From a virus (Duplodnaviria > Caudoviricetes), in the IMG/VR virus record IMGVR_UViG_3300023220_001050, positions 1 to 37,558 of that record: a stretch of 37,558 nucleotides of DNA. One strand, 5' to 3'. Positions 1 through 37,558 of the stretch are shown here, one piece after another. The position numbers were made by a program, and so were the translations under genes. The stretch's first letter is position 1. Each line of letters begins with the position of its first letter. Below the pieces are notes generated by a model that worked only from the letters and a program-made list of their open reading frames with translations, did no database searches and was not told where the DNA came from.

Positions 1-288
1 GTTCGGGACTAGTCGCCTGTTCGCCCGGAGCCATTTCCGTAAGAGCTCTTTCTCGGTGTCGTCATCCGCGAACGTGACTCCTCGTGCGTGCGCCCACGCG
101 ATGGTATCTTTCTTAAGCCACCCCTTGACTGGTAAGTCTTTCTTTTTCAGCTTCTTCTCGGCTTTCTTTTCTTTTTTGTCTGTGGCGCTCCATTCAGGAA
201 GCGCGAGTAAACCTTCAACTACCCGATCGCTCACCTCATAAGCACCCACAGACATATGCGAACCTATATAATATATGCATTTAGTCAT
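1..288 (-). CDS. Partial hypothetical protein with C-terminal HeH/LEM-like helical motif (runs off window edge)
   Basis: Own translation from ATG at 288, after GGAGG: MTKCIYYIGSHMSVGAYEV...WLKKDTIAWAHARGVTFADDDTEKELL; no stop before position 1. Confidence 0.6.
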   Translation of the reverse strand, partial: MTKCIYYIGSHMSVGAYEVSDRVVEGLLALPEWSATDKKEKKAEKKLKKKDLPVKGWLKKDTIAWAHARGVTFADDDTEKELLRKWLRANRRLVPN

Positions 289-290
289 TT

Positions 291-677
291 TTACATACCT
301 CCTATACTTCTAGTAAACCTAGTCCTACGACCCAAAACTTTCAACTTGTTCAAAGCATCCTGATGCAAAGGCATAGCAGCAGCCGACAAGTTACCAGTCG
401 CGCCCTTCTTAATAGTGAACTCCCCCAAACTCGTCTCCTGGAAATCCCCACCAGTCAACTGCATCAAGTTCAAAGTATTAGCCTGAACGAGCTGCACAAG
501 AGCAGGCTGGAACTTCTCAGCGATACCAACACTACCAATAGCCAAACCAGTGAACTCCTCAGCAAACAAACGCTCCTCATCCGAGATCTGGATAAGCGCC
601 CCACTAATCAAAGTACTTACATTATCCGTCCGGGCCAAAACCGCCGCAGCGATCGACCCCAAATTCCATAATCCCAT
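291..677 (-). CDS. Putative head-tail adaptor/connector protein
   Basis: 128 aa downstream of head genes; helical N-part followed by 'SLGEFTIKKG', typical of gp6/gp15-like adaptors. Confidence 0.55.
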   Translation of the reverse strand: MGLWNLGSIAAAVLARTDNVSTLISGALIQISDEERLFAEEFTGLAIGSVGIAEKFQPALVQLVQANTLNLMQLTGGDFQETSLGEFTIKKGATGNLSAAAMPLHQDALNKLKVLGRRTRFTRSIGGM

Positions 678-683
678 CTTACA

Positions 684-1049
684 TCACCTATACTTCACCA
701 CGAGATGCGTGACGCTACCGCCCTCGAATCCGCTACCAGCCCAAAACAAGACATCCTGCATCACCGGACTGAAAACCGCCGACGGGCTACCAGTAACGTC
801 GGTCGGATCATTACCATAAACGAACGGGTGACTCACGCCCAAGGCGGTACCGCTCGGCGCATTGTTACGCCAAACCTCCTCACCCGTACCCGACGCACCG
901 ATCCAAACACTACCAGTACTGTTAGTCTGCACTTCCACTTTCAAGATCTCACCATTAACGGCATGATCACTATAAAACGTCGCACTCGTCCCACTAGTAG
1001 GAGTCTGCGCAGCGAAACGCACTTCTTTAATCCTTACACTACGAACCAT
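684..1049 (-). CDS. Small beta-rich virion protein
   Basis: 121 aa, Ser/Gly/Thr-rich, coupled to neighbours in the structural operon. Confidence 0.55.
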   Translation of the reverse strand: MVRSVRIKEVRFAAQTPTSGTSATFYSDHAVNGEILKVEVQTNSTGSVWIGASGTGEEVWRNNAPSGTALGVSHPFVYGNDPTDVTGSPSAVFSPVMQDVLFWAGSGFEGGSVTHLVVKYR

Positions 1050-1396
1050 TATTCAACCCTCCAAATACTGTAATGGGAACTAGTCCCCATCCTCACAAAA
1101 CCGACAGTGACGTTCACCACGCCCATATCGGTTTCCTTAACTGCGAAAAGCTCAGCTTCACGCCAAAATACGAACCCACCCATGAACGCATGGCTCCAAG
1201 TCATCCCTCCTGGGATGGATGCCACGACGTGCACGCGCCCCAAATCGTCCCGGGCGAGCACAGTCACCGAACCCCCACCGCTATTCGAAACCAACAGGTC
1301 AGTTAACATGAAATTACGAGGAACGAGCCGGACTTCTCCTTTATCGACTACCTGCTTCGTCACTATCCTCGTCGCGCTCCTCAACAAATCAGTCAT
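1049..1396 (-). CDS. Small beta-rich virion-associated protein
   Basis: Track ORF 1049..1432; start at 1396 preferred because it forms an ATGA overlap with the upstream stop. Confidence 0.55.
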   Translation of the reverse strand: MTDLLRSATRIVTKQVVDKGEVRLVPRNFMLTDLLVSNSGGGSVTVLARDDLGRVHVVASIPGGMTWSHAFMGGFVFWREAELFAVKETDMGVVNVTVGFVRMGTSSHYSIWRVE

Positions 1397-1599
1397 GGTT
1401 GATCCACCAACACCCACGCCGAACCGTTCCACCGATGCATCTGGGCTTCGTCTTCTTGACCTCTAACAAAGCAAGGATGAGGTATATCCGTCTTGTAACT
1501 CTCCGTTCCCGAATCAAAACTTCCATCGTTCTCGAAATCGCAAAAACCACCTCTCAAAAGATCCCCTGTCGCTATTTCTATCACTCCATTACACCCCAT
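1393..1599 (-). CDS. Small tail-fibre-assembly-like protein
   Basis: 68 aa ending 'HRWNGSAWV', a motif typical of fibre chaperones; directly follows a fibre-like gene. Confidence 0.45.
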   Translation of the reverse strand: MGCNGVIEIATGDLLRGGFCDFENDGSFDSGTESYKTDIPHPCFVRGQEDEAQMHRWNGSAWVLVDQP

Positions 1600-1602
1600 T
1601 TT

Positions 1603-2361
1603 CTATACCTCATCATCAAAACCCGCAACATATACATATGCAGAGTTGTTCGTACTGTTCACTTTATATTCAATTAATTGACTAGAATCACAGGGCATTT
1701 CCATTTGGGTAAAACCTTCTACGGAACTCACTATTCCTACTCTAAAAGTAAACACGCTCGTTGCTTTAGTTGAACCATTAGGTCTAAGTCTTAATTGATT
1801 ACCAGCTGATCCTGAAGACCCAGTCTCAAACTCAAGACGGAAAACAACGTTTTCCGAAGTTGAAGGAACAAAATTAGATAAATCTATATCGGTAAAACTT
1901 ATGGCATTTCCAGCATTTAACACTCTTACATTAACAATAAGTTCATCATACCAACATCTCCTTGTTGACCCATTCCCTCTTTGATTAAACTCCAAAAAAT
2001 CACTCGATCCATCATTTCTCGCCCATCCAACACGCCGGAACACGTCATAACCGCTAGGAAGAGTAGGGCTCGAGTCGCTCACCGAGAGCAGGCCAGCAGG
2101 GCTGTTAGCCCTAGTAGAATCATCGATCACGAACACGGCATACCACGTATCCGCAGCTTCAGAACCGGTATCGAGGCCGTTCGCCCCGCTACTCGTGATA
2201 GCGATAGTAAGAGTACCAGTCACGTCGATATTGACCAAATCGGTGCTGTCCCTGCAAAGACCCACGCCGACGCTCACGCTCGTAGCGCTCACGTAACTCA
2301 AAGCGAGATCCTTAATCCAACCATCCGGAGCATCTCTAGGAGTGCCGCTTATCCTGCTCAT
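1603..2361 (-). CDS. Fibre/receptor-binding-like virion protein
   Basis: 252 aa; 'NGLDTGSEAADTWYAVFVI...LPSGYDVFRRVGW' resembles a recurrent phage fibre domain. Confidence 0.55.
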   Translation of the reverse strand: MSRISGTPRDAPDGWIKDLALSYVSATSVSVGVGLCRDSTDLVNIDVTGTLTIAITSSGANGLDTGSEAADTWYAVFVIDDSTRANSPAGLLSVSDSSPTLPSGYDVFRRVGWARNDGSSDFLEFNQRGNGSTRRCWYDELIVNVRVLNAGNAISFTDIDLSNFVPSTSENVVFRLEFETGSSGSAGNQLRLRPNGSTKATSVFTFRVGIVSSVEGFTQMEMPCDSSQLIEYKVNSTNNSAYVYVAGFDDEV

Positions 2362-2660
2362 ACTTCTACCAACCTCACCGTCTTACTTCCGGAAGCCGTA
2401 ATACCGTAAACCGCGGCGGTAGACGTATCCAAAAAGATGGTTTCGCCACCTCTAAGCTCCAAGCCGTTACTCGACGTCACACCACTACCCCCCAAGTAGA
2501 CAGAAGCACCCCCTGTGTTATTAATCACGAGCTCGACCCTGTCAACGTTAGCCGCTTTGATAAGCGTGGCCGTACTCGCAACGCTAACAGTCGACGAAGT
2601 AAACGCCAAACCTCTACCTTCTCTCGTGTTTTTATTAACCGAAATATCTTTACTTACCAT
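2358..2660 (-). CDS. Small beta-sandwich virion protein
   Basis: 100 aa 'RVELVINNTGGASVYLGGSGVTSSNGLEL', a common jelly-roll decoration-type pattern. Confidence 0.55.
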   Translation of the reverse strand: MVSKDISVNKNTREGRGLAFTSSTVSVASTATLIKAANVDRVELVINNTGGASVYLGGSGVTSSNGLELRGGETIFLDTSTAAVYGITASGSKTVRLVEV

Positions 2661-2662
2661 TT

Positions 2663-2995
2663 TTAGCTTCTCGTGTTTTTATGAATATAAATAGTTATAT
2701 CGCCACTCGTAGGGGTATCCGTAGCGGTCACCTCAATCCTTATGAAAGGGTAATAATCCTCAACAAGAATTATAGTGTTAGTCGATGCAGCCACCGTCTG
2801 TTCATCCGAAACATCGATAACGTTCGTGAAATCGCTATCCCTCGCGACCTGGAACTGCAACTTCACACTCTTATCCAAACCATTCTCCACAAAGATGGTT
2901 TTACCAATTATATCTCTCATGTCAGCAACAGAACTATTATGAGCCGAAGTATCCCTTATCGCCAACGCGTCCATCACTTTATCTTCTCTAGCCAA
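2663..2995 (-). CDS. Small beta-sandwich virion protein
   Basis: 110 aa with 'YYPFIRIEVT...SGDITI'; TTG start, coupled to neighbours. Confidence 0.55.
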   Translation of the reverse strand: MAREDKVMDALAIRDTSAHNSSVADMRDIIGKTIFVENGLDKSVKLQFQVARDSDFTNVIDVSDEQTVAASTNTIILVEDYYPFIRIEVTATDTPTSGDITIYIHKNTRS

Positions 2996-2997
2996 TC

Positions 2998-3885
2998 TTA
3001 TGAACTCCTCTCATTACCGATGAACCCAGCAATGAACTCTTTTCCCGTATCGCCCTCGATGGTCTGAAGCCTGACGACCTGGGTCCCGCTCGCCTGGATG
3101 GCGCTGTTACCATAATTAACCGTTAAACGATTAGTAGTTGATGAATTATCAAACCTGATAGCATCAACGGCGGTGCCATCTATCTGTAGTTCGACTAAGG
3201 TGATGGCGCCTTCTGTCCCGAGATGCCAAGTGGTAATATCAAAAATGCTGCCAGTAGAAACTGTATGACTTGTCAACGTCGTTGGATGACTATTCACATC
3301 TTGCCTGGTGAAATTGTTGATACGGTCATCAGCAGGAGCTCCTTCTTGAAAGGTGAGTAAATGACCTTCATTGTTGACTTGTAAAGGGATGAGTTGGGTG
3401 TTTGTCAAGATCGTGTTTCCTGATCTGAACTCTGCAAGGTTAAGCGTGTTCAATCCATTAGCCGTGGTGGCTCTAGAATCAACATCTACTTTTGTCGCCC
3501 CATTAATGATCTCCACTTCGCCTATAGGGTTACCCCCGCTACCTATAGTGCCAACACTGCCGACGTTCAACACGCTGCCAAGGTTTCCAATGAAATTGTT
3601 ACCTGAACCGATCACTACTTCGTTAGTTACCGCAACGCTTCCAACAACGTTCAAAGGATCTGTCGTTATAGCTACGCTACCCGCAATCCCGCCAACGCTC
3701 AAAACGCTACCGATATGGCCAATGAAGTTACCACCACTAGCGATGACGACAGGATCAACAGTGACACCCCCCTCAGACAAACCGACATTCACATCAAGAA
3801 AAGTCTTAGTTCCAGAATTAGAAACAGTTGCCTCGAAGAGCTGACTAGTCTTCGCACTTCCTGTGTATCCTTGAATCTCAGGCAT
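2998..3885 (-). CDS. Fibre-like structural protein with internal Gly/Ser repeats
   Basis: 295 aa; repeats VVIASGGNFIGHIGSV / VVIGSGNNFIGNLGSV / IGSGGNPIGEV; RBS GGAGGGAGG. Confidence 0.6.
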   Translation of the reverse strand: MPEIQGYTGSAKTSQLFEATVSNSGTKTFLDVNVGLSEGGVTVDPVVIASGGNFIGHIGSVLSVGGIAGSVAITTDPLNVVGSVAVTNEVVIGSGNNFIGNLGSVLNVGSVGTIGSGGNPIGEVEIINGATKVDVDSRATTANGLNTLNLAEFRSGNTILTNTQLIPLQVNNEGHLLTFQEGAPADDRINNFTRQDVNSHPTTLTSHTVSTGSIFDITTWHLGTEGAITLVELQIDGTAVDAIRFDNSSTTNRLTVNYGNSAIQASGTQVVRLQTIEGDTGKEFIAGFIGNERSS

Positions 3886-3935
3886 GTTATGTCCTTATCC
3901 TCCCTCCTTTAGGGTGTTGCCACGTGGGCGAGCAC

Positions 3936-3959
3936 AAAAAAATAAAAAAATAAAAAAAA
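3936..3959 (-). terminator. Archaeal-type oligo-T terminator after the capsid operon
   Basis: Minus strand reads three T runs immediately after the stop of 3962..4633. Confidence 0.6.
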
Positions 3960-3961
3960 GT

Positions 3962-4633
3962 TTACCAAAGATAAACCAATGCAAATCCTCCACTAGCAGC
4001 ACCAGCAAGGACTGTTCCTCTTGCGGGCGCGATACCGCCTGCAGTTCCACTAGCAACTATTGCTATAGTGTTATCTGCTGCTCCTACGCCTGCTTGGAAA
4101 GCTTCGCCGTTTTTGAGTGTGGCTTCCGCTCTCACGTAAGCAACCCCTCTTGTGAGGATGTCTACTGTTGTGTTACTTCCAACAGTCGCTACAGCGATCC
4201 CTAAAGGTACAGTGCTCGCGATAGCTGTGCTTGCGAGGACGCTTGCGCCTCCTGCTGCTCCGCTCACGTTAACCCATGCTCCGCCACTTACTACTGTTTC
4301 TGTAGTGAAAGCGGTATACACGTTACCTTTTAAGTAAGGCGATCCCGTGTTGTCGTAAACGGTCGGTATATCAGCACTACCTGTCACGACAGCGTTACCC
4401 AAAGCGGTAGTTGCACCGCTAAAAGTTGTGTCTGCACGGACAGTGTTAGCTTGTACCGTTGTGCTAGCGAACACGTTCGTTCCCGAAAAGGAAGTAGCGC
4501 TAAGCGCACTACTAGTACTAACAGTACCCGCAACGATCAAACTACCTGTGAGGAACTGACTCTGAGCAGGCAGGTTAACACCGCTAATAGCTACAACTTC
4601 TTCAAATCCTAATCCTTCTCTTAATCCTCTCAT
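3962..4633 (-). CDS. Capsid fibre/decoration protein (DUF2190-like C-terminus)
   Basis: 223 aa right after MCP; C-terminal 'PLGIAVATVGSNTTVDILTRGV' cement-like motif. Confidence 0.6.
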   Translation of the reverse strand: MRGLREGLGFEEVVAISGVNLPAQSQFLTGSLIVAGTVSTSSALSATSFSGTNVFASTTVQANTVRADTTFSGATTALGNAVVTGSADIPTVYDNTGSPYLKGNVYTAFTTETVVSGGAWVNVSGAAGGASVLASTAIASTVPLGIAVATVGSNTTVDILTRGVAYVRAEATLKNGEAFQAGVGAADNTIAIVASGTAGGIAPARGTVLAGAASGGFALVYLW

Positions 4634-4643
4634 CTTGTTTCAC

Positions 4644-5501
4644 CTAGCTCGTTGTGATCTTGCTAATAGCTTCAGCTCGAAGCTGTCTGATAGCAAGTCT
4701 TTGCGTTATGACGGTTCCTTGCATGTCGTTAGTAGGCAAGTTGAAACCCTCAACGGTCATTGGTCTCTTCTCAGCGATGACGTAAGCCCACATCTTATCA
4801 GTAACGTAAGCTGTGGTCGTGGTCATGCCGGCGTTTGTAGAGACGCGCAAGACGTTCATACCGTAGATGGTACCGAGGAATCCTCTGGTAAGCATCTCTG
4901 TGTTCCCAACCTTGTTTGCCTCGACGAATGTGTCGATGTTACGCAAGTCGTTAAGGACCTCATTACCCACCAACAAAGTAGTAGGTGTGTAATCCTCATC
5001 CTCAAGGTTCTGCATAGCGGTCGTCAGGTTAGGGATGGTTATAGCAGCCCCACCAGCAACAGTCGTGTTTGCGTTGTCTAAAGCATCACTAATCACGAGA
5101 CTGTTCTCGTTCTCCGCGATACGCTTACCCGCGACGCGCACGTTCCGCTCAAGAAGAGGCCATTTAGCATCTTCCATAAGCTCCCTAGTGATACGGATAG
5201 CAACACCGTACTTCTTAGGTTTAAGGTTGAAACTTGTGTATTCTGTCTGGTCCAAGGGGATTTCTGCTCCCTCACCAACTTCCCGAACGGTCATGGTTCG
5301 AGGAGTTTCCAGATCGACATCGATACTGCTTCCTGGAATCATACCAGGACCGAAAAACATAGCGGCCTCGCTACGAGGAATCAATACTTTGTCTACTTCA
5401 GGCACGAGGGTGTCCATGATCTTTCGAGGGATCAGTAACTGGCCTTCGACGCCTATGCTTGTTTGTAAAAGCTCTTGTACATTTTTTAATGCTTGTGTCA
5501 T
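4644..5501 (-). CDS. Major capsid protein, HK97 fold
   Basis: 285 aa; 'LLIP', 'VGEGAEIP', 'KKYGVAIRITRELMEDA', 'GTIYGMNV' are HK97-type MCP motifs; follows protease and decoration genes. Confidence 0.9.
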   Translation of the reverse strand: MTQALKNVQELLQTSIGVEGQLLIPRKIMDTLVPEVDKVLIPRSEAAMFFGPGMIPGSSIDVDLETPRTMTVREVGEGAEIPLDQTEYTSFNLKPKKYGVAIRITRELMEDAKWPLLERNVRVAGKRIAENENSLVISDALDNANTTVAGGAAITIPNLTTAMQNLEDEDYTPTTLLVGNEVLNDLRNIDTFVEANKVGNTEMLTRGFLGTIYGMNVLRVSTNAGMTTTTAYVTDKMWAYVIAEKRPMTVEGFNLPTNDMQGTVITQRLAIRQLRAEAISKITTS

Positions 5502-5518
5502 ATTATCCTACCTCCTCT

Positions 5519-5947
5519 CTAAGATCTCCCTACGTGGAACATGCAAAACCCTCCACTGGCTGCGCTCGTGTAAGCACGTCCTACTGGGTGGTTTGTTCCT
5601 TCGCTGAAGTTAGCAACGCTGTTGTTACCATCAACTACTAATGGTAGTGACGCGGTCACTGTGTTGTTTGCTGTGACGAGGAAAACCCCATCTACTGCGA
5701 TGCTGACGGTCTCGTTACTTCCTGCGTTAGCCAAAGCCACGCCTACGAATTGTGTCCCGCTTGCATCTGTTGCGAATAAAAGATCTGTTGTTGGGTCGAA
5801 ACTGTTCACACCGCTACTAACGACGTTGTTTGCTCCGCTTGCGAAAACGAATTCGCCTCCACTGATAACTTCTTTAGCTCTGCCGCTAAAGATCCGTGGA
5901 GCTCCCCAATCGTGTGTTATTTGTAATCCTGCTGGGTTTAGTACCAT
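5519..5947 (-). CDS. Capsid cement/decoration protein
   Basis: 142 aa between protease and MCP; 'FVGVALANAGSNETVSIAVDGVF' DUF2190-like. Confidence 0.7.
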   Translation of the reverse strand: MVLNPAGLQITHDWGAPRIFSGRAKEVISGGEFVFASGANNVVSSGVNSFDPTTDLLFATDASGTQFVGVALANAGSNETVSIAVDGVFLVTANNTVTASLPLVVDGNNSVANFSEGTNHPVGRAYTSAASGGFCMFHVGRS

Positions 5948-5955
5948 TTTTTTAT

Positions 5956-6843
5956 TTACCTCCGCATCTTAACGCTTTTCTTATAGATAGCGTTATCGGT
6001 AAGAGCGTATCCGCCGTATTCCGAGACGGTTACTGCGTAGTTTTCTTCACCTGCTGGTTCTTCTTTTGCCGGTTCTGGTGCTACTTCTCCTTTTGTTTCA
6101 TCTTTGACCTCAGCTGCTGGTTCTTCTTTTGCTGGTTCAGCTTTAGCTTCTGGTTCTGCTTCTTCTTTAACTACATTATTATTTGCTGCCTCGTTATTGC
6201 TTAACTCCTCTTTTTTGAGTTCGAGTTTTGCGATTTCGAGAGCGGCGACTTCTTTCTCAAGCTTCTCTTTGGTTGCTTTGAGATCTTCCATTGTTGGTTC
6301 AGCCATTTTGTTTTCCTCCTCAACTACTTTTTGTTTTACTGGGTTAGCTTCTTTACTAAGATTGAAGCTTTCCGCCAATGCGCTTAATATGCCTGCGTTC
6401 GGGTCTCCTGGGACCGCTACGAGGCTTAACTCGAAGAATTCTATGCCGCGAGCTATTGGTGCTCCGCCTTCTTCTTCGTTTTCTTCGAATTCTCTGACTC
6501 CTGCTCCTATGGAGACGTTGGTGATGAGTCCTGCTTTGATTTTTTGCTGGACTAGGGGGTCTATGATTTTTGCTTCGAAGTCTATTCTTTTTTTCTCGGT
6601 GTTGAACATGACGTTGTCGGTGGTTCTTCCCACGATGCTGTCCACGCTATTGTTGTGGTCTTTGAGGATCGGTTTGCCACGTAAAGACGCTGTTGCTTTT
6701 TCTAGTTCCTCGCCCACGTAGCTCACGCCGTTTCTCGTGATGGTCTCGTTGATGGCGACTCCTCTGATGAAGAAGTCTTTTTCTTTAGCGAGTGTTTCTT
6801 GGATCGGTACGCAGAATTCGAATGTTTGCCAGTTTTTGGTCAT
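5956..6843 (-). CDS. Prohead protease fused to C-terminal scaffold
   Basis: 'KPILKDHN', 'VSIGA', 'ELSLVAVPGDPNA' HK97-type protease motifs, then coiled coil and EPAKEEPA repeats; start at 6843 follows GGGAGG. Confidence 0.88.
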   Translation of the reverse strand: MTKNWQTFEFCVPIQETLAKEKDFFIRGVAINETITRNGVSYVGEELEKATASLRGKPILKDHNNSVDSIVGRTTDNVMFNTEKKRIDFEAKIIDPLVQQKIKAGLITNVSIGAGVREFEENEEEGGAPIARGIEFFELSLVAVPGDPNAGILSALAESFNLSKEANPVKQKVVEEENKMAEPTMEDLKATKEKLEKEVAALEIAKLELKKEELSNNEAANNNVVKEEAEPEAKAEPAKEEPAAEVKDETKGEVAPEPAKEEPAGEENYAVTVSEYGGYALTDNAIYKKSVKMRR

Positions 6844-6903
6844 TGGTTCCCTCCCGTTTTTTTTCATTCTAGATGTAACTATACCTTGTAGGGAAGTGGT
6901 CCA

Positions 6904-6936
6904 TGTATTTATAACCGACGGAAAATTATATAATCA
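6904..6936 (-). promoter_or_regulatory. Putative late promoter: ATTATATAAT palindrome plus TATAAATA box
   Basis: 28/33 identical to 12737-12769; upstream of the protease/MCP operon. Confidence 0.7.
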
Positions 6937-8655
6937 GCCTATGAAGAATCTAGCAATGGCGTTCATCCAGATAGTGCTCGCGGAAGGGACGTTCTCTATA
7001 TTGGAAACGTTCACGGTGGTGTTGATAGTGAAATTCCCAGTACCCACAAAGCTCAAGTTCCCCACACCGATATCGCAAGGGGTATTGATAAAACAAAGAT
7101 CCGTCATGGACACCACCCAATTAGTATCCAAACCAGGACAATCACAACCAACAATAGTCAAATTATTACTACAGATCTGTGTCCCATCCCCGTCTATAGC
7201 GGTAGGCGTCACGCAAGCATCCCACACCTCACCAGTAACGGTCTCCTGCTCGGAAACAAAACTGGTCTTGTTCTGGAAAAGAGCAAGGACTTGTGCAGAA
7301 CTAAGAGACCTATTGTACATCCTGACATCATCTATACGACCATCAAAAAACTGGGAAGTACCCCCGCCCGTACTACCAATAAACGTATCCGTATTCCCAG
7401 CAACATACTTAAGCGTGCCAGCAGCGATAGTTCCGTTAAGCACACCATTAACGTAGATACTCATATTCGTACCGTTAAACGTTGCGGCGATATGAGTCCA
7501 CGTATTCAACAAATCGCTGGAAGTAAAACCGCTATTAAGATCTCTATTCGCACCATCAAACAATCTCGTACCGAGATTCGCACCATTAAAAAAGATCATG
7601 AAAATGTTCTGATCACCATGAGTCACGATCCGTCTGTCCGAAATCGCTGAATCGATAAAGAACCATGCGGCCAATGTCCCATGTTGACTGATGTTAAGAC
7701 TTCCAGTAGCGCTACCCACAGCTATATGGTCTCCGGCAACGCTAAAATTGTAAGCGCCAAACCCGTCAAAACCGCCAACAGGTAAGAATGTAGCGTTCAC
7801 GACGGAGCCATTAGTGCTAAATGATGAGTAGTCTTTTGTGGAATTGGACGAGTTTATTGTGTTGTTTTCGAAAGGCATATTCAGAACGGCAATGCTAAAC
7901 CCGCCAACTCTGAAATCGGTAATGTTGTTTATTGGGTCGCCATCAGCATCGGCAACACCGAGAGGGAAAGCGGTCAAGTTCTCGGAAGTCGCGTTCGTGC
8001 CAAGAGTCGAGTTAAGATCCACTCCTGTCATGGTAGGTGGTGGGTCGAATAGTCTGAATTGAAATACTTCAAGATCGGAACTTAATTTGTACTGGGCGCT
8101 GAGGCTGTCGCCGCCGTAAGGCCAACCAACCCACGCCCACCTGTAGCCCGGGTTTAGTTCTACTTTCATGTTACGACCGAAGTTTAGTTCTGTTTCTCCT
8201 GTTAGTTTGCGCTTAGGCCCCGTCTCCACAAGGTCGTCTACTGTGTAACGCAAGAAGTATCCTGTTCCGTTCACCACCGTCTTCTTATGAGAGATAGGGA
8301 ACAACTCGATATCTGTATTGTAAGGGTTGAATACCCACTCATCATAAACAACCGGGCCTCTTTGGTAGGGCGTCTTCATAACAGCGCGTATCTCGCCACC
8401 GTCTTCCAACCCGTACCACTGGATCGCTACGTTCCGCTTATCCCGGTTAATGATACGCGAACCATCAAAAAGCCTACTCTCCTCTCTCCCGCTAACAACC
8501 CACAACCAATGATAATCGCTATGCGGCACGTAAAAAGTAGAACCATCCACGTCTAGACGCATACGAGCCTCATCCGCGAACTGAACATAAAAAATCGAAC
8601 CGCTAACTATGAAAAGAGTCAACAATCCTAAGGCTATCTCTTTCTCATACCTCAT
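6934..8655 (-). CDS. Membrane-anchored/exported LamG (concanavalin-like) domain glycoprotein
   Basis: N-terminal hydrophobic helix; LamG motifs 'WTHIAATFNGTNMSIYVNG' and 'FFDGRIDDVRMYNRSLS'; about 22 N-X-S/T sequons counted by eye. Confidence 0.85.
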   Translation of the reverse strand: MRYEKEIALGLLTLFIVSGSIFYVQFADEARMRLDVDGSTFYVPHSDYHWLWVVSGREESRLFDGSRIINRDKRNVAIQWYGLEDGGEIRAVMKTPYQRGPVVYDEWVFNPYNTDIELFPISHKKTVVNGTGYFLRYTVDDLVETGPKRKLTGETELNFGRNMKVELNPGYRWAWVGWPYGGDSLSAQYKLSSDLEVFQFRLFDPPPTMTGVDLNSTLGTNATSENLTAFPLGVADADGDPINNITDFRVGGFSIAVLNMPFENNTINSSNSTKDYSSFSTNGSVVNATFLPVGGFDGFGAYNFSVAGDHIAVGSATGSLNISQHGTLAAWFFIDSAISDRRIVTHGDQNIFMIFFNGANLGTRLFDGANRDLNSGFTSSDLLNTWTHIAATFNGTNMSIYVNGVLNGTIAAGTLKYVAGNTDTFIGSTGGGTSQFFDGRIDDVRMYNRSLSSAQVLALFQNKTSFVSEQETVTGEVWDACVTPTAIDGDGTQICSNNLTIVGCDCPGLDTNWVVSMTDLCFINTPCDIGVGNLSFVGTGNFTINTTVNVSNIENVPSASTIWMNAIARFFIG

Positions 8656-8660
8656 CCGCC

Positions 8661-9401
8661 TTAGCTCCCACTACAGATCTCCCCACCGCTCTTGAAAATG
8701 ACGCAATCAACAGTGAGGTTACCATTCCCAGTAAACCCATCGGTCACGTTGATGTTCCCAACACCGCTCCTCTTCAAACCGACATCTTCAGATAAGAAAT
8801 CGGTGCCGAAAACGAGATGGCTCTTCGAGATATCCACCTTTAGGTTGGCGTTGCTTGACTGGTTACGGAAACGAATAATCTCCGCACCGGCCTGGACACC
8901 ATCCCCAGTCCCATTAACGACGATCCCCAAATCGCCACCCGCGGTTATGTAAATACCGTTAGCGTCCCCTACTCCGGCCTGTCCTTTATACTGTACATTA
9001 GTAGGGCTCCCTACAGAGCCTAAACGAATAGTGGTAGGGCGGATCCGGCCTGCGAAAAGAGCGGACTCTCCACTAACACCATAAGATACTTGTGTAGCGC
9101 CGACCGCGACGAGATCTATACGTGATCCTGTGAAGAACCAACCAGTGTTTTTTTGACTATCGAAAGCCAATGAAGGATTTGCCAGAGTGCCATCAGAAAG
9201 AAAAACTGTGTCCCCAACACTGACGTTTCTAGTGAAATTGGTGTTACCTGAGATAAAATTTATTAGAGATGTATTGGTTTGGTTCAATTGCCCAGTAACT
9301 ACTACGTTGCCGAGGTTCGACGTGCTAAGCGCCGAGGTATACACTGCCAAAAGTAGAATGATTAACCCCACAACTAACCAGGTCTTATAATGTTTGATCA
9401 C
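8661..9401 (-). CDS. Signal-peptide-bearing fibre-like protein
   Basis: GTG start at 9401 after GGAGG; MIKHYKTWLVVGLIILLLAVYTSA signal peptide; 'DGTLANPSLAFDSQKNTGWF' fibre repeat motif; 8 sequons. Confidence 0.65.
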   Translation of the reverse strand: MIKHYKTWLVVGLIILLLAVYTSALSTSNLGNVVVTGQLNQTNTSLINFISGNTNFTRNVSVGDTVFLSDGTLANPSLAFDSQKNTGWFFTGSRIDLVAVGATQVSYGVSGESALFAGRIRPTTIRLGSVGSPTNVQYKGQAGVGDANGIYITAGGDLGIVVNGTGDGVQAGAEIIRFRNQSSNANLKVDISKSHLVFGTDFLSEDVGLKRSGVGNINVTDGFTGNGNLTVDCVIFKSGGEICSGS

Positions 9402-9561
9402 TTTGGAACCCTCCTGCGATAAGGAAATCGCCATTACTCTTTCTAATCTTGAACTGGATAACACCACCAAACGTGGCGATTATGAACGTACCATCATCCG
9501 ATACCATAAAAGCATTCCCTGCTCCCATCCCTCCAGGGTTCTGCCCATCGATCCTCGTCAT
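9385..9561 (-). CDS. Hypothetical 58-aa protein (not in ORF track)
   Basis: MTRIDGQNPGGMGAGNAFMVSDDGTFIIATFGGVIQFKIRKSNGDFLIAGGFQSDQTL; fills the gap between coupled genes. Confidence 0.6.
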   Translation of the reverse strand: MTRIDGQNPGGMGAGNAFMVSDDGTFIIATFGGVIQFKIRKSNGDFLIAGGFQSDQTL

Positions 9562-9562
9562 C

Positions 9563-9853
9563 CTAATCCCTCACTCCGATGACCTGCACGTTAGGCGAGC
9601 CACCAGGAGCATAAATAGAAACGCTACCTATCCGTAGATCGAAAGCCCGAAAGCTGTTATTCGGAACAAAAAAGCTATTCCCGCTCACCGCCGAACCAGC
9701 AGCGCCAGCGAAATTCGCATATATACCAGGACTCCCAAGGTTGTCGATAAGGACAGCCTCCATCCGGTTAGCAAAACTGTAAAAGCTCGCAGGACTACCC
9801 GCGTCACGCCTAACGATTTCGCTCGTCTCGTATCCTCTAATGTTCTCTCCCAT
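9563..9853 (-). CDS. Small beta-sandwich virion protein
   Basis: 96 aa, 'VLIDNLGSPGIYANF' similar in pattern to 2358..2660. Confidence 0.55.
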   Translation of the reverse strand: MGENIRGYETSEIVRRDAGSPASFYSFANRMEAVLIDNLGSPGIYANFAGAAGSAVSGNSFFVPNNSFRAFDLRIGSVSIYAPGGSPNVQVIGVRD

Positions 9854-10224
9854 CAGACATCACCCCTCTTACCAAGATGCTCACTGAACGTCTCGAAAAC
9901 GAGCTCTATAGCCACCGCCTTCCTCGCAGCACCCTTAATCTGAATAAGTAACTGATGATCTATAACGTACTCAACAAAACTGTAATTGATCCGCTCACCT
10001 TTCCAATCCACAGCCTGAGCCCGCAAAGCCCAATACTGGTTAAGCGGCTTCACCCTCTTCTGACAGATAACGCTAGAGCCCTCCCTACCAAGAGCGATCG
10101 TTAGTTCCAACTCCACATCGGATATTACCCGTATCGCCAGTAATTTACCTGTGATCTTGCTCGTTAACGTGGATGCGGCGCCAGGCCCGGTATCCATCTC
10201 CACTCTTACAGTTTTTATACTCAT
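9853..10224 (-). CDS. Small beta-rich virion protein
   Basis: 123 aa; 'ITGKLLAIRV' resembles 'VNGEILKVEV' of 684..1049. Confidence 0.5.
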   Translation of the reverse strand: MSIKTVRVEMDTGPGAASTLTSKITGKLLAIRVISDVELELTIALGREGSSVICQKRVKPLNQYWALRAQAVDWKGERINYSFVEYVIDHQLLIQIKGAARKAVAIELVFETFSEHLGKRGDV

Positions 10225-10231
10225 CTTTTCC

Positions 10232-10546
10232 TCACCTGAACTCCATAAATTTTATTCTTGATCTCTGCCTATATAATGGTTTCTTTTTCCCTCTGTCCGT
10301 CACGCCATCGAAATCGGCACCCTCAATCCCTGCCCGGGTACCGTCAAGCTCGTTCTGCGTGCCCATAAACATGACCTCCCCCTTGCTCTTCGTCCCGCTA
10401 CCGTCGAAGTCCGTGAATGCGCCGATGAACAGCACATCTTCCTGGTCCAAAGTAGTATCGCCCGAAACGCACCTGTGTAGGATGTCGTTGTTGTGAAGAC
10501 TATAAACTACTCGGTCTTGGCATAATGGACAGATCTTAATGGGCAC
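10232..10546 (-). CDS. Hypothetical protein with N-terminal CxxC...HxC zinc motif
   Basis: 104 aa, CPLC...HRC. Confidence 0.55.
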   Translation of the reverse strand: MPIKICPLCQDRVVYSLHNNDILHRCVSGDTTLDQEDVLFIGAFTDFDGSGTKSKGEVMFMGTQNELDGTRAGIEGADFDGVTDRGKKKPLYRQRSRIKFMEFR

Positions 10547-10700
10547 GTTGCATCGCCTCCAACACGGTCTTCTGCGCGGCGCTGTGCAGCTTCATCACGC
10601 ACTTACCGCAATAAAACAGGCCAGTGACCATAACCCACCCAGCGTCATCGCACTTCGGATTAGCGCAAGCCGGCTTCTCATGAATACTCTTACGAAACAT
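10536..10700 (-). CDS. Small zinc-finger protein, 54 aa (not in ORF track)
   Basis: MFRKSIHEKPACANPKCDDAGWVMVTGLFYCGKCVMK...; abuts the MuF stop. Confidence 0.6.
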   Translation of the reverse strand: MFRKSIHEKPACANPKCDDAGWVMVTGLFYCGKCVMKLHSAAQKTVLEAMQRAH

Positions 10701-11345
10701 TTATAGGGCCTCCAACTCCGGCACGACCGGAGCAATAGTACATCTACAATTAGGATGAGCGGGAGGAACCACGCCTCTGCCGACCTCGAACACTTGACCA
10801 TTAAGATCGAGGCAGATATCGTCAGTTCTGCTACTCACGGTGGAGACCCAGCTATACTCAGTCACACCACCCTTACGGTAATTGATCTCGGCACCCCTAG
10901 CGGCGATCCTGGTGATCTCGCTACGGGCGACCATGACGCTTCTTGGCTCTTCTTTCATCTTCACTACTTTCTTATCATCTTTAAACTTGAACAGGTCACC
11001 GAGCCCTACTTCGTCACGTAGACGGGCGGCGATGTCGCGGATACTCTCGCCTTTGTTGAACGCTTCTTTGAGCGTGTTCTTCAACGTGTCTATTTGGTTT
11101 GCGGTGAGCTTACCGAGCTGCGCTTCTTGAGCGGTCTGAGCAGCTAACTGGGAGAACTTGTCTTTATCGATAGCCTTGTCGATGTCTCTAAGGAATTCCT
11201 GGTAGTTGAAACCGAGCCATTCCGTGACGGTTATGTCTACGACCTCGTTAACGACACCGCACAGGCCGCACTGGTACCGGGCAAAGGCGGACTTCTGGTG
11301 GGCTTGCCCGATCTTACCGCAAGTGCCGCATTTCATGATAGTCAT
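10701..11345 (-). CDS. SPP1 gp7/MuF-like minor head morphogenesis protein
   Basis: 'VARSEITR', 'RTDDICLDLNGQVF', 'PPAHPNCRC'; N-terminal Zn ribbon; follows the portal. Confidence 0.88.
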   Translation of the reverse strand: MTIMKCGTCGKIGQAHQKSAFARYQCGLCGVVNEVVDITVTEWLGFNYQEFLRDIDKAIDKDKFSQLAAQTAQEAQLGKLTANQIDTLKNTLKEAFNKGESIRDIAARLRDEVGLGDLFKFKDDKKVVKMKEEPRSVMVARSEITRIAARGAEINYRKGGVTEYSWVSTVSSRTDDICLDLNGQVFEVGRGVVPPAHPNCRCTIAPVVPELEAL

Positions 11346-12670
11346 AGGGATATCACCTTGCCAACCACGAATTCCCCGTTCTGTCCTGGGACGATGGGTT
11401 GTGGTTGTTCTTCTTCTCTCTCCCTCTCCTGCTGTGCGCTTTCTACATCTTCTTGATCTATATCTAAGAGTTCGGCTACTTGTAATTCGAGCTGTGAGCG
11501 TAGCCCCTCACTAAGGAATGGGCTCTTGAGTAGTTCGGTCAACTTTGCTAGGCGTTCATTAGTAGCTTCCAATGAGGGCTGACCCCATTCGAACTCGACA
11601 TCCGCATCTAGGCCATTAGCCTGCAACACCCTGCCAAAGATCTTGTTCTCGATAACTTTCTCTACTTCTACCTGGATGCTTTTGATCATTCTCTCGAACG
11701 CGTCCATCTGCACAGGCGCGGTAGCCAGGTTGACCGATCTGCCCATGAGGACTTCCGGTATCTGGAATGTGAAAAACAACATCTCAAGGTCGTGGTTCAA
11801 GATGAACTCGAAACTGTTCTCGGCAAGCTTACCAAAGTTTAACGCTTCGACTTTGGTATCCGCGGAGAACACCCACTCAGTCTTCGCATTCATGAATTGT
11901 AATTTGTTACCTATTGCCTCGACGTCCTGAGCGGTAGGCATGATATCCTTGTCCAGATCGCCAACCGTCACGATGATAGGGGCGTTAGCCTTGCGCTTCA
12001 CGATGGAGTGCATGTCTTTCTCGGTCTGTAAGATGTTATCGATGATTTTGAGTGCTGGGAAGAGCATACCCCAACCGTAAGGGCTATCCCCAACCAACTT
12101 GAGTGGTAGGTGTGCTACTTCGAATGGTTTGAACTGGATGACTTTGCTTTGGACGAACGTGTTGGTATCTCCAACGAACTGGTTAAACCCCTCGATCAGT
12201 CCCTTGTTGTTCTGTTTGATGAACATGTTCGTGGCGTTGAGCACCTTGATGCCTTGAGGTACTTCTTCCTGCTTACCACCTAATTCGAGGAAACCAGTTC
12301 CCTTAATCAACGCCTCACGCAACCACTTACGACCAACACTCGAGAACTCCACATCCTCCATCCAGTTATCGATAAGCTCCTTAGCCCTCGCATCCTTAGA
12401 AACGGTAAAGAACCCAGGACCCCAAACGAAATCGACGATCTTATCAACAGCCCCTGTGACGAGACCGAAGTTTAGGTATATCCCTTCCGTGGTTTTGAAG
12501 TTGAACGGGTGTACTTCGCCGAGCTCTTCTGGGAAGCGTAGCTCGTTCTGTACTACTTCCCCCTTTAATCTGAGCTGTTCCTTAATGGAGTTTTTTGGGT
12601 CTGAGAATACGTGGAATACCGGTTTGACTACCTCTTTACTTGGTTGTCTGAACCAGTCTGTAAATGCCAT
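11342..12670 (-). CDS. Portal protein
   Basis: 442 aa between TerL and MuF; 'LREALIKGTGFLE', 'SPYGWGML', 'FQIPEVLMG'. Confidence 0.88.
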   Translation of the reverse strand: MAFTDWFRQPSKEVVKPVFHVFSDPKNSIKEQLRLKGEVVQNELRFPEELGEVHPFNFKTTEGIYLNFGLVTGAVDKIVDFVWGPGFFTVSKDARAKELIDNWMEDVEFSSVGRKWLREALIKGTGFLELGGKQEEVPQGIKVLNATNMFIKQNNKGLIEGFNQFVGDTNTFVQSKVIQFKPFEVAHLPLKLVGDSPYGWGMLFPALKIIDNILQTEKDMHSIVKRKANAPIIVTVGDLDKDIMPTAQDVEAIGNKLQFMNAKTEWVFSADTKVEALNFGKLAENSFEFILNHDLEMLFFTFQIPEVLMGRSVNLATAPVQMDAFERMIKSIQVEVEKVIENKIFGRVLQANGLDADVEFEWGQPSLEATNERLAKLTELLKSPFLSEGLRSQLELQVAELLDIDQEDVESAQQEREREEEQPQPIVPGQNGEFVVGKVISL

Positions 12671-12736
12671 GAAAATAAAGCCAGTAAATTAGTCTGGATA
12701 TCGCCTACTGCTAAGATTATTGAAGTAATGAATACC

Positions 12737-12769
12737 TGTATTTATATCCATCGACAAATTATATAATCA
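12737..12769 (-). promoter_or_regulatory. Putative late promoter, second copy
   Basis: Minus strand TGATTATATAATTTGTCGATGGATATAAATACA upstream of the portal. Confidence 0.7.
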
Positions 12770-14068
12770 ACCAACGTAAAACACACCACGCCGAGTCGGT
12801 TTGAAGAACAAGGCAGCTAAGCCAAGTGCGTCAGGCAAGTCATCATGCCCTCTTGCCGAGTGGTGGATCTTCATCTTCTTACTGCCTGCGATTCGTTCGT
12901 AGCGCAGGTCCATCATCTGGTAGAGGAGCTTCTTGTTATCGGGAAGTTTAAGTTGCCCCTTCTCAAGCAACAACTTAAGATTGCTAAACATATCCATCTT
13001 GCTATTGATCGTGAACGTCACACCCTCAACCACCGCAGGTAATAGCGAGCGCAACATGTCCACCACCCCCACACCGATACCCGTATAATCACAATAGATC
13101 TTACTAAACTTCATCTTGGCGTTAAGCCAACGAACGATCTCGATAGTCTTCGTCTGATTCATCTTCTTCAAAGTCTTAGCAAACACGACATTCAAATCTG
13201 TCGACCCGAACGGCGGCTTCTCCAGGATTACCAGGGCTGTCTCATCAGCACCCATAGCAGCGAAATCGACACCCAAAACGAGCTTGCTCTTAGGATGATC
13301 CAACCTAAACCTGTACCCATCCTGTATCTCGCTAAAGAAATCCTTGTTAGTAACCGCTCTCTTAAGCATGGCGTGCTCGAAATACGCGTCCTCATCAGCA
13401 ATAAACTCCGCCTCATACTCGGTACGGAACTCCATATCGACACTTTCCTCACGTTGCTCATCGATAAACTCTTGAGTAAACAAACCTACTTTAACACCCT
13501 CCCTCCACGTATTATGATGCACAACCCACAGTTTGGTATTTCTATAACTTCTATGGAAATGATTCATACCATATGGTGTAGATATCTTAATGATTCTTCC
13601 TTGTGTAGCTGCGACCATTGGTGCTAGAACTCTGTTATGTATTTCGTCTTTGATATAAGCTGCTTCTTCTTCTATTAACACATTTGCTGTGAGGCCACGG
13701 ATGTTGTCACCCCTGTCTCCTGTGGGGTATGCGCTGATACGAGTACCGTTCTTCAGGACGACTTCTCTCATCGTTCTATTAACTACTTCAGAAGCTAATG
13801 GAGAGTTTATGATGAAGTCCGATATCTTTTTGAAAAGCTCTCCTGCTTGTCTGTCTGTATGGGAAACGATCACTATTCTTCCGTTCTTTAACCGCATGGC
13901 TTCAAGGCATGCATAGATAGAAAGAGTCATGCTCTTACCAGTCTGCCTACACCAAGCACCCAACACTCTAGGGTGGTTCAGGCAATCATAAAGGAACTTT
14001 TCTTGGAACTTGTAAAGCTCAATCCCGAATATCCCTTTCACTAGTTTCTTCAGACTGTACTTCGGCAT
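12767..14068 (-). CDS. terL: Terminase large subunit
   Basis: Walker A 'CRQTGKS', Walker B-like 'LIEEEAAYI', 'ISTPYG', nuclease 'GVDFA...DET' and 'HDDLPDAL'. Confidence 0.93.
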   Translation of the reverse strand: MPKYSLKKLVKGIFGIELYKFQEKFLYDCLNHPRVLGAWCRQTGKSMTLSIYACLEAMRLKNGRIVIVSHTDRQAGELFKKISDFIINSPLASEVVNRTMREVVLKNGTRISAYPTGDRGDNIRGLTANVLIEEEAAYIKDEIHNRVLAPMVAATQGRIIKISTPYGMNHFHRSYRNTKLWVVHHNTWREGVKVGLFTQEFIDEQREESVDMEFRTEYEAEFIADEDAYFEHAMLKRAVTNKDFFSEIQDGYRFRLDHPKSKLVLGVDFAAMGADETALVILEKPPFGSTDLNVVFAKTLKKMNQTKTIEIVRWLNAKMKFSKIYCDYTGIGVGVVDMLRSLLPAVVEGVTFTINSKMDMFSNLKLLLEKGQLKLPDNKKLLYQMMDLRYERIAGSKKMKIHHSARGHDDLPDALGLAALFFKPTRRGVFYVG

Positions 14069-14426
14069 CTTTCAATATATCTCCCCAGTTCAGGACATGG
14101 TGAACCATCTCACCAGTTATGTGCTTCTTCTCCCCATGATGCGCCTTATGCAAGTTGATAGAAGTATTGATCAAAGCGACACGTTGAGAAGGATGAACGC
14201 TCTCCTTGACCTCATCAATCCATTTCTGTAATTCAAGAATGTTAGCCTCTGGATCTTCAAGCCGCTTCACAAACCAATCAATATCAGCCGATTTTAGGCC
14301 CCGTTTCTTCATTTCGCGCAATTTTGCAGCGTATTTCTTCTTTAAAGACTTAACTCTGCCGCCTTTACTTCCTAGTTCCTTAGCTCGTGCAGTGCTGCTG
14401 ATTGGGATAAGATCTTTTTGTGCCAC
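14019..14426 (-). CDS. Putative terminase small subunit
   Basis: 135 aa directly upstream of TerL; 'ARAKELGSKGG' KGG-type motif. Confidence 0.6.
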   Translation of the reverse strand: MAQKDLIPISSTARAKELGSKGGRVKSLKKKYAAKLREMKKRGLKSADIDWFVKRLEDPEANILELQKWIDEVKESVHPSQRVALINTSINLHKAHHGEKKHITGEMVHHVLNWGDILKDAEVQSEETSERDIRD

Positions 14427-14427
14427 A

Positions 14428-14874
14428 TCATTTCTTTTTACTTAGTCCTCGCTGTATGGGGTTGAGTCTGACTTGGACGGAGATGCGGTGCTGTCTCGGT
14501 TTGCATCGGTAGTGTTTGTATTCGCTGAGTACGACTGGTACTTTGATGCCGTCGAGTATTTTTGTTTCTCTTATTTCTTGTGTGTCTTCAAGATGGAAGT
14601 ATGTTGGGTGTCCGTATTTGTCTGTGTCGAAGTCTTTGATTGGTAGGTGGTCTGGTCCTAGTTTGTGTGGTTTGCGGTGGTTTACGTTTTTTTGTTGTTC
14701 TTCGAAGTCTGATTTGGCGCAGGTGAAACAGTATGGTTTGTGTTTTTTGGTGTATTCGCTTTGGATCTTTGATATTTTTCTGCGGTGTAGTTCTCTTGGT
14801 GTGTGGTGTCCGTAGAGGAGGTCTTTGGTGTCTTCGTGTTTTGGGTCTATTTTTTTGAGTACGCTTGCTTCCAT
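14428..14874 (-). CDS. Hypothetical protein with CxxC...CxxxxH motif
   Basis: 148 aa with GGAGG RBS. Confidence 0.6.
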   Translation of the reverse strand: MEASVLKKIDPKHEDTKDLLYGHHTPRELHRRKISKIQSEYTKKHKPYCFTCAKSDFEEQQKNVNHRKPHKLGPDHLPIKDFDTDKYGHPTYFHLEDTQEIRETKILDGIKVPVVLSEYKHYRCKPRQHRISVQVRLNPIQRGLSKKK

Positions 14875-14880
14875 TTTGTT

Positions 14881-15156
14881 TTAGTCCTCCTTTTGTGGTA
14901 CGCCGTGTCGTATTTGTTGTTCGGCGGTGTTTATTTGTAGTTGTATCGTTCTTATTTCTGTTTCTAGTCGTTTGCGTTTTTGTTCGTTTTCTCGTATTTG
15001 TTTGGCTAGGTTTGCGTGTAGTCCGCCTTGTATGAGGAGGTTTGTGTAGTCGAGGTCTAGTTTGGCTAGTTGTTTTTCTGTTTGTAGGTGTTTGATGTTT
15101 TTGTGTGTGAAGTGTTTTTCTTCTTGGGTTAGTTCTCTGTGGGTTGTTTCCGTCAT
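14881..15156 (-). CDS. Coiled-coil hypothetical protein
   Basis: 91 aa with heptad pattern. Confidence 0.6.
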   Translation of the reverse strand: MTETTHRELTQEEKHFTHKNIKHLQTEKQLAKLDLDYTNLLIQGGLHANLAKQIRENEQKRKRLETEIRTIQLQINTAEQQIRHGVPQKED

Positions 15157-15189
15157 GTTTATATAGGGTTGTTTGTGGGGTTTTTATGT

Positions 15190-15351
15190 TTATCGGTGTT
15201 TGGGGCAATACTTCGCGTACAATCTCTGCGCTGTGAAGAACTTTAAGCAGGCGAGGCATTTGACGCGGTGTTTGATGTATTTGCCTTCTTCGTTTTTTGG
15301 TATGGGTGAGAGGCTGAGCCGGCTCGGTATTTTTGGTTTGAATTCTTTCAT
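15190..15351 (-). CDS. Small zinc-finger protein, 53 aa (not in ORF track)
   Basis: ...KCLACLKFFTAQRLYAKYCPKHR; ATGA overlap with 15348..15584. Confidence 0.55.
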   Translation of the reverse strand: MKEFKPKIPSRLSLSPIPKNEEGKYIKHRVKCLACLKFFTAQRLYAKYCPKHR

Positions 15352-15584
15352 TTTTGTGCTCCTTGGGTGAGTACGCCCTCTTCTATGAGTAGTTGTCTCA
15401 GGTCTTGGAGTACGGGGTTGTGTTGTTTAAGAAACGTCGCTTTACTGTGTTTCTCCATCAGATCATACTTCTGGCCTAGTAACTCCATGGCTATGGCTGC
15501 GCGCACTCCTTTGTCTGTTATGCCTAGTGTGGTGAGTACTTGGTCTGCTTCTTCCGCTTTTTTGACTATTTCCGTTTTGAACAT
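15348..15584 (-). CDS. Hypothetical protein
   Basis: 78 aa, GGAGG RBS. Confidence 0.6.
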   Translation of the reverse strand: MFKTEIVKKAEEADQVLTTLGITDKGVRAAIAMELLGQKYDLMEKHSKATFLKQHNPVLQDLRQLLIEEGVLTQGAQK

Positions 15585-15618
15585 TTATAATCGCCTCCGA
15601 TTTTATAATGGGTTATAT

Positions 15619-15636
15619 AAAAAAAAAAGAAAAAAA
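15619..15636 (-). terminator. Oligo-T terminator after the replication operon
   Basis: Long A runs on plus = T runs on minus just after the stop at 15647. Confidence 0.55.
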
Positions 15637-15646
15637 TATAAAGAGT

Positions 15647-15988
15647 TTATAACTCCTTAATACTGTAGACAGTGTCTTTACCACTACCGGTCCTAAGCAC
15701 TTGGACATGGATCGTCTCCTTGCCTTCTTTCTCGGCTTTCTCCACAATAGGTCTTAGCTTAGAAAGCGCTTTTATAGAAGTCACAGTCCAAGTCTTCGGA
15801 TTTTCCATAACTAATCCATCCTCTTGAACAACGGTAAATTCCACTCCTTGCTTCACAGAATCAGACCCTTCTTCTTTAAACTTCGTTTGCGGTACCCAAT
15901 CCTTCAGTACTAATTCTTTTGCTGTGTCGTTCGTTAGTTTCACATACGGACTACCAGCAAATATTTTGTTCCAATCTATTTTTTCCAT
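15647..15988 (-). CDS. Putative single-stranded DNA-binding protein (OB-fold, gp32-like)
   Basis: 'YVKL' near the N-terminus and 'RTGSGKDTVYSI' at the C-terminus are typical of phage SSBs; start at 15988 after GGAGG. Confidence 0.55.
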   Translation of the reverse strand: MEKIDWNKIFAGSPYVKLTNDTAKELVLKDWVPQTKFKEEGSDSVKQGVEFTVVQEDGLVMENPKTWTVTSIKALSKLRPIVEKAEKEGKETIHVQVLRTGSGKDTVYSIKEL

Positions 15989-16110
15989 TTTCGGTTCCTC
16001 CAATGTTCTACTCCAATACGGCTAAGCTTATGATGGGCTCTGCCGCATTGGTTGCAGTAGTATGATCCTGGGGTTCGTGTTCCTCCCCACATGTATCCTT
16101 CTTTCTTCAT
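15976..16110 (-). CDS. Small zinc-finger protein, 44 aa (not in ORF track)
   Basis: ...YYCNQCGRAHHKLSRIGVEH...; ATGA-coupled. Confidence 0.5.
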   Translation of the reverse strand: MKKEGYMWGGTRTPGSYYCNQCGRAHHKLSRIGVEHWRNRKWKK

Positions 16111-16262
16111 TTCTTTATGTATTTTCCTCTTTCTTTTTTTACTATTAGATCTGCTATTCGGTCGATGAATGTGTCCTCGTCTCCGGGTTTGTACGGGCCT
16201 CTTTTTCTGAGGTTGAGATCCAGGAATTTTGGGACGTGCCAGGTGAACTTTATTCGTTTCAT
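16107..16262 (-). CDS. Stand-alone GINS B-domain (Gins51 C-terminal)-like protein, 51 aa (not in ORF track)
   Basis: MKRIKFTWHVPKFLDLNLRKRGPYKPGDEDTFIDRIADLIVKKERGKYIKK matches the V.F...VP.F...D...YGPF..GD......A..L...G pattern; ATGA overlap with the helicase stop. Confidence 0.65.
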   Translation of the reverse strand: MKRIKFTWHVPKFLDLNLRKRGPYKPGDEDTFIDRIADLIVKKERGKYIKK

Positions 16263-18136
16263 GTGTTGATCCTCACGTAGCCTGGTTTTGGGGTGATGAT
16301 GTCGCCACTTCTTTCTAGGTGGTATAGTTCTTGGTCTAGTTCTTCGTCTGGAATGGAGAGGGCTTGTTCTAGGTGGGTGATGTCTGTTTCTGTGTTGGTT
16401 GCTTGGAGTAGTTGGATTATGATTTCTCCAGTGAAAATAGAGGTACCTTGGTTGGCATGGGTTTTTTTCCTATCCTTTATACTATTTCCTTCTTTTTCTT
16501 CCCTAGAGAGAGAAGGGGAAAAAACTAAGACATCCCTGTCACTAGTATTTAAGACTAACCCTCTCCATGCGTTTTTACGCATTCCATCCTTTGTCACCCT
16601 ACCCTCCTTAATCCTCACATCCATCACTCTTTTCAATCCCCTGCCAAAACTATTATCCTGCACGGCAGGCAAATCATTACTCCTACAGTAATCAAGATAC
16701 GCATCATATACATCTTCTTTAGCAGTAATCACCAAAGGATTAAAACCACAATGGTCTTCCGCGAAAGCCATGATCGGATCGCTCATCCTCAGATAAGTCC
16801 TCTTCACTTCCTGCGTGCTTTTACTGCTACTAAACTTGTTTTGTTTGAGGAGCTGATTTAGGCCTTCTATTGCCCAATTGAGGAATCCTGGCATTTCTTC
16901 TTGAAGTTCATCTAAAAGATTGAAGTTTTCTTTTCCTTCAAAATTGTTAGGGAATGGAACTATAATCCATCTTCTGAACAGCCCCGGGCTCACATCTTTG
17001 ACCTTAGGAAGATTATTAGCTGAGAACATCATCTTCGCATAGTTGGTGAACTTGAAAGGGTGTTGGTTTTTTCTTTCGGCTTGGACTAAATCCCCTCCTG
17101 TCACCATTTTAAAGCGGGCGCTGTCTTCTAACACTTTTGGTGAGAGGTCTGGGTAGATGTTGACCATCTTTTCGTGTAGTTCGCTTGTCGCGAACCTGTT
17201 GGTTTCGAGGTCTTGGAGGCTTATGCTGCAGACGTTGTCTATTCCTACTAGTGTTTTGATCAGGTTAAGGAATACACTTTTGCCATTCGCTCCGCCGCCA
17301 TAAAGCATGAGGGCTTTGTGGTATTTGTAGTTTCTTAGGAGTGTGTATCCTGTGTATTCTTGGATTATGGGTAGGTCTTCTGGTGTGACTATTTCTTTGA
17401 CGAATTTTTTGATTTTTGGGCAGTCTGCTTCTGGGTCGTATTCGAATGGTAGTTGGTTGAAGAAGAGGTGTTGTTGGTTGTGGGTTGTGAATTCTTTGGT
17501 TACTACGTTGAGGATTCCGTTTTTGAGGCAGACTAGTTCGGGTGCGGGTTTGTTTCTTTCGGCGTTTTTGTAGCTTCTGCATTTGACTGCGTTGATGATT
17601 TCTCTGCTGAGTCTGATGTTGGTTGTGGCTAGTATTTTGCTTGCTTCTTTTTTTATGTAGGCTTCTCCTAGTTTTTTGTAGGCTCCTTTTGTGTAGTAGT
17701 AGATTTCGTTTGTTTCTTCTAGGGTTATGATTTGGTGGATTTGTATGAGGTGTTTTGCGAGTGTGTTGATGGCTGTGGCGAAGTTCGGTTTTTGTTTGAG
17801 TTCTTTGTCTCCGTAGTATGTGTCTCTGATTTCTTCTTCTATTTGCCATTTTTCGGCGGTGCTCATTTTTTGGTTGAGGTTTTGGATTATTTGTATGTTT
17901 GTGGGGTTGTTTTGTTTTTTGAGTGTGTCTGTGGTGTCTTTTTGTGTGGCTATTTTTTGGGCTTCTTTGATGATTTGTTGTGCTTGTTGTGGGTGTTTTG
18001 TTTTGATTTGGTATCTGAGCCAGTCTTCGTCTATGGGCCATTGCTGGGTTTGTTGTTGGAAGGTTTCCGGGTCTATTTCTAGTGTTTGTCTAAGGCTTTC
18101 TAGTAGGGCGTTGTATGTCCTAGTTGAGGGTATCAT
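16259..18136 (-). CDS. P4/D5-family SF3 replicative helicase with C-terminal winged helix
   Basis: D5_N 'LKNGILN', Walker A 'GGGANGKS', 'FKMVTGGD', 'FSANNLP', 'FRRW'; start at 18136 preferred (ATGA overlap). Confidence 0.9.
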   Translation of the reverse strand: MIPSTRTYNALLESLRQTLEIDPETFQQQTQQWPIDEDWLRYQIKTKHPQQAQQIIKEAQKIATQKDTTDTLKKQNNPTNIQIIQNLNQKMSTAEKWQIEEEIRDTYYGDKELKQKPNFATAINTLAKHLIQIHQIITLEETNEIYYYTKGAYKKLGEAYIKKEASKILATTNIRLSREIINAVKCRSYKNAERNKPAPELVCLKNGILNVVTKEFTTHNQQHLFFNQLPFEYDPEADCPKIKKFVKEIVTPEDLPIIQEYTGYTLLRNYKYHKALMLYGGGANGKSVFLNLIKTLVGIDNVCSISLQDLETNRFATSELHEKMVNIYPDLSPKVLEDSARFKMVTGGDLVQAERKNQHPFKFTNYAKMMFSANNLPKVKDVSPGLFRRWIIVPFPNNFEGKENFNLLDELQEEMPGFLNWAIEGLNQLLKQNKFSSSKSTQEVKRTYLRMSDPIMAFAEDHCGFNPLVITAKEDVYDAYLDYCRSNDLPAVQDNSFGRGLKRVMDVRIKEGRVTKDGMRKNAWRGLVLNTSDRDVLVFSPSLSREEKEGNSIKDRKKTHANQGTSIFTGEIIIQLLQATNTETDITHLEQALSIPDEELDQELYHLERSGDIITPKPGYVRINT

Positions 18137-18240
18137 TGTGGTGTGGGTGTTTTTTTTAGGCAGTTGGGGCAGGTGACGTATTTGTGTTGGCTTCGTGTTT
18201 GCCATTGGTATTGGCATTTGGTGCATTGTATTTCTTTCAT
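18133..18240 (-). CDS. Small Zn-ribbon protein, 35 aa (not in ORF track)
   Basis: MKEIQCTKCQYQWQTRSQHKYVTCPNCLKKTPTPQ; leaderless start 24 nt after a TTAAATA box. Confidence 0.65.
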   Translation of the reverse strand: MKEIQCTKCQYQWQTRSQHKYVTCPNCLKKTPTPQ

Positions 18241-18263
18241 AGTAGTAGTGTAAGTAGTAGTAG

Positions 18264-18291
18264 TATTTAAGGTTATATATTGTGCACAATA
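18264..18291 (-). promoter_or_regulatory. Replication-operon promoter with upstream 14-bp palindrome
   Basis: TTAAATA box at 18264-18270; perfect palindrome TATTGTGCACAATA at 18278-18291. Confidence 0.6.
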
Positions 18292-18543
18292 ATTTTCCAT
18301 ATGGTCAATTAATCAGGAGAAAGAGTTTTAGCTTGCCCAGTCGCCTTCCCACACCCCTACCCAAGACTTGATGCCTTTATTGGCTCTTCTCTCCATGGCT
18401 TGGACTGCTCTCCCTTGCCAGTTGTTTTTCGTGCAGCAGATGATGCCGTGTTCAGTTTTTTCCATTTTCCCATTTACATTCGCAGATGCGCATAACTATA
18501 CTTTCTTCGTTTTCTTCAACAATTTCGATCTTGCACTCATGTT

Positions 18544-18861
18544 TCATCGTTCTAGTTCGTCTTGCCTTTTGGTGAGGAGGACTCCTATGTCTCGTGCCGC
18601 GCCGATGGCTGCGTGCGTTATGGCGAGTTCTTCTTGGATTTGGGTCATGCGTCCGCAGCCTTCTTTGTAGGTTTGGTGTAGTGTGCCGTATTCTTTTTGG
18701 AGTTCTGTTATTTGGCGTTTTTGTGTTTCTAGGTATTGTATTACTATTACTCTGGCTGTGTATAGGTTGTTTGGGGTTTCTGGTTTTGGCGTTTTTGGTG
18801 CCCAGTTGTATGCCATTTGTTTTTCCACCTCTAAGGTTTTTTGTGTTGTGCTTTGTGGCAC
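18544..18861 (-). CDS. Coiled-coil hypothetical protein
   Basis: ORF track; real start may be the later Met (MAYNW). Confidence 0.5.
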   Translation of the reverse strand: MPQSTTQKTLEVEKQMAYNWAPKTPKPETPNNLYTARVIVIQYLETQKRQITELQKEYGTLHQTYKEGCGRMTQIQEELAITHAAIGAARDIGVLLTKRQDELER

Positions 18862-19040
18862 TTTCTACAGAGTACTTTAAGTGTGTGGATCGTTACATCA
18901 TCATAGCTTGTGTGGTGGACGTCTACCTTGTTGGTAGAATCGCAGGTTTCGCATTTGTCTCCTTTGATCTTTAATACTGTGGGTCGTACGAATTCTTGCC
19001 ACCATTTTACGCATGTTCCGTCTTTTCCGAGTCTTCTCAT
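18831..19040 (-). CDS. Small HNH endonuclease
   Basis: CETC...VDVHH...LCRKCHKAQH. Confidence 0.8.
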   Translation of the reverse strand: MRRLGKDGTCVKWWQEFVRPTVLKIKGDKCETCDSTNKVDVHHTSYDDVTIHTLKVLCRKCHKAQHKKP

Positions 19041-19051
19041 TTTATGTTTAA

Positions 19052-19079
19052 ATTACGTTAAATGTTGGTTAAACGCACT
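19052..19079 (-). repeat. dif-like site R1 (11-6-11)
   Basis: Minus strand AGTGCGTTTAA CCAACA TTTAACGTAAT; contains the MTase stop codon. Confidence 0.7.
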
Positions 19080-19761
19080 CCAATAATGTTTCTTGTTTTA
19101 ATCTCTTTCTAGCTATCTCAACATAATCCTTATTTATTTCACAACCAACAAAATTATAACCTAATTGCTTACAAGCTACTAGGAAACTACCTGAACCAGC
19201 AAAAGGATCAAACACTTTATCATCTTTCTTAGCAAACTTTTTGAGCAACCAACGACCAAGAGCAACTGGTTTTTGTGTTGGGTGTACTCTTTTTTCCTTA
19301 TGTTTTGTATTACCCACTTGCCCTGGAAACCCTTGAAGAAAACCATTCCACATATATCTAAATATCTTTGTTGGTTTATCAAAAGAAGTCCAAGCAAGTT
19401 CGCAATCAGCAAAATCATTAGTGTATTTATCTTCCACCCTTTTATCCCATACTATCCAACATCTTGAACGAGGTAAATTGATACATAAATGTTCTCCGCC
19501 AAATACGATCTGGTTTTTACTAATTCTTATTATCTCATCAAAATATTTCTTGTGTAATACCTTTTGATCCCAATCTAAATTATGATTACTATAATCCTTA
19601 GTATACCATTTTCCTTTTTTTTGTGAACCTTTTTTAAGATTTAACATTTTTCCAATATTGATTCCATATGGGGGATCTGTTAGTACAAGATCAAAATAGT
19701 TATCTGGCAAGCTTTTCATAAATTTCAGGCAGTCTATATTGTATATTTTGTTCAGTTCCAT
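19069..19761 (-). CDS. DNA N4/N6-methyltransferase (beta class), orphan
   Basis: 'TDPPY', 'HPTQKP', 'DPFAGSGS'; start MELNKIY at 19761; AT-rich. Confidence 0.92.
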   Translation of the reverse strand: MELNKIYNIDCLKFMKSLPDNYFDLVLTDPPYGINIGKMLNLKKGSQKKGKWYTKDYSNHNLDWDQKVLHKKYFDEIIRISKNQIVFGGEHLCINLPRSRCWIVWDKRVEDKYTNDFADCELAWTSFDKPTKIFRYMWNGFLQGFPGQVGNTKHKEKRVHPTQKPVALGRWLLKKFAKKDDKVFDPFAGSGSFLVACKQLGYNFVGCEINKDYVEIARKRLKQETLLECV

Positions 19762-19762
19762 C

Positions 19763-19846
19763 TTAATCATATTGGCATTCTTTACATTTATCATTATCTT
19801 CTAATATAGTAAATATGTTACATATTAAACAATTCTTTGGTTCCAT
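19763..19846 (-). CDS. 27-aa CxxC...CxxC mini-protein (cassette gene)
   Basis: MEPKNCLICNIFTILEDNDKCKECQYD after GAGGTGA RBS. Confidence 0.5.
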   Translation of the reverse strand: MEPKNCLICNIFTILEDNDKCKECQYD

Positions 19847-19859
19847 TCTTTCACCTCAA

Positions 19860-19887
19860 ACTACCTACAATATTAGTTGTACGCACT
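19860..19887 (-). repeat. dif-like site R2 (11-6-11)
   Basis: Minus strand AGTGCGTACAA CTAATA TTGTAGGTAGT. Confidence 0.75.
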
Positions 19888-20001
19888 TACGTATCCTATT
19901 CTCTCTTTACTACATTTTAAATGGTCATAACGAAGATTACGAACTATTGTTCTTTTAGACTCATTTTTTCTAATTATTTTCTCACACCAACTACATTTCA
20001 T
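19873..20001 (-). CDS. 42-aa CxxC...HxxC mini-protein (cassette gene)
   Basis: MKCSWCEKII...YDHLKC...SAYN after GGAGG; stop lies in the R2 spacer. Confidence 0.55.
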   Translation of the reverse strand: MKCSWCEKIIRKNESKRTIVRNLRYDHLKCSKERIGYVSAYN

Positions 20002-20021
20002 TCTTCCCTCCTTGAGCTTAA

Positions 20022-20049
20022 GGTACGTGCAACATTCATTGTGCGCACT
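20022..20049 (-). repeat. dif-like site R3 (11-6-11)
   Basis: Minus strand AGTGCGCACAA TGAATG TTGCACGTACC. Confidence 0.75.
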
Positions 20050-20050
20050 T

Positions 20051-20290
20051 TTACTTTAATAATCTTCTAAAACATTTTTTATAAGATGGAAGATCGAAAT
20101 CTCCACAAAAATCTTTTTCCCTTAGAAACAATTCTCTAATATCAAAGATATGATATGTTGGTGGATGTATTCCTAAAAAACAAAAAAGTTTTCTTTTCCA
20201 ATGCCAGGGAGGTTGGTAAAATTTTGAATTCTTCCAACTTCCATCATATATTGCTTCCCATCCCAAAATTTCATGTGGTAATTTTTTCAT
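20051..20290 (-). CDS. Hypothetical protein (cassette gene)
   Basis: 79 aa, 'KLFCFLGIH'; GGAGAGG RBS; stop 1 nt before R3. Confidence 0.65.
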   Translation of the reverse strand: MKKLPHEILGWEAIYDGSWKNSKFYQPPWHWKRKLFCFLGIHPPTYHIFDIRELFLREKDFCGDFDLPSYKKCFRRLLK

Positions 20291-20316
20291 TTTTATCCTC
20301 TCCAGTTTAGTCTTAA

Positions 20317-20344
20317 AGTTCGTACAGTTCTTATTATACGCACT
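20317..20344 (-). repeat. dif-like site R4 (11-6-11)
   Basis: Minus strand AGTGCGTATAA TAAGAA CTGTACGAACT. Confidence 0.75.
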
Positions 20345-20507
20345 TCTCTTGTGCTTCTTTTAAAGTTAGCATATCATTATAGAGTATTATTCTCCAAGAA
20401 CAACCATCCTTACACTCTGACAATTGTGTTGATACTTCTTTATTTGATGTGAATGTTCCTGTATTTCCACATATTGTACATGCTGCAAAACCTAATTTTT
20501 CTTTCAT
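20334..20507 (-). CDS. 57-aa Cys-rich protein (cassette gene)
   Basis: MKEKLGFAACTICGNTG...ECKDGCSW...QEKCV; stop is the TAA of the R4 arm. Confidence 0.55.
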   Translation of the reverse strand: MKEKLGFAACTICGNTGTFTSNKEVSTQLSECKDGCSWRIILYNDMLTLKEAQEKCV

Positions 20508-20509
20508 TT

Positions 20510-20677
20510 TTATTCGCAGTAGAATAGTGTGGCGCTGTACATCATGACGTAGCCTGCGGGGGTGGGTAGTGGTGTGTGGTGGGTTTGAGTGAATTTGACG
20601 TTGTGGTCTGCGCCGAAAGAATTTATTGCTGCGTCGAACTCATCTCGTGTGTTTTCAGTTATGGTTTTTACTTTCAT
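20510..20677 (-). CDS. Hypothetical 55-aa protein
   Basis: MKVKTITENTRDEFDAAINSF...MYSATLFYCE after GGAGG; first gene of the leftward unit. Confidence 0.6.
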   Translation of the reverse strand: MKVKTITENTRDEFDAAINSFGADHNVKFTQTHHTPLPTPAGYVMMYSATLFYCE

Positions 20678-20714
20678 TTGGTGTGTGCCTCCGTGGGTCT
20701 TGTCGCTTTGGTTG

Positions 20715-20802
20715 GGAGAGAAGGGGGGGTTAGCTAAAAAAAAGAGGTTAAAAATTTTTTAGAAGTGAAAAAAGAGATTTCGCCCCCCCTTTTTGTCTCT
20801 CC
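20715..20802. repeat. Imperfect inverted repeat in a noncoding leader
   Basis: GGAGAGAAGGGGGGG ... CCCCCCCTTTTTGTCTCTCC enclosing A/T tracts. Confidence 0.55.
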
Positions 20803-20841
20803 TGTAGGTGATAGACCTATCTTATAGTAATGTATGGGTAC

Positions 20842-20894
20842 TATTTATATCTTTCTATAATGTTGCATTATTGCATTATGATAACATTTATATA
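20842..20894. promoter_or_regulatory. Divergent archaeal promoters with a central operator
   Basis: Minus TATAAATA at 20842-20849; plus TTTATATA at 20887-20894; ATAATG-ttg-CATTAT and two TTGCATTA copies between them. Confidence 0.7.
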
Positions 20895-20917
20895 GTTTCT
20901 TCACTTACCTCCTAAAC

Positions 20918-21031
20918 ATGGTAAAAACAATAGCGATAAGTGATGAACTATGGAAAAAACTCAAAATAAAAGCAGCACACCAAGAAAAAACTATCAGAGA
21001 AATAGTGGAAGAAAAATGCCAAAACACGTAA
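20918..21031 (+). CDS. Ribbon-helix-helix DNA-binding protein, 37 aa (not in ORF track)
   Basis: MVKTIAISDELWKKLKIKAAHQEKTIREIVEEKCQNT, a typical RHH pattern; leaderless start 24 nt after the TATA box. Confidence 0.75.
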   Translation: MVKTIAISDELWKKLKIKAAHQEKTIREIVEEKCQNT

Positions 21032-21086
21032 TCGTATACCGCGGAAAACAAGTAGGATTAGTTTCGGAGGACTTCTACAGATAAGA

Positions 21087-21410
21087 ATGCACTACATAGA
21101 CGCGGTCAAAAAAGAGATGATGGACTACGCAGTAGCGTGCCATGACAAAGCACAATTACACAACAGAGTAGTCTTAGACTATGACGACATCCCAGACGGG
21201 GAACGAACCCAAAAACAATACGATACAATGGTGGATGCCTGGGGCGAACTACTCGCGGCAAAAGGCCAAATGAAAGCCGCAAGCGACCTTCTCAACCTCG
21301 TCCGGGAAATAGAGGAGAAAATGAACAACAGAGGAGGGGGCGACCCCGAGCGAGAAAACCCCCAATACATCGAAAAAGAATACGAAACAGGTGAAGACGA
21401 ACTATGCTAA
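21087..21410 (+). CDS. Hypothetical helical protein
   Basis: 107 aa ORF in the plus-strand operon. Confidence 0.6.
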   Translation: MHYIDAVKKEMMDYAVACHDKAQLHNRVVLDYDDIPDGERTQKQYDTMVDAWGELLAAKGQMKAASDLLNLVREIEEKMNNRGGGDPERENPQYIEKEYETGEDELC

Positions 21411-21679
21411 GATACATAATAGACAAATTCTGGAAACCACAACCCGAACCGCCAGACGACGCTCTAAACCTCATAGGAGTGGTCGCAGAAGTGCGGGAAG
21501 AAGCCTGGGAGAACTACTCCCAGTTCAGAGAGATGCGCGCCGGTATAGAGACCGCCACGCCAGAACAAACCGCGCGTCTGGATTACGAACAGGGGAAGTT
21601 CGCGGCGCAATACGAAACAGCGGGCAGAATCCTGGCAAGAGTAGTACAGTACAGAATAGACAAATGGAAAGAAGAATAA
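21404..21679 (+). CDS. Hypothetical helical protein
   Basis: 91 aa; AGGTGA RBS; overlaps the upstream stop. Confidence 0.6.
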   Translation: MLRYIIDKFWKPQPEPPDDALNLIGVVAEVREEAWENYSQFREMRAGIETATPEQTARLDYEQGKFAAQYETAGRILARVVQYRIDKWKEE

Positions 21680-21720
21680 TGAGATGGAATTAGATAAATA
21701 GAAAGAGGAGTAAATAGACT

Positions 21721-21981
21721 ATGAAAGAATTACCAGTAGTACAAAAAGAAGAGGAGGCTAGACCTTCTAATGTAGACATAATGGCGCAGACGCTCGCCGG
21801 CAGGTGCGAGACCGCGCTACCAGAAACCTCGTTCGACTACGCCAGACCGACGGACGACGGCGGGTCATACTGTTGGCTGAGCAGGCAGTACGATTTCGAA
21901 TGCAGATACCTTTCACCAGAACAGACAGAGGTCAGTTTCAATGATGGTATGAGTGGTATGTATAACCGATGCGAAAAGTAA
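21721..21981 (+). CDS. Hypothetical 4-Cys protein
   Basis: 86 aa, GAGGAG RBS. Confidence 0.6.
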   Translation: MKELPVVQKEEEARPSNVDIMAQTLAGRCETALPETSFDYARPTDDGGSYCWLSRQYDFECRYLSPEQTEVSFNDGMSGMYNRCEK

Positions 21982-22643
21982 GGCGGGCAGCCTTAGGTCT
22001 TACACTGGTGGTGGGTGCCGCTTTCAACACGCATTGCACAGTCCGCCCTAAAATCGAGTGGGAGAATCAGGAGATGGCTATAGCAGAAGGAAGAATACTC
22101 GTTGACGCGAGGTTTGAAGGAGAGAGTATTAGTTTGGATGCCGTGATGTCCGACTTGGCGCAGGTTCCTAGTTACGTGGTGGCTGTGGGTAACCGTCGTA
22201 GCAGAGTGGTGGTTTTCAGCGGCGAGGTGACTGATCAGCCCGAGGCGGCTCATCTTAAGGGGCAGTATCACCTGACGGCCGGCTTGTACGATAAGGTTTC
22301 GGGGCTTTACCTTAGGGATGAGCGGATGGCTTTTATTCATTTGACGCATAATGGTGGTAGTCCTTCGACCCCTTTGCATGAGTATGGTCACTTGATCGAT
22401 CATGCTTTGGATTACCCTAGTGAGGATGCGGATTTCGTGGGGCTTTGGGAGGTTTCGAGGCGTAAGACTTTTTTGAGGATGCAGATAATGCGTGAGCACG
22501 CCGCTCGCGATAGTGGTGAGTTCTTTGCTGATTGTTTTTCTGCTTATTATCTTTCTCAGACTTCGGAGTGGGCTCTTAAGAGGGATTTCGAGGAGGCTCA
22601 CAAGTACATGGAGAAGTTCGATGAGGAGATGAGCGACAGGTGA
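21969..22643 (+). CDS. Exported HEXXH zinc metallopeptidase (anthrax lethal factor/Pro-Pro endopeptidase-like domain)
   Basis: Basic plus hydrophobic N-terminus ending in Cys; 'LHEYGHLID' and 'GEFFADCFSAYY'. Confidence 0.75.
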   Translation: MRKVRRAALGLTLVVGAAFNTHCTVRPKIEWENQEMAIAEGRILVDARFEGESISLDAVMSDLAQVPSYVVAVGNRRSRVVVFSGEVTDQPEAAHLKGQYHLTAGLYDKVSGLYLRDERMAFIHLTHNGGSPSTPLHEYGHLIDHALDYPSEDADFVGLWEVSRRKTFLRMQIMREHAARDSGEFFADCFSAYYLSQTSEWALKRDFEEAHKYMEKFDEEMSDR

Positions 22644-22879
22644 TCGAAGAAAATGGCAGGGTTTGTTTGGGTGATGTGTTGAGTCTTGACCAGATCGTTG
22701 AAAAGGTGGGGCCTATTGAGGGTTTGAGTATGGGCGGTCTGATTTACAGGGCGGTTTTGGAGGAGGGTGTGCGTGATGAGATCTACGTTTTTGAGAGTTT
22801 CGGTGTTGATCATTACAAGGTAGCTCTCGTGATGAAAAACTTTTACGGGGTGGAAGGTGGAACTACTCATCCCTGGTGA
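22640..22879 (+). CDS. Hypothetical protein
   Basis: 79 aa, GTGA overlap with the upstream gene. Confidence 0.55.
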   Translation: MIEENGRVCLGDVLSLDQIVEKVGPIEGLSMGGLIYRAVLEEGVRDEIYVFESFGVDHYKVALVMKNFYGVEGGTTHPW

Positions 22880-23159
22880 TTGGGACCTGGATGACTTAGC
22901 TGACGATATTATTATATTAGAAAAGGGCACTAAGATAACTAAAGGTGCGTTACAACGTTTGGGTATAGTGCATAGCCATATGGATCGTTACGGTGTGCGG
23001 GTTTACGAGTGGGATAACACGGAGATCTACGGCCTCACTTTCAAGGGGGATGTGGGCACTATCGTTGTGTCGTACGCCGCGGGTCGCAGGTTGGAGGATG
23101 ACGTGTTCGATGCGTTGAAACGGAACATAGTATGGTTACAATACAGGAGGGGTTTATGA
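22857..23159 (+). CDS. Hypothetical protein
   Basis: 100 aa, coupled to neighbours. Confidence 0.55.
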   Translation: MELLIPGDWDLDDLADDIIILEKGTKITKGALQRLGIVHSHMDRYGVRVYEWDNTEIYGLTFKGDVGTIVVSYAAGRRLEDDVFDALKRNIVWLQYRRGL

Positions 23160-23776
23160 TGGATGAGATGAATAGAAGAACTTTGTTGAAGGTTGGCGTT
23201 GCTGGTTTGGCGGGGTTGGCTTTGGGTTGCGGTGATAGTAGCCAGGATCGTAAGTGGCGATCACTAGGCCCACTAGTAGGTATGGATACGTATGTGGAAC
23301 ATCAGAAGTTCACCAGGCAGGAAGAGCGTTGGATCAGGGAGGCTTCCATTGAGCATTTTAACGCGTTCGGGAGTAGCAATTTCGTTTATCAGACCCTCGC
23401 GCAGCAGGGGACCAATCTTGCGTACACTGCGCGTGGCGCTTCTATGTATTACGGTTCTCTCCCTACTAAGGATACGAGGCGGGTGTTTTTTCATAAGGAT
23501 GACAGGATTGATGGTCCGCACATGAATGGCGTTCTGGGTTATATTGATCAGATAGATTTCGATGTGCACGTAGTGGCGGACGAGGGAGATGGTAAGTTTA
23601 CGACTCCGTTCCTCTACACGGCTTTGATTAGGAGTTTCGGGACGCATGATAACTGGCACGACTCGGGGCCTCTGCAGTATAATGGGAACCTTGTGGGTCC
23701 GGATTTCTGGAAGCAAGTGAGCGATAACCAGGAAGGCGTGAATAAGCGGATCAAGGCGTTGCCACGCAGGCCATGA
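23156..23776 (+). CDS. Twin-arginine signal lipoprotein
   Basis: 'MNRRTLLKVGVAGLAGLALGC': Tat motif plus lipobox; GGAGG RBS. Confidence 0.7.
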   Translation: MMDEMNRRTLLKVGVAGLAGLALGCGDSSQDRKWRSLGPLVGMDTYVEHQKFTRQEERWIREASIEHFNAFGSSNFVYQTLAQQGTNLAYTARGASMYYGSLPTKDTRRVFFHKDDRIDGPHMNGVLGYIDQIDFDVHVVADEGDGKFTTPFLYTALIRSFGTHDNWHDSGPLQYNGNLVGPDFWKQVSDNQEGVNKRIKALPRRP

Positions 23777-23869
23777 AAGTTAAATTGTCACTTATTGAGA
23801 GGATTATAGAAGACACAAAGAAGATTATGGAAGAGAGAAAAAAGTCTGAAACTAATAAGGGGCCAATAA

Positions 23870-24112
23870 ATGATTCCGCCGCTTGAGAAGTGTTTGGTAG
23901 AAGGTTTGAGTTACCGCAGGGCGCGGCTTGAGAGTAGTGGTTTGGAGGATACTGGTTATATCAAGAAGAGGGATGTGCACGTCTTCACGGGGCTGCGTAT
24001 GCGTGTGGAGGCTAGGTGCGTTGATGAGCGTAGGCAGCTGTACCACGTTGTTGATATTACTTATTTTAGGCCTGTGCTACGATTACTTGAGGGTGGAAAG
24101 GGAACCGATTAA
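23870..24112 (+). CDS. Hypothetical protein
   Basis: 80 aa, last gene of the plus-strand island. Confidence 0.5.
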   Translation: MIPPLEKCLVEGLSYRRARLESSGLEDTGYIKKRDVHVFTGLRMRVEARCVDERRQLYHVVDITYFRPVLRLLEGGKGTD

Positions 24113-24709
24113 TTCTAAAATCTTTAATTGTTCTTTTTCTTTTTTCATGGCCAGTTTATGTATGATGTTATGGCAAGAATAACAAATAATTATTAGATTC
24201 TTTTCATTATTGATTGATCTATCGCCATTTATATGATGAACTATTAATTTATTTTTTTGATTTTCTTCGCAGATTTCGCATTTGTTTTCTCTTATGGCAA
24301 ATATCGCTTTTCTATAAACCCATCTCCCATCAATATATCTTGGATTGTTTTTCCCTTTTGTATCAACTCTTATTATAGTTTCGATTGATCTTCTGATATT
24401 ATCAGGGTGGTTTGCTTTACATTTATTAGAACAGAATTTTCTTCTTCTTGCTTGCCATTTTTGAATGTATATTTCTTTTTTGCAAGTAAGGCACTTTTTC
24501 CATATACCTGTCTTTGGCTTTTTAGCGTGAACTATATTGTTGTTGTTTATTGCTGCGCATTTTTTACTGCAATATTTTCTTTTTGCTGATTTGTATGCTG
24601 TGAATCCTTTTTTGCAATATCTGCAATTATGATTTGTTTGTGGTAAGGAAACCATTCTGGTGTTGGTTTTATTCTGAATCCGTGTTGTTTTAGTTTGTTT
24701 TTCCACCAT
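24083..24709 (-). CDS. HNH endonuclease with Zn-finger repeats (homing-type)
   Basis: Two CxxC..F/I....KY/FCSxxC repeats, 'GKNNPRYIDG', 'CEIC...VHHINGDRSINNEKNLIIICYSCHNIIH'; AT-rich. Confidence 0.85.
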   Translation of the reverse strand: MVEKQTKTTRIQNKTNTRMVSLPQTNHNCRYCKKGFTAYKSAKRKYCSKKCAAINNNNIVHAKKPKTGIWKKCLTCKKEIYIQKWQARRRKFCSNKCKANHPDNIRRSIETIIRVDTKGKNNPRYIDGRWVYRKAIFAIRENKCEICEENQKNKLIVHHINGDRSINNEKNLIIICYSCHNIIHKLAMKKEKEQLKILELIGSLSTLK

Positions 24710-25857
24710 TCTTCTTCTTCACATATGAGATGTGTGGGGTCTTTATAAAGGTTAGGGTCACCAACGAACGGGATCGAGAATAGGAACTGTATTGATATGT
24801 TTTTGATATTGATCAATGCTTTGTCCAAGTCCTCGTAACGTAGGTGCTCAAGCAAGTCATAGCAAATTACTAGGTCTTGTGGGTCTTCATCGAGTTCCAG
24901 GATATCCCCCACATGGATATTTGTTTTATATGGATTACGTTTAACTATCCAATCGTCCTTATCAATTCCCTTTGCGCGGATACCTATCTGGCTGGCCGCG
25001 TATACACGTTGGCCGGCACCGCAGCCCAAAAACAGAGCATTCTTCGGGTTGAACAACTTCTTCATAGCTATGACGTCCTGGTAGTGTTTGGCCTCAAGAG
25101 CCATTCGGGTGTGGAAATATTGCCGACTCCTAAGGTTCTCCAAGTGGAACTTTTTCAAGATGACGCCTGGTAGGTCTGCCGGGTTTATTTGCTGTGTTGG
25201 GTATCCTCCCATGACGTGAGCGTCCTTCCACTTCTTGAGGAAGCTCGGGGTGTGGAGCTGTTGTATCTTCATATCTCTTTCGTACTTCTCCGCTATCTTG
25301 TGCAGGTGCTTGACGTAGCCGAAGTGGAAGATCCGGACGTCTTCTATCTCTGCGAGTTTGAACTCTTTCTTGTTCTTCAGTATGGCGTGGTTAACTCCCT
25401 CGAAACAGAACAGGTCTTTGTCGTTGCGTACGAGGCGGCCGGCGTGCCAATGCTTTTTCACCATGGCGTCTTCCTCCGCTAGGTGGTTAATCAAATGGTG
25501 ACTACGTATATTATATGCATCAAAGTTATATGTCTGTAGTGTTTTCTTTAATTGGGCTGCGTTATCTGACATCACTTCATCGCCATCTAGAAACAGTACG
25601 AATTCTTGGGTGGCGAGTTCGAAAGCGTAGCTTTTCTGCTCTGTGCCGGTAGTCCAGGTCCTGGTTTCGATATTGGTTTTTGGATGGTCTGCGAGTGTTT
25701 CTTTGATGATTTCTTCTGTGCCGTCCTTACTACGTGGGTCCATGACTATGACTATCTCGTCGGCCACGTCTTTGATTGAGAGGAGGCTTTCGCGGATGTA
25801 TTCTTTCTCGTCACGAACGATGTAGGCAACGCTAAGAGTTGGTGTTTTCTTTGACAT
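24547..25857 (-). CDS. GT2 glycosyltransferase fused to a class I SAM methyltransferase domain
   Basis: 'LSVAYIVRDE', 'FLDGDE', 'HFGY'; C-terminal 'LGCGAG', 'DLLEHL', 'DPTH'. Confidence 0.85.
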   Translation of the reverse strand: MSKKTPTLSVAYIVRDEKEYIRESLLSIKDVADEIVIVMDPRSKDGTEEIIKETLADHPKTNIETRTWTTGTEQKSYAFELATQEFVLFLDGDEVMSDNAAQLKKTLQTYNFDAYNIRSHHLINHLAEEDAMVKKHWHAGRLVRNDKDLFCFEGVNHAILKNKKEFKLAEIEDVRIFHFGYVKHLHKIAEKYERDMKIQQLHTPSFLKKWKDAHVMGGYPTQQINPADLPGVILKKFHLENLRSRQYFHTRMALEAKHYQDVIAMKKLFNPKNALFLGCGAGQRVYAASQIGIRAKGIDKDDWIVKRNPYKTNIHVGDILELDEDPQDLVICYDLLEHLRYEDLDKALINIKNISIQFLFSIPFVGDPNLYKDPTHLICEEEEWWKNKLKQHGFRIKPTPEWFPYHKQIIIADIAKKDSQHTNQQKENIAVKNAQQ

Positions 25858-26023
25858 ATGCTACCACCTCCAGGTATACTCTGGCTTGGGTTCTTAATTC
25901 GAAGTAGTCCACTAACATTTCTGGCTTTATTTTACCATTGCATTCTTTTAGTATTTCTGCTTCGCTCATCCTTATCCTGGCCATTGTATTGAAATGCTGT
26001 ATTAGTTGTTGGTCCAAGCTCAT
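25832..26023 (-). CDS. Hypothetical protein
   Basis: 63 aa from MSLDQQ; in operon. Confidence 0.5.
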   Translation of the reverse strand: MSLDQQLIQHFNTMARIRMSEAEILKECNGKIKPEMLVDYFELRTQARVYLEVVAYVKENTNS

Positions 26024-26027
26024 CTTC

Positions 26028-26450
26028 TTATTTCCATTTTTGGTATGTTCTTTCGTAAGTCGTGAACGGTTTGACATTAGTAAGCGGCGTGAGCACGGTT
26101 CCTTTCTTGATCGTCACACCGCAACCAATAACGCAACCTGTCCCGATGAATACTCCGTCTTCGATGACGACATCCGCACTAACGGGTTCGTGTCCCGTGA
26201 CGTATTTGTTATGTCCTTTCTTGCTAAGCCGCGGCATGGATGTGTAGATGGTGACGTTCGGAGCGATCGTCACGCCCGACCCTATGATTATTCTTCCTTT
26301 CCCTACCGCTGTGAAGTTGATGGAGATGTGGGTGTCTTCGCCTATGAGCATCTCGGTGTAGACCTTTGAGCCGTCTCCCATGTCTCCAGCGCCAAGCGTG
26401 GTTACCTTCTTGAGGACTTTGACGTCGTGGAACTTAAACTGTTTTGACAT
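26028..26450 (-). CDS. Hexapeptide-repeat (LbH) acyltransferase
   Basis: 'IGSGVTIAPNVTI', 'VVIEDGVFIGTGCVIGCGVTI'. Confidence 0.85.
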   Translation of the reverse strand: MSKQFKFHDVKVLKKVTTLGAGDMGDGSKVYTEMLIGEDTHISINFTAVGKGRIIIGSGVTIAPNVTIYTSMPRLSKKGHNKYVTGHEPVSADVVIEDGVFIGTGCVIGCGVTIKKGTVLTPLTNVKPFTTYERTYQKWK

Positions 26451-27297
26451 TTTTGAACCTCTCTTTGAACTCGCCAAACGCCAGCCCTAGGCCGTATTCG
26501 AATTTGAATCCGGCGTTCATGAGCTTCTCGTTGTTGACCGCGTAGCTCGGCTGCACCTTGTTGCTCTGCAGGTGGTGTATCTTGACTTCGGGAACCCACT
26601 CCTGGATCCTCATAGCCAGCTTGTTAAGGGTTGTGTTTTCGTGCGCCACGTGGAATACGCCTTGCTCATCGCTATGAGTAAGGTAGTAGAGTGCTCGGGC
26701 CGTGTCGCGTACGTGGATCATGGGACGAGTGTTACGACCATCCCCGAAGATCTTTATAGGCTTGCCGAACAAGGCGTTGAACATGAACGTGTTCCCGACA
26801 GGGGCGTAACGCATGTTCTCAGTATAACCGTAATTCATACCGAAACGGCAAATTAAGTAGTTGTGGTGTTCTTCCTCTAACCATTTCTCCACCGCCCTCT
26901 TGCTCCCGCCATAAGCCGAAGCCGTCAAAGGAATGTCTTGTTCGTGGTGGATACGGCCTTTGCGGTTCCCGGCCCACACGTTACAAGTGCTTGCGAATAC
27001 GTATTTCTTGCTCTTTTTCGCTATCTCTATGGCTAATTCCCTGTTGATCCTATCTATTGACATCACGTTCAGACTGGCCGTGTTAGTGATGGCGGCTAAG
27101 TTGTATACCGCGTCGAAGCTTTCTATATCCCAATCCTGGTATGTTTCGAGACTCGCGACGATGTAGGTGTGTTTAGGGAGTGGCCTGGTTGGGAGTTTCA
27201 TATCGACCACGGTTACCGTGTGGTCCGAGGCGTGGTAGAGCTCCTGTAGGGCTCTTCCGATGTAGCCTTCTCCGCCTACGATGAGGATTTTTCCCAT
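26434..27297 (-). CDS. NAD-dependent epimerase/dehydratase (extended SDR)
   Basis: 'GGEGYIG', 'NLAA', 'YGGSK', 'RPMIHVRD'. Confidence 0.9.
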   Translation of the reverse strand: MGKILIVGGEGYIGRALQELYHASDHTVTVVDMKLPTRPLPKHTYIVASLETYQDWDIESFDAVYNLAAITNTASLNVMSIDRINRELAIEIAKKSKKYVFASTCNVWAGNRKGRIHHEQDIPLTASAYGGSKRAVEKWLEEEHHNYLICRFGMNYGYTENMRYAPVGNTFMFNALFGKPIKIFGDGRNTRPMIHVRDTARALYYLTHSDEQGVFHVAHENTTLNKLAMRIQEWVPEVKIHHLQSNKVQPSYAVNNEKLMNAGFKFEYGLGLAFGEFKERFKNVKTV

Positions 27298-28223
27298 TTG
27301 TTGTATGCCTCCATTGCTATTTCTGTGACTTCTCGGTAGGGGACGCCGCTCCAGCACGGTAGGTAGAACGAGGTGTTGTAGAGGTCTTCGCTCACGGGGA
27401 GGTAATCATTGCTGTTTAGGGTGTAGCGGATCTTTGTTTGCATCTTTTTTCTTAGTTCTCTGAAGATGAAGTTTCTTTGTTTTTTGTTGCCGCATTTGGC
27501 GTTGACGATTTGGTAGTTGGTAGCGGTTACTTTTTGGAATGTGAATGGGAGACGTGCTCGGTAGTAGTCGTTGATTTTCTTCTTTTTGGCGATGACTCGT
27601 TTGTAGTTCTTTATAGCTGCGAGGCCGATGACGGCGTTGGCTTCTTGCATGCGCCCAGCCCACCTGACTTCGTTTTTGAGGACGTCGTAGAGTTCCGGGT
27701 TGTTGGTGGTGATGACGCCTCCTTCTACTGCGGTGAACGTCTTAGCAAGGGCGAATGAATATACGGAGGCTTTGGCGAACGGGTTGGCTGGGATGCCGAA
27801 ACTGTGCGCGGCGTCTACGATGAATTCCCCTCTAGTAGCCATGGAGACGTTACCGAACGTGTCCATCACGATGTTCGCTTCGCTCTTACTTCGTAGGTCT
27901 TCGTTGTGCACCACCCACGTCTCTGGGTCGACATCTAGCCATACCGGGTCGAAGCCTTGGTGGATGACTGCTGCTTTGGTGCTGGGCCACGTGTAGTCGG
28001 GGACGCCGATGTTTTTCTTCCCGGCGAACACGTGCCTGGCCGCTAGGAGCAGTCCGGTCGTGCAGCTGTTGGTGGCTACCGCGTACCTGGTTTTAGAAAT
28101 CTTGGCGCACCGCTCTTCGAACTTCTCCACGTTCTCCGAGTTGGTCCACGGACCCGTTTCGAGTAAGTTTTTGACTTGCTCCGCCACATCCAAAGAAATC
28201 GAAGGCTTACAAAATGGAATCAT
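27276..28223 (-). CDS. DegT/DnrJ/EryC1/StrS sugar aminotransferase
   Basis: 'MIPF', 'NSCTTGL', 'DAAHSFG', 'SFALAK..TAVEGG'. Confidence 0.9.
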   Translation of the reverse strand: MIPFCKPSISLDVAEQVKNLLETGPWTNSENVEKFEERCAKISKTRYAVATNSCTTGLLLAARHVFAGKKNIGVPDYTWPSTKAAVIHQGFDPVWLDVDPETWVVHNEDLRSKSEANIVMDTFGNVSMATRGEFIVDAAHSFGIPANPFAKASVYSFALAKTFTAVEGGVITTNNPELYDVLKNEVRWAGRMQEANAVIGLAAIKNYKRVIAKKKKINDYYRARLPFTFQKVTATNYQIVNAKCGNKKQRNFIFRELRKKMQTKIRYTLNSNDYLPVSEDLYNTSFYLPCWSGVPYREVTEIAMEAYNKWEKSSS

Positions 28224-28225
28224 TT

Positions 28226-28852
28226 TTAACGTAATGTAGTCGTGTGGATTCGACATTCCCCTGCTGCGTTGTCTGTGCCTTTCCATCTGCCGCTTCTTTC
28301 GTCTTCCGTTTCGTCTTCCTCAGGGTTGCTGCACGTCTTGCAGCCCAGGCTTCTGAAGCCTTCTTGGTAGAGCGGGTTGACCGGGACGTTGTATGCGGCG
28401 AGGTAACGCCACACGTCGAGTTCGGTGAAGTCCAAGATGGGGTTGTATTTCTTGAGGCCTTGGTGGGTCTCGACGTGTTTGAAACCTTTTCTGGTCTCGC
28501 CCTCGTCTTTCCTCACTCCGGTGATGATAGTCTTCTTGTTAACCACGGCTTCTTTCATCGCTTCGACTTTGGCGTCCTGGCAGCAAAGCCCGTCTTTGGG
28601 TTGGTCGTAATTGAACTGTTCGTAATCTATACTCCATTTCTGCATGATGTCTTTCTTGAGTTGTTCTGTTTCTTCGAACTCGGTGTTGCTCATCAGGGCG
28701 AACGCTTTGATAGTCATCCTGACTCTTCTGGCGATGTCGAGGAGGACCATGCTGTCTTTCCCCCAGCTTATGGCTACGGCCGCGTTTGGGTCTTCAGCGA
28801 GTGCTTGCTTTACGAGTTCTTTTGCTTTTTCTACTTTGTCTACGAATTTCAT
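28226..28852 (-). CDS. cysH: APS/PAPS reductase family protein (CysH-like)
   Basis: 'SWGKDS', 'CCQDAKVE', 'TGVRKDE', 'NPLY..GFRSLGCKTC', 'ERSGRW', C-terminal 'ECRIH'. Confidence 0.85.
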   Translation of the reverse strand: MKFVDKVEKAKELVKQALAEDPNAAVAISWGKDSMVLLDIARRVRMTIKAFALMSNTEFEETEQLKKDIMQKWSIDYEQFNYDQPKDGLCCQDAKVEAMKEAVVNKKTIITGVRKDEGETRKGFKHVETHQGLKKYNPILDFTELDVWRYLAAYNVPVNPLYQEGFRSLGCKTCSNPEEDETEDERSGRWKGTDNAAGECRIHTTTLR

Positions 28853-28859
28853 TTCATCA

Positions 28860-30023
28860 TCACTTCCATTTAGTTTTAGGTTTTAGAACCTTTTCATTAA
28901 TATGATGCTTCCAGGGCGCCAGGTCTTTAAACATCCTCTCCACTTCTTCGAAGAAGTCATGCTTCTTCAGTCCTAGCTTCTTGAGCTTGGACGCATCCAC
29001 GTTGTAGTAATGTTTTTCTGCTTCGATGCGGGGGTTCTTTACCCTATCTATTTGGATTCCGCGAAGCCCGCTTCTCGTTGCTGCTTTCTTCACCGCCAAG
29101 GCTAACTGGTTCACGTCCCTTTGCTGCTCGCACAACTGGTTGAACACTTGGTACTCGCCCTTCTTGGGTGGGTTCTCGATGTAGAGCTCGAAGCACTTAA
29201 CGGCGTCTCTTATGTTGATGAGGCCTCTTTTCTGCGTTCCTCCCCCGTAAACGGTGAGAGGGTGTTTGACCATGGCTTGGACAACGAAACGATTCAGAAC
29301 AGTGCCGAACGCCTCATCGTAATCGAACCGGCTAAGGAGGTTTGGGTTCTTCTCGCTCTCCTCGGTCGTCACCCCGTACACGATACCTTGCATCATGTCC
29401 GTCGCTCGAAGTTTCCATATCTTGCAGGCGAACGCTGTGTGTTGGCTTTCCGAAACTTTAGCCCAATGGTAGAAACTTCCCGCTTGACGCGGAAATGGAA
29501 GCACATCCTTTCTACCTCTGAATTCTACTTCGAAAAAACCCTCAGGTATATCTATGTTTGGAGTGCCGTATTCCCCCATGGTTCCCATCTTGATGAGGTG
29601 GGCGTCTGGGCAGTGCTTTTTCATAGCCCATAGGAGTTCGAGATTGATCATGACGTTGTTACGAGTGGTGTATACCGCGTTGTCGGCGGAAGCCATACTG
29701 TAAGGAGCTGAGGGTATCTGTGCGAGGTTTATGATGACGTCTGGTTTGTGTTCTTGTAGGATGCGGTTGAGGATTCTTGGTTTGGATAAGTCGAAGTGTA
29801 GGTATTTGATGTTGCTACGCATGAAAGTATTTTCATATGCGAAAATACGTGCTTCCATTGGGAGGATTGGTGTGAGGCTGTCGCTTTCCCATTCCGCCAC
29901 GAGCCTGCGCCTGGTCCCGTCGTCTACTCCGATGATGAGGCCGTCGTTGCGGACGCCTAGGTGCATGGCGAGGTTCCAGCCGATGTAGCCATCGACTCCT
30001 AGGATCAGTATCTTCTTATTCAT
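28860..30023 (-). CDS. sqdB: UDP-sulfoquinovose synthase (SqdB/SQD1/Agl3 family)
   Basis: 'GVDGYIG', 'PSAPYSM', 'KMGTMGEYGTPNIDIPEG', 'SFYHWAK', 'QGIVYG', 'RFDYDEAFGTVLNRF', 'NPRIEAEKHYY'. Confidence 0.92.
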   Translation of the reverse strand: MNKKILILGVDGYIGWNLAMHLGVRNDGLIIGVDDGTRRRLVAEWESDSLTPILPMEARIFAYENTFMRSNIKYLHFDLSKPRILNRILQEHKPDVIINLAQIPSAPYSMASADNAVYTTRNNVMINLELLWAMKKHCPDAHLIKMGTMGEYGTPNIDIPEGFFEVEFRGRKDVLPFPRQAGSFYHWAKVSESQHTAFACKIWKLRATDMMQGIVYGVTTEESEKNPNLLSRFDYDEAFGTVLNRFVVQAMVKHPLTVYGGGTQKRGLINIRDAVKCFELYIENPPKKGEYQVFNQLCEQQRDVNQLALAVKKAATRSGLRGIQIDRVKNPRIEAEKHYYNVDASKLKKLGLKKHDFFEEVERMFKDLAPWKHHINEKVLKPKTKWK

Positions 30024-31095
30024 TTATTTCCTCTAGTGCTTTGGTGAGTTTCTGGGCGGCTTTCCTCCAGGTGTATTCTTCTGCTTTCTCCCTAGCTTTG
30101 AGGGCTTTAGCGGCTACTTCTTCTCTGTTTTCGAACGCTCGGCGCATAGCTTTACGTAGCTCGGCGTTGTTTGGCGTGGCCCATTTGATCCCTTCGTATG
30201 CTAGTTCGTTTTTGACTTCTTCTAATTTGTATGGGATGAGCCAACCGTTCTCTTCGTTTACGAAGTCTGTTTGGCCTCCGAAGTCGGTTGCGATGACTGG
30301 CAGGCCGCAACTCATAGCCTCCAAGCAAGGCAGGTTGAAAGCCTCAGCTTTGGTAGGGGAGACGAACACGTCACCTCGGTAGAACGATGGCATCTTCTTA
30401 TAGTCCACGTTGTCCAGGGAGATATGGATCTTTGGCCGGTCTTCAGGAAGTTTGAGTTTGTTCATTTCCACTTGGAGGTTCCATCCAGGGGGGCAGTAAG
30501 CGGGGTTGATCTTGACTCGGAGCTGGACTGTTTCGTCTTTCCCGAATTCTTCCGCGAAGGCCTTGAATAGGTATTGTATCCCTCCTCGGTCGTGGATGCC
30601 TTTGGCCCAGCCTTTGTTGGCTACGAACGTGAATGGCTGTCCTTCTTTCTTTTCTTGTACTTTGAACAGGGCTGTGTCGACACCGTGAGGCACGACCACT
30701 ATCTTAAGATCTTTATCTAATGCATGAATAGCTCGTTTGGTGTGTTCACTAGGAGCCACGACCAAGTCAGCTTTATTGAGATGAGGAAGGAAATGTTTAG
30801 GTATCGTGTCGCCTTCCCACACGCAACACCCAACGAACTTCTTGTGTGGTTCGACCATGCCTGCTGGCCACCAATGCGGTTGCGCTATCATGAAGGTGAC
30901 GCCATATGGGTAACGTGTTTTCGTGATAGCGGCAAACTCCGCGTCGTTAGCTAAAGCTTCGAAGCCGGGCTGTACCGGGATGTCAAGATAGATGTCGCTG
31001 TTGTTCTCCCATAGAGCGTTGAAGAGTGATCTGCTATGCCTCCCGTAGCCGCTATGGCCGAAGAAGTCCGTTCCTACTAAGTTTATCTCTACCAT
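30016..31095 (-). CDS. GT4 (GT-B) glycosyltransferase
   Basis: 'SGYG', 'VVPHGVD', 'EAFNLPCLEAMSCGLPVI'. Confidence 0.9.
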   Translation of the reverse strand: MVEINLVGTDFFGHSGYGRHSRSLFNALWENNSDIYLDIPVQPGFEALANDAEFAAITKTRYPYGVTFMIAQPHWWPAGMVEPHKKFVGCCVWEGDTIPKHFLPHLNKADLVVAPSEHTKRAIHALDKDLKIVVVPHGVDTALFKVQEKKEGQPFTFVANKGWAKGIHDRGGIQYLFKAFAEEFGKDETVQLRVKINPAYCPPGWNLQVEMNKLKLPEDRPKIHISLDNVDYKKMPSFYRGDVFVSPTKAEAFNLPCLEAMSCGLPVIATDFGGQTDFVNEENGWLIPYKLEEVKNELAYEGIKWATPNNAELRKAMRRAFENREEVAAKALKAREKAEEYTWRKAAQKLTKALEEINE

Positions 31096-32013
31096 TTACA
31101 TCTCCTTGCTGTATATGCAATTAGTCTCTTTTTCCAAGCCATCAAGTTTTCCTTCATCGCCTATGCCGAGCTTCTTATTGTAATCCTGGATGAAGTCACC
31201 GACTTCTTTGTATTTCTCTTTCACCCACCTGTTGAGCGCTATCTGGTTCATCTTGCTTTGGTCACCCGCGTCGGGGTAGCTACGCTCACCACCGCTAGGA
31301 GTCCTGAAGTGGAGCGCCTCAGCCCCGGTGTGTACTCCTATTTTGAACCCTGCGAGGATGGCTCTGAATGAGAAGAATTGTTCTTCACGGAAACCGTGAC
31401 CGGTCATCCACGTCTCGTACTTGACTTTCTCACATACTCCTTTTGTCATGAGTGCTGCGCTTCTAAAATGGTGTGTTGGGATTACCTCGCTCTCGATGTA
31501 GGTGTGGCCGCAATCATCACCATTCACGACGAAACGCCCATCGCCATCAAGCACGACACGGTTGATCACGGGCTTGACGAAACGCGTCTCGCGAGGAGCA
31601 TCCGCGTTACCGAGATTAGGGGTGGTTCCAGAGACGATGTCATACCCTTCCTTCAATGCCAGAAGAAGTAATCTGAGGTAATCAACCTCGAGAACGGTAT
31701 CGTCATCTACTCGTAAAACGCACTCTCCCCTCCCGTTCGTCACCACGTGATCGGTGACGTATTGCCTAGCCCTCGCAACCCCTATGCTCTTCTCCATTCT
31801 GAGGATATCCACCCGGTGACCCTCAAGTTTGAGACGCATAACGAGTTGTTGAATGTAATTATGGCTGCCTACTGGTTGACGGCTCCCATCATCTAAGATG
31901 AACACGTCGAATAATTGGTGAGTCTGTGTGCGCAGACTCTGCAGGAGCAGGGCGAGCTCGGTGGGCCTGTCCCGCGTGCAGATAGTCACGTCTATAAAGT
32001 TATCTTTTTCCAT
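31096..32013 (-). CDS. GT2 (GT-A) glycosyltransferase
   Basis: 'ICTRDRP', 'DDGS', 'RVDDD', 'REE'. Confidence 0.88.
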   Translation of the reverse strand: MEKDNFIDVTICTRDRPTELALLLQSLRTQTHQLFDVFILDDGSRQPVGSHNYIQQLVMRLKLEGHRVDILRMEKSIGVARARQYVTDHVVTNGRGECVLRVDDDTVLEVDYLRLLLLALKEGYDIVSGTTPNLGNADAPRETRFVKPVINRVVLDGDGRFVVNGDDCGHTYIESEVIPTHHFRSAALMTKGVCEKVKYETWMTGHGFREEQFFSFRAILAGFKIGVHTGAEALHFRTPSGGERSYPDAGDQSKMNQIALNRWVKEKYKEVGDFIQDYNKKLGIGDEGKLDGLEKETNCIYSKEM

Positions 32014-32356
32014 TGATTTCCTCATAATGTTCTATATTATGACAGCTCTTACATAATGTTTCCAAATTAGAAAAATCATTATTTTTCCTATTTCTATCTT
32101 TGTGATGTAAAACTAGGAATCTATCTGAATCACATCTTTCACATGCATCTTTTTTAAATGATTTAATATCTGTAGAATACAATCCATGTTTTAGATTTAT
32201 ACCTTTATTCCATCCAGGGACATTTCTACATATCATAGAGCAGAATCTTCTTTTTCTTGGTCCTTCTTTTGTTTTAATAAGTTCATAACAAGTTTCGCAA
32301 TTAACAACACATTCAGGCCAGATCCTTCGTTTACTATTACTTTCTGCTATACTCAT
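32000..32356 (-). CDS. HNH endonuclease inserted in the glycosylation operon
   Basis: 'CERC...LHHKDRNRKNNDFSNLETLCKSCHNIEH', 'GWNKG'; AT-rich. Confidence 0.85.
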   Translation of the reverse strand: MSIAESNSKRRIWPECVVNCETCYELIKTKEGPRKRRFCSMICRNVPGWNKGINLKHGLYSTDIKSFKKDACERCDSDRFLVLHHKDRNRKNNDFSNLETLCKSCHNIEHYEEINGKR

Positions 32357-32357
32357 T

Positions 32358-33560
32358 TCATAATTCCCTCAAAAACTTTTCCCACATCGGCACAACTATC
32401 TCCCAGCTATAGTTTCTAAGAACTTTATTACGGCCCGTTTTGCCGAGGTGTTCTCTCGTCTCGGGCTCCTTGTAAAGCTTGTTAAGAGCTGCCACACATG
32501 CTTTGATGTTCATGATCGCCCTCTCAACGACCCATGAACCCGTGATCTCTGCGATGGCCGGTACGGGTAGACCGCAAACACCATCATCAAGCAATAACTC
32601 TTTCGTGGTGGTGTACTCGGTAGCTACGACCGGGATTTGGCACCCTAAGGCCTCTATTATAGGAATGCCAAAACCCTCGCCGCTCGTTGTTAGGAGAAAG
32701 ATATCCATCGCGTTATACACCTTGCACATGTCCTTGTAATCCAAGCCCTCGAAGTATCGTATATCGCTAAAGAACACCCTGTTCTGCAGGTTGTGCCTGG
32801 AGATGAGGAATCTGATGTCGAAGATGGCCGCGCCATCGAACGGGTCACAATGCATGTAAAGCACGGCTTCCGGTTTGTCTTTACAGAACTCTGCGAAAGC
32901 CTTAACGGTACGGTCAAGCATCTTACGGCCCTGATTCCTGGCTACGGTGCCGACGACGAACCGTCCTGCGAGTGCTCCTGTGACTTTCGTCCCGGCCACG
33001 GTTTTGACAGTCATGTTTTGCCGTATGAGTTCTTTCTCTTCAGGCCCGACTGGGTGGTAAAGGGCTGTGTCGATAGCGTGAGGGATGTAATGGGTGTCCA
33101 AGCCGTGCACTTCTTTGGCTTGCTTCTGGGCGAACTTGCTCATAGCGACCGCCCTCGTGACGTATTTGAGGATTTGATCGCAGCCTTGTGGTAGTCCTCC
33201 TCCTCCGTCTGAGGGGAAGTAGAAGAACGTTTTTGCTGGTGAGAAGTTGAGATCGAGAAGCCAGGGGTAAAGCATGAAGGTGTCTAGGAGTATGCCGAAG
33301 TAGTGGGGTTTGTGTTTTTGTACTCTTGCTTGGAGGACGTCTTTGTTGTATTGTTCCCGCCCGTTCCCGTAGAGCCAGAAGTCGAGTTTGGTGCCGTCCG
33401 CTAGGGTGAGTCCTGGTGGTAGTGGTTGTCCGACGTAGTTGTGGGCGTACGCTATACAATCATAATTTTTAGATAAGCCGTTGAGGACGTTGCGCGTGAT
33501 GGTACCATACCCCGTGCAGGTAAGAGGGGAATCGCTGAGCCAACATAGCTTTTTTCTCAT
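32358..33560 (-). CDS. GT4 (GT-B) glycosyltransferase
   Basis: 'SDSP..TGYG', 'VARNQGRK', 'EGFGIPIIEA'. Confidence 0.9.
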   Translation of the reverse strand: MRKKLCWLSDSPLTCTGYGTITRNVLNGLSKNYDCIAYAHNYVGQPLPPGLTLADGTKLDFWLYGNGREQYNKDVLQARVQKHKPHYFGILLDTFMLYPWLLDLNFSPAKTFFYFPSDGGGGLPQGCDQILKYVTRAVAMSKFAQKQAKEVHGLDTHYIPHAIDTALYHPVGPEEKELIRQNMTVKTVAGTKVTGALAGRFVVGTVARNQGRKMLDRTVKAFAEFCKDKPEAVLYMHCDPFDGAAIFDIRFLISRHNLQNRVFFSDIRYFEGLDYKDMCKVYNAMDIFLLTTSGEGFGIPIIEALGCQIPVVATEYTTTKELLLDDGVCGLPVPAIAEITGSWVVERAIMNIKACVAALNKLYKEPETREHLGKTGRNKVLRNYSWEIVVPMWEKFLREL

Positions 33561-33721
33561 TTTTGTGGTCTGGCTCCGCTTTGTAGAATGATGTGTGGTC
33601 CTGAAGAGACGATATGGAAGAATGTGCGTTCGTGTTTGTAGACGATGTGTTGTGGTATTGTGATGCCATACGAGTCGCCGGTTCGGTTCTTTGTGGTTAG
33701 TCGTCGTAGTTTGTATAGCAT
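33557..33721 (-). CDS. AbrB/MazE/SpoVT-like DNA-binding protein, 54 aa (not in ORF track)
   Basis: MLYKLRRLTTKNRTGDSYGITIPQHIV...; G.S.GITIP signature; ATGA overlap with GT4; leaderless. Confidence 0.65.
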   Translation of the reverse strand: MLYKLRRLTTKNRTGDSYGITIPQHIVYKHERTFFHIVSSGPHIILQSGARPQK

Positions 33722-33730
33722 CAAAGAAGG

Positions 33731-33754
33731 ATTATATAATTACATCTATAAATA
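33731..33754 (-). promoter_or_regulatory. Glycosylation-operon promoter with downstream ATTATATAAT palindrome
   Basis: Minus TTTATAGA box about 26 nt before the ATG at 33721; ATTATATAAT at 33731-33740. Confidence 0.6.
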
Positions 33755-33778
33755 ATTTCTTGAAAACTTTTGAGTAGT

Positions 33779-33793
33779 AAAAAAAAAGAAAAA
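33779..33793 (-). terminator. Oligo-T terminator ending the tail/lysis operon
   Basis: T runs on the minus strand just after the stop at 33804. Confidence 0.55.
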
Positions 33794-33803
33794 GGGGCTC
33801 GGT

Positions 33804-33992
33804 TTACTTGAGCCCGGTATTTGTAAACCATACACGCAGAACGACGTTAACCAAACCGCCAACCAAAACCAAAGCCTCAGGATTGAGCACTGGCACATCA
33901 GTCAACAACTCCAAACCCAAAGCCAGAGTCGTCACCACGTTAAACCATAACGTTTTGCTTTTCCACCAATTCTTATTTTTATGCGAAACCAT
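33804..33992 (-). CDS. Holin-like two-TM protein
   Basis: 'WWKSKTLWFN', two hydrophobic segments, last gene of the tail operon. Confidence 0.65.
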   Translation of the reverse strand: MVSHKNKNWWKSKTLWFNVVTTLALGLELLTDVPVLNPEALVLVGGLVNVVLRVWFTNTGLK

Positions 33993-34010
33993 TTTTATTA
34001 TACCTCCAAT

Positions 34011-34277
34011 TCAAAATTTTGAATAAATATAAAGAAGAGCCCCAAAGAACCCACCGCTCAAACTAATGATAACCCCCCACAACCTATTAAACCGGCGATC
34101 ATCTGAATCACTATGCTGTTCAATATTTTCTTTATTATTAGCAACACTCCCATTCATCTTAATCATCTGCTCTCTCAACTTAGTCAGTTCTTTCGTCATA
34201 TGAATTCTTGATTCTTTTACTTCATCATATACCATTTTATGAGTGACTTTGATGAATGTTTTATCTCCAGCCATCAT
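34011..34277 (-). CDS. Coiled-coil protein with C-terminal TM helix (holin-associated type)
   Basis: 88 aa; C-terminal 'LWGVIISLSGGFFGALLYIY'. Confidence 0.6.
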   Translation of the reverse strand: MMAGDKTFIKVTHKMVYDEVKESRIHMTKELTKLREQMIKMNGSVANNKENIEQHSDSDDRRFNRLWGVIISLSGGFFGALLYIYSKF

Positions 34278-34888
34278 GTAAACTTACCACTACTCGTAGT
34301 GACTCTCCCTCCTTCAACATAGAAAAAAGATATAGTAACATCCTCCATACTAGCCGTATTACTATTCCCAGAAAGGTCAACCGTGAGGGTGTAACTCGCC
34401 GTATCAGACATGGCGTTCTTACCAGGAACACGAATATCATTAGTAGCATCACTCGTATCGTGAAAACAATCACCCAAGATAAAAGAATGCGTAAGGGTAG
34501 TGAAAGACCCACTACTAGAAACAGCTAACGGGTAATCAGGATCGCCAACACCGATGATCTCGGTAGCCGTAGCCTCACCACTAGTCCTCCAAGTACGAGT
34601 ACCATCAGTTACACTGACACGAGCAGCGATAGTGTTCCCATTACTACCTTGTAGATCCATCACGACCTTCATACCGAGCAACATGTTATTACTACTACTA
34701 GGCGTGAACGTCAAACTGATCTTGTTCACGAAACCTATATTTAACTGGGTATACGTAGTCGTGTCCTCAGTCATCCTATCTATCTGGAAATTGGACGCTT
34801 CCTCAATAGTTTGGATCAGGTCGGCGGCGAACAGTACATCTCCATCCGCCCAATCAGTACCGCCAAGACTCGTAATTTTAATTGCCAT
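34274..34888 (-). CDS. Tail fibre/tip protein
   Basis: N-terminal 'WADGDVLFAADL' fibre anchor motif followed by a beta-rich domain. Confidence 0.6.
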   Translation of the reverse strand: MAIKITSLGGTDWADGDVLFAADLIQTIEEASNFQIDRMTEDTTTYTQLNIGFVNKISLTFTPSSSNNMLLGMKVVMDLQGSNGNTIAARVSVTDGTRTWRTSGEATATEIIGVGDPDYPLAVSSSGSFTTLTHSFILGDCFHDTSDATNDIRVPGKNAMSDTASYTLTVDLSGNSNTASMEDVTISFFYVEGGRVTTSSGKFT

Positions 34889-34890
34889 AT

Positions 34891-35145
34891 TTATTCAGCC
34901 TCCTCTAATTCTAAACAAAGTAGATCTTCCAATTCCTTAATCCTACCTTGCAACTCTTCACGGCTCTCACAATTAAACTTGGGAAAGCCGAGGATTCTCA
35001 ACTCCATAGGGAATGATAATTCTTTATCATTCGCTTGAGGGAAATGCTCTTTCGAATCGCTAGCGGCAAGATTCTTCAAACTAATAAGTCTTTTATGTAA
35101 AGCATCACACATCCTCATAACTTGCACACAGCCTTTGATATCCAT
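34891..35145 (-). CDS. Hypothetical protein inside the tail module
   Basis: 84 aa, charged/helical, AT-richer than flanks. Confidence 0.5.
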   Translation of the reverse strand: MDIKGCVQVMRMCDALHKRLISLKNLAASDSKEHFPQANDKELSFPMELRILGFPKFNCESREELQGRIKELEDLLCLELEEAE

Positions 35146-35146
35146 C

Positions 35147-35512
35147 CTAGAACACCTCGAAACGTATCTCTACTTGCAACTCGTTACTCCCATCAAAAGT
35201 CACAAAAGCGAAAGCCTCACGGTCCCACAAATCGTTAGTACCCTTAGTGACGACTTGCCCGATACCGAACTCTCTCAAGTCGACACCGCTCATCGTTACC
35301 GAATTGTTATCAAAGATCCAACCAGTCTCGTTAGCCGTAGCTATATCCCTCGTCGTGAACACCGTCCTAGCAGCCAAGACTTCGGCGAGCAAACTACCAA
35401 GCGTGATCAGTTCCGTCCCGCTCCCGCTACCGATAGCTAAGAACGTAGGGATAGTCCCACTAGGCGTCATCAACAACGCCAACCCACTTCTACCAAAATT
35501 ACTAGTAACCAT
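35147..35512 (-). CDS. Baseplate/tail-fibre-anchoring protein
   Basis: 'MVTSNFGR...FLAIGSG...LREFGI...F' pattern of fibre-base proteins. Confidence 0.6.
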   Translation of the reverse strand: MVTSNFGRSGLALLMTPSGTIPTFLAIGSGSGTELITLGSLLAEVLAARTVFTTRDIATANETGWIFDNNSVTMSGVDLREFGIGQVVTKGTNDLWDREAFAFVTFDGSNELQVEIRFEVF

Positions 35513-35513
35513 C

Positions 35514-37058
35514 TTATGTTCCACTCCGCGCTATCACAAAAGCGCCCTGCGTCCCGCTACCAAGCACGACCTGGCCGCCACCCGTCGCGACCTGCGGACT
35601 GCCAAGCTGACCATTAACCGCGTGTCCAAGAACGAAACTGTTCCCGATCGTCTTCGTCCTAACGAACCACTCCTTGACACGCAAGCCGAAACTTCCACTA
35701 GCGAACTCGAGCCTGGAGAGGATACCTGAGGTGTCGATCCTGGAAGCATCCAAACGGTTCTCTCTTAGGATGATGTCTTTAAGTATGTCAGTTAAATCGC
35801 CAATGCGCTCAGAGACCCGCACCTTCAAGACGTCATCCGCCTCGTTGTTCTTAGGATTAAAATTGTATGTCGCGTCAAGGATTTGGAATGTCTCATTCAC
35901 GATGTTCTCAAAAGGGAGATTGACAACTACCGTGTTACCAGGAGTGATCGCCACGATTCCTTGTATATCTATATCGCCCTGAAGCTTAGGATCTTTAAGA
36001 AGCCTCACCTGGTTTTTAGCGATATCCGCCGCCATGTCAGGATCCTTAATATCCTCATTGATGAGGACCTGCGTACGCTTATTATACGCCGCGATACTAG
36101 CATTATCTCTTGCGAACTTGATGATAGGCCTGCTCGCGAAGTAATCCACCACCACGCTCCCGCCGCTCGCAGGGATACTACTATAGCCCAAGTCCGTGCC
36201 GGACACGAACACTAATTGTTTATCATGAAAACTAACCAAGTAATCCGTACCGCTAGGAGGAACAAGGTTCAAATCAAGAATACCGCCCTGCTGCTGCACC
36301 CCAGAAACGCTCACAGCCGTGTTATGAGGAGCTTCATCGAGAGTGAATACCGATCCTCCATTAGCAGGGAGGTTCTCTGTAGGGTGCGCCACGAGCTGCC
36401 TATCCCCATAAACGAAGATCCTGTTACGGACCTTATCGATATCTTCCCTGAAACGGCTACGCCGAACATTAGTCTCATCAAAAGTCAACCCACTACTTGT
36501 CTGATTCTTTTTTTCGAAATGAAGATCTTTATCCACATCCACATAGAAAAAGAAATCTCCTGCGAGCTCTGCTAATTCTTTCAATGCGTCAAACAAGTTC
36601 ACTTGTTTAAACACTATTCTTCTAAGGATAGTGCCAGTAACGTTCACGTTCGTGGTCGTCACTCCATTAGGCCCGAAATTAGCCATCAAGTTTGTCACTA
36701 TGGTGGAGATCTCATCATCAGTAAAAACGGAAGGCTCAACCGTCGTCCTCTGAAGCAGGGCGTTGAAACCCCGAATCATCAACTTCATCCGCTCCTTATT
36801 ACTACCTTTACCGGTAAAAGTGATCTCCGTAATCACACCAGTCATGATCTTCGTAGTAGGAGGGTTCACATCCTTATCAGCGAAGATGGTTACTTCATCA
36901 CCAACCGAGAAATCGTCCTTGTGCAAACCGTCATGGTTAGGGAACATGGCATCCGCACGGCTACTCGCGTTGTTCTCACCAATACTCCTCGTGACGTTAA
37001 GACTCTCCATATCTCTAAAATCCGTCCCGCCAACCGTCAATTTAACAAAAGTAGGCAT
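35514..37058 (-). CDS. Tail tip/baseplate hub protein
   Basis: 514 aa after the tape measure gene; 'FYVDVDKDLHF', 'NRIFVYG', 'SIAAYNKR'. Confidence 0.75.
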   Translation of the reverse strand: MPTFVKLTVGGTDFRDMESLNVTRSIGENNASSRADAMFPNHDGLHKDDFSVGDEVTIFADKDVNPPTTKIMTGVITEITFTGKGSNKERMKLMIRGFNALLQRTTVEPSVFTDDEISTIVTNLMANFGPNGVTTTNVNVTGTILRRIVFKQVNLFDALKELAELAGDFFFYVDVDKDLHFEKKNQTSSGLTFDETNVRRSRFREDIDKVRNRIFVYGDRQLVAHPTENLPANGGSVFTLDEAPHNTAVSVSGVQQQGGILDLNLVPPSGTDYLVSFHDKQLVFVSGTDLGYSSIPASGGSVVVDYFASRPIIKFARDNASIAAYNKRTQVLINEDIKDPDMAADIAKNQVRLLKDPKLQGDIDIQGIVAITPGNTVVVNLPFENIVNETFQILDATYNFNPKNNEADDVLKVRVSERIGDLTDILKDIILRENRLDASRIDTSGILSRLEFASGSFGLRVKEWFVRTKTIGNSFVLGHAVNGQLGSPQVATGGGQVVLGSGTQGAFVIARSGT

Positions 37059-37059
37059 C

Positions 37060-37557
37060 CTAGAACACCCCAACCAAGTCGCCCAAGCTCACACGTAGGG
37101 CTTCAGCTATGCCTTCAGGATCCACTCCCTGAACAGTATCTATGTTAATAGTCATGGCGCCACCGCCTCCAAGAGCGCCAGGGTTTTTCACTCCGATAAC
37201 GGTATCGTCAGGACTGAAGTTGATAGGGTCCTGACCTGGCCTGCTGATGAAATCGCCAAAAAAACCTCTACGACCTCCTCCAACAGCTCCCCCTACAGCT
37301 CTTCCAACACCGATAGCTGCACGGATAGGACTGCTAAAAATACTTTTCACTTTTTCCCAAACCGTTTTAGCTATCTGCACGATTGATTCAATTAGCGCCC
37401 TTATTTTGTCTATTCTTTTCGCCACTAGATTAACCACGAAATCCCAGACAGCGGTCACTATCGGTTTGATCTTCTCCCAATCCCTGATAGCCAAAACCAC
37501 CATGCCGATAGGGCCAAGAAGGAAAAACAAGGCTCTCGGAATCCCAGCTAGTTTCTC
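37060..37557 (-). CDS. Tape measure protein, C-terminal part (partial)
   Basis: 'LGPIG', Trp-periodic amphipathic repeats, 'DFISRPG...FSPDDTVIG'; frame open to the window edge. Confidence 0.8.
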   Translation of the reverse strand, partial: EKLAGIPRALFFLLGPIGMVVLAIRDWEKIKPIVTAVWDFVVNLVAKRIDKIRALIESIVQIAKTVWEKVKSIFSSPIRAAIGVGRAVGGAVGGGRRGFFGDFISRPGQDPINFSPDDTVIGVKNPGALGGGGAMTINIDTVQGVDPEGIAEALRVSLGDLVGVF

Positions 37558-37558
37558 C

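What the first reader, a model, noticed from the sequence alone, without database searches (positions are those of the whole stretch)
19052..20507. Array of small gene cassettes delimited by four Xer/dif-like sites: a candidate integron-like capture system in an archaeal virus
Seen: four directly oriented 28-bp sites with 11-6-11 geometry and partly palindromic arms (minus strand): AGTGCGTATAA-TAAGAA-CTGTACGAACT (20317-20344), AGTGCGCACAA-TGAATG-TTGCACGTACC (20022-20049), AGTGCGTACAA-CTAATA-TTGTAGGTAGT (19860-19887) and AGTGCGTTTAA-CCAACA-TTTAACGTAAT (19052-19079). The intervals of 295, 162 and 808 bp each hold an RBS and one or two ORFs with no obvious promoter. Each stop codon falls in or 1 nt from the next site; two proteins end in 'CV*' encoded by the arm itself. 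The block is visibly AT-richer than the backbone. Known: the left arm is 9-10/11 identical to XerC arms (E. coli dif GGTGCGCATAA, ColE1 cer GGTGCGTACAA); archaea use a single XerA on near-symmetric dif sites; Acinetobacter pdif modules shuffle genes between such sites. Inference: a tyrosine recombinase (none in the window, so probably host XerA) stacks cassettes downstream of a viral promoter. All four spacers differ, which would block ordinary excision and points to an unusual mechanism or a locked array.
Basis: partly seen in the sequence, partly recalled or inferred. Interest (0 to 1): 0.92.

Follow-up and report, generated by a model that had tools for sequence, protein, structure and literature searches.

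The report
Xer-site gene cassettes in archaeal viruses
An uncultured, probably archaeal virus carries a row of AT-rich small genes, each joined to the next at a 28-base dif-like palindrome, and a second related virus has the same layout, so these viruses likely borrow a host recombinase to collect genes much as integrons do.

Summary
The four co-oriented 11-6-11 sites are real (chance 0.02). They bound a block of GC 0.29-0.31 whose compositional edges fall on site 4 and on an eroded fifth half-site at 20510-20520. Cargo: four tiny ORFs and an N6/N4 DNA methyltransferase. A terminase-related virus (L095, 36% identity) has its own array of this layout in another genome slot. One of its genes matches a site-free gene elsewhere, and the similarity stops at the first base of the arm. 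A pattern built from arms alone retrieves Patescibacteria sites with dif-type spacers (7 of 8), supporting a single-Xer site family. No tyrosine recombinase was found in the window or in 28 related records. All spacers differ. Best reading (0.45): a host Xer-family enzyme inserts cassettes without full spacer identity, which leaves locked junctions. Not shown: recombination, host, or cassette turnover between close relatives. Arrays occur in only 1 of 80 related viral loci. It fails the integron, pdif and IMEX membership tests, and seven literature searches found no description. The scan noted similar arrays before in DPANN and Bathyarchaeia DNA.

The parts
20510..20520 (-). eroded left arm (half-site 0), ACTGCGAATAA, at the stop of the 55-aa backbone gene; no spacer or right arm
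   Evidence: 9/11 to the left arms, best of 49 gene ends; GC change point 20515, support 20509-20533
20334..20507 (-). cassette 1: 57-aa ORF with two Cys pairs, ends in CV* coded by the site 1 arm
   Evidence: GC3 0.19; no Pfam, PHROG or PADLOC family
20317..20344 (-). site 1, AGTGCGTATAA-TAAGAA-CTGTACGAACT
   Evidence: 18 of 22 arm bases shared with three Patescibacteria dif-like sites
20051..20290 (-). cassette 2: 79-aa ORF, no known family
   Evidence: GC3 0.17; two homologs at 53-55% identity; none in viral contigs
20022..20049 (-). site 2, AGTGCGCACAA-TGAATG-TTGCACGTACC
19873..20001 (-). cassette 3: 42-aa ORF (CxxC), stop inside the site 3 spacer
   Evidence: GC3 0.23; stop position
19860..19887 (-). 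site 3, AGTGCGTACAA-CTAATA-TTGTAGGTAGT
   Evidence: left arm 10/11 to the cer XerC arm
19763..19846 (-). cassette 4, first ORF: 27 aa with two CxxC motifs, RBS GAGGTGA
   Evidence: GC3 0.14
19069..19761 (-). cassette 4, second ORF: orphan N6/N4 DNA methyltransferase (230 aa; longest frame starts at 19794), ends in ECV* coded by the site 4 arm
   Evidence: PF01555 E 5e-25; PADLOC MTase_II; 0 of 119 listed homologs end in ECV
19052..19079 (-). site 4, AGTGCGTTTAA-CCAACA-TTTAACGTAAT; downstream edge of the foreign block
   Evidence: GC change point 19034, support 18992-19082
20510..20677 (-). upstream backbone gene (55 aa)
   Evidence: GC3 0.54; site-free homolog at 39% in related virus locus L333
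18831..19040 (-). downstream backbone gene, small HNH-like protein, ahead of the D5 primase-helicase
   Evidence: PHROG HNH E 1.5e-5; GC3 0.44

Best explanation
The block is a row of AT-rich single-gene units joined at symmetric dif-type sites, likely inserted one by one by a host-encoded, single-subunit Xer-family tyrosine recombinase that would tolerate mismatched 6-bp spacers. Shown: the sites, their placement at gene junctions, the foreign composition, a second viral array, and no detectable viral recombinase. Inferred steps: (1) A small viral-type gene becomes joined at its 3' end to a left arm and at its 5' end to a right arm plus ribosome-binding site. How this happens is unknown, as for integron cassettes. 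(2) The unit circulates as a circle closed at one site. (3) The host enzyme joins it to a site in the replicating virus with little spacer identity, so each junction gets a different spacer and sometimes a shortened one (3 nt in L095). (4) Mismatched spacers then resist excision by a homology-dependent resolvase, so the array is stable and older junctions erode. (5) The genes are likely read from backbone transcription. The methyltransferase likely protects the virus from host restriction.
For: Sites and composition. Second array in L095: four junctions within 570 bp, 83-96% alike in pairs, each at a stop/start junction, in a different slot (terminase-portal) with different arms. Gene-end replacement: L095 ORF 12046-12213 is 63% identical to a site-free gene in L113/L119; DNA identity is 13/15 before the arm and 3/22 from its first base. 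The same slot in L070-L072 holds only the 44-aa neighbour gene and no sites. Site family: an arm-only pattern returns 8 of 121 Patescibacteria genomes, 7 of 8 with spacers at least 4/6 like E. coli dif TGTATA (null 0.096 each, binomial 6e-7, related genomes not independent). Archaeal XerA binds both arms of an 11-6-11 dif (PMC8371274 section 20). No PF00589 match in the window or in 0 of 28 related records, 0 of 8 near-complete. Spacers pairwise 2-4/6 identical; none of the window's 28-mers recurs. A tyrosine recombinase that accepts overlap mismatches exists (IntDOT, abstract of PMC2817482).
Against: No recombination product, empty allele in a close relative or excised circle was seen. Arrays are rare: 1 of 80 terminase-related loci and 1 of 50 whole records. 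No window cassette was found in other DNA; 80 viral methyltransferase loci (42-50% or lower identity, from 6 of 64 parts of the collection) had no sites (8 hits vs 26 control). Simple insertion of palindromic cassette sites predicts that arms pair per cassette, and they do not (29 vs 31 within-site). Xer enzymes normally need near-identical spacers (PMC13141974 passages). Scored with window arms alone, L095 junctions rank 8, 29, 48 and 176 of 964 and singly do not beat the reversed control (top 20.8). The L119 gene is a distant homolog, so the true donor's end is unknown. The record is 62% complete. The host is unidentified.
Confidence: 0.45

Rival explanations
1. pdif-like exchange. Housekeeping XerA recombines only sites with matching spacers. 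Modules move between co-infecting viruses or plasmids by cointegrate formation at one spacer type and resolution at another. Arrays with two identical co-oriented spacers are excised, so only all-different arrays survive.
For: Needs only known Xer chemistry; documented for Acinetobacter dif modules (PMC13141974 passages). Explains all-different spacers and the lack of per-cassette arm pairing. One archaeal genome (G002/L044) has a site whose spacer CTAACA is one base from both site 3 and site 4.
Against: No spacer is shared among the window, L095 and L016. The 3-nt spacers in L095 are not expected from matched crossovers. The CTAACA similarity is within chance among about 64 hits. No enrichment of the motif in G002's class (42 of 201 genomes; reversed control about 70 by my count).
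Confidence: 0.25
2. The repeats are not recombinase sites. They are binding sites for a dimeric regulator, or conserved junction sequences that promote homologous shuffling of small genes, like the repeated leaders seen in relatives.
For: Related viruses have small-gene runs with repeated leaders and no palindromes (GAGGCTGAAGATG-type in L119; GGGTGCAAGAATG-type in L333). The window encodes a ribbon-helix-helix protein nearby (20918-21031, weak Pfam match).
Against: Sites sit on stop codons between co-oriented genes and at both GC edges, not at promoters. Copies are only 62-71% alike over 42 nt with a free spacer, poor for homologous recombination. The arm-only pattern pulls dif-type spacers.
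Confidence: 0.12
3. The recombinase is encoded by the virus in the missing part of the record, or by a helper or satellite element, making this a self-contained viral integron-like platform.
For: CheckV completeness is 62%.
Against: The contig ends fall in the tape-measure gene and just past the head genes, so the gap probably holds tail genes (gene order; inference). 0 of 8 near-complete relatives have PF00589, though none of those 8 is known to carry an array.
Confidence: 0.1
4. The sites are relics of IMEX-type events: successive small elements integrated at a dif site through host Xer and were trimmed.
For: IMEX use dif-like attP sites, some with partly mismatched central regions (PMC5357621 passages).
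Against: Units are 160-810 bp with no replication or mobility genes, are trimmed to within bases of start and stop codons, and no spacer matches the dif-type TGTATA at more than 4/6.
Confidence: 0.08

Closest known systems
Integrons, including archaeal integrons (PMC9668308, passages) and integrase-less attC clusters in virulent phages (PMC9892861, abstract and section 3.4)
   Same: Tandem co-oriented short ORFs with a site at each junction, stop codons inside the site, no integrase on the virus, and N6/N4 methyltransferase as cargo (also reported in phage cassettes).
   Different: No IntI and no attC: gene gaps are 26-49 nt, there is no GTTRRRY box, and no site folds better than shuffles. The sites are 28-bp dif-type palindromes.
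Acinetobacter pdif / dif modules (PMC13141974, passages)
   Same: 28-bp 11-6-11 sites with variable spacers, XerC-like arms, accessory genes between sites, recombinase supplied by the host.
   Different: pdif sites have distinct XerC and XerD arms and alternate in orientation on plasmids. Here both arms are XerC-like, all sites are co-oriented, units are tiny and appear promoterless, and the carrier is a tailed virus.
Archaeal XerA/dif (PMC2958812 passages; PMC8371274 section 20)
   Same: One recombinase type on two 11-nt inverted arms with a 6-nt spacer.
   Different: dif is single-copy on the chromosome and resolves dimers. Here four or more sites with different spacers sit in a viral cargo region.
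IMEX such as CTXphi, VGJphi, TLCphi (PMC5357621, passages)
   Same: Viruses without their own integrase that carry dif-like sites.
   Different: IMEX use one attP to enter host dif. Here the sites partition cargo, and none has the dif-type spacer.

Membership tests
Integron | IntI integrase gene on the element | tested here: not met
   No PF00589 match; none among 64 ORFs; record 62% complete
Integron / CALIN | attC sites: R''-L''...L'-R' boxes that fold as a single-strand hairpin (minimum about 55 nt, recalled) | tested here: not met
   Gaps 26-49 nt; no GTTRRRY box at any of 4 junctions, RYYYAAC only at site 4; fold z between -1.42 and +0.68 for 8 of 8 strands
Integron | Tandem co-oriented short ORFs separated by recombination sites | tested here: met
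   second case L095
Integron | attI and Pc promoter at the head of the array | tested here: inconclusive
   Only an eroded half-site at the upstream end; the sigma-70 scan does not cover archaeal promoters
pdif / dif module | 28-bp site with 11-6-11 geometry and variable spacer | tested here: met
pdif / dif module | Distinct XerC and XerD arms | tested here: not met
   Right arms match the XerD arm at 3-5/11 but the cer XerC arm at 6-9/11
pdif / dif module | Alternating site orientation (C and D modules) | tested here: not met
   All four sites have the AGTGCG arm on the same side
pdif / dif module | Crossovers between sites with matching spacers | not testable with these tools
   No close relatives or reads; no spacer pair above 4/6
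Single-Xer dif-type site (XerA-like) | Two 11-nt inverted arms of one type around 6 nt | tested here: met
   Arms 7-8/11 complementary; 18/22 arm identity to Patescibacteria dif-like sites; spacer test
Single-Xer dif-type site (XerA-like) | Bound and cleaved by the host Xer | not testable with these tools
   Needs biochemistry; host unknown
IMEX | No own recombinase | tested here: met
   (record incomplete)
IMEX | One attP matching host dif, with integration at dif | tested here: inconclusive
   Four sites, spacers 3-4/6 to TGTATA; host dif unknown; no provirus of this virus found

The most novel reading that the evidence does not exclude
Tailed archaeal viruses run a recombinase-free, integron-like gene-collecting platform. 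It is built on dif-type double-strand sites and worked by a host Xer-family enzyme that ignores spacer identity. Viral genes are trimmed into promoterless cassettes and stacked behind locked junctions, linking viruses to a cellular cassette pool in small archaea.
Probability: 0.35. Interest if true: 0.9.

Novelty: new variant of a known kind. Interest (0 to 1): 0.72.

Why it matters
If right, a lytic-looking archaeal virus gains counter-defence and other accessory genes through a host chromosome-maintenance-type enzyme, by a cassette route without attC or IntI. That would be a second, independent route to integron-like gene collecting. It also gives a short, defined substrate (28 bp) for two open questions: how gene cassettes are first made, since L095 shows a gene end replaced at the arm edge, and whether an Xer-family enzyme can recombine mismatched spacers. 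A homology-relaxed, one-way Xer reaction would be useful for DNA assembly.

Tried and rejected
Close relatives: the primase query found 1 distant locus; the 79-aa cassette protein found 0 viral loci; the 55-aa flank protein found only itself (a 39% homolog turned up later). No sequencing run was listed, so excision could not be tested on reads. Viral pattern scans: 1 hit inside an ORF, 0 hits, 103 loci all single-site (full flanks for 80 only), 9 loci with only L095's record clustered. Metagenome scan: 58 loci, 1 with a second clear site (L016). Species-genome scan: 6 loci, all single. Host search by motif: phylum of G001 (titled Thermoplasmata) 1 of 201, inside a gene; class of G002 42 of 201, not above control; phylum of G002 7 of 121, only 1 of 7 spacers dif-like; Patescibacteria single sites only, no arrays by count. 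Host search by terminase: 61 of 301, 13 of 301 and 1 of 251 genomes; the proviral terminases checked are only 22-35% identical, and 958 kb around them held no array (10 hits vs 18 control). No DPANN genome handle could be reached. Rejected: attC hairpins; per-cassette arm pairing; strand-specific folding; a site at L094:5659, which is inside a gene. The Atlas gave nothing for the 79-aa protein (best 0.75). No structure or complex prediction was run.

Full report
Setting. The window is a whole IMG/VR virus record, linear, 62% complete by CheckV. It encodes terminase, portal, HK97-type capsid, tail proteins, a D5 primase-helicase and a glycosyltransferase cluster. Among 50,697 phage records the only capsid matches are haloarchaeal viruses (4 records, 25-26%), and the best terminase match is HGTV-1 (30.5%). 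A terminase profile rings in 61 of 301 genomes of G002's phylum, 13 of 301 of G001's phylum and 1 of 251 Patescibacteria. G002 is archaeal despite its record title (RNA polymerase N match); calling its phylum Thermoproteota and its class Bathyarchaeia is my inference. The proviral terminases I checked are only 22-35% identical, against 40-60% for unassigned low-GC viral contigs. An archaeal host is likely. A DPANN host is a guess that I could not test.

Observation. The four sites are as described. The chance expectation is 0.02 matches, and leave-one-out scoring recovers each site at 18-23.5 bits. A two-change-point fit puts the AT-rich block at 19034-20515, with support intervals 18992-19082 and 20509-20533. 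The first interval contains site 4. All five ORFs inside have GC3 of 0.14-0.24, against 0.43-0.54 for the five flanking genes. Gene gaps at the sites are 26-49 nt, filled by the site and a ribosome-binding site. The cargo is four tiny ORFs of no known family and an orphan N6/N4 methyltransferase. None of 119 listed homologs ends in the arm-coded ECV.

Are these Xer-type sites? Left arms match the E. coli dif or cer XerC arm at 8-10 of 11. Right arms match the cer XerC arm at 6-9 of 11 and the XerD arm at only 3-5 of 11 (arms from Table 2 of PMC2410131, passage seen). Both arms are therefore of one type, as for archaeal XerA on an 11-6-11 dif (PMC8371274, passages and section 20; PMC2958812, passages). 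An independent check: a symmetric pattern that leaves the spacer free matched 8 of 121 Patescibacteria genomes, no more than its reversed control (7). But 7 of the 8 spacers are at least 4/6 like E. coli's TGTATA, against 0.096 expected each (genomes not independent). In G002's phylum only 1 of 7 was. So arms of this kind belong to the dif family. The viral spacers themselves are not dif-like (3-4/6) and differ from each other (2-4/6).

A second virus. I kept the best 80 of 230 terminase-related viral stretches, searched 50 records whole and fetched further flanks. The window-only matrix gave 43 hits against 46 in reversed DNA. One record, L095/G421 (terminase 36% identical), has an array between terminase and portal: junctions at 11652, 11900, 12005 and 12196 with arms of the GCTTCGCATAA / TTAGACGAACT type, spacers of 6, 3, 6 and 3 nt, tiny ORFs ending in or next to the left arm, and eroded junctions on either side. 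It is the only cluster in 81 loci, with 0 in the control (L095 sites were by then in the model), and 562 kb more added none. Against this: with window arms alone its junctions rank 8, 29, 48 and 176 of 964 and do not singly beat the control. Their reality rests on mutual identity (83-96%), clustering and placement. L095's array is not clearly poorer in GC than its AT-rich backbone (0.26-0.32 vs 0.33-0.34).

Breakpoints. The L095 ORF at 12046-12213 is 63% identical to a gene in L113/L119 that has no sites. DNA identity runs 13/15 up to the arm and 3/22 from its first base; the tail EKWMGAEDGDN is replaced by arm-coded ASHNS. The last L095 ORF is 61% identical to the gene directly behind terminase in L070-L072, where no array intervenes. 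These are distant relatives (terminase 34-39% to L095), so they show what the genes look like outside an array, not a before-and-after pair. No window cassette was found in other DNA. The viral methyltransferase scan covered 6 of 64 parts of the collection and its 80 loci had no sites. Six methyltransferase homologs end in or contain SSHN, SSHS, SSHD or SSYD, which an L095-type arm would encode. This is a protein-only lead from a partly related set.

Cellular counterparts. Of 58 metagenome loci, L016 has two co-oriented sites 1193 bp apart with different spacers next to accessory genes; an Atlas lead points to Aenigmatarchaeota (score 0.84, below the 0.9 bar). L033 has one site with the exact TGTATA spacer. 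Earlier notes of this scan describe similar arrays in DPANN genomes beside a Xer-like recombinase, and typed spacers in Bathyarchaeia. These are unchecked AI notes. They suggested two readings that I reuse: a dedicated host enzyme, and spacer-typed exchange. I tested per-cassette arm pairing (not seen: 29 vs 31) and motif enrichment in G002's class (not seen).

Mechanism. No tyrosine recombinase is in the window or in 28 related records (0 of 8 near-complete), so the enzyme is most likely the host's. Xer recombination normally needs identical or near-identical spacers, and pdif modules are replaced through matched pairs (PMC13141974, passages). No pair here could excise under that rule. Either the enzyme tolerates mismatch, as IntDOT does (PMC2817482, abstract), or exchange is typed and matching partners exist elsewhere. 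All-different spacers in two viruses, 3-nt spacers and graded erosion fit the first better (0.45 vs 0.25). Taken together, the chance that these are tyrosine-recombinase junctions around acquired genes is about 0.85 by my estimate. How a gene first acquires its arms is unexplained; the one mapped join is at the outer edge of the arm.

Comparison. It works like an integrase-less integron array in a phage (PMC9892861, abstract and section 3.4, which also reports methyltransferase cassettes; PMC9668308, passages), but has no attC. It uses pdif-like sites but lacks XerD arms and alternation. It is not a single-attP IMEX (PMC5357621, passages). Searches showed no description of such arrays in viruses or archaea. 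The library lacks most subscription papers, I opened no supplements, and bioRxiv supplements are closed, so a description could have been missed.

Verdict. A real feature that recurs in a second virus, with a strong site-family assignment and an untested mechanism. New variant of Xer-exploiting cargo modules; interest 0.72.

Noticed in passing
G642:C20:14058, G630:C125:48251, G665:C15:21454, G593:C34:38698, G565:C7:12908, G585:C2:71672, G624:C9:1349, G701:C1:88440: Patescibacteria genomes carry single, near-perfect palindromic 11-6-11 sites with TGTATA-like spacers that look like the dif of a single-Xer system; some overlap open frames. One literature search showed no description. G630 has a second weaker site 118 bp away.
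   Followed up: partly
L095:12196-12260: After the fourth junction lies a gene-less unit of about 35 nt whose ends are complementary, so the stretch can fold into an attC-like hairpin with one bulged base; the fold is not significant (z -1.3).
   Followed up: partly
L016:2501-3721: Archaeal (DPANN-like) chromosome fragment with two co-oriented sites of the same family and different spacers around accessory genes.
   Followed up: partly
L182, L188, L190-L192, L200, L207, L231, L252 and similar: A large group of viral contigs, many from one dataset, carries one symmetric AGTTCGTATAA-N6-TTTTACGAACT-type site each, with recurrent spacers; possibly a lox/dif-like resolution or integration site.
   Followed up: no
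L119:9140-9930 and L333:2780-3640: Small-gene runs in related viruses have repeated leader motifs in front of start codons (GAGGCTGAAGATG-type, GGGTGCAAGAATG-type) instead of palindromic sites.
   Followed up: no
P0002, P0031, P0032, P0054, P0058, P0079, P0094 and others: Many close methyltransferase homologs have long, modular C-terminal tails that recur in pieces, suggesting read-through into repeated DNA elements behind the gene.
   Followed up: no
window 24547-33560 (-): Nine-gene sugar-modification cluster: glycosyltransferases, epimerases, DegT aminotransferase, acetyltransferase, PAPS reductase-like protein. A similar cluster is in L091 and L095. Two AT-rich HNH genes (24083-24709, 32000-32356) lie at its edge and inside it, without sites.
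   Followed up: no
window 21969-22643 (+): 224-aa ORF with a Pfam PF07737 (ATLF domain) match, E 3.5e-16, in the divergently transcribed early region; likely a metallopeptidase-like domain (recalled, not tested).
   Followed up: no
L044:2499-2600 / G002:C63:253: Archaeal genome (record titled Patescibacteria) with one site very like window sites 3 and 4, about 90 bp from what looks like a tRNA 3' remnant.
   Followed up: partly
L297:7337 (G404): Best window-like score among relatives (23.4 bits) is a single site with a 3-nt spacer at a gene junction in a virus with 50% terminase identity; the control top is 20.8.
   Followed up: partly

What the first reader, a model, noticed from the sequence alone, without database searches (positions are those of the whole stretch)
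28226..30023. Virus-encoded sulfoquinovose pathway: APS/PAPS reductase next to UDP-sulfoquinovose synthase
Seen: a full-motif SqdB/Agl3 gene only 7 nt upstream of a CysH-like gene that keeps the CC...CxxC cysteines of Fe-S APS-type reductases. Known: SqdB condenses UDP-glucose with sulfite, CysH releases sulfite, and Sulfolobus Agl3 supplies sulfoquinovose for N-glycans. Inference: the pair is a sulfite-supply plus sulfo-sugar module for glycosylation, which would give a concrete role to a viral cysH. No ATP sulfurylase is visible, so APS/PAPS must come from the host. The C-terminal motif is ECRIH rather than the usual ECG(L/I)H.
Basis: partly seen in the sequence, partly recalled or inferred. 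Interest (0 to 1): 0.82.

Follow-up and report, generated by a model that had tools for sequence, protein, structure and literature searches.

The report
Viral sulfite-fed sulfo-sugar gene cassette
A tailed virus carries, side by side, a gene for a likely sulfite-releasing enzyme and a gene predicted to attach sulfite to a sugar; the same pair occurs in four other viruses, so here this often-reported viral 'sulfur metabolism' gene likely helps build a sulfonated sugar for the virus's own sugar-transfer enzymes rather than feeding the host.

Summary
In detail: an SqdB/SQD1-family gene (30023-28860) lies 7 nt upstream of a CysH-family gene (28852-28226) that keeps CC, CxxC, RxGRW and the catalytic Cys, in a tailed virus. 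'Full-motif' is wrong: two residues essential in Sulfolobus Agl3 are replaced (His95 to Asn, Arg101 to Pro), as in a large untested branch of the family. The pair is adjacent in four other viruses, in both orders and on different tree branches, and cellular relatives of this CysH often sit beside other sulfite users. In this virus family four glycosyltransferases are conserved, while sqdB-cysH-degT-SDR-acetyltransferase is a swap-in cassette (0 of 57 related loci). Best reading (0.7): CysH turns host APS into sulfite, SqdB makes a C6-sulfonated nucleotide sugar (UDP-sulfoquinovose or an amino/N-acetyl variant, about even), and viral transferases use it, on the virion more likely than on the host surface. 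No activity, host or acceptor is shown; most viral sqdB genes have no cysH. Viral sqdB and cysH are each published separately; I found no paper on the viral pair. This scan noted the pair before in cellular genomes, and sqdB alone in a phage.

The parts
28860..30023 (-). SqdB/SQD1-family nucleotide-sugar sulfonating enzyme, Pro/Asn variant (387 aa)
   Evidence: NF041015 465.8 bits, cut-off 575; SQD1 E 1.3e-103; TM 0.96 to 1qrr; Asn99/Pro104
28226..28852 (-). CysH-family, Fe-S type APS/PAPS reductase (208 aa)
   Evidence: PF01507; NF002537 139.2 bits, cut-off 154; CC, CxxC, RxGRW, E-C-x-I-H invariant in 84 relatives; folds like 2oq2/2goy
27276..28223 (-). DegT/DnrJ sugar aminotransferase; likely start 2 nt after the cysH stop (longest ORF starts at 28286)
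   Evidence: PF01041 E 6e-34; start sites
26434..27297 (-). Second nucleotide-sugar SDR (epimerase/dehydratase family), recurrent partner of Pro-type SqdB
   Evidence: PF01370; its 4 matches among fetched loci are all genes directly behind an sqdB; relative present in 28 of 30 haloarchaeal sqdB loci
26028..26450 (-). Short hexapeptide-repeat acyltransferase
   Evidence: PF00132; weak acetyltransferase models
30016..31095 (-). GT4 glycosyltransferase, family core; overlaps the sqdB start
   Evidence: PF00534; relative in 52 of 57 family loci
31096..32025 (-). GT2 glycosyltransferase, family core
   Evidence: PF00535; query, 56 of 57 loci over threshold; nearest Atlas clusters 96-100% viral
32358..33560 (-). 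GT4 glycosyltransferase, family core, first gene of the block
   Evidence: PF00534; 31 of 57 loci
24547..25857 (-). GT2-methyltransferase fusion, family core, last gene of the block
   Evidence: PF00535 plus methyltransferase; 35 of 57 loci
4644..5501 (-). HK97-type major capsid protein ending in ITTS; candidate acceptor (inferred)
   Evidence: PF25209/PF05065; 106 of 120 capsid sequences (its own included) end in Ser or Thr; no control set
6934..8655 (-). LamG-domain protein with an N-terminal hydrophobic segment and many N-x-S/T sequons; alternative acceptor and host clue (inferred)
   Evidence: PF13385; 22 sequons against 7.4 expected, 0 of 1000 shuffles, 1 of 39 proteins tested

Best explanation
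The two genes likely form a sulfite-supply and sulfo-sugar unit: the CysH protein is predicted to reduce host-made APS to sulfite with host thioredoxin, and the SqdB protein would add that sulfite to C6 of a nucleotide sugar, which the virus's own glycosyltransferases would likely transfer to a glycan. Shown: gene anatomy, motifs, folds, recurrence of the pair, the cassette's place among four conserved glycosyltransferases, and the lack of ATP sulfurylase and thioredoxin. Inferred: both activities; APS rather than PAPS (from the Fe-S cysteines); the product (UDP-sulfoquinovose about 0.45, an amino or N-acyl sulfo-sugar further shaped by the SDR, DegT and acyltransferase about 0.45); the acceptor (virion protein about 0.5, host surface or an exported viral protein about 0.3, DNA about 0.1); an archaeal host (about 0.65).
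For: Pair adjacent in viral L015 (cysH-sqdB, 0 nt), L022/L023/L085 (one virus; DUF2061 between), L082 (4-nt overlap; sqdB cut by the contig end) and L083 (sqdB-cysH, 4-nt overlap, with APS kinase and sulfotransferase); paired proteins are only 38-56% identical and paired SqdBs lie on separate branches. All 8 of the other viral CysH proteins checked keep CC, RS(L/I)GCxxC, RxGRW and ECGIH; the 3 paired ones scored pass the NF002537 cut-off. Of 80 cellular relatives, 9 lie within 4 kb of cysteate synthase, 18 of a sulfite reductase, 21 of cysteine synthase; 32 have at least one such neighbour. SqdB keeps GxxGxxG, TMGEY, Ser183, Tyr185-His186-Lys189. GT core in 31-56 of 57 family loci, cassette genes in 0 of 57; relatives hold other sugar cassettes at the same site. 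No sulfite reductase or cysteine synthase among 31 window proteins scanned.
Against: His95 and Arg101, whose alanine mutants inactivate Agl3 (PMC4388408), are Asn and Pro; I saw no assay of a Pro-type enzyme. Only 3 of 64 viral sqdB clusters have cysH nearby, so SqdB does not need its own CysH. 0 of 80 cellular CysH relatives have sqdB within 8 kb and 44 of 80 have neither a sulfur nor a glycan neighbour by my test. 4 of 8 viral clade loci lack sqdB; two of these (L086, L087) have no glycan cluster. This CysH is the odd member: long branch (0.8), Arg for a Gly kept in 83 of 84 relatives, under the NCBIfam cut-offs. The fold alone does not exclude FAD synthase (TM 0.69 against 0.75-0.79).
Confidence: 0.7

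Rival explanations
1. The SqdB variant does not sulfonate: it works only as a 5,6-dehydratase or epimerase, and cysH serves something else in the glycan block.
For: H95A and R101A Agl3 are inactive, and Agl3 makes a 5,6-ene without sulfite (PMC4388408). CysH of this clade also sits in glycan clusters without sqdB (L001, L084, L174, L176, L180). 43 of 80 viral sqdB loci lie in a replication module without cysH.
Against: Pro is kept in 13 of 13 clade members, 41 of 42 other top relatives and 30 of 30 haloarchaeal loci examined, so it is a lineage state and not decay; Pro-type genes lie next to cysH, sat or cysDN (L262, L290, L264, L386).
Confidence: 0.1
2. The unit is real by descent, but this copy of CysH is decaying or misread (Gly to Arg beside the catalytic Cys), so sulfite comes from the host.
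For: Gly in 83 of 84 relatives, none with Arg; the codon CGA is one base from a Gly codon; long branch; lowest family score of the paired copies scored.
Against: Every position invariant in the 85-row alignment is by definition kept here, including all five cysteines; one relative has Gln there; reading frame intact and tightly packed; model pLDDT 92.6.
Confidence: 0.1
3. CysH is a classical auxiliary metabolic gene that boosts host cysteine and methionine synthesis; its place beside sqdB is incidental.
For: This is the published reading of viral PAPS reductase (PMC7785012; PMC10914622). 21 of 80 cellular relatives lie by cysteine synthase and 18 by sulfite reductase.
Against: Touching or overlapping reading frames in both orders in unrelated viruses; none of the 8 viral clade loci shows a sulfite reductase or cysteine synthase in its gene list; 6 of 8 lie in glycan blocks or beside sqdB.
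Confidence: 0.07
4. The CysH-like protein is a non-reducing member of the PP-loop clan (FAD synthase, DndC, BrxP, CysD).
For: FAD synthases rank 7th-8th in the fold search; BrxP model matches residues 106-174.
Against: Sequence E-values 1e-16 to reductases against 1e-4 to FAD synthases; the C-terminal RxGRW...EC.IH segment aligns only with reductases; no DndC model hit.
Confidence: 0.03

Closest known systems
Arabidopsis SQD1 / Sulfolobus acidocaldarius Agl3 / Sinorhizobium SqdB (UDP-sulfoquinovose synthases)
   Same: Fold (TM 0.96, 44% identity to 1qrr), NAD motif, TMGEY, Ser-x-Tyr-His-x-x-Lys; Agl3 also feeds glycoprotein glycans.
   Different: All three have His and Arg in the 95-101 loop; the viral protein has Asn and Pro and lies in a separate 16-member clade (support 99) outside the Arg clade (support 98). 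It is viral, has its own CysH, and comes with SDR, DegT and acyltransferase genes.
Fe-S APS reductases of Pseudomonas aeruginosa (2goy) and Mycobacterium (7lhr); yeast PAPS reductase (2oq2)
   Same: CC and CxxC cluster ligands, RxGRW, C-terminal catalytic Cys.
   Different: Short (208 aa), 22-26% identical, ECRIH for ECG(L/I)H, and linked to a sugar enzyme, not to sulfite reductase.
Viral PAPS reductase and viral UDP-sulfoquinovose synthase reported as auxiliary metabolic genes (Mara et al. 2020, PMC7785012; phage cysH/cysC in PMC10914622)
   Same: Both genes already seen in viral contigs.
   Different: There they are on different contigs and read as help for host metabolism. GenBank phage 'cysH' matches are distant (best long match 28% identical) and 27 of 30 listed alignments end before the catalytic segment; no close SqdB among 50,697 phage records.
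Mycobacteriophage virion glycosylation (Che8 and kin; Freeman et al. 2023, seen only as cited in PMC12619734 and PMC11256854)
   Same: A block of phage glycosyltransferases; glycans reported at the C-termini of capsid and tail tube; this family's capsid ends in a conserved Ser/Thr run.
   Different: Here the block carries its own swap-in sugar-synthesis genes and a sulfonated sugar; no glycan has been observed.
Haloarchaeal Pro-type SqdB plus downstream SDR
   Same: Pro at the Arg101 site in 30 of 30 loci, with a relative of the window's SDR in 28 of 30.
   Different: His95 kept; no cysH within the roughly 1.5 kb flanks; product untested (sulfoquinovosamine in Haloarcula hispanica is recalled, from no call).

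Membership tests
UDP-sulfoquinovose synthase (SQD1/Agl3) | SQD1 fold and GxxGxxG NAD motif | tested here: met
   GVDGYIG; TM 0.96, rmsd 1.3
UDP-sulfoquinovose synthase (SQD1/Agl3) | [ST]MG...YxxxK signature with Met, Glu, Tyr, Ser and His of the active site | tested here: met
   T148 M149 G150 E151 Y152, S183, Y185 H186 K189; signature from PMC8987622
UDP-sulfoquinovose synthase (SQD1/Agl3) | His95 and Arg101, essential in Agl3 | tested here: not met
   Asn99 and Pro104; mutants in PMC4388408
UDP-sulfoquinovose synthase (SQD1/Agl3) | NCBIfam NF041015 cut-off (575 bits) | tested here: not met
   465.8 bits; the cut-off is narrow: an Arg-type protein scored 461 and 1 of 14 control genomes passed
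UDP-sulfoquinovose synthase (SQD1/Agl3) | UDP-glucose plus sulfite gives UDP-sulfoquinovose | not testable with these tools
   needs an assay
Fe-S APS reductase (CysH) | CC and CxxC cluster ligands | tested here: met
   C90 C91, C171 C174; invariant in 84 relatives; aligned with 2goy and 7lhr
Fe-S APS reductase (CysH) | RxGRW and C-terminal catalytic cysteine | tested here: met
   R186-W190, C200
Fe-S APS reductase (CysH) | Exact ECG(L/I)H motif | tested here: not met
   ECRIH; Gly in 83 of 84 relatives
Fe-S APS reductase (CysH) | NCBIfam cut-offs (NF002537 154; TIGR02055 235) | tested here: inconclusive
   139.2 and 114.3 for this protein; three paired viral relatives pass NF002537 at 157-188
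Fe-S APS reductase (CysH) | Thioredoxin-dependent sulfite release; APS against PAPS | not testable with these tools
   needs an assay
FAD synthase / DndC / BrxP / CysD | Best sequence match to these families, without the reductase C-terminal segment | tested here: not met
SQDG sulfolipid pathway (SqdB with SqdX or SqdD) | Linked sulfolipid synthase | tested here: inconclusive
   Two GT4s and two GT2s are present, none named SqdX by NCBIfam; they are conserved in relatives that lack sqdB; no direct comparison with SqdX was run
Phage virion glycosylation system (Che8 type) | Conserved block of virus-encoded glycosyltransferases | tested here: met
Phage virion glycosylation system (Che8 type) | Glycan on capsid or tail protein | not testable with these tools
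   only a conserved Ser/Thr C-terminus, without a control set

The most novel reading that the evidence does not exclude
A large family of probably archaeal tailed viruses varies its particle coat by swapping sugar cassettes into a fixed four-transferase locus; this member taps host APS with its own reductase and uses an Asn/Pro-type SqdB with an SDR, aminotransferase and acyltransferase to make an undescribed N-acylated amino sulfo-sugar that caps a glycan on the capsid's C-terminal serine: a C-sulfonated virion.
Probability: 0.2. Interest if true: 0.82.

Novelty: new variant of a known kind. Interest (0 to 1): 0.6.

Why it matters
cysH is among the most reported viral 'sulfur' genes (167 in 7,334 freshwater phage genomes, PMC10914622) and is usually read as help for host assimilation, without a test. 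This clade gives a concrete, two-enzyme, assayable alternative: sulfite for the virus's own glycan. It also points at the untested Pro-type branch of SqdB, which covers most viral and haloarchaeal homologues seen here and may use another sugar. The scope is limited: a small CysH clade, known chemistry, and a pairing that this scan has already noted in cells.

Tried and rejected
Single-sequence scans of viral contigs found 0 SqdB and 1 CysH locus; alignments were needed. No locus of the window's own SqdB clade (P0002-P0014, 54-60% identical, all unnamed) could be fetched: best viral and metagenome loci were 51% or less, so I do not know whether cysH goes with that clade; no longest-contig length was shared between the listed SqdB and CysH hits when compared by eye, a weak negative. 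Host: capsid found in 0 of 301 genomes of the phylum of G006 (a Pacearchaeota genome) and 0 of 251 of the phylum of G007 (an Uhrbacteria genome). Sequencing runs: none was listed, no RNA holder listed, so the Arg codon could not be checked against reads. Promoter and terminator counts equal chance (12 against 13.2; 14 against 13.0). Base composition gives no sign of recent import: cassette genes 0.50-0.52 GC, three of the core transferases 0.50-0.51. The first CysH tree lacked the window protein because my ORF picker took the overlapping + strand frame; rebuilt by FastTree, where its place is unsure; no clade test was run on either tree. No complex prediction was obtained; I do not claim that the proteins bind. 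The N-acetyl argument from the GalE/WbpP pocket is weak: WbpP Gly102-Ser103-Val104 is a signature for acetylated substrates (PMC12820599), but its register with Arg101 is recalled, and both a UDP-GlcNAc and a UDP-glucose epimerase show a small residue there. Searches 'sulfoquinovosamine' and two on the 'hexagonal box' returned 0 papers. DNA as acceptor is ranked low: no base hydroxymethylase or dioxygenase among the 31 window proteins scanned; relatives were not searched for one.

Full report
1. Observation. The window is one whole 37,558-nt virus record, linear, rated 62% complete. Terminase, portal, Mu F, HK97-type capsid, D5 primase and tail genes are present. On the minus strand a 387-aa ORF (30023-28860) is followed after 7 nt by a 208-aa ORF (28852-28226). 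The first matches SQD1 at E 1.3e-103 and its model (pLDDT 94.4) overlays 1qrr at TM 0.96. The second matches PF01507, APS/PAPS reductases (E 2.5e-16 to 5e-6) better than FAD synthases (1e-4 to 6e-4); its model (pLDDT 92.6) ranks PAPS and APS reductase first, FAD synthase 7th. Both score below their NCBIfam cut-offs (465.8 of 575; 139.2 of 154).

2. In Agl3, H95A and R101A are inactive (PMC4388408, parts 1-2 of 7 and passages read). SQD1, Agl3 and Sinorhizobium SqdB have His and Arg there. The viral protein has Asn99 and Pro104. Pro is in 13 of 13 clade members and 41 of 42 further top relatives, Asn in 11 of 13 and 6 of 42; these sets were ranked by likeness to the query and so lean to Pro. 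In a FastTree of 122 rows (172 locus proteins thinned at 75% identity, plus 23 protein hits), Arg-type proteins form one clade of 10 (support 98) and the window protein lies in a clade of 16 (support 99) with unnamed metagenomic proteins. Haloarchaea: 75 of 201 genomes of the class searched have a homologue; the 30 best loci are all Pro-type and 28 carry a 26-32% relative of the window's second SDR. So the gene is a sound member of a large untested branch; the chemistry is likely kept, the sugar is open.

3. CysH. All five cysteines, RxGRW and E-C-x-I-H are invariant in 84 relatives; Gly201 is Arg here, Gln in one relative, Gly in 83. The best named relatives are from Patescibacteria, Babeliales and Chlamydiae, then Asgard archaea, Thermoplasmata and Dehalococcoidia (best 80 of 278). 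Within 4 kb, 9 of 80 have cysteate synthase, 7 sulfopyruvate decarboxylase, 18 a sulfite reductase, 21 cysteine synthase (32 have at least one); 5 have nonulosonate-type or DegT genes; 44 have neither by my thresholds, among them most of the closest ones. None has sqdB within 8 kb. Three different sulfite users beside one family argue that it makes sulfite; the many lone copies in host-dependent bacteria are unexplained.

4. Recurrence. From the CysH side, 8 of 80 viral loci kept (of 109) are full-length matches at 37-47%; 4 of these 8 (L022 and L085, one virus; L082; L083) have sqdB within 250 nt; none of the other 72 has one. L015 came from the sqdB side. That is four other viruses: L015 cysH-sqdB with no gap, L082 cysH-sqdB with a 4-nt overlap (sqdB cut after 95 codons by the contig end), L083 sqdB-cysH with a 4-nt overlap, L022 with DUF2061 between. 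L015 and L083 share several neighbours and are kin, yet differ in order and in SqdB branch. Identities among paired copies are 38-49% (CysH) and 42-56% (SqdB). With 144 sqdB stretches in 2.9 million contigs, my arithmetic gives about 0.0004 expected co-occurrences in 8 loci; a stricter comparison is 0 of 57 glycosyltransferase-block viruses holding either gene. From the sqdB side the pair is rare: 3 of 64 clusters at 90% identity (94 ORFs), and 43 of the 80 best loci lie in a replication module without cysH. In metagenome contigs 4 of 80 loci have both (L262, L290, L308 adjacent; L264 1.2 kb off, with Sat); that scan covered 4 of 64 parts.

5. Context. The block reads GT4, HNH, GT2, GT4, sqdB, cysH, degT, SDR, acyltransferase, GT2-methyltransferase (33560-24547), with overlaps or gaps of a few bases. 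In five related records chosen by capsid, the transferases recur wherever the region is covered (G002, G003, G004 all four; G001 two; G005 ends before it), with none of sqdB, cysH, degT or the acyltransferase. In 57 loci found with the GT2 alignment (60 returned; 3 distant ones dropped; some are the same virus and many flanks are cut), GT2 passed in 56, GT4a in 52, GT2-methyltransferase in 35, GT4b in 31, and the five cassette genes in 0. Relatives hold other cassettes there: GDP-mannose-dehydratase-type SDRs with TPP E1 subunits and a cupin, B12 radical SAM enzymes, UDP-glucose dehydrogenase. So the transferases are the fixed part and the sugar supply is exchanged. The block's place varies (after the tail, before the terminase, or on the other strand), so its timing cannot be read from position.

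6. Inputs. Sat, CysD over cut-off and thioredoxin were found in 0 of 5 pair-bearing records, three of them with terminal repeats; controls rang in 5, 4 and 13 of 14 genomes. Terminase matched in 4 of 5. APS and reductant would therefore be the host's. L083 also has an APS kinase and a sulfotransferase. That plant APS reductase can feed SQD1 in vitro (Sanda et al. 2001) is recalled; I saw only citations of it.

7. Acceptor and host. The capsid ends in ITTS; 106 of 120 family capsid sequences end in Ser or Thr and 118 have two or more in the last three residues. Mycobacteriophage glycans are reported at capsid and tail-tube C-termini (passages of PMC12619734 and PMC11256854; the primary paper is not held). 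There is no control set, and the capsids of two other pair-bearing viruses end in Ala (L022) and Ser (L082). A rival acceptor is the exported LamG protein with 22 sequons against 7.4 expected (0 of 1000 shuffles); such proteins appear in only 3 of 34 capsid loci, so they are not part of the core. The sequons, GGTGA-type ribosome sites seen by eye (their archaeal bias is recalled), one capsid relative labelled Thaumarchaeota and an Aenigmatarchaeota label on an SqdB relative suggest an archaeal host; the CysH labels point to Patescibacteria, and the provirus searches were empty.

8. Prior knowledge. Mara et al. 2020 report a viral UDP-sulfoquinovose synthase and viral PAPS reductases on different contigs (passages and supplement passages; two supplementary PDFs had no text and may bear on gene neighbours). 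COBRA reports 167 phage cysH (passages). A 2026 review of sulfoquinovose cycling shows no viral sqdB in the passages found (PMC13436972). Passages were also read in PMC8987622, PMC12820599, PMC12171764, PMC11407970, PMC6098224 and PMC4245038. Searches (listings only for the rest) gave no paper on a viral sqdB-cysH pair; the library lacks most subscription journals. Earlier notes of this scan describe the pair in Patescibacteria, a gammaproteobacterium and an actinobacterium, and sqdB in a T4-like phage island; in my own sample 1 of 301 genomes of the Patescibacteria-side phylum had an sqdB, on a 2.3-kb contig.

9. Verdict. Real and recurrent; works like an APS reductase feeding an SQD1-type synthase (0.7), but is not filed as a UDP-sulfoquinovose synthase because two tested residues fail. 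New variant of a known kind; interest 0.6.

Noticed in passing
L044:6063-17919 and 42 other viral loci: A large clade of viral Pro-type SqdB sits alone inside a DNA replication module (ligase, PD-(D/E)XK nuclease, AAA ATPase, dCMP deaminase, ParB-methyltransferase, UDG-fused PolA, DUF3987), mostly with no glycosyltransferase or cysH within 10 kb; role unexplained, a nucleotide or DNA modification is possible.
   Followed up: partly
window 6934-8655 and 8661-9470; L374:6099-13786: Proteins with N-terminal hydrophobic segments and excess N-x-S/T sequons (22 against 7.4; 8 against 3.9, p 0.024 uncorrected; 70 against 35 in G002) among head genes: likely exported glycoproteins of a tailed virus.
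   Followed up: partly
L376:6957-10529, L378:1520-5424, L404, L417, L420: Relatives carry split TPP E1 subunits, a cupin and GDP-mannose-dehydratase-type SDRs at the cassette site, suggesting branched-chain sugars; many carry a B12 radical SAM enzyme.
   Followed up: partly
L181, L192-L196, L198, L205, L235: Asgard and Thermoplasmata CysH relatives lie beside cysteate synthase and sulfopyruvate decarboxylase, a coenzyme M-like sulfonate route outside methanogens.
   Followed up: partly
L160-L173, L175, L179, L182, L186, L188: The closest cellular CysH relatives, in Patescibacteria, Babeliales and Chlamydiae, stand alone without sulfur or glycan neighbours; role unexplained.
   Followed up: no
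L001:7874-14870, L174, L176, L180, L084: CysH of this clade inside nonulosonate-type or other glycan clusters without sqdB; another sulfite user may be hidden there.
   Followed up: no
L083:4693-10824: One virus holds sulfotransferase, APS kinase, SqdB, CysH and DUF2061 together: both O-sulfation and C-sulfonation routes.
   Followed up: partly
L386:4095-9592, L387:2290-5403: Two genomes of the phylum of G006 have SqdB with a Cys-rich N-terminal extension between a phosphodiesterase-family gene and thioredoxin; L386 also has cysD and cysN; no cysH in the gene lists.
   Followed up: no
window 32000-32356 and 24083-24709: Two HNH-type genes of 29-30% GC inside and at the end of the 50% GC glycan block: probable mobile endonucleases.
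   Followed up: no
window 21087-23776 (+) and 19794-21087: A plus-strand island of small genes, one with an HExxH motif matching Pfam PF07737 and one with a TAT-like signal, next to an AT-rich, gene-poor stretch.
   Followed up: no
P0017 and P0263: An SqdB of the window's clade and a 75%-identical capsid share the same longest-contig length (79,816), hinting at a second family member with this gene; contig not seen.
   Followed up: no
G616 (L450-L453): A Thermoplasmata genome bin with four SqdB matches, two with an internal stop.
   Followed up: no
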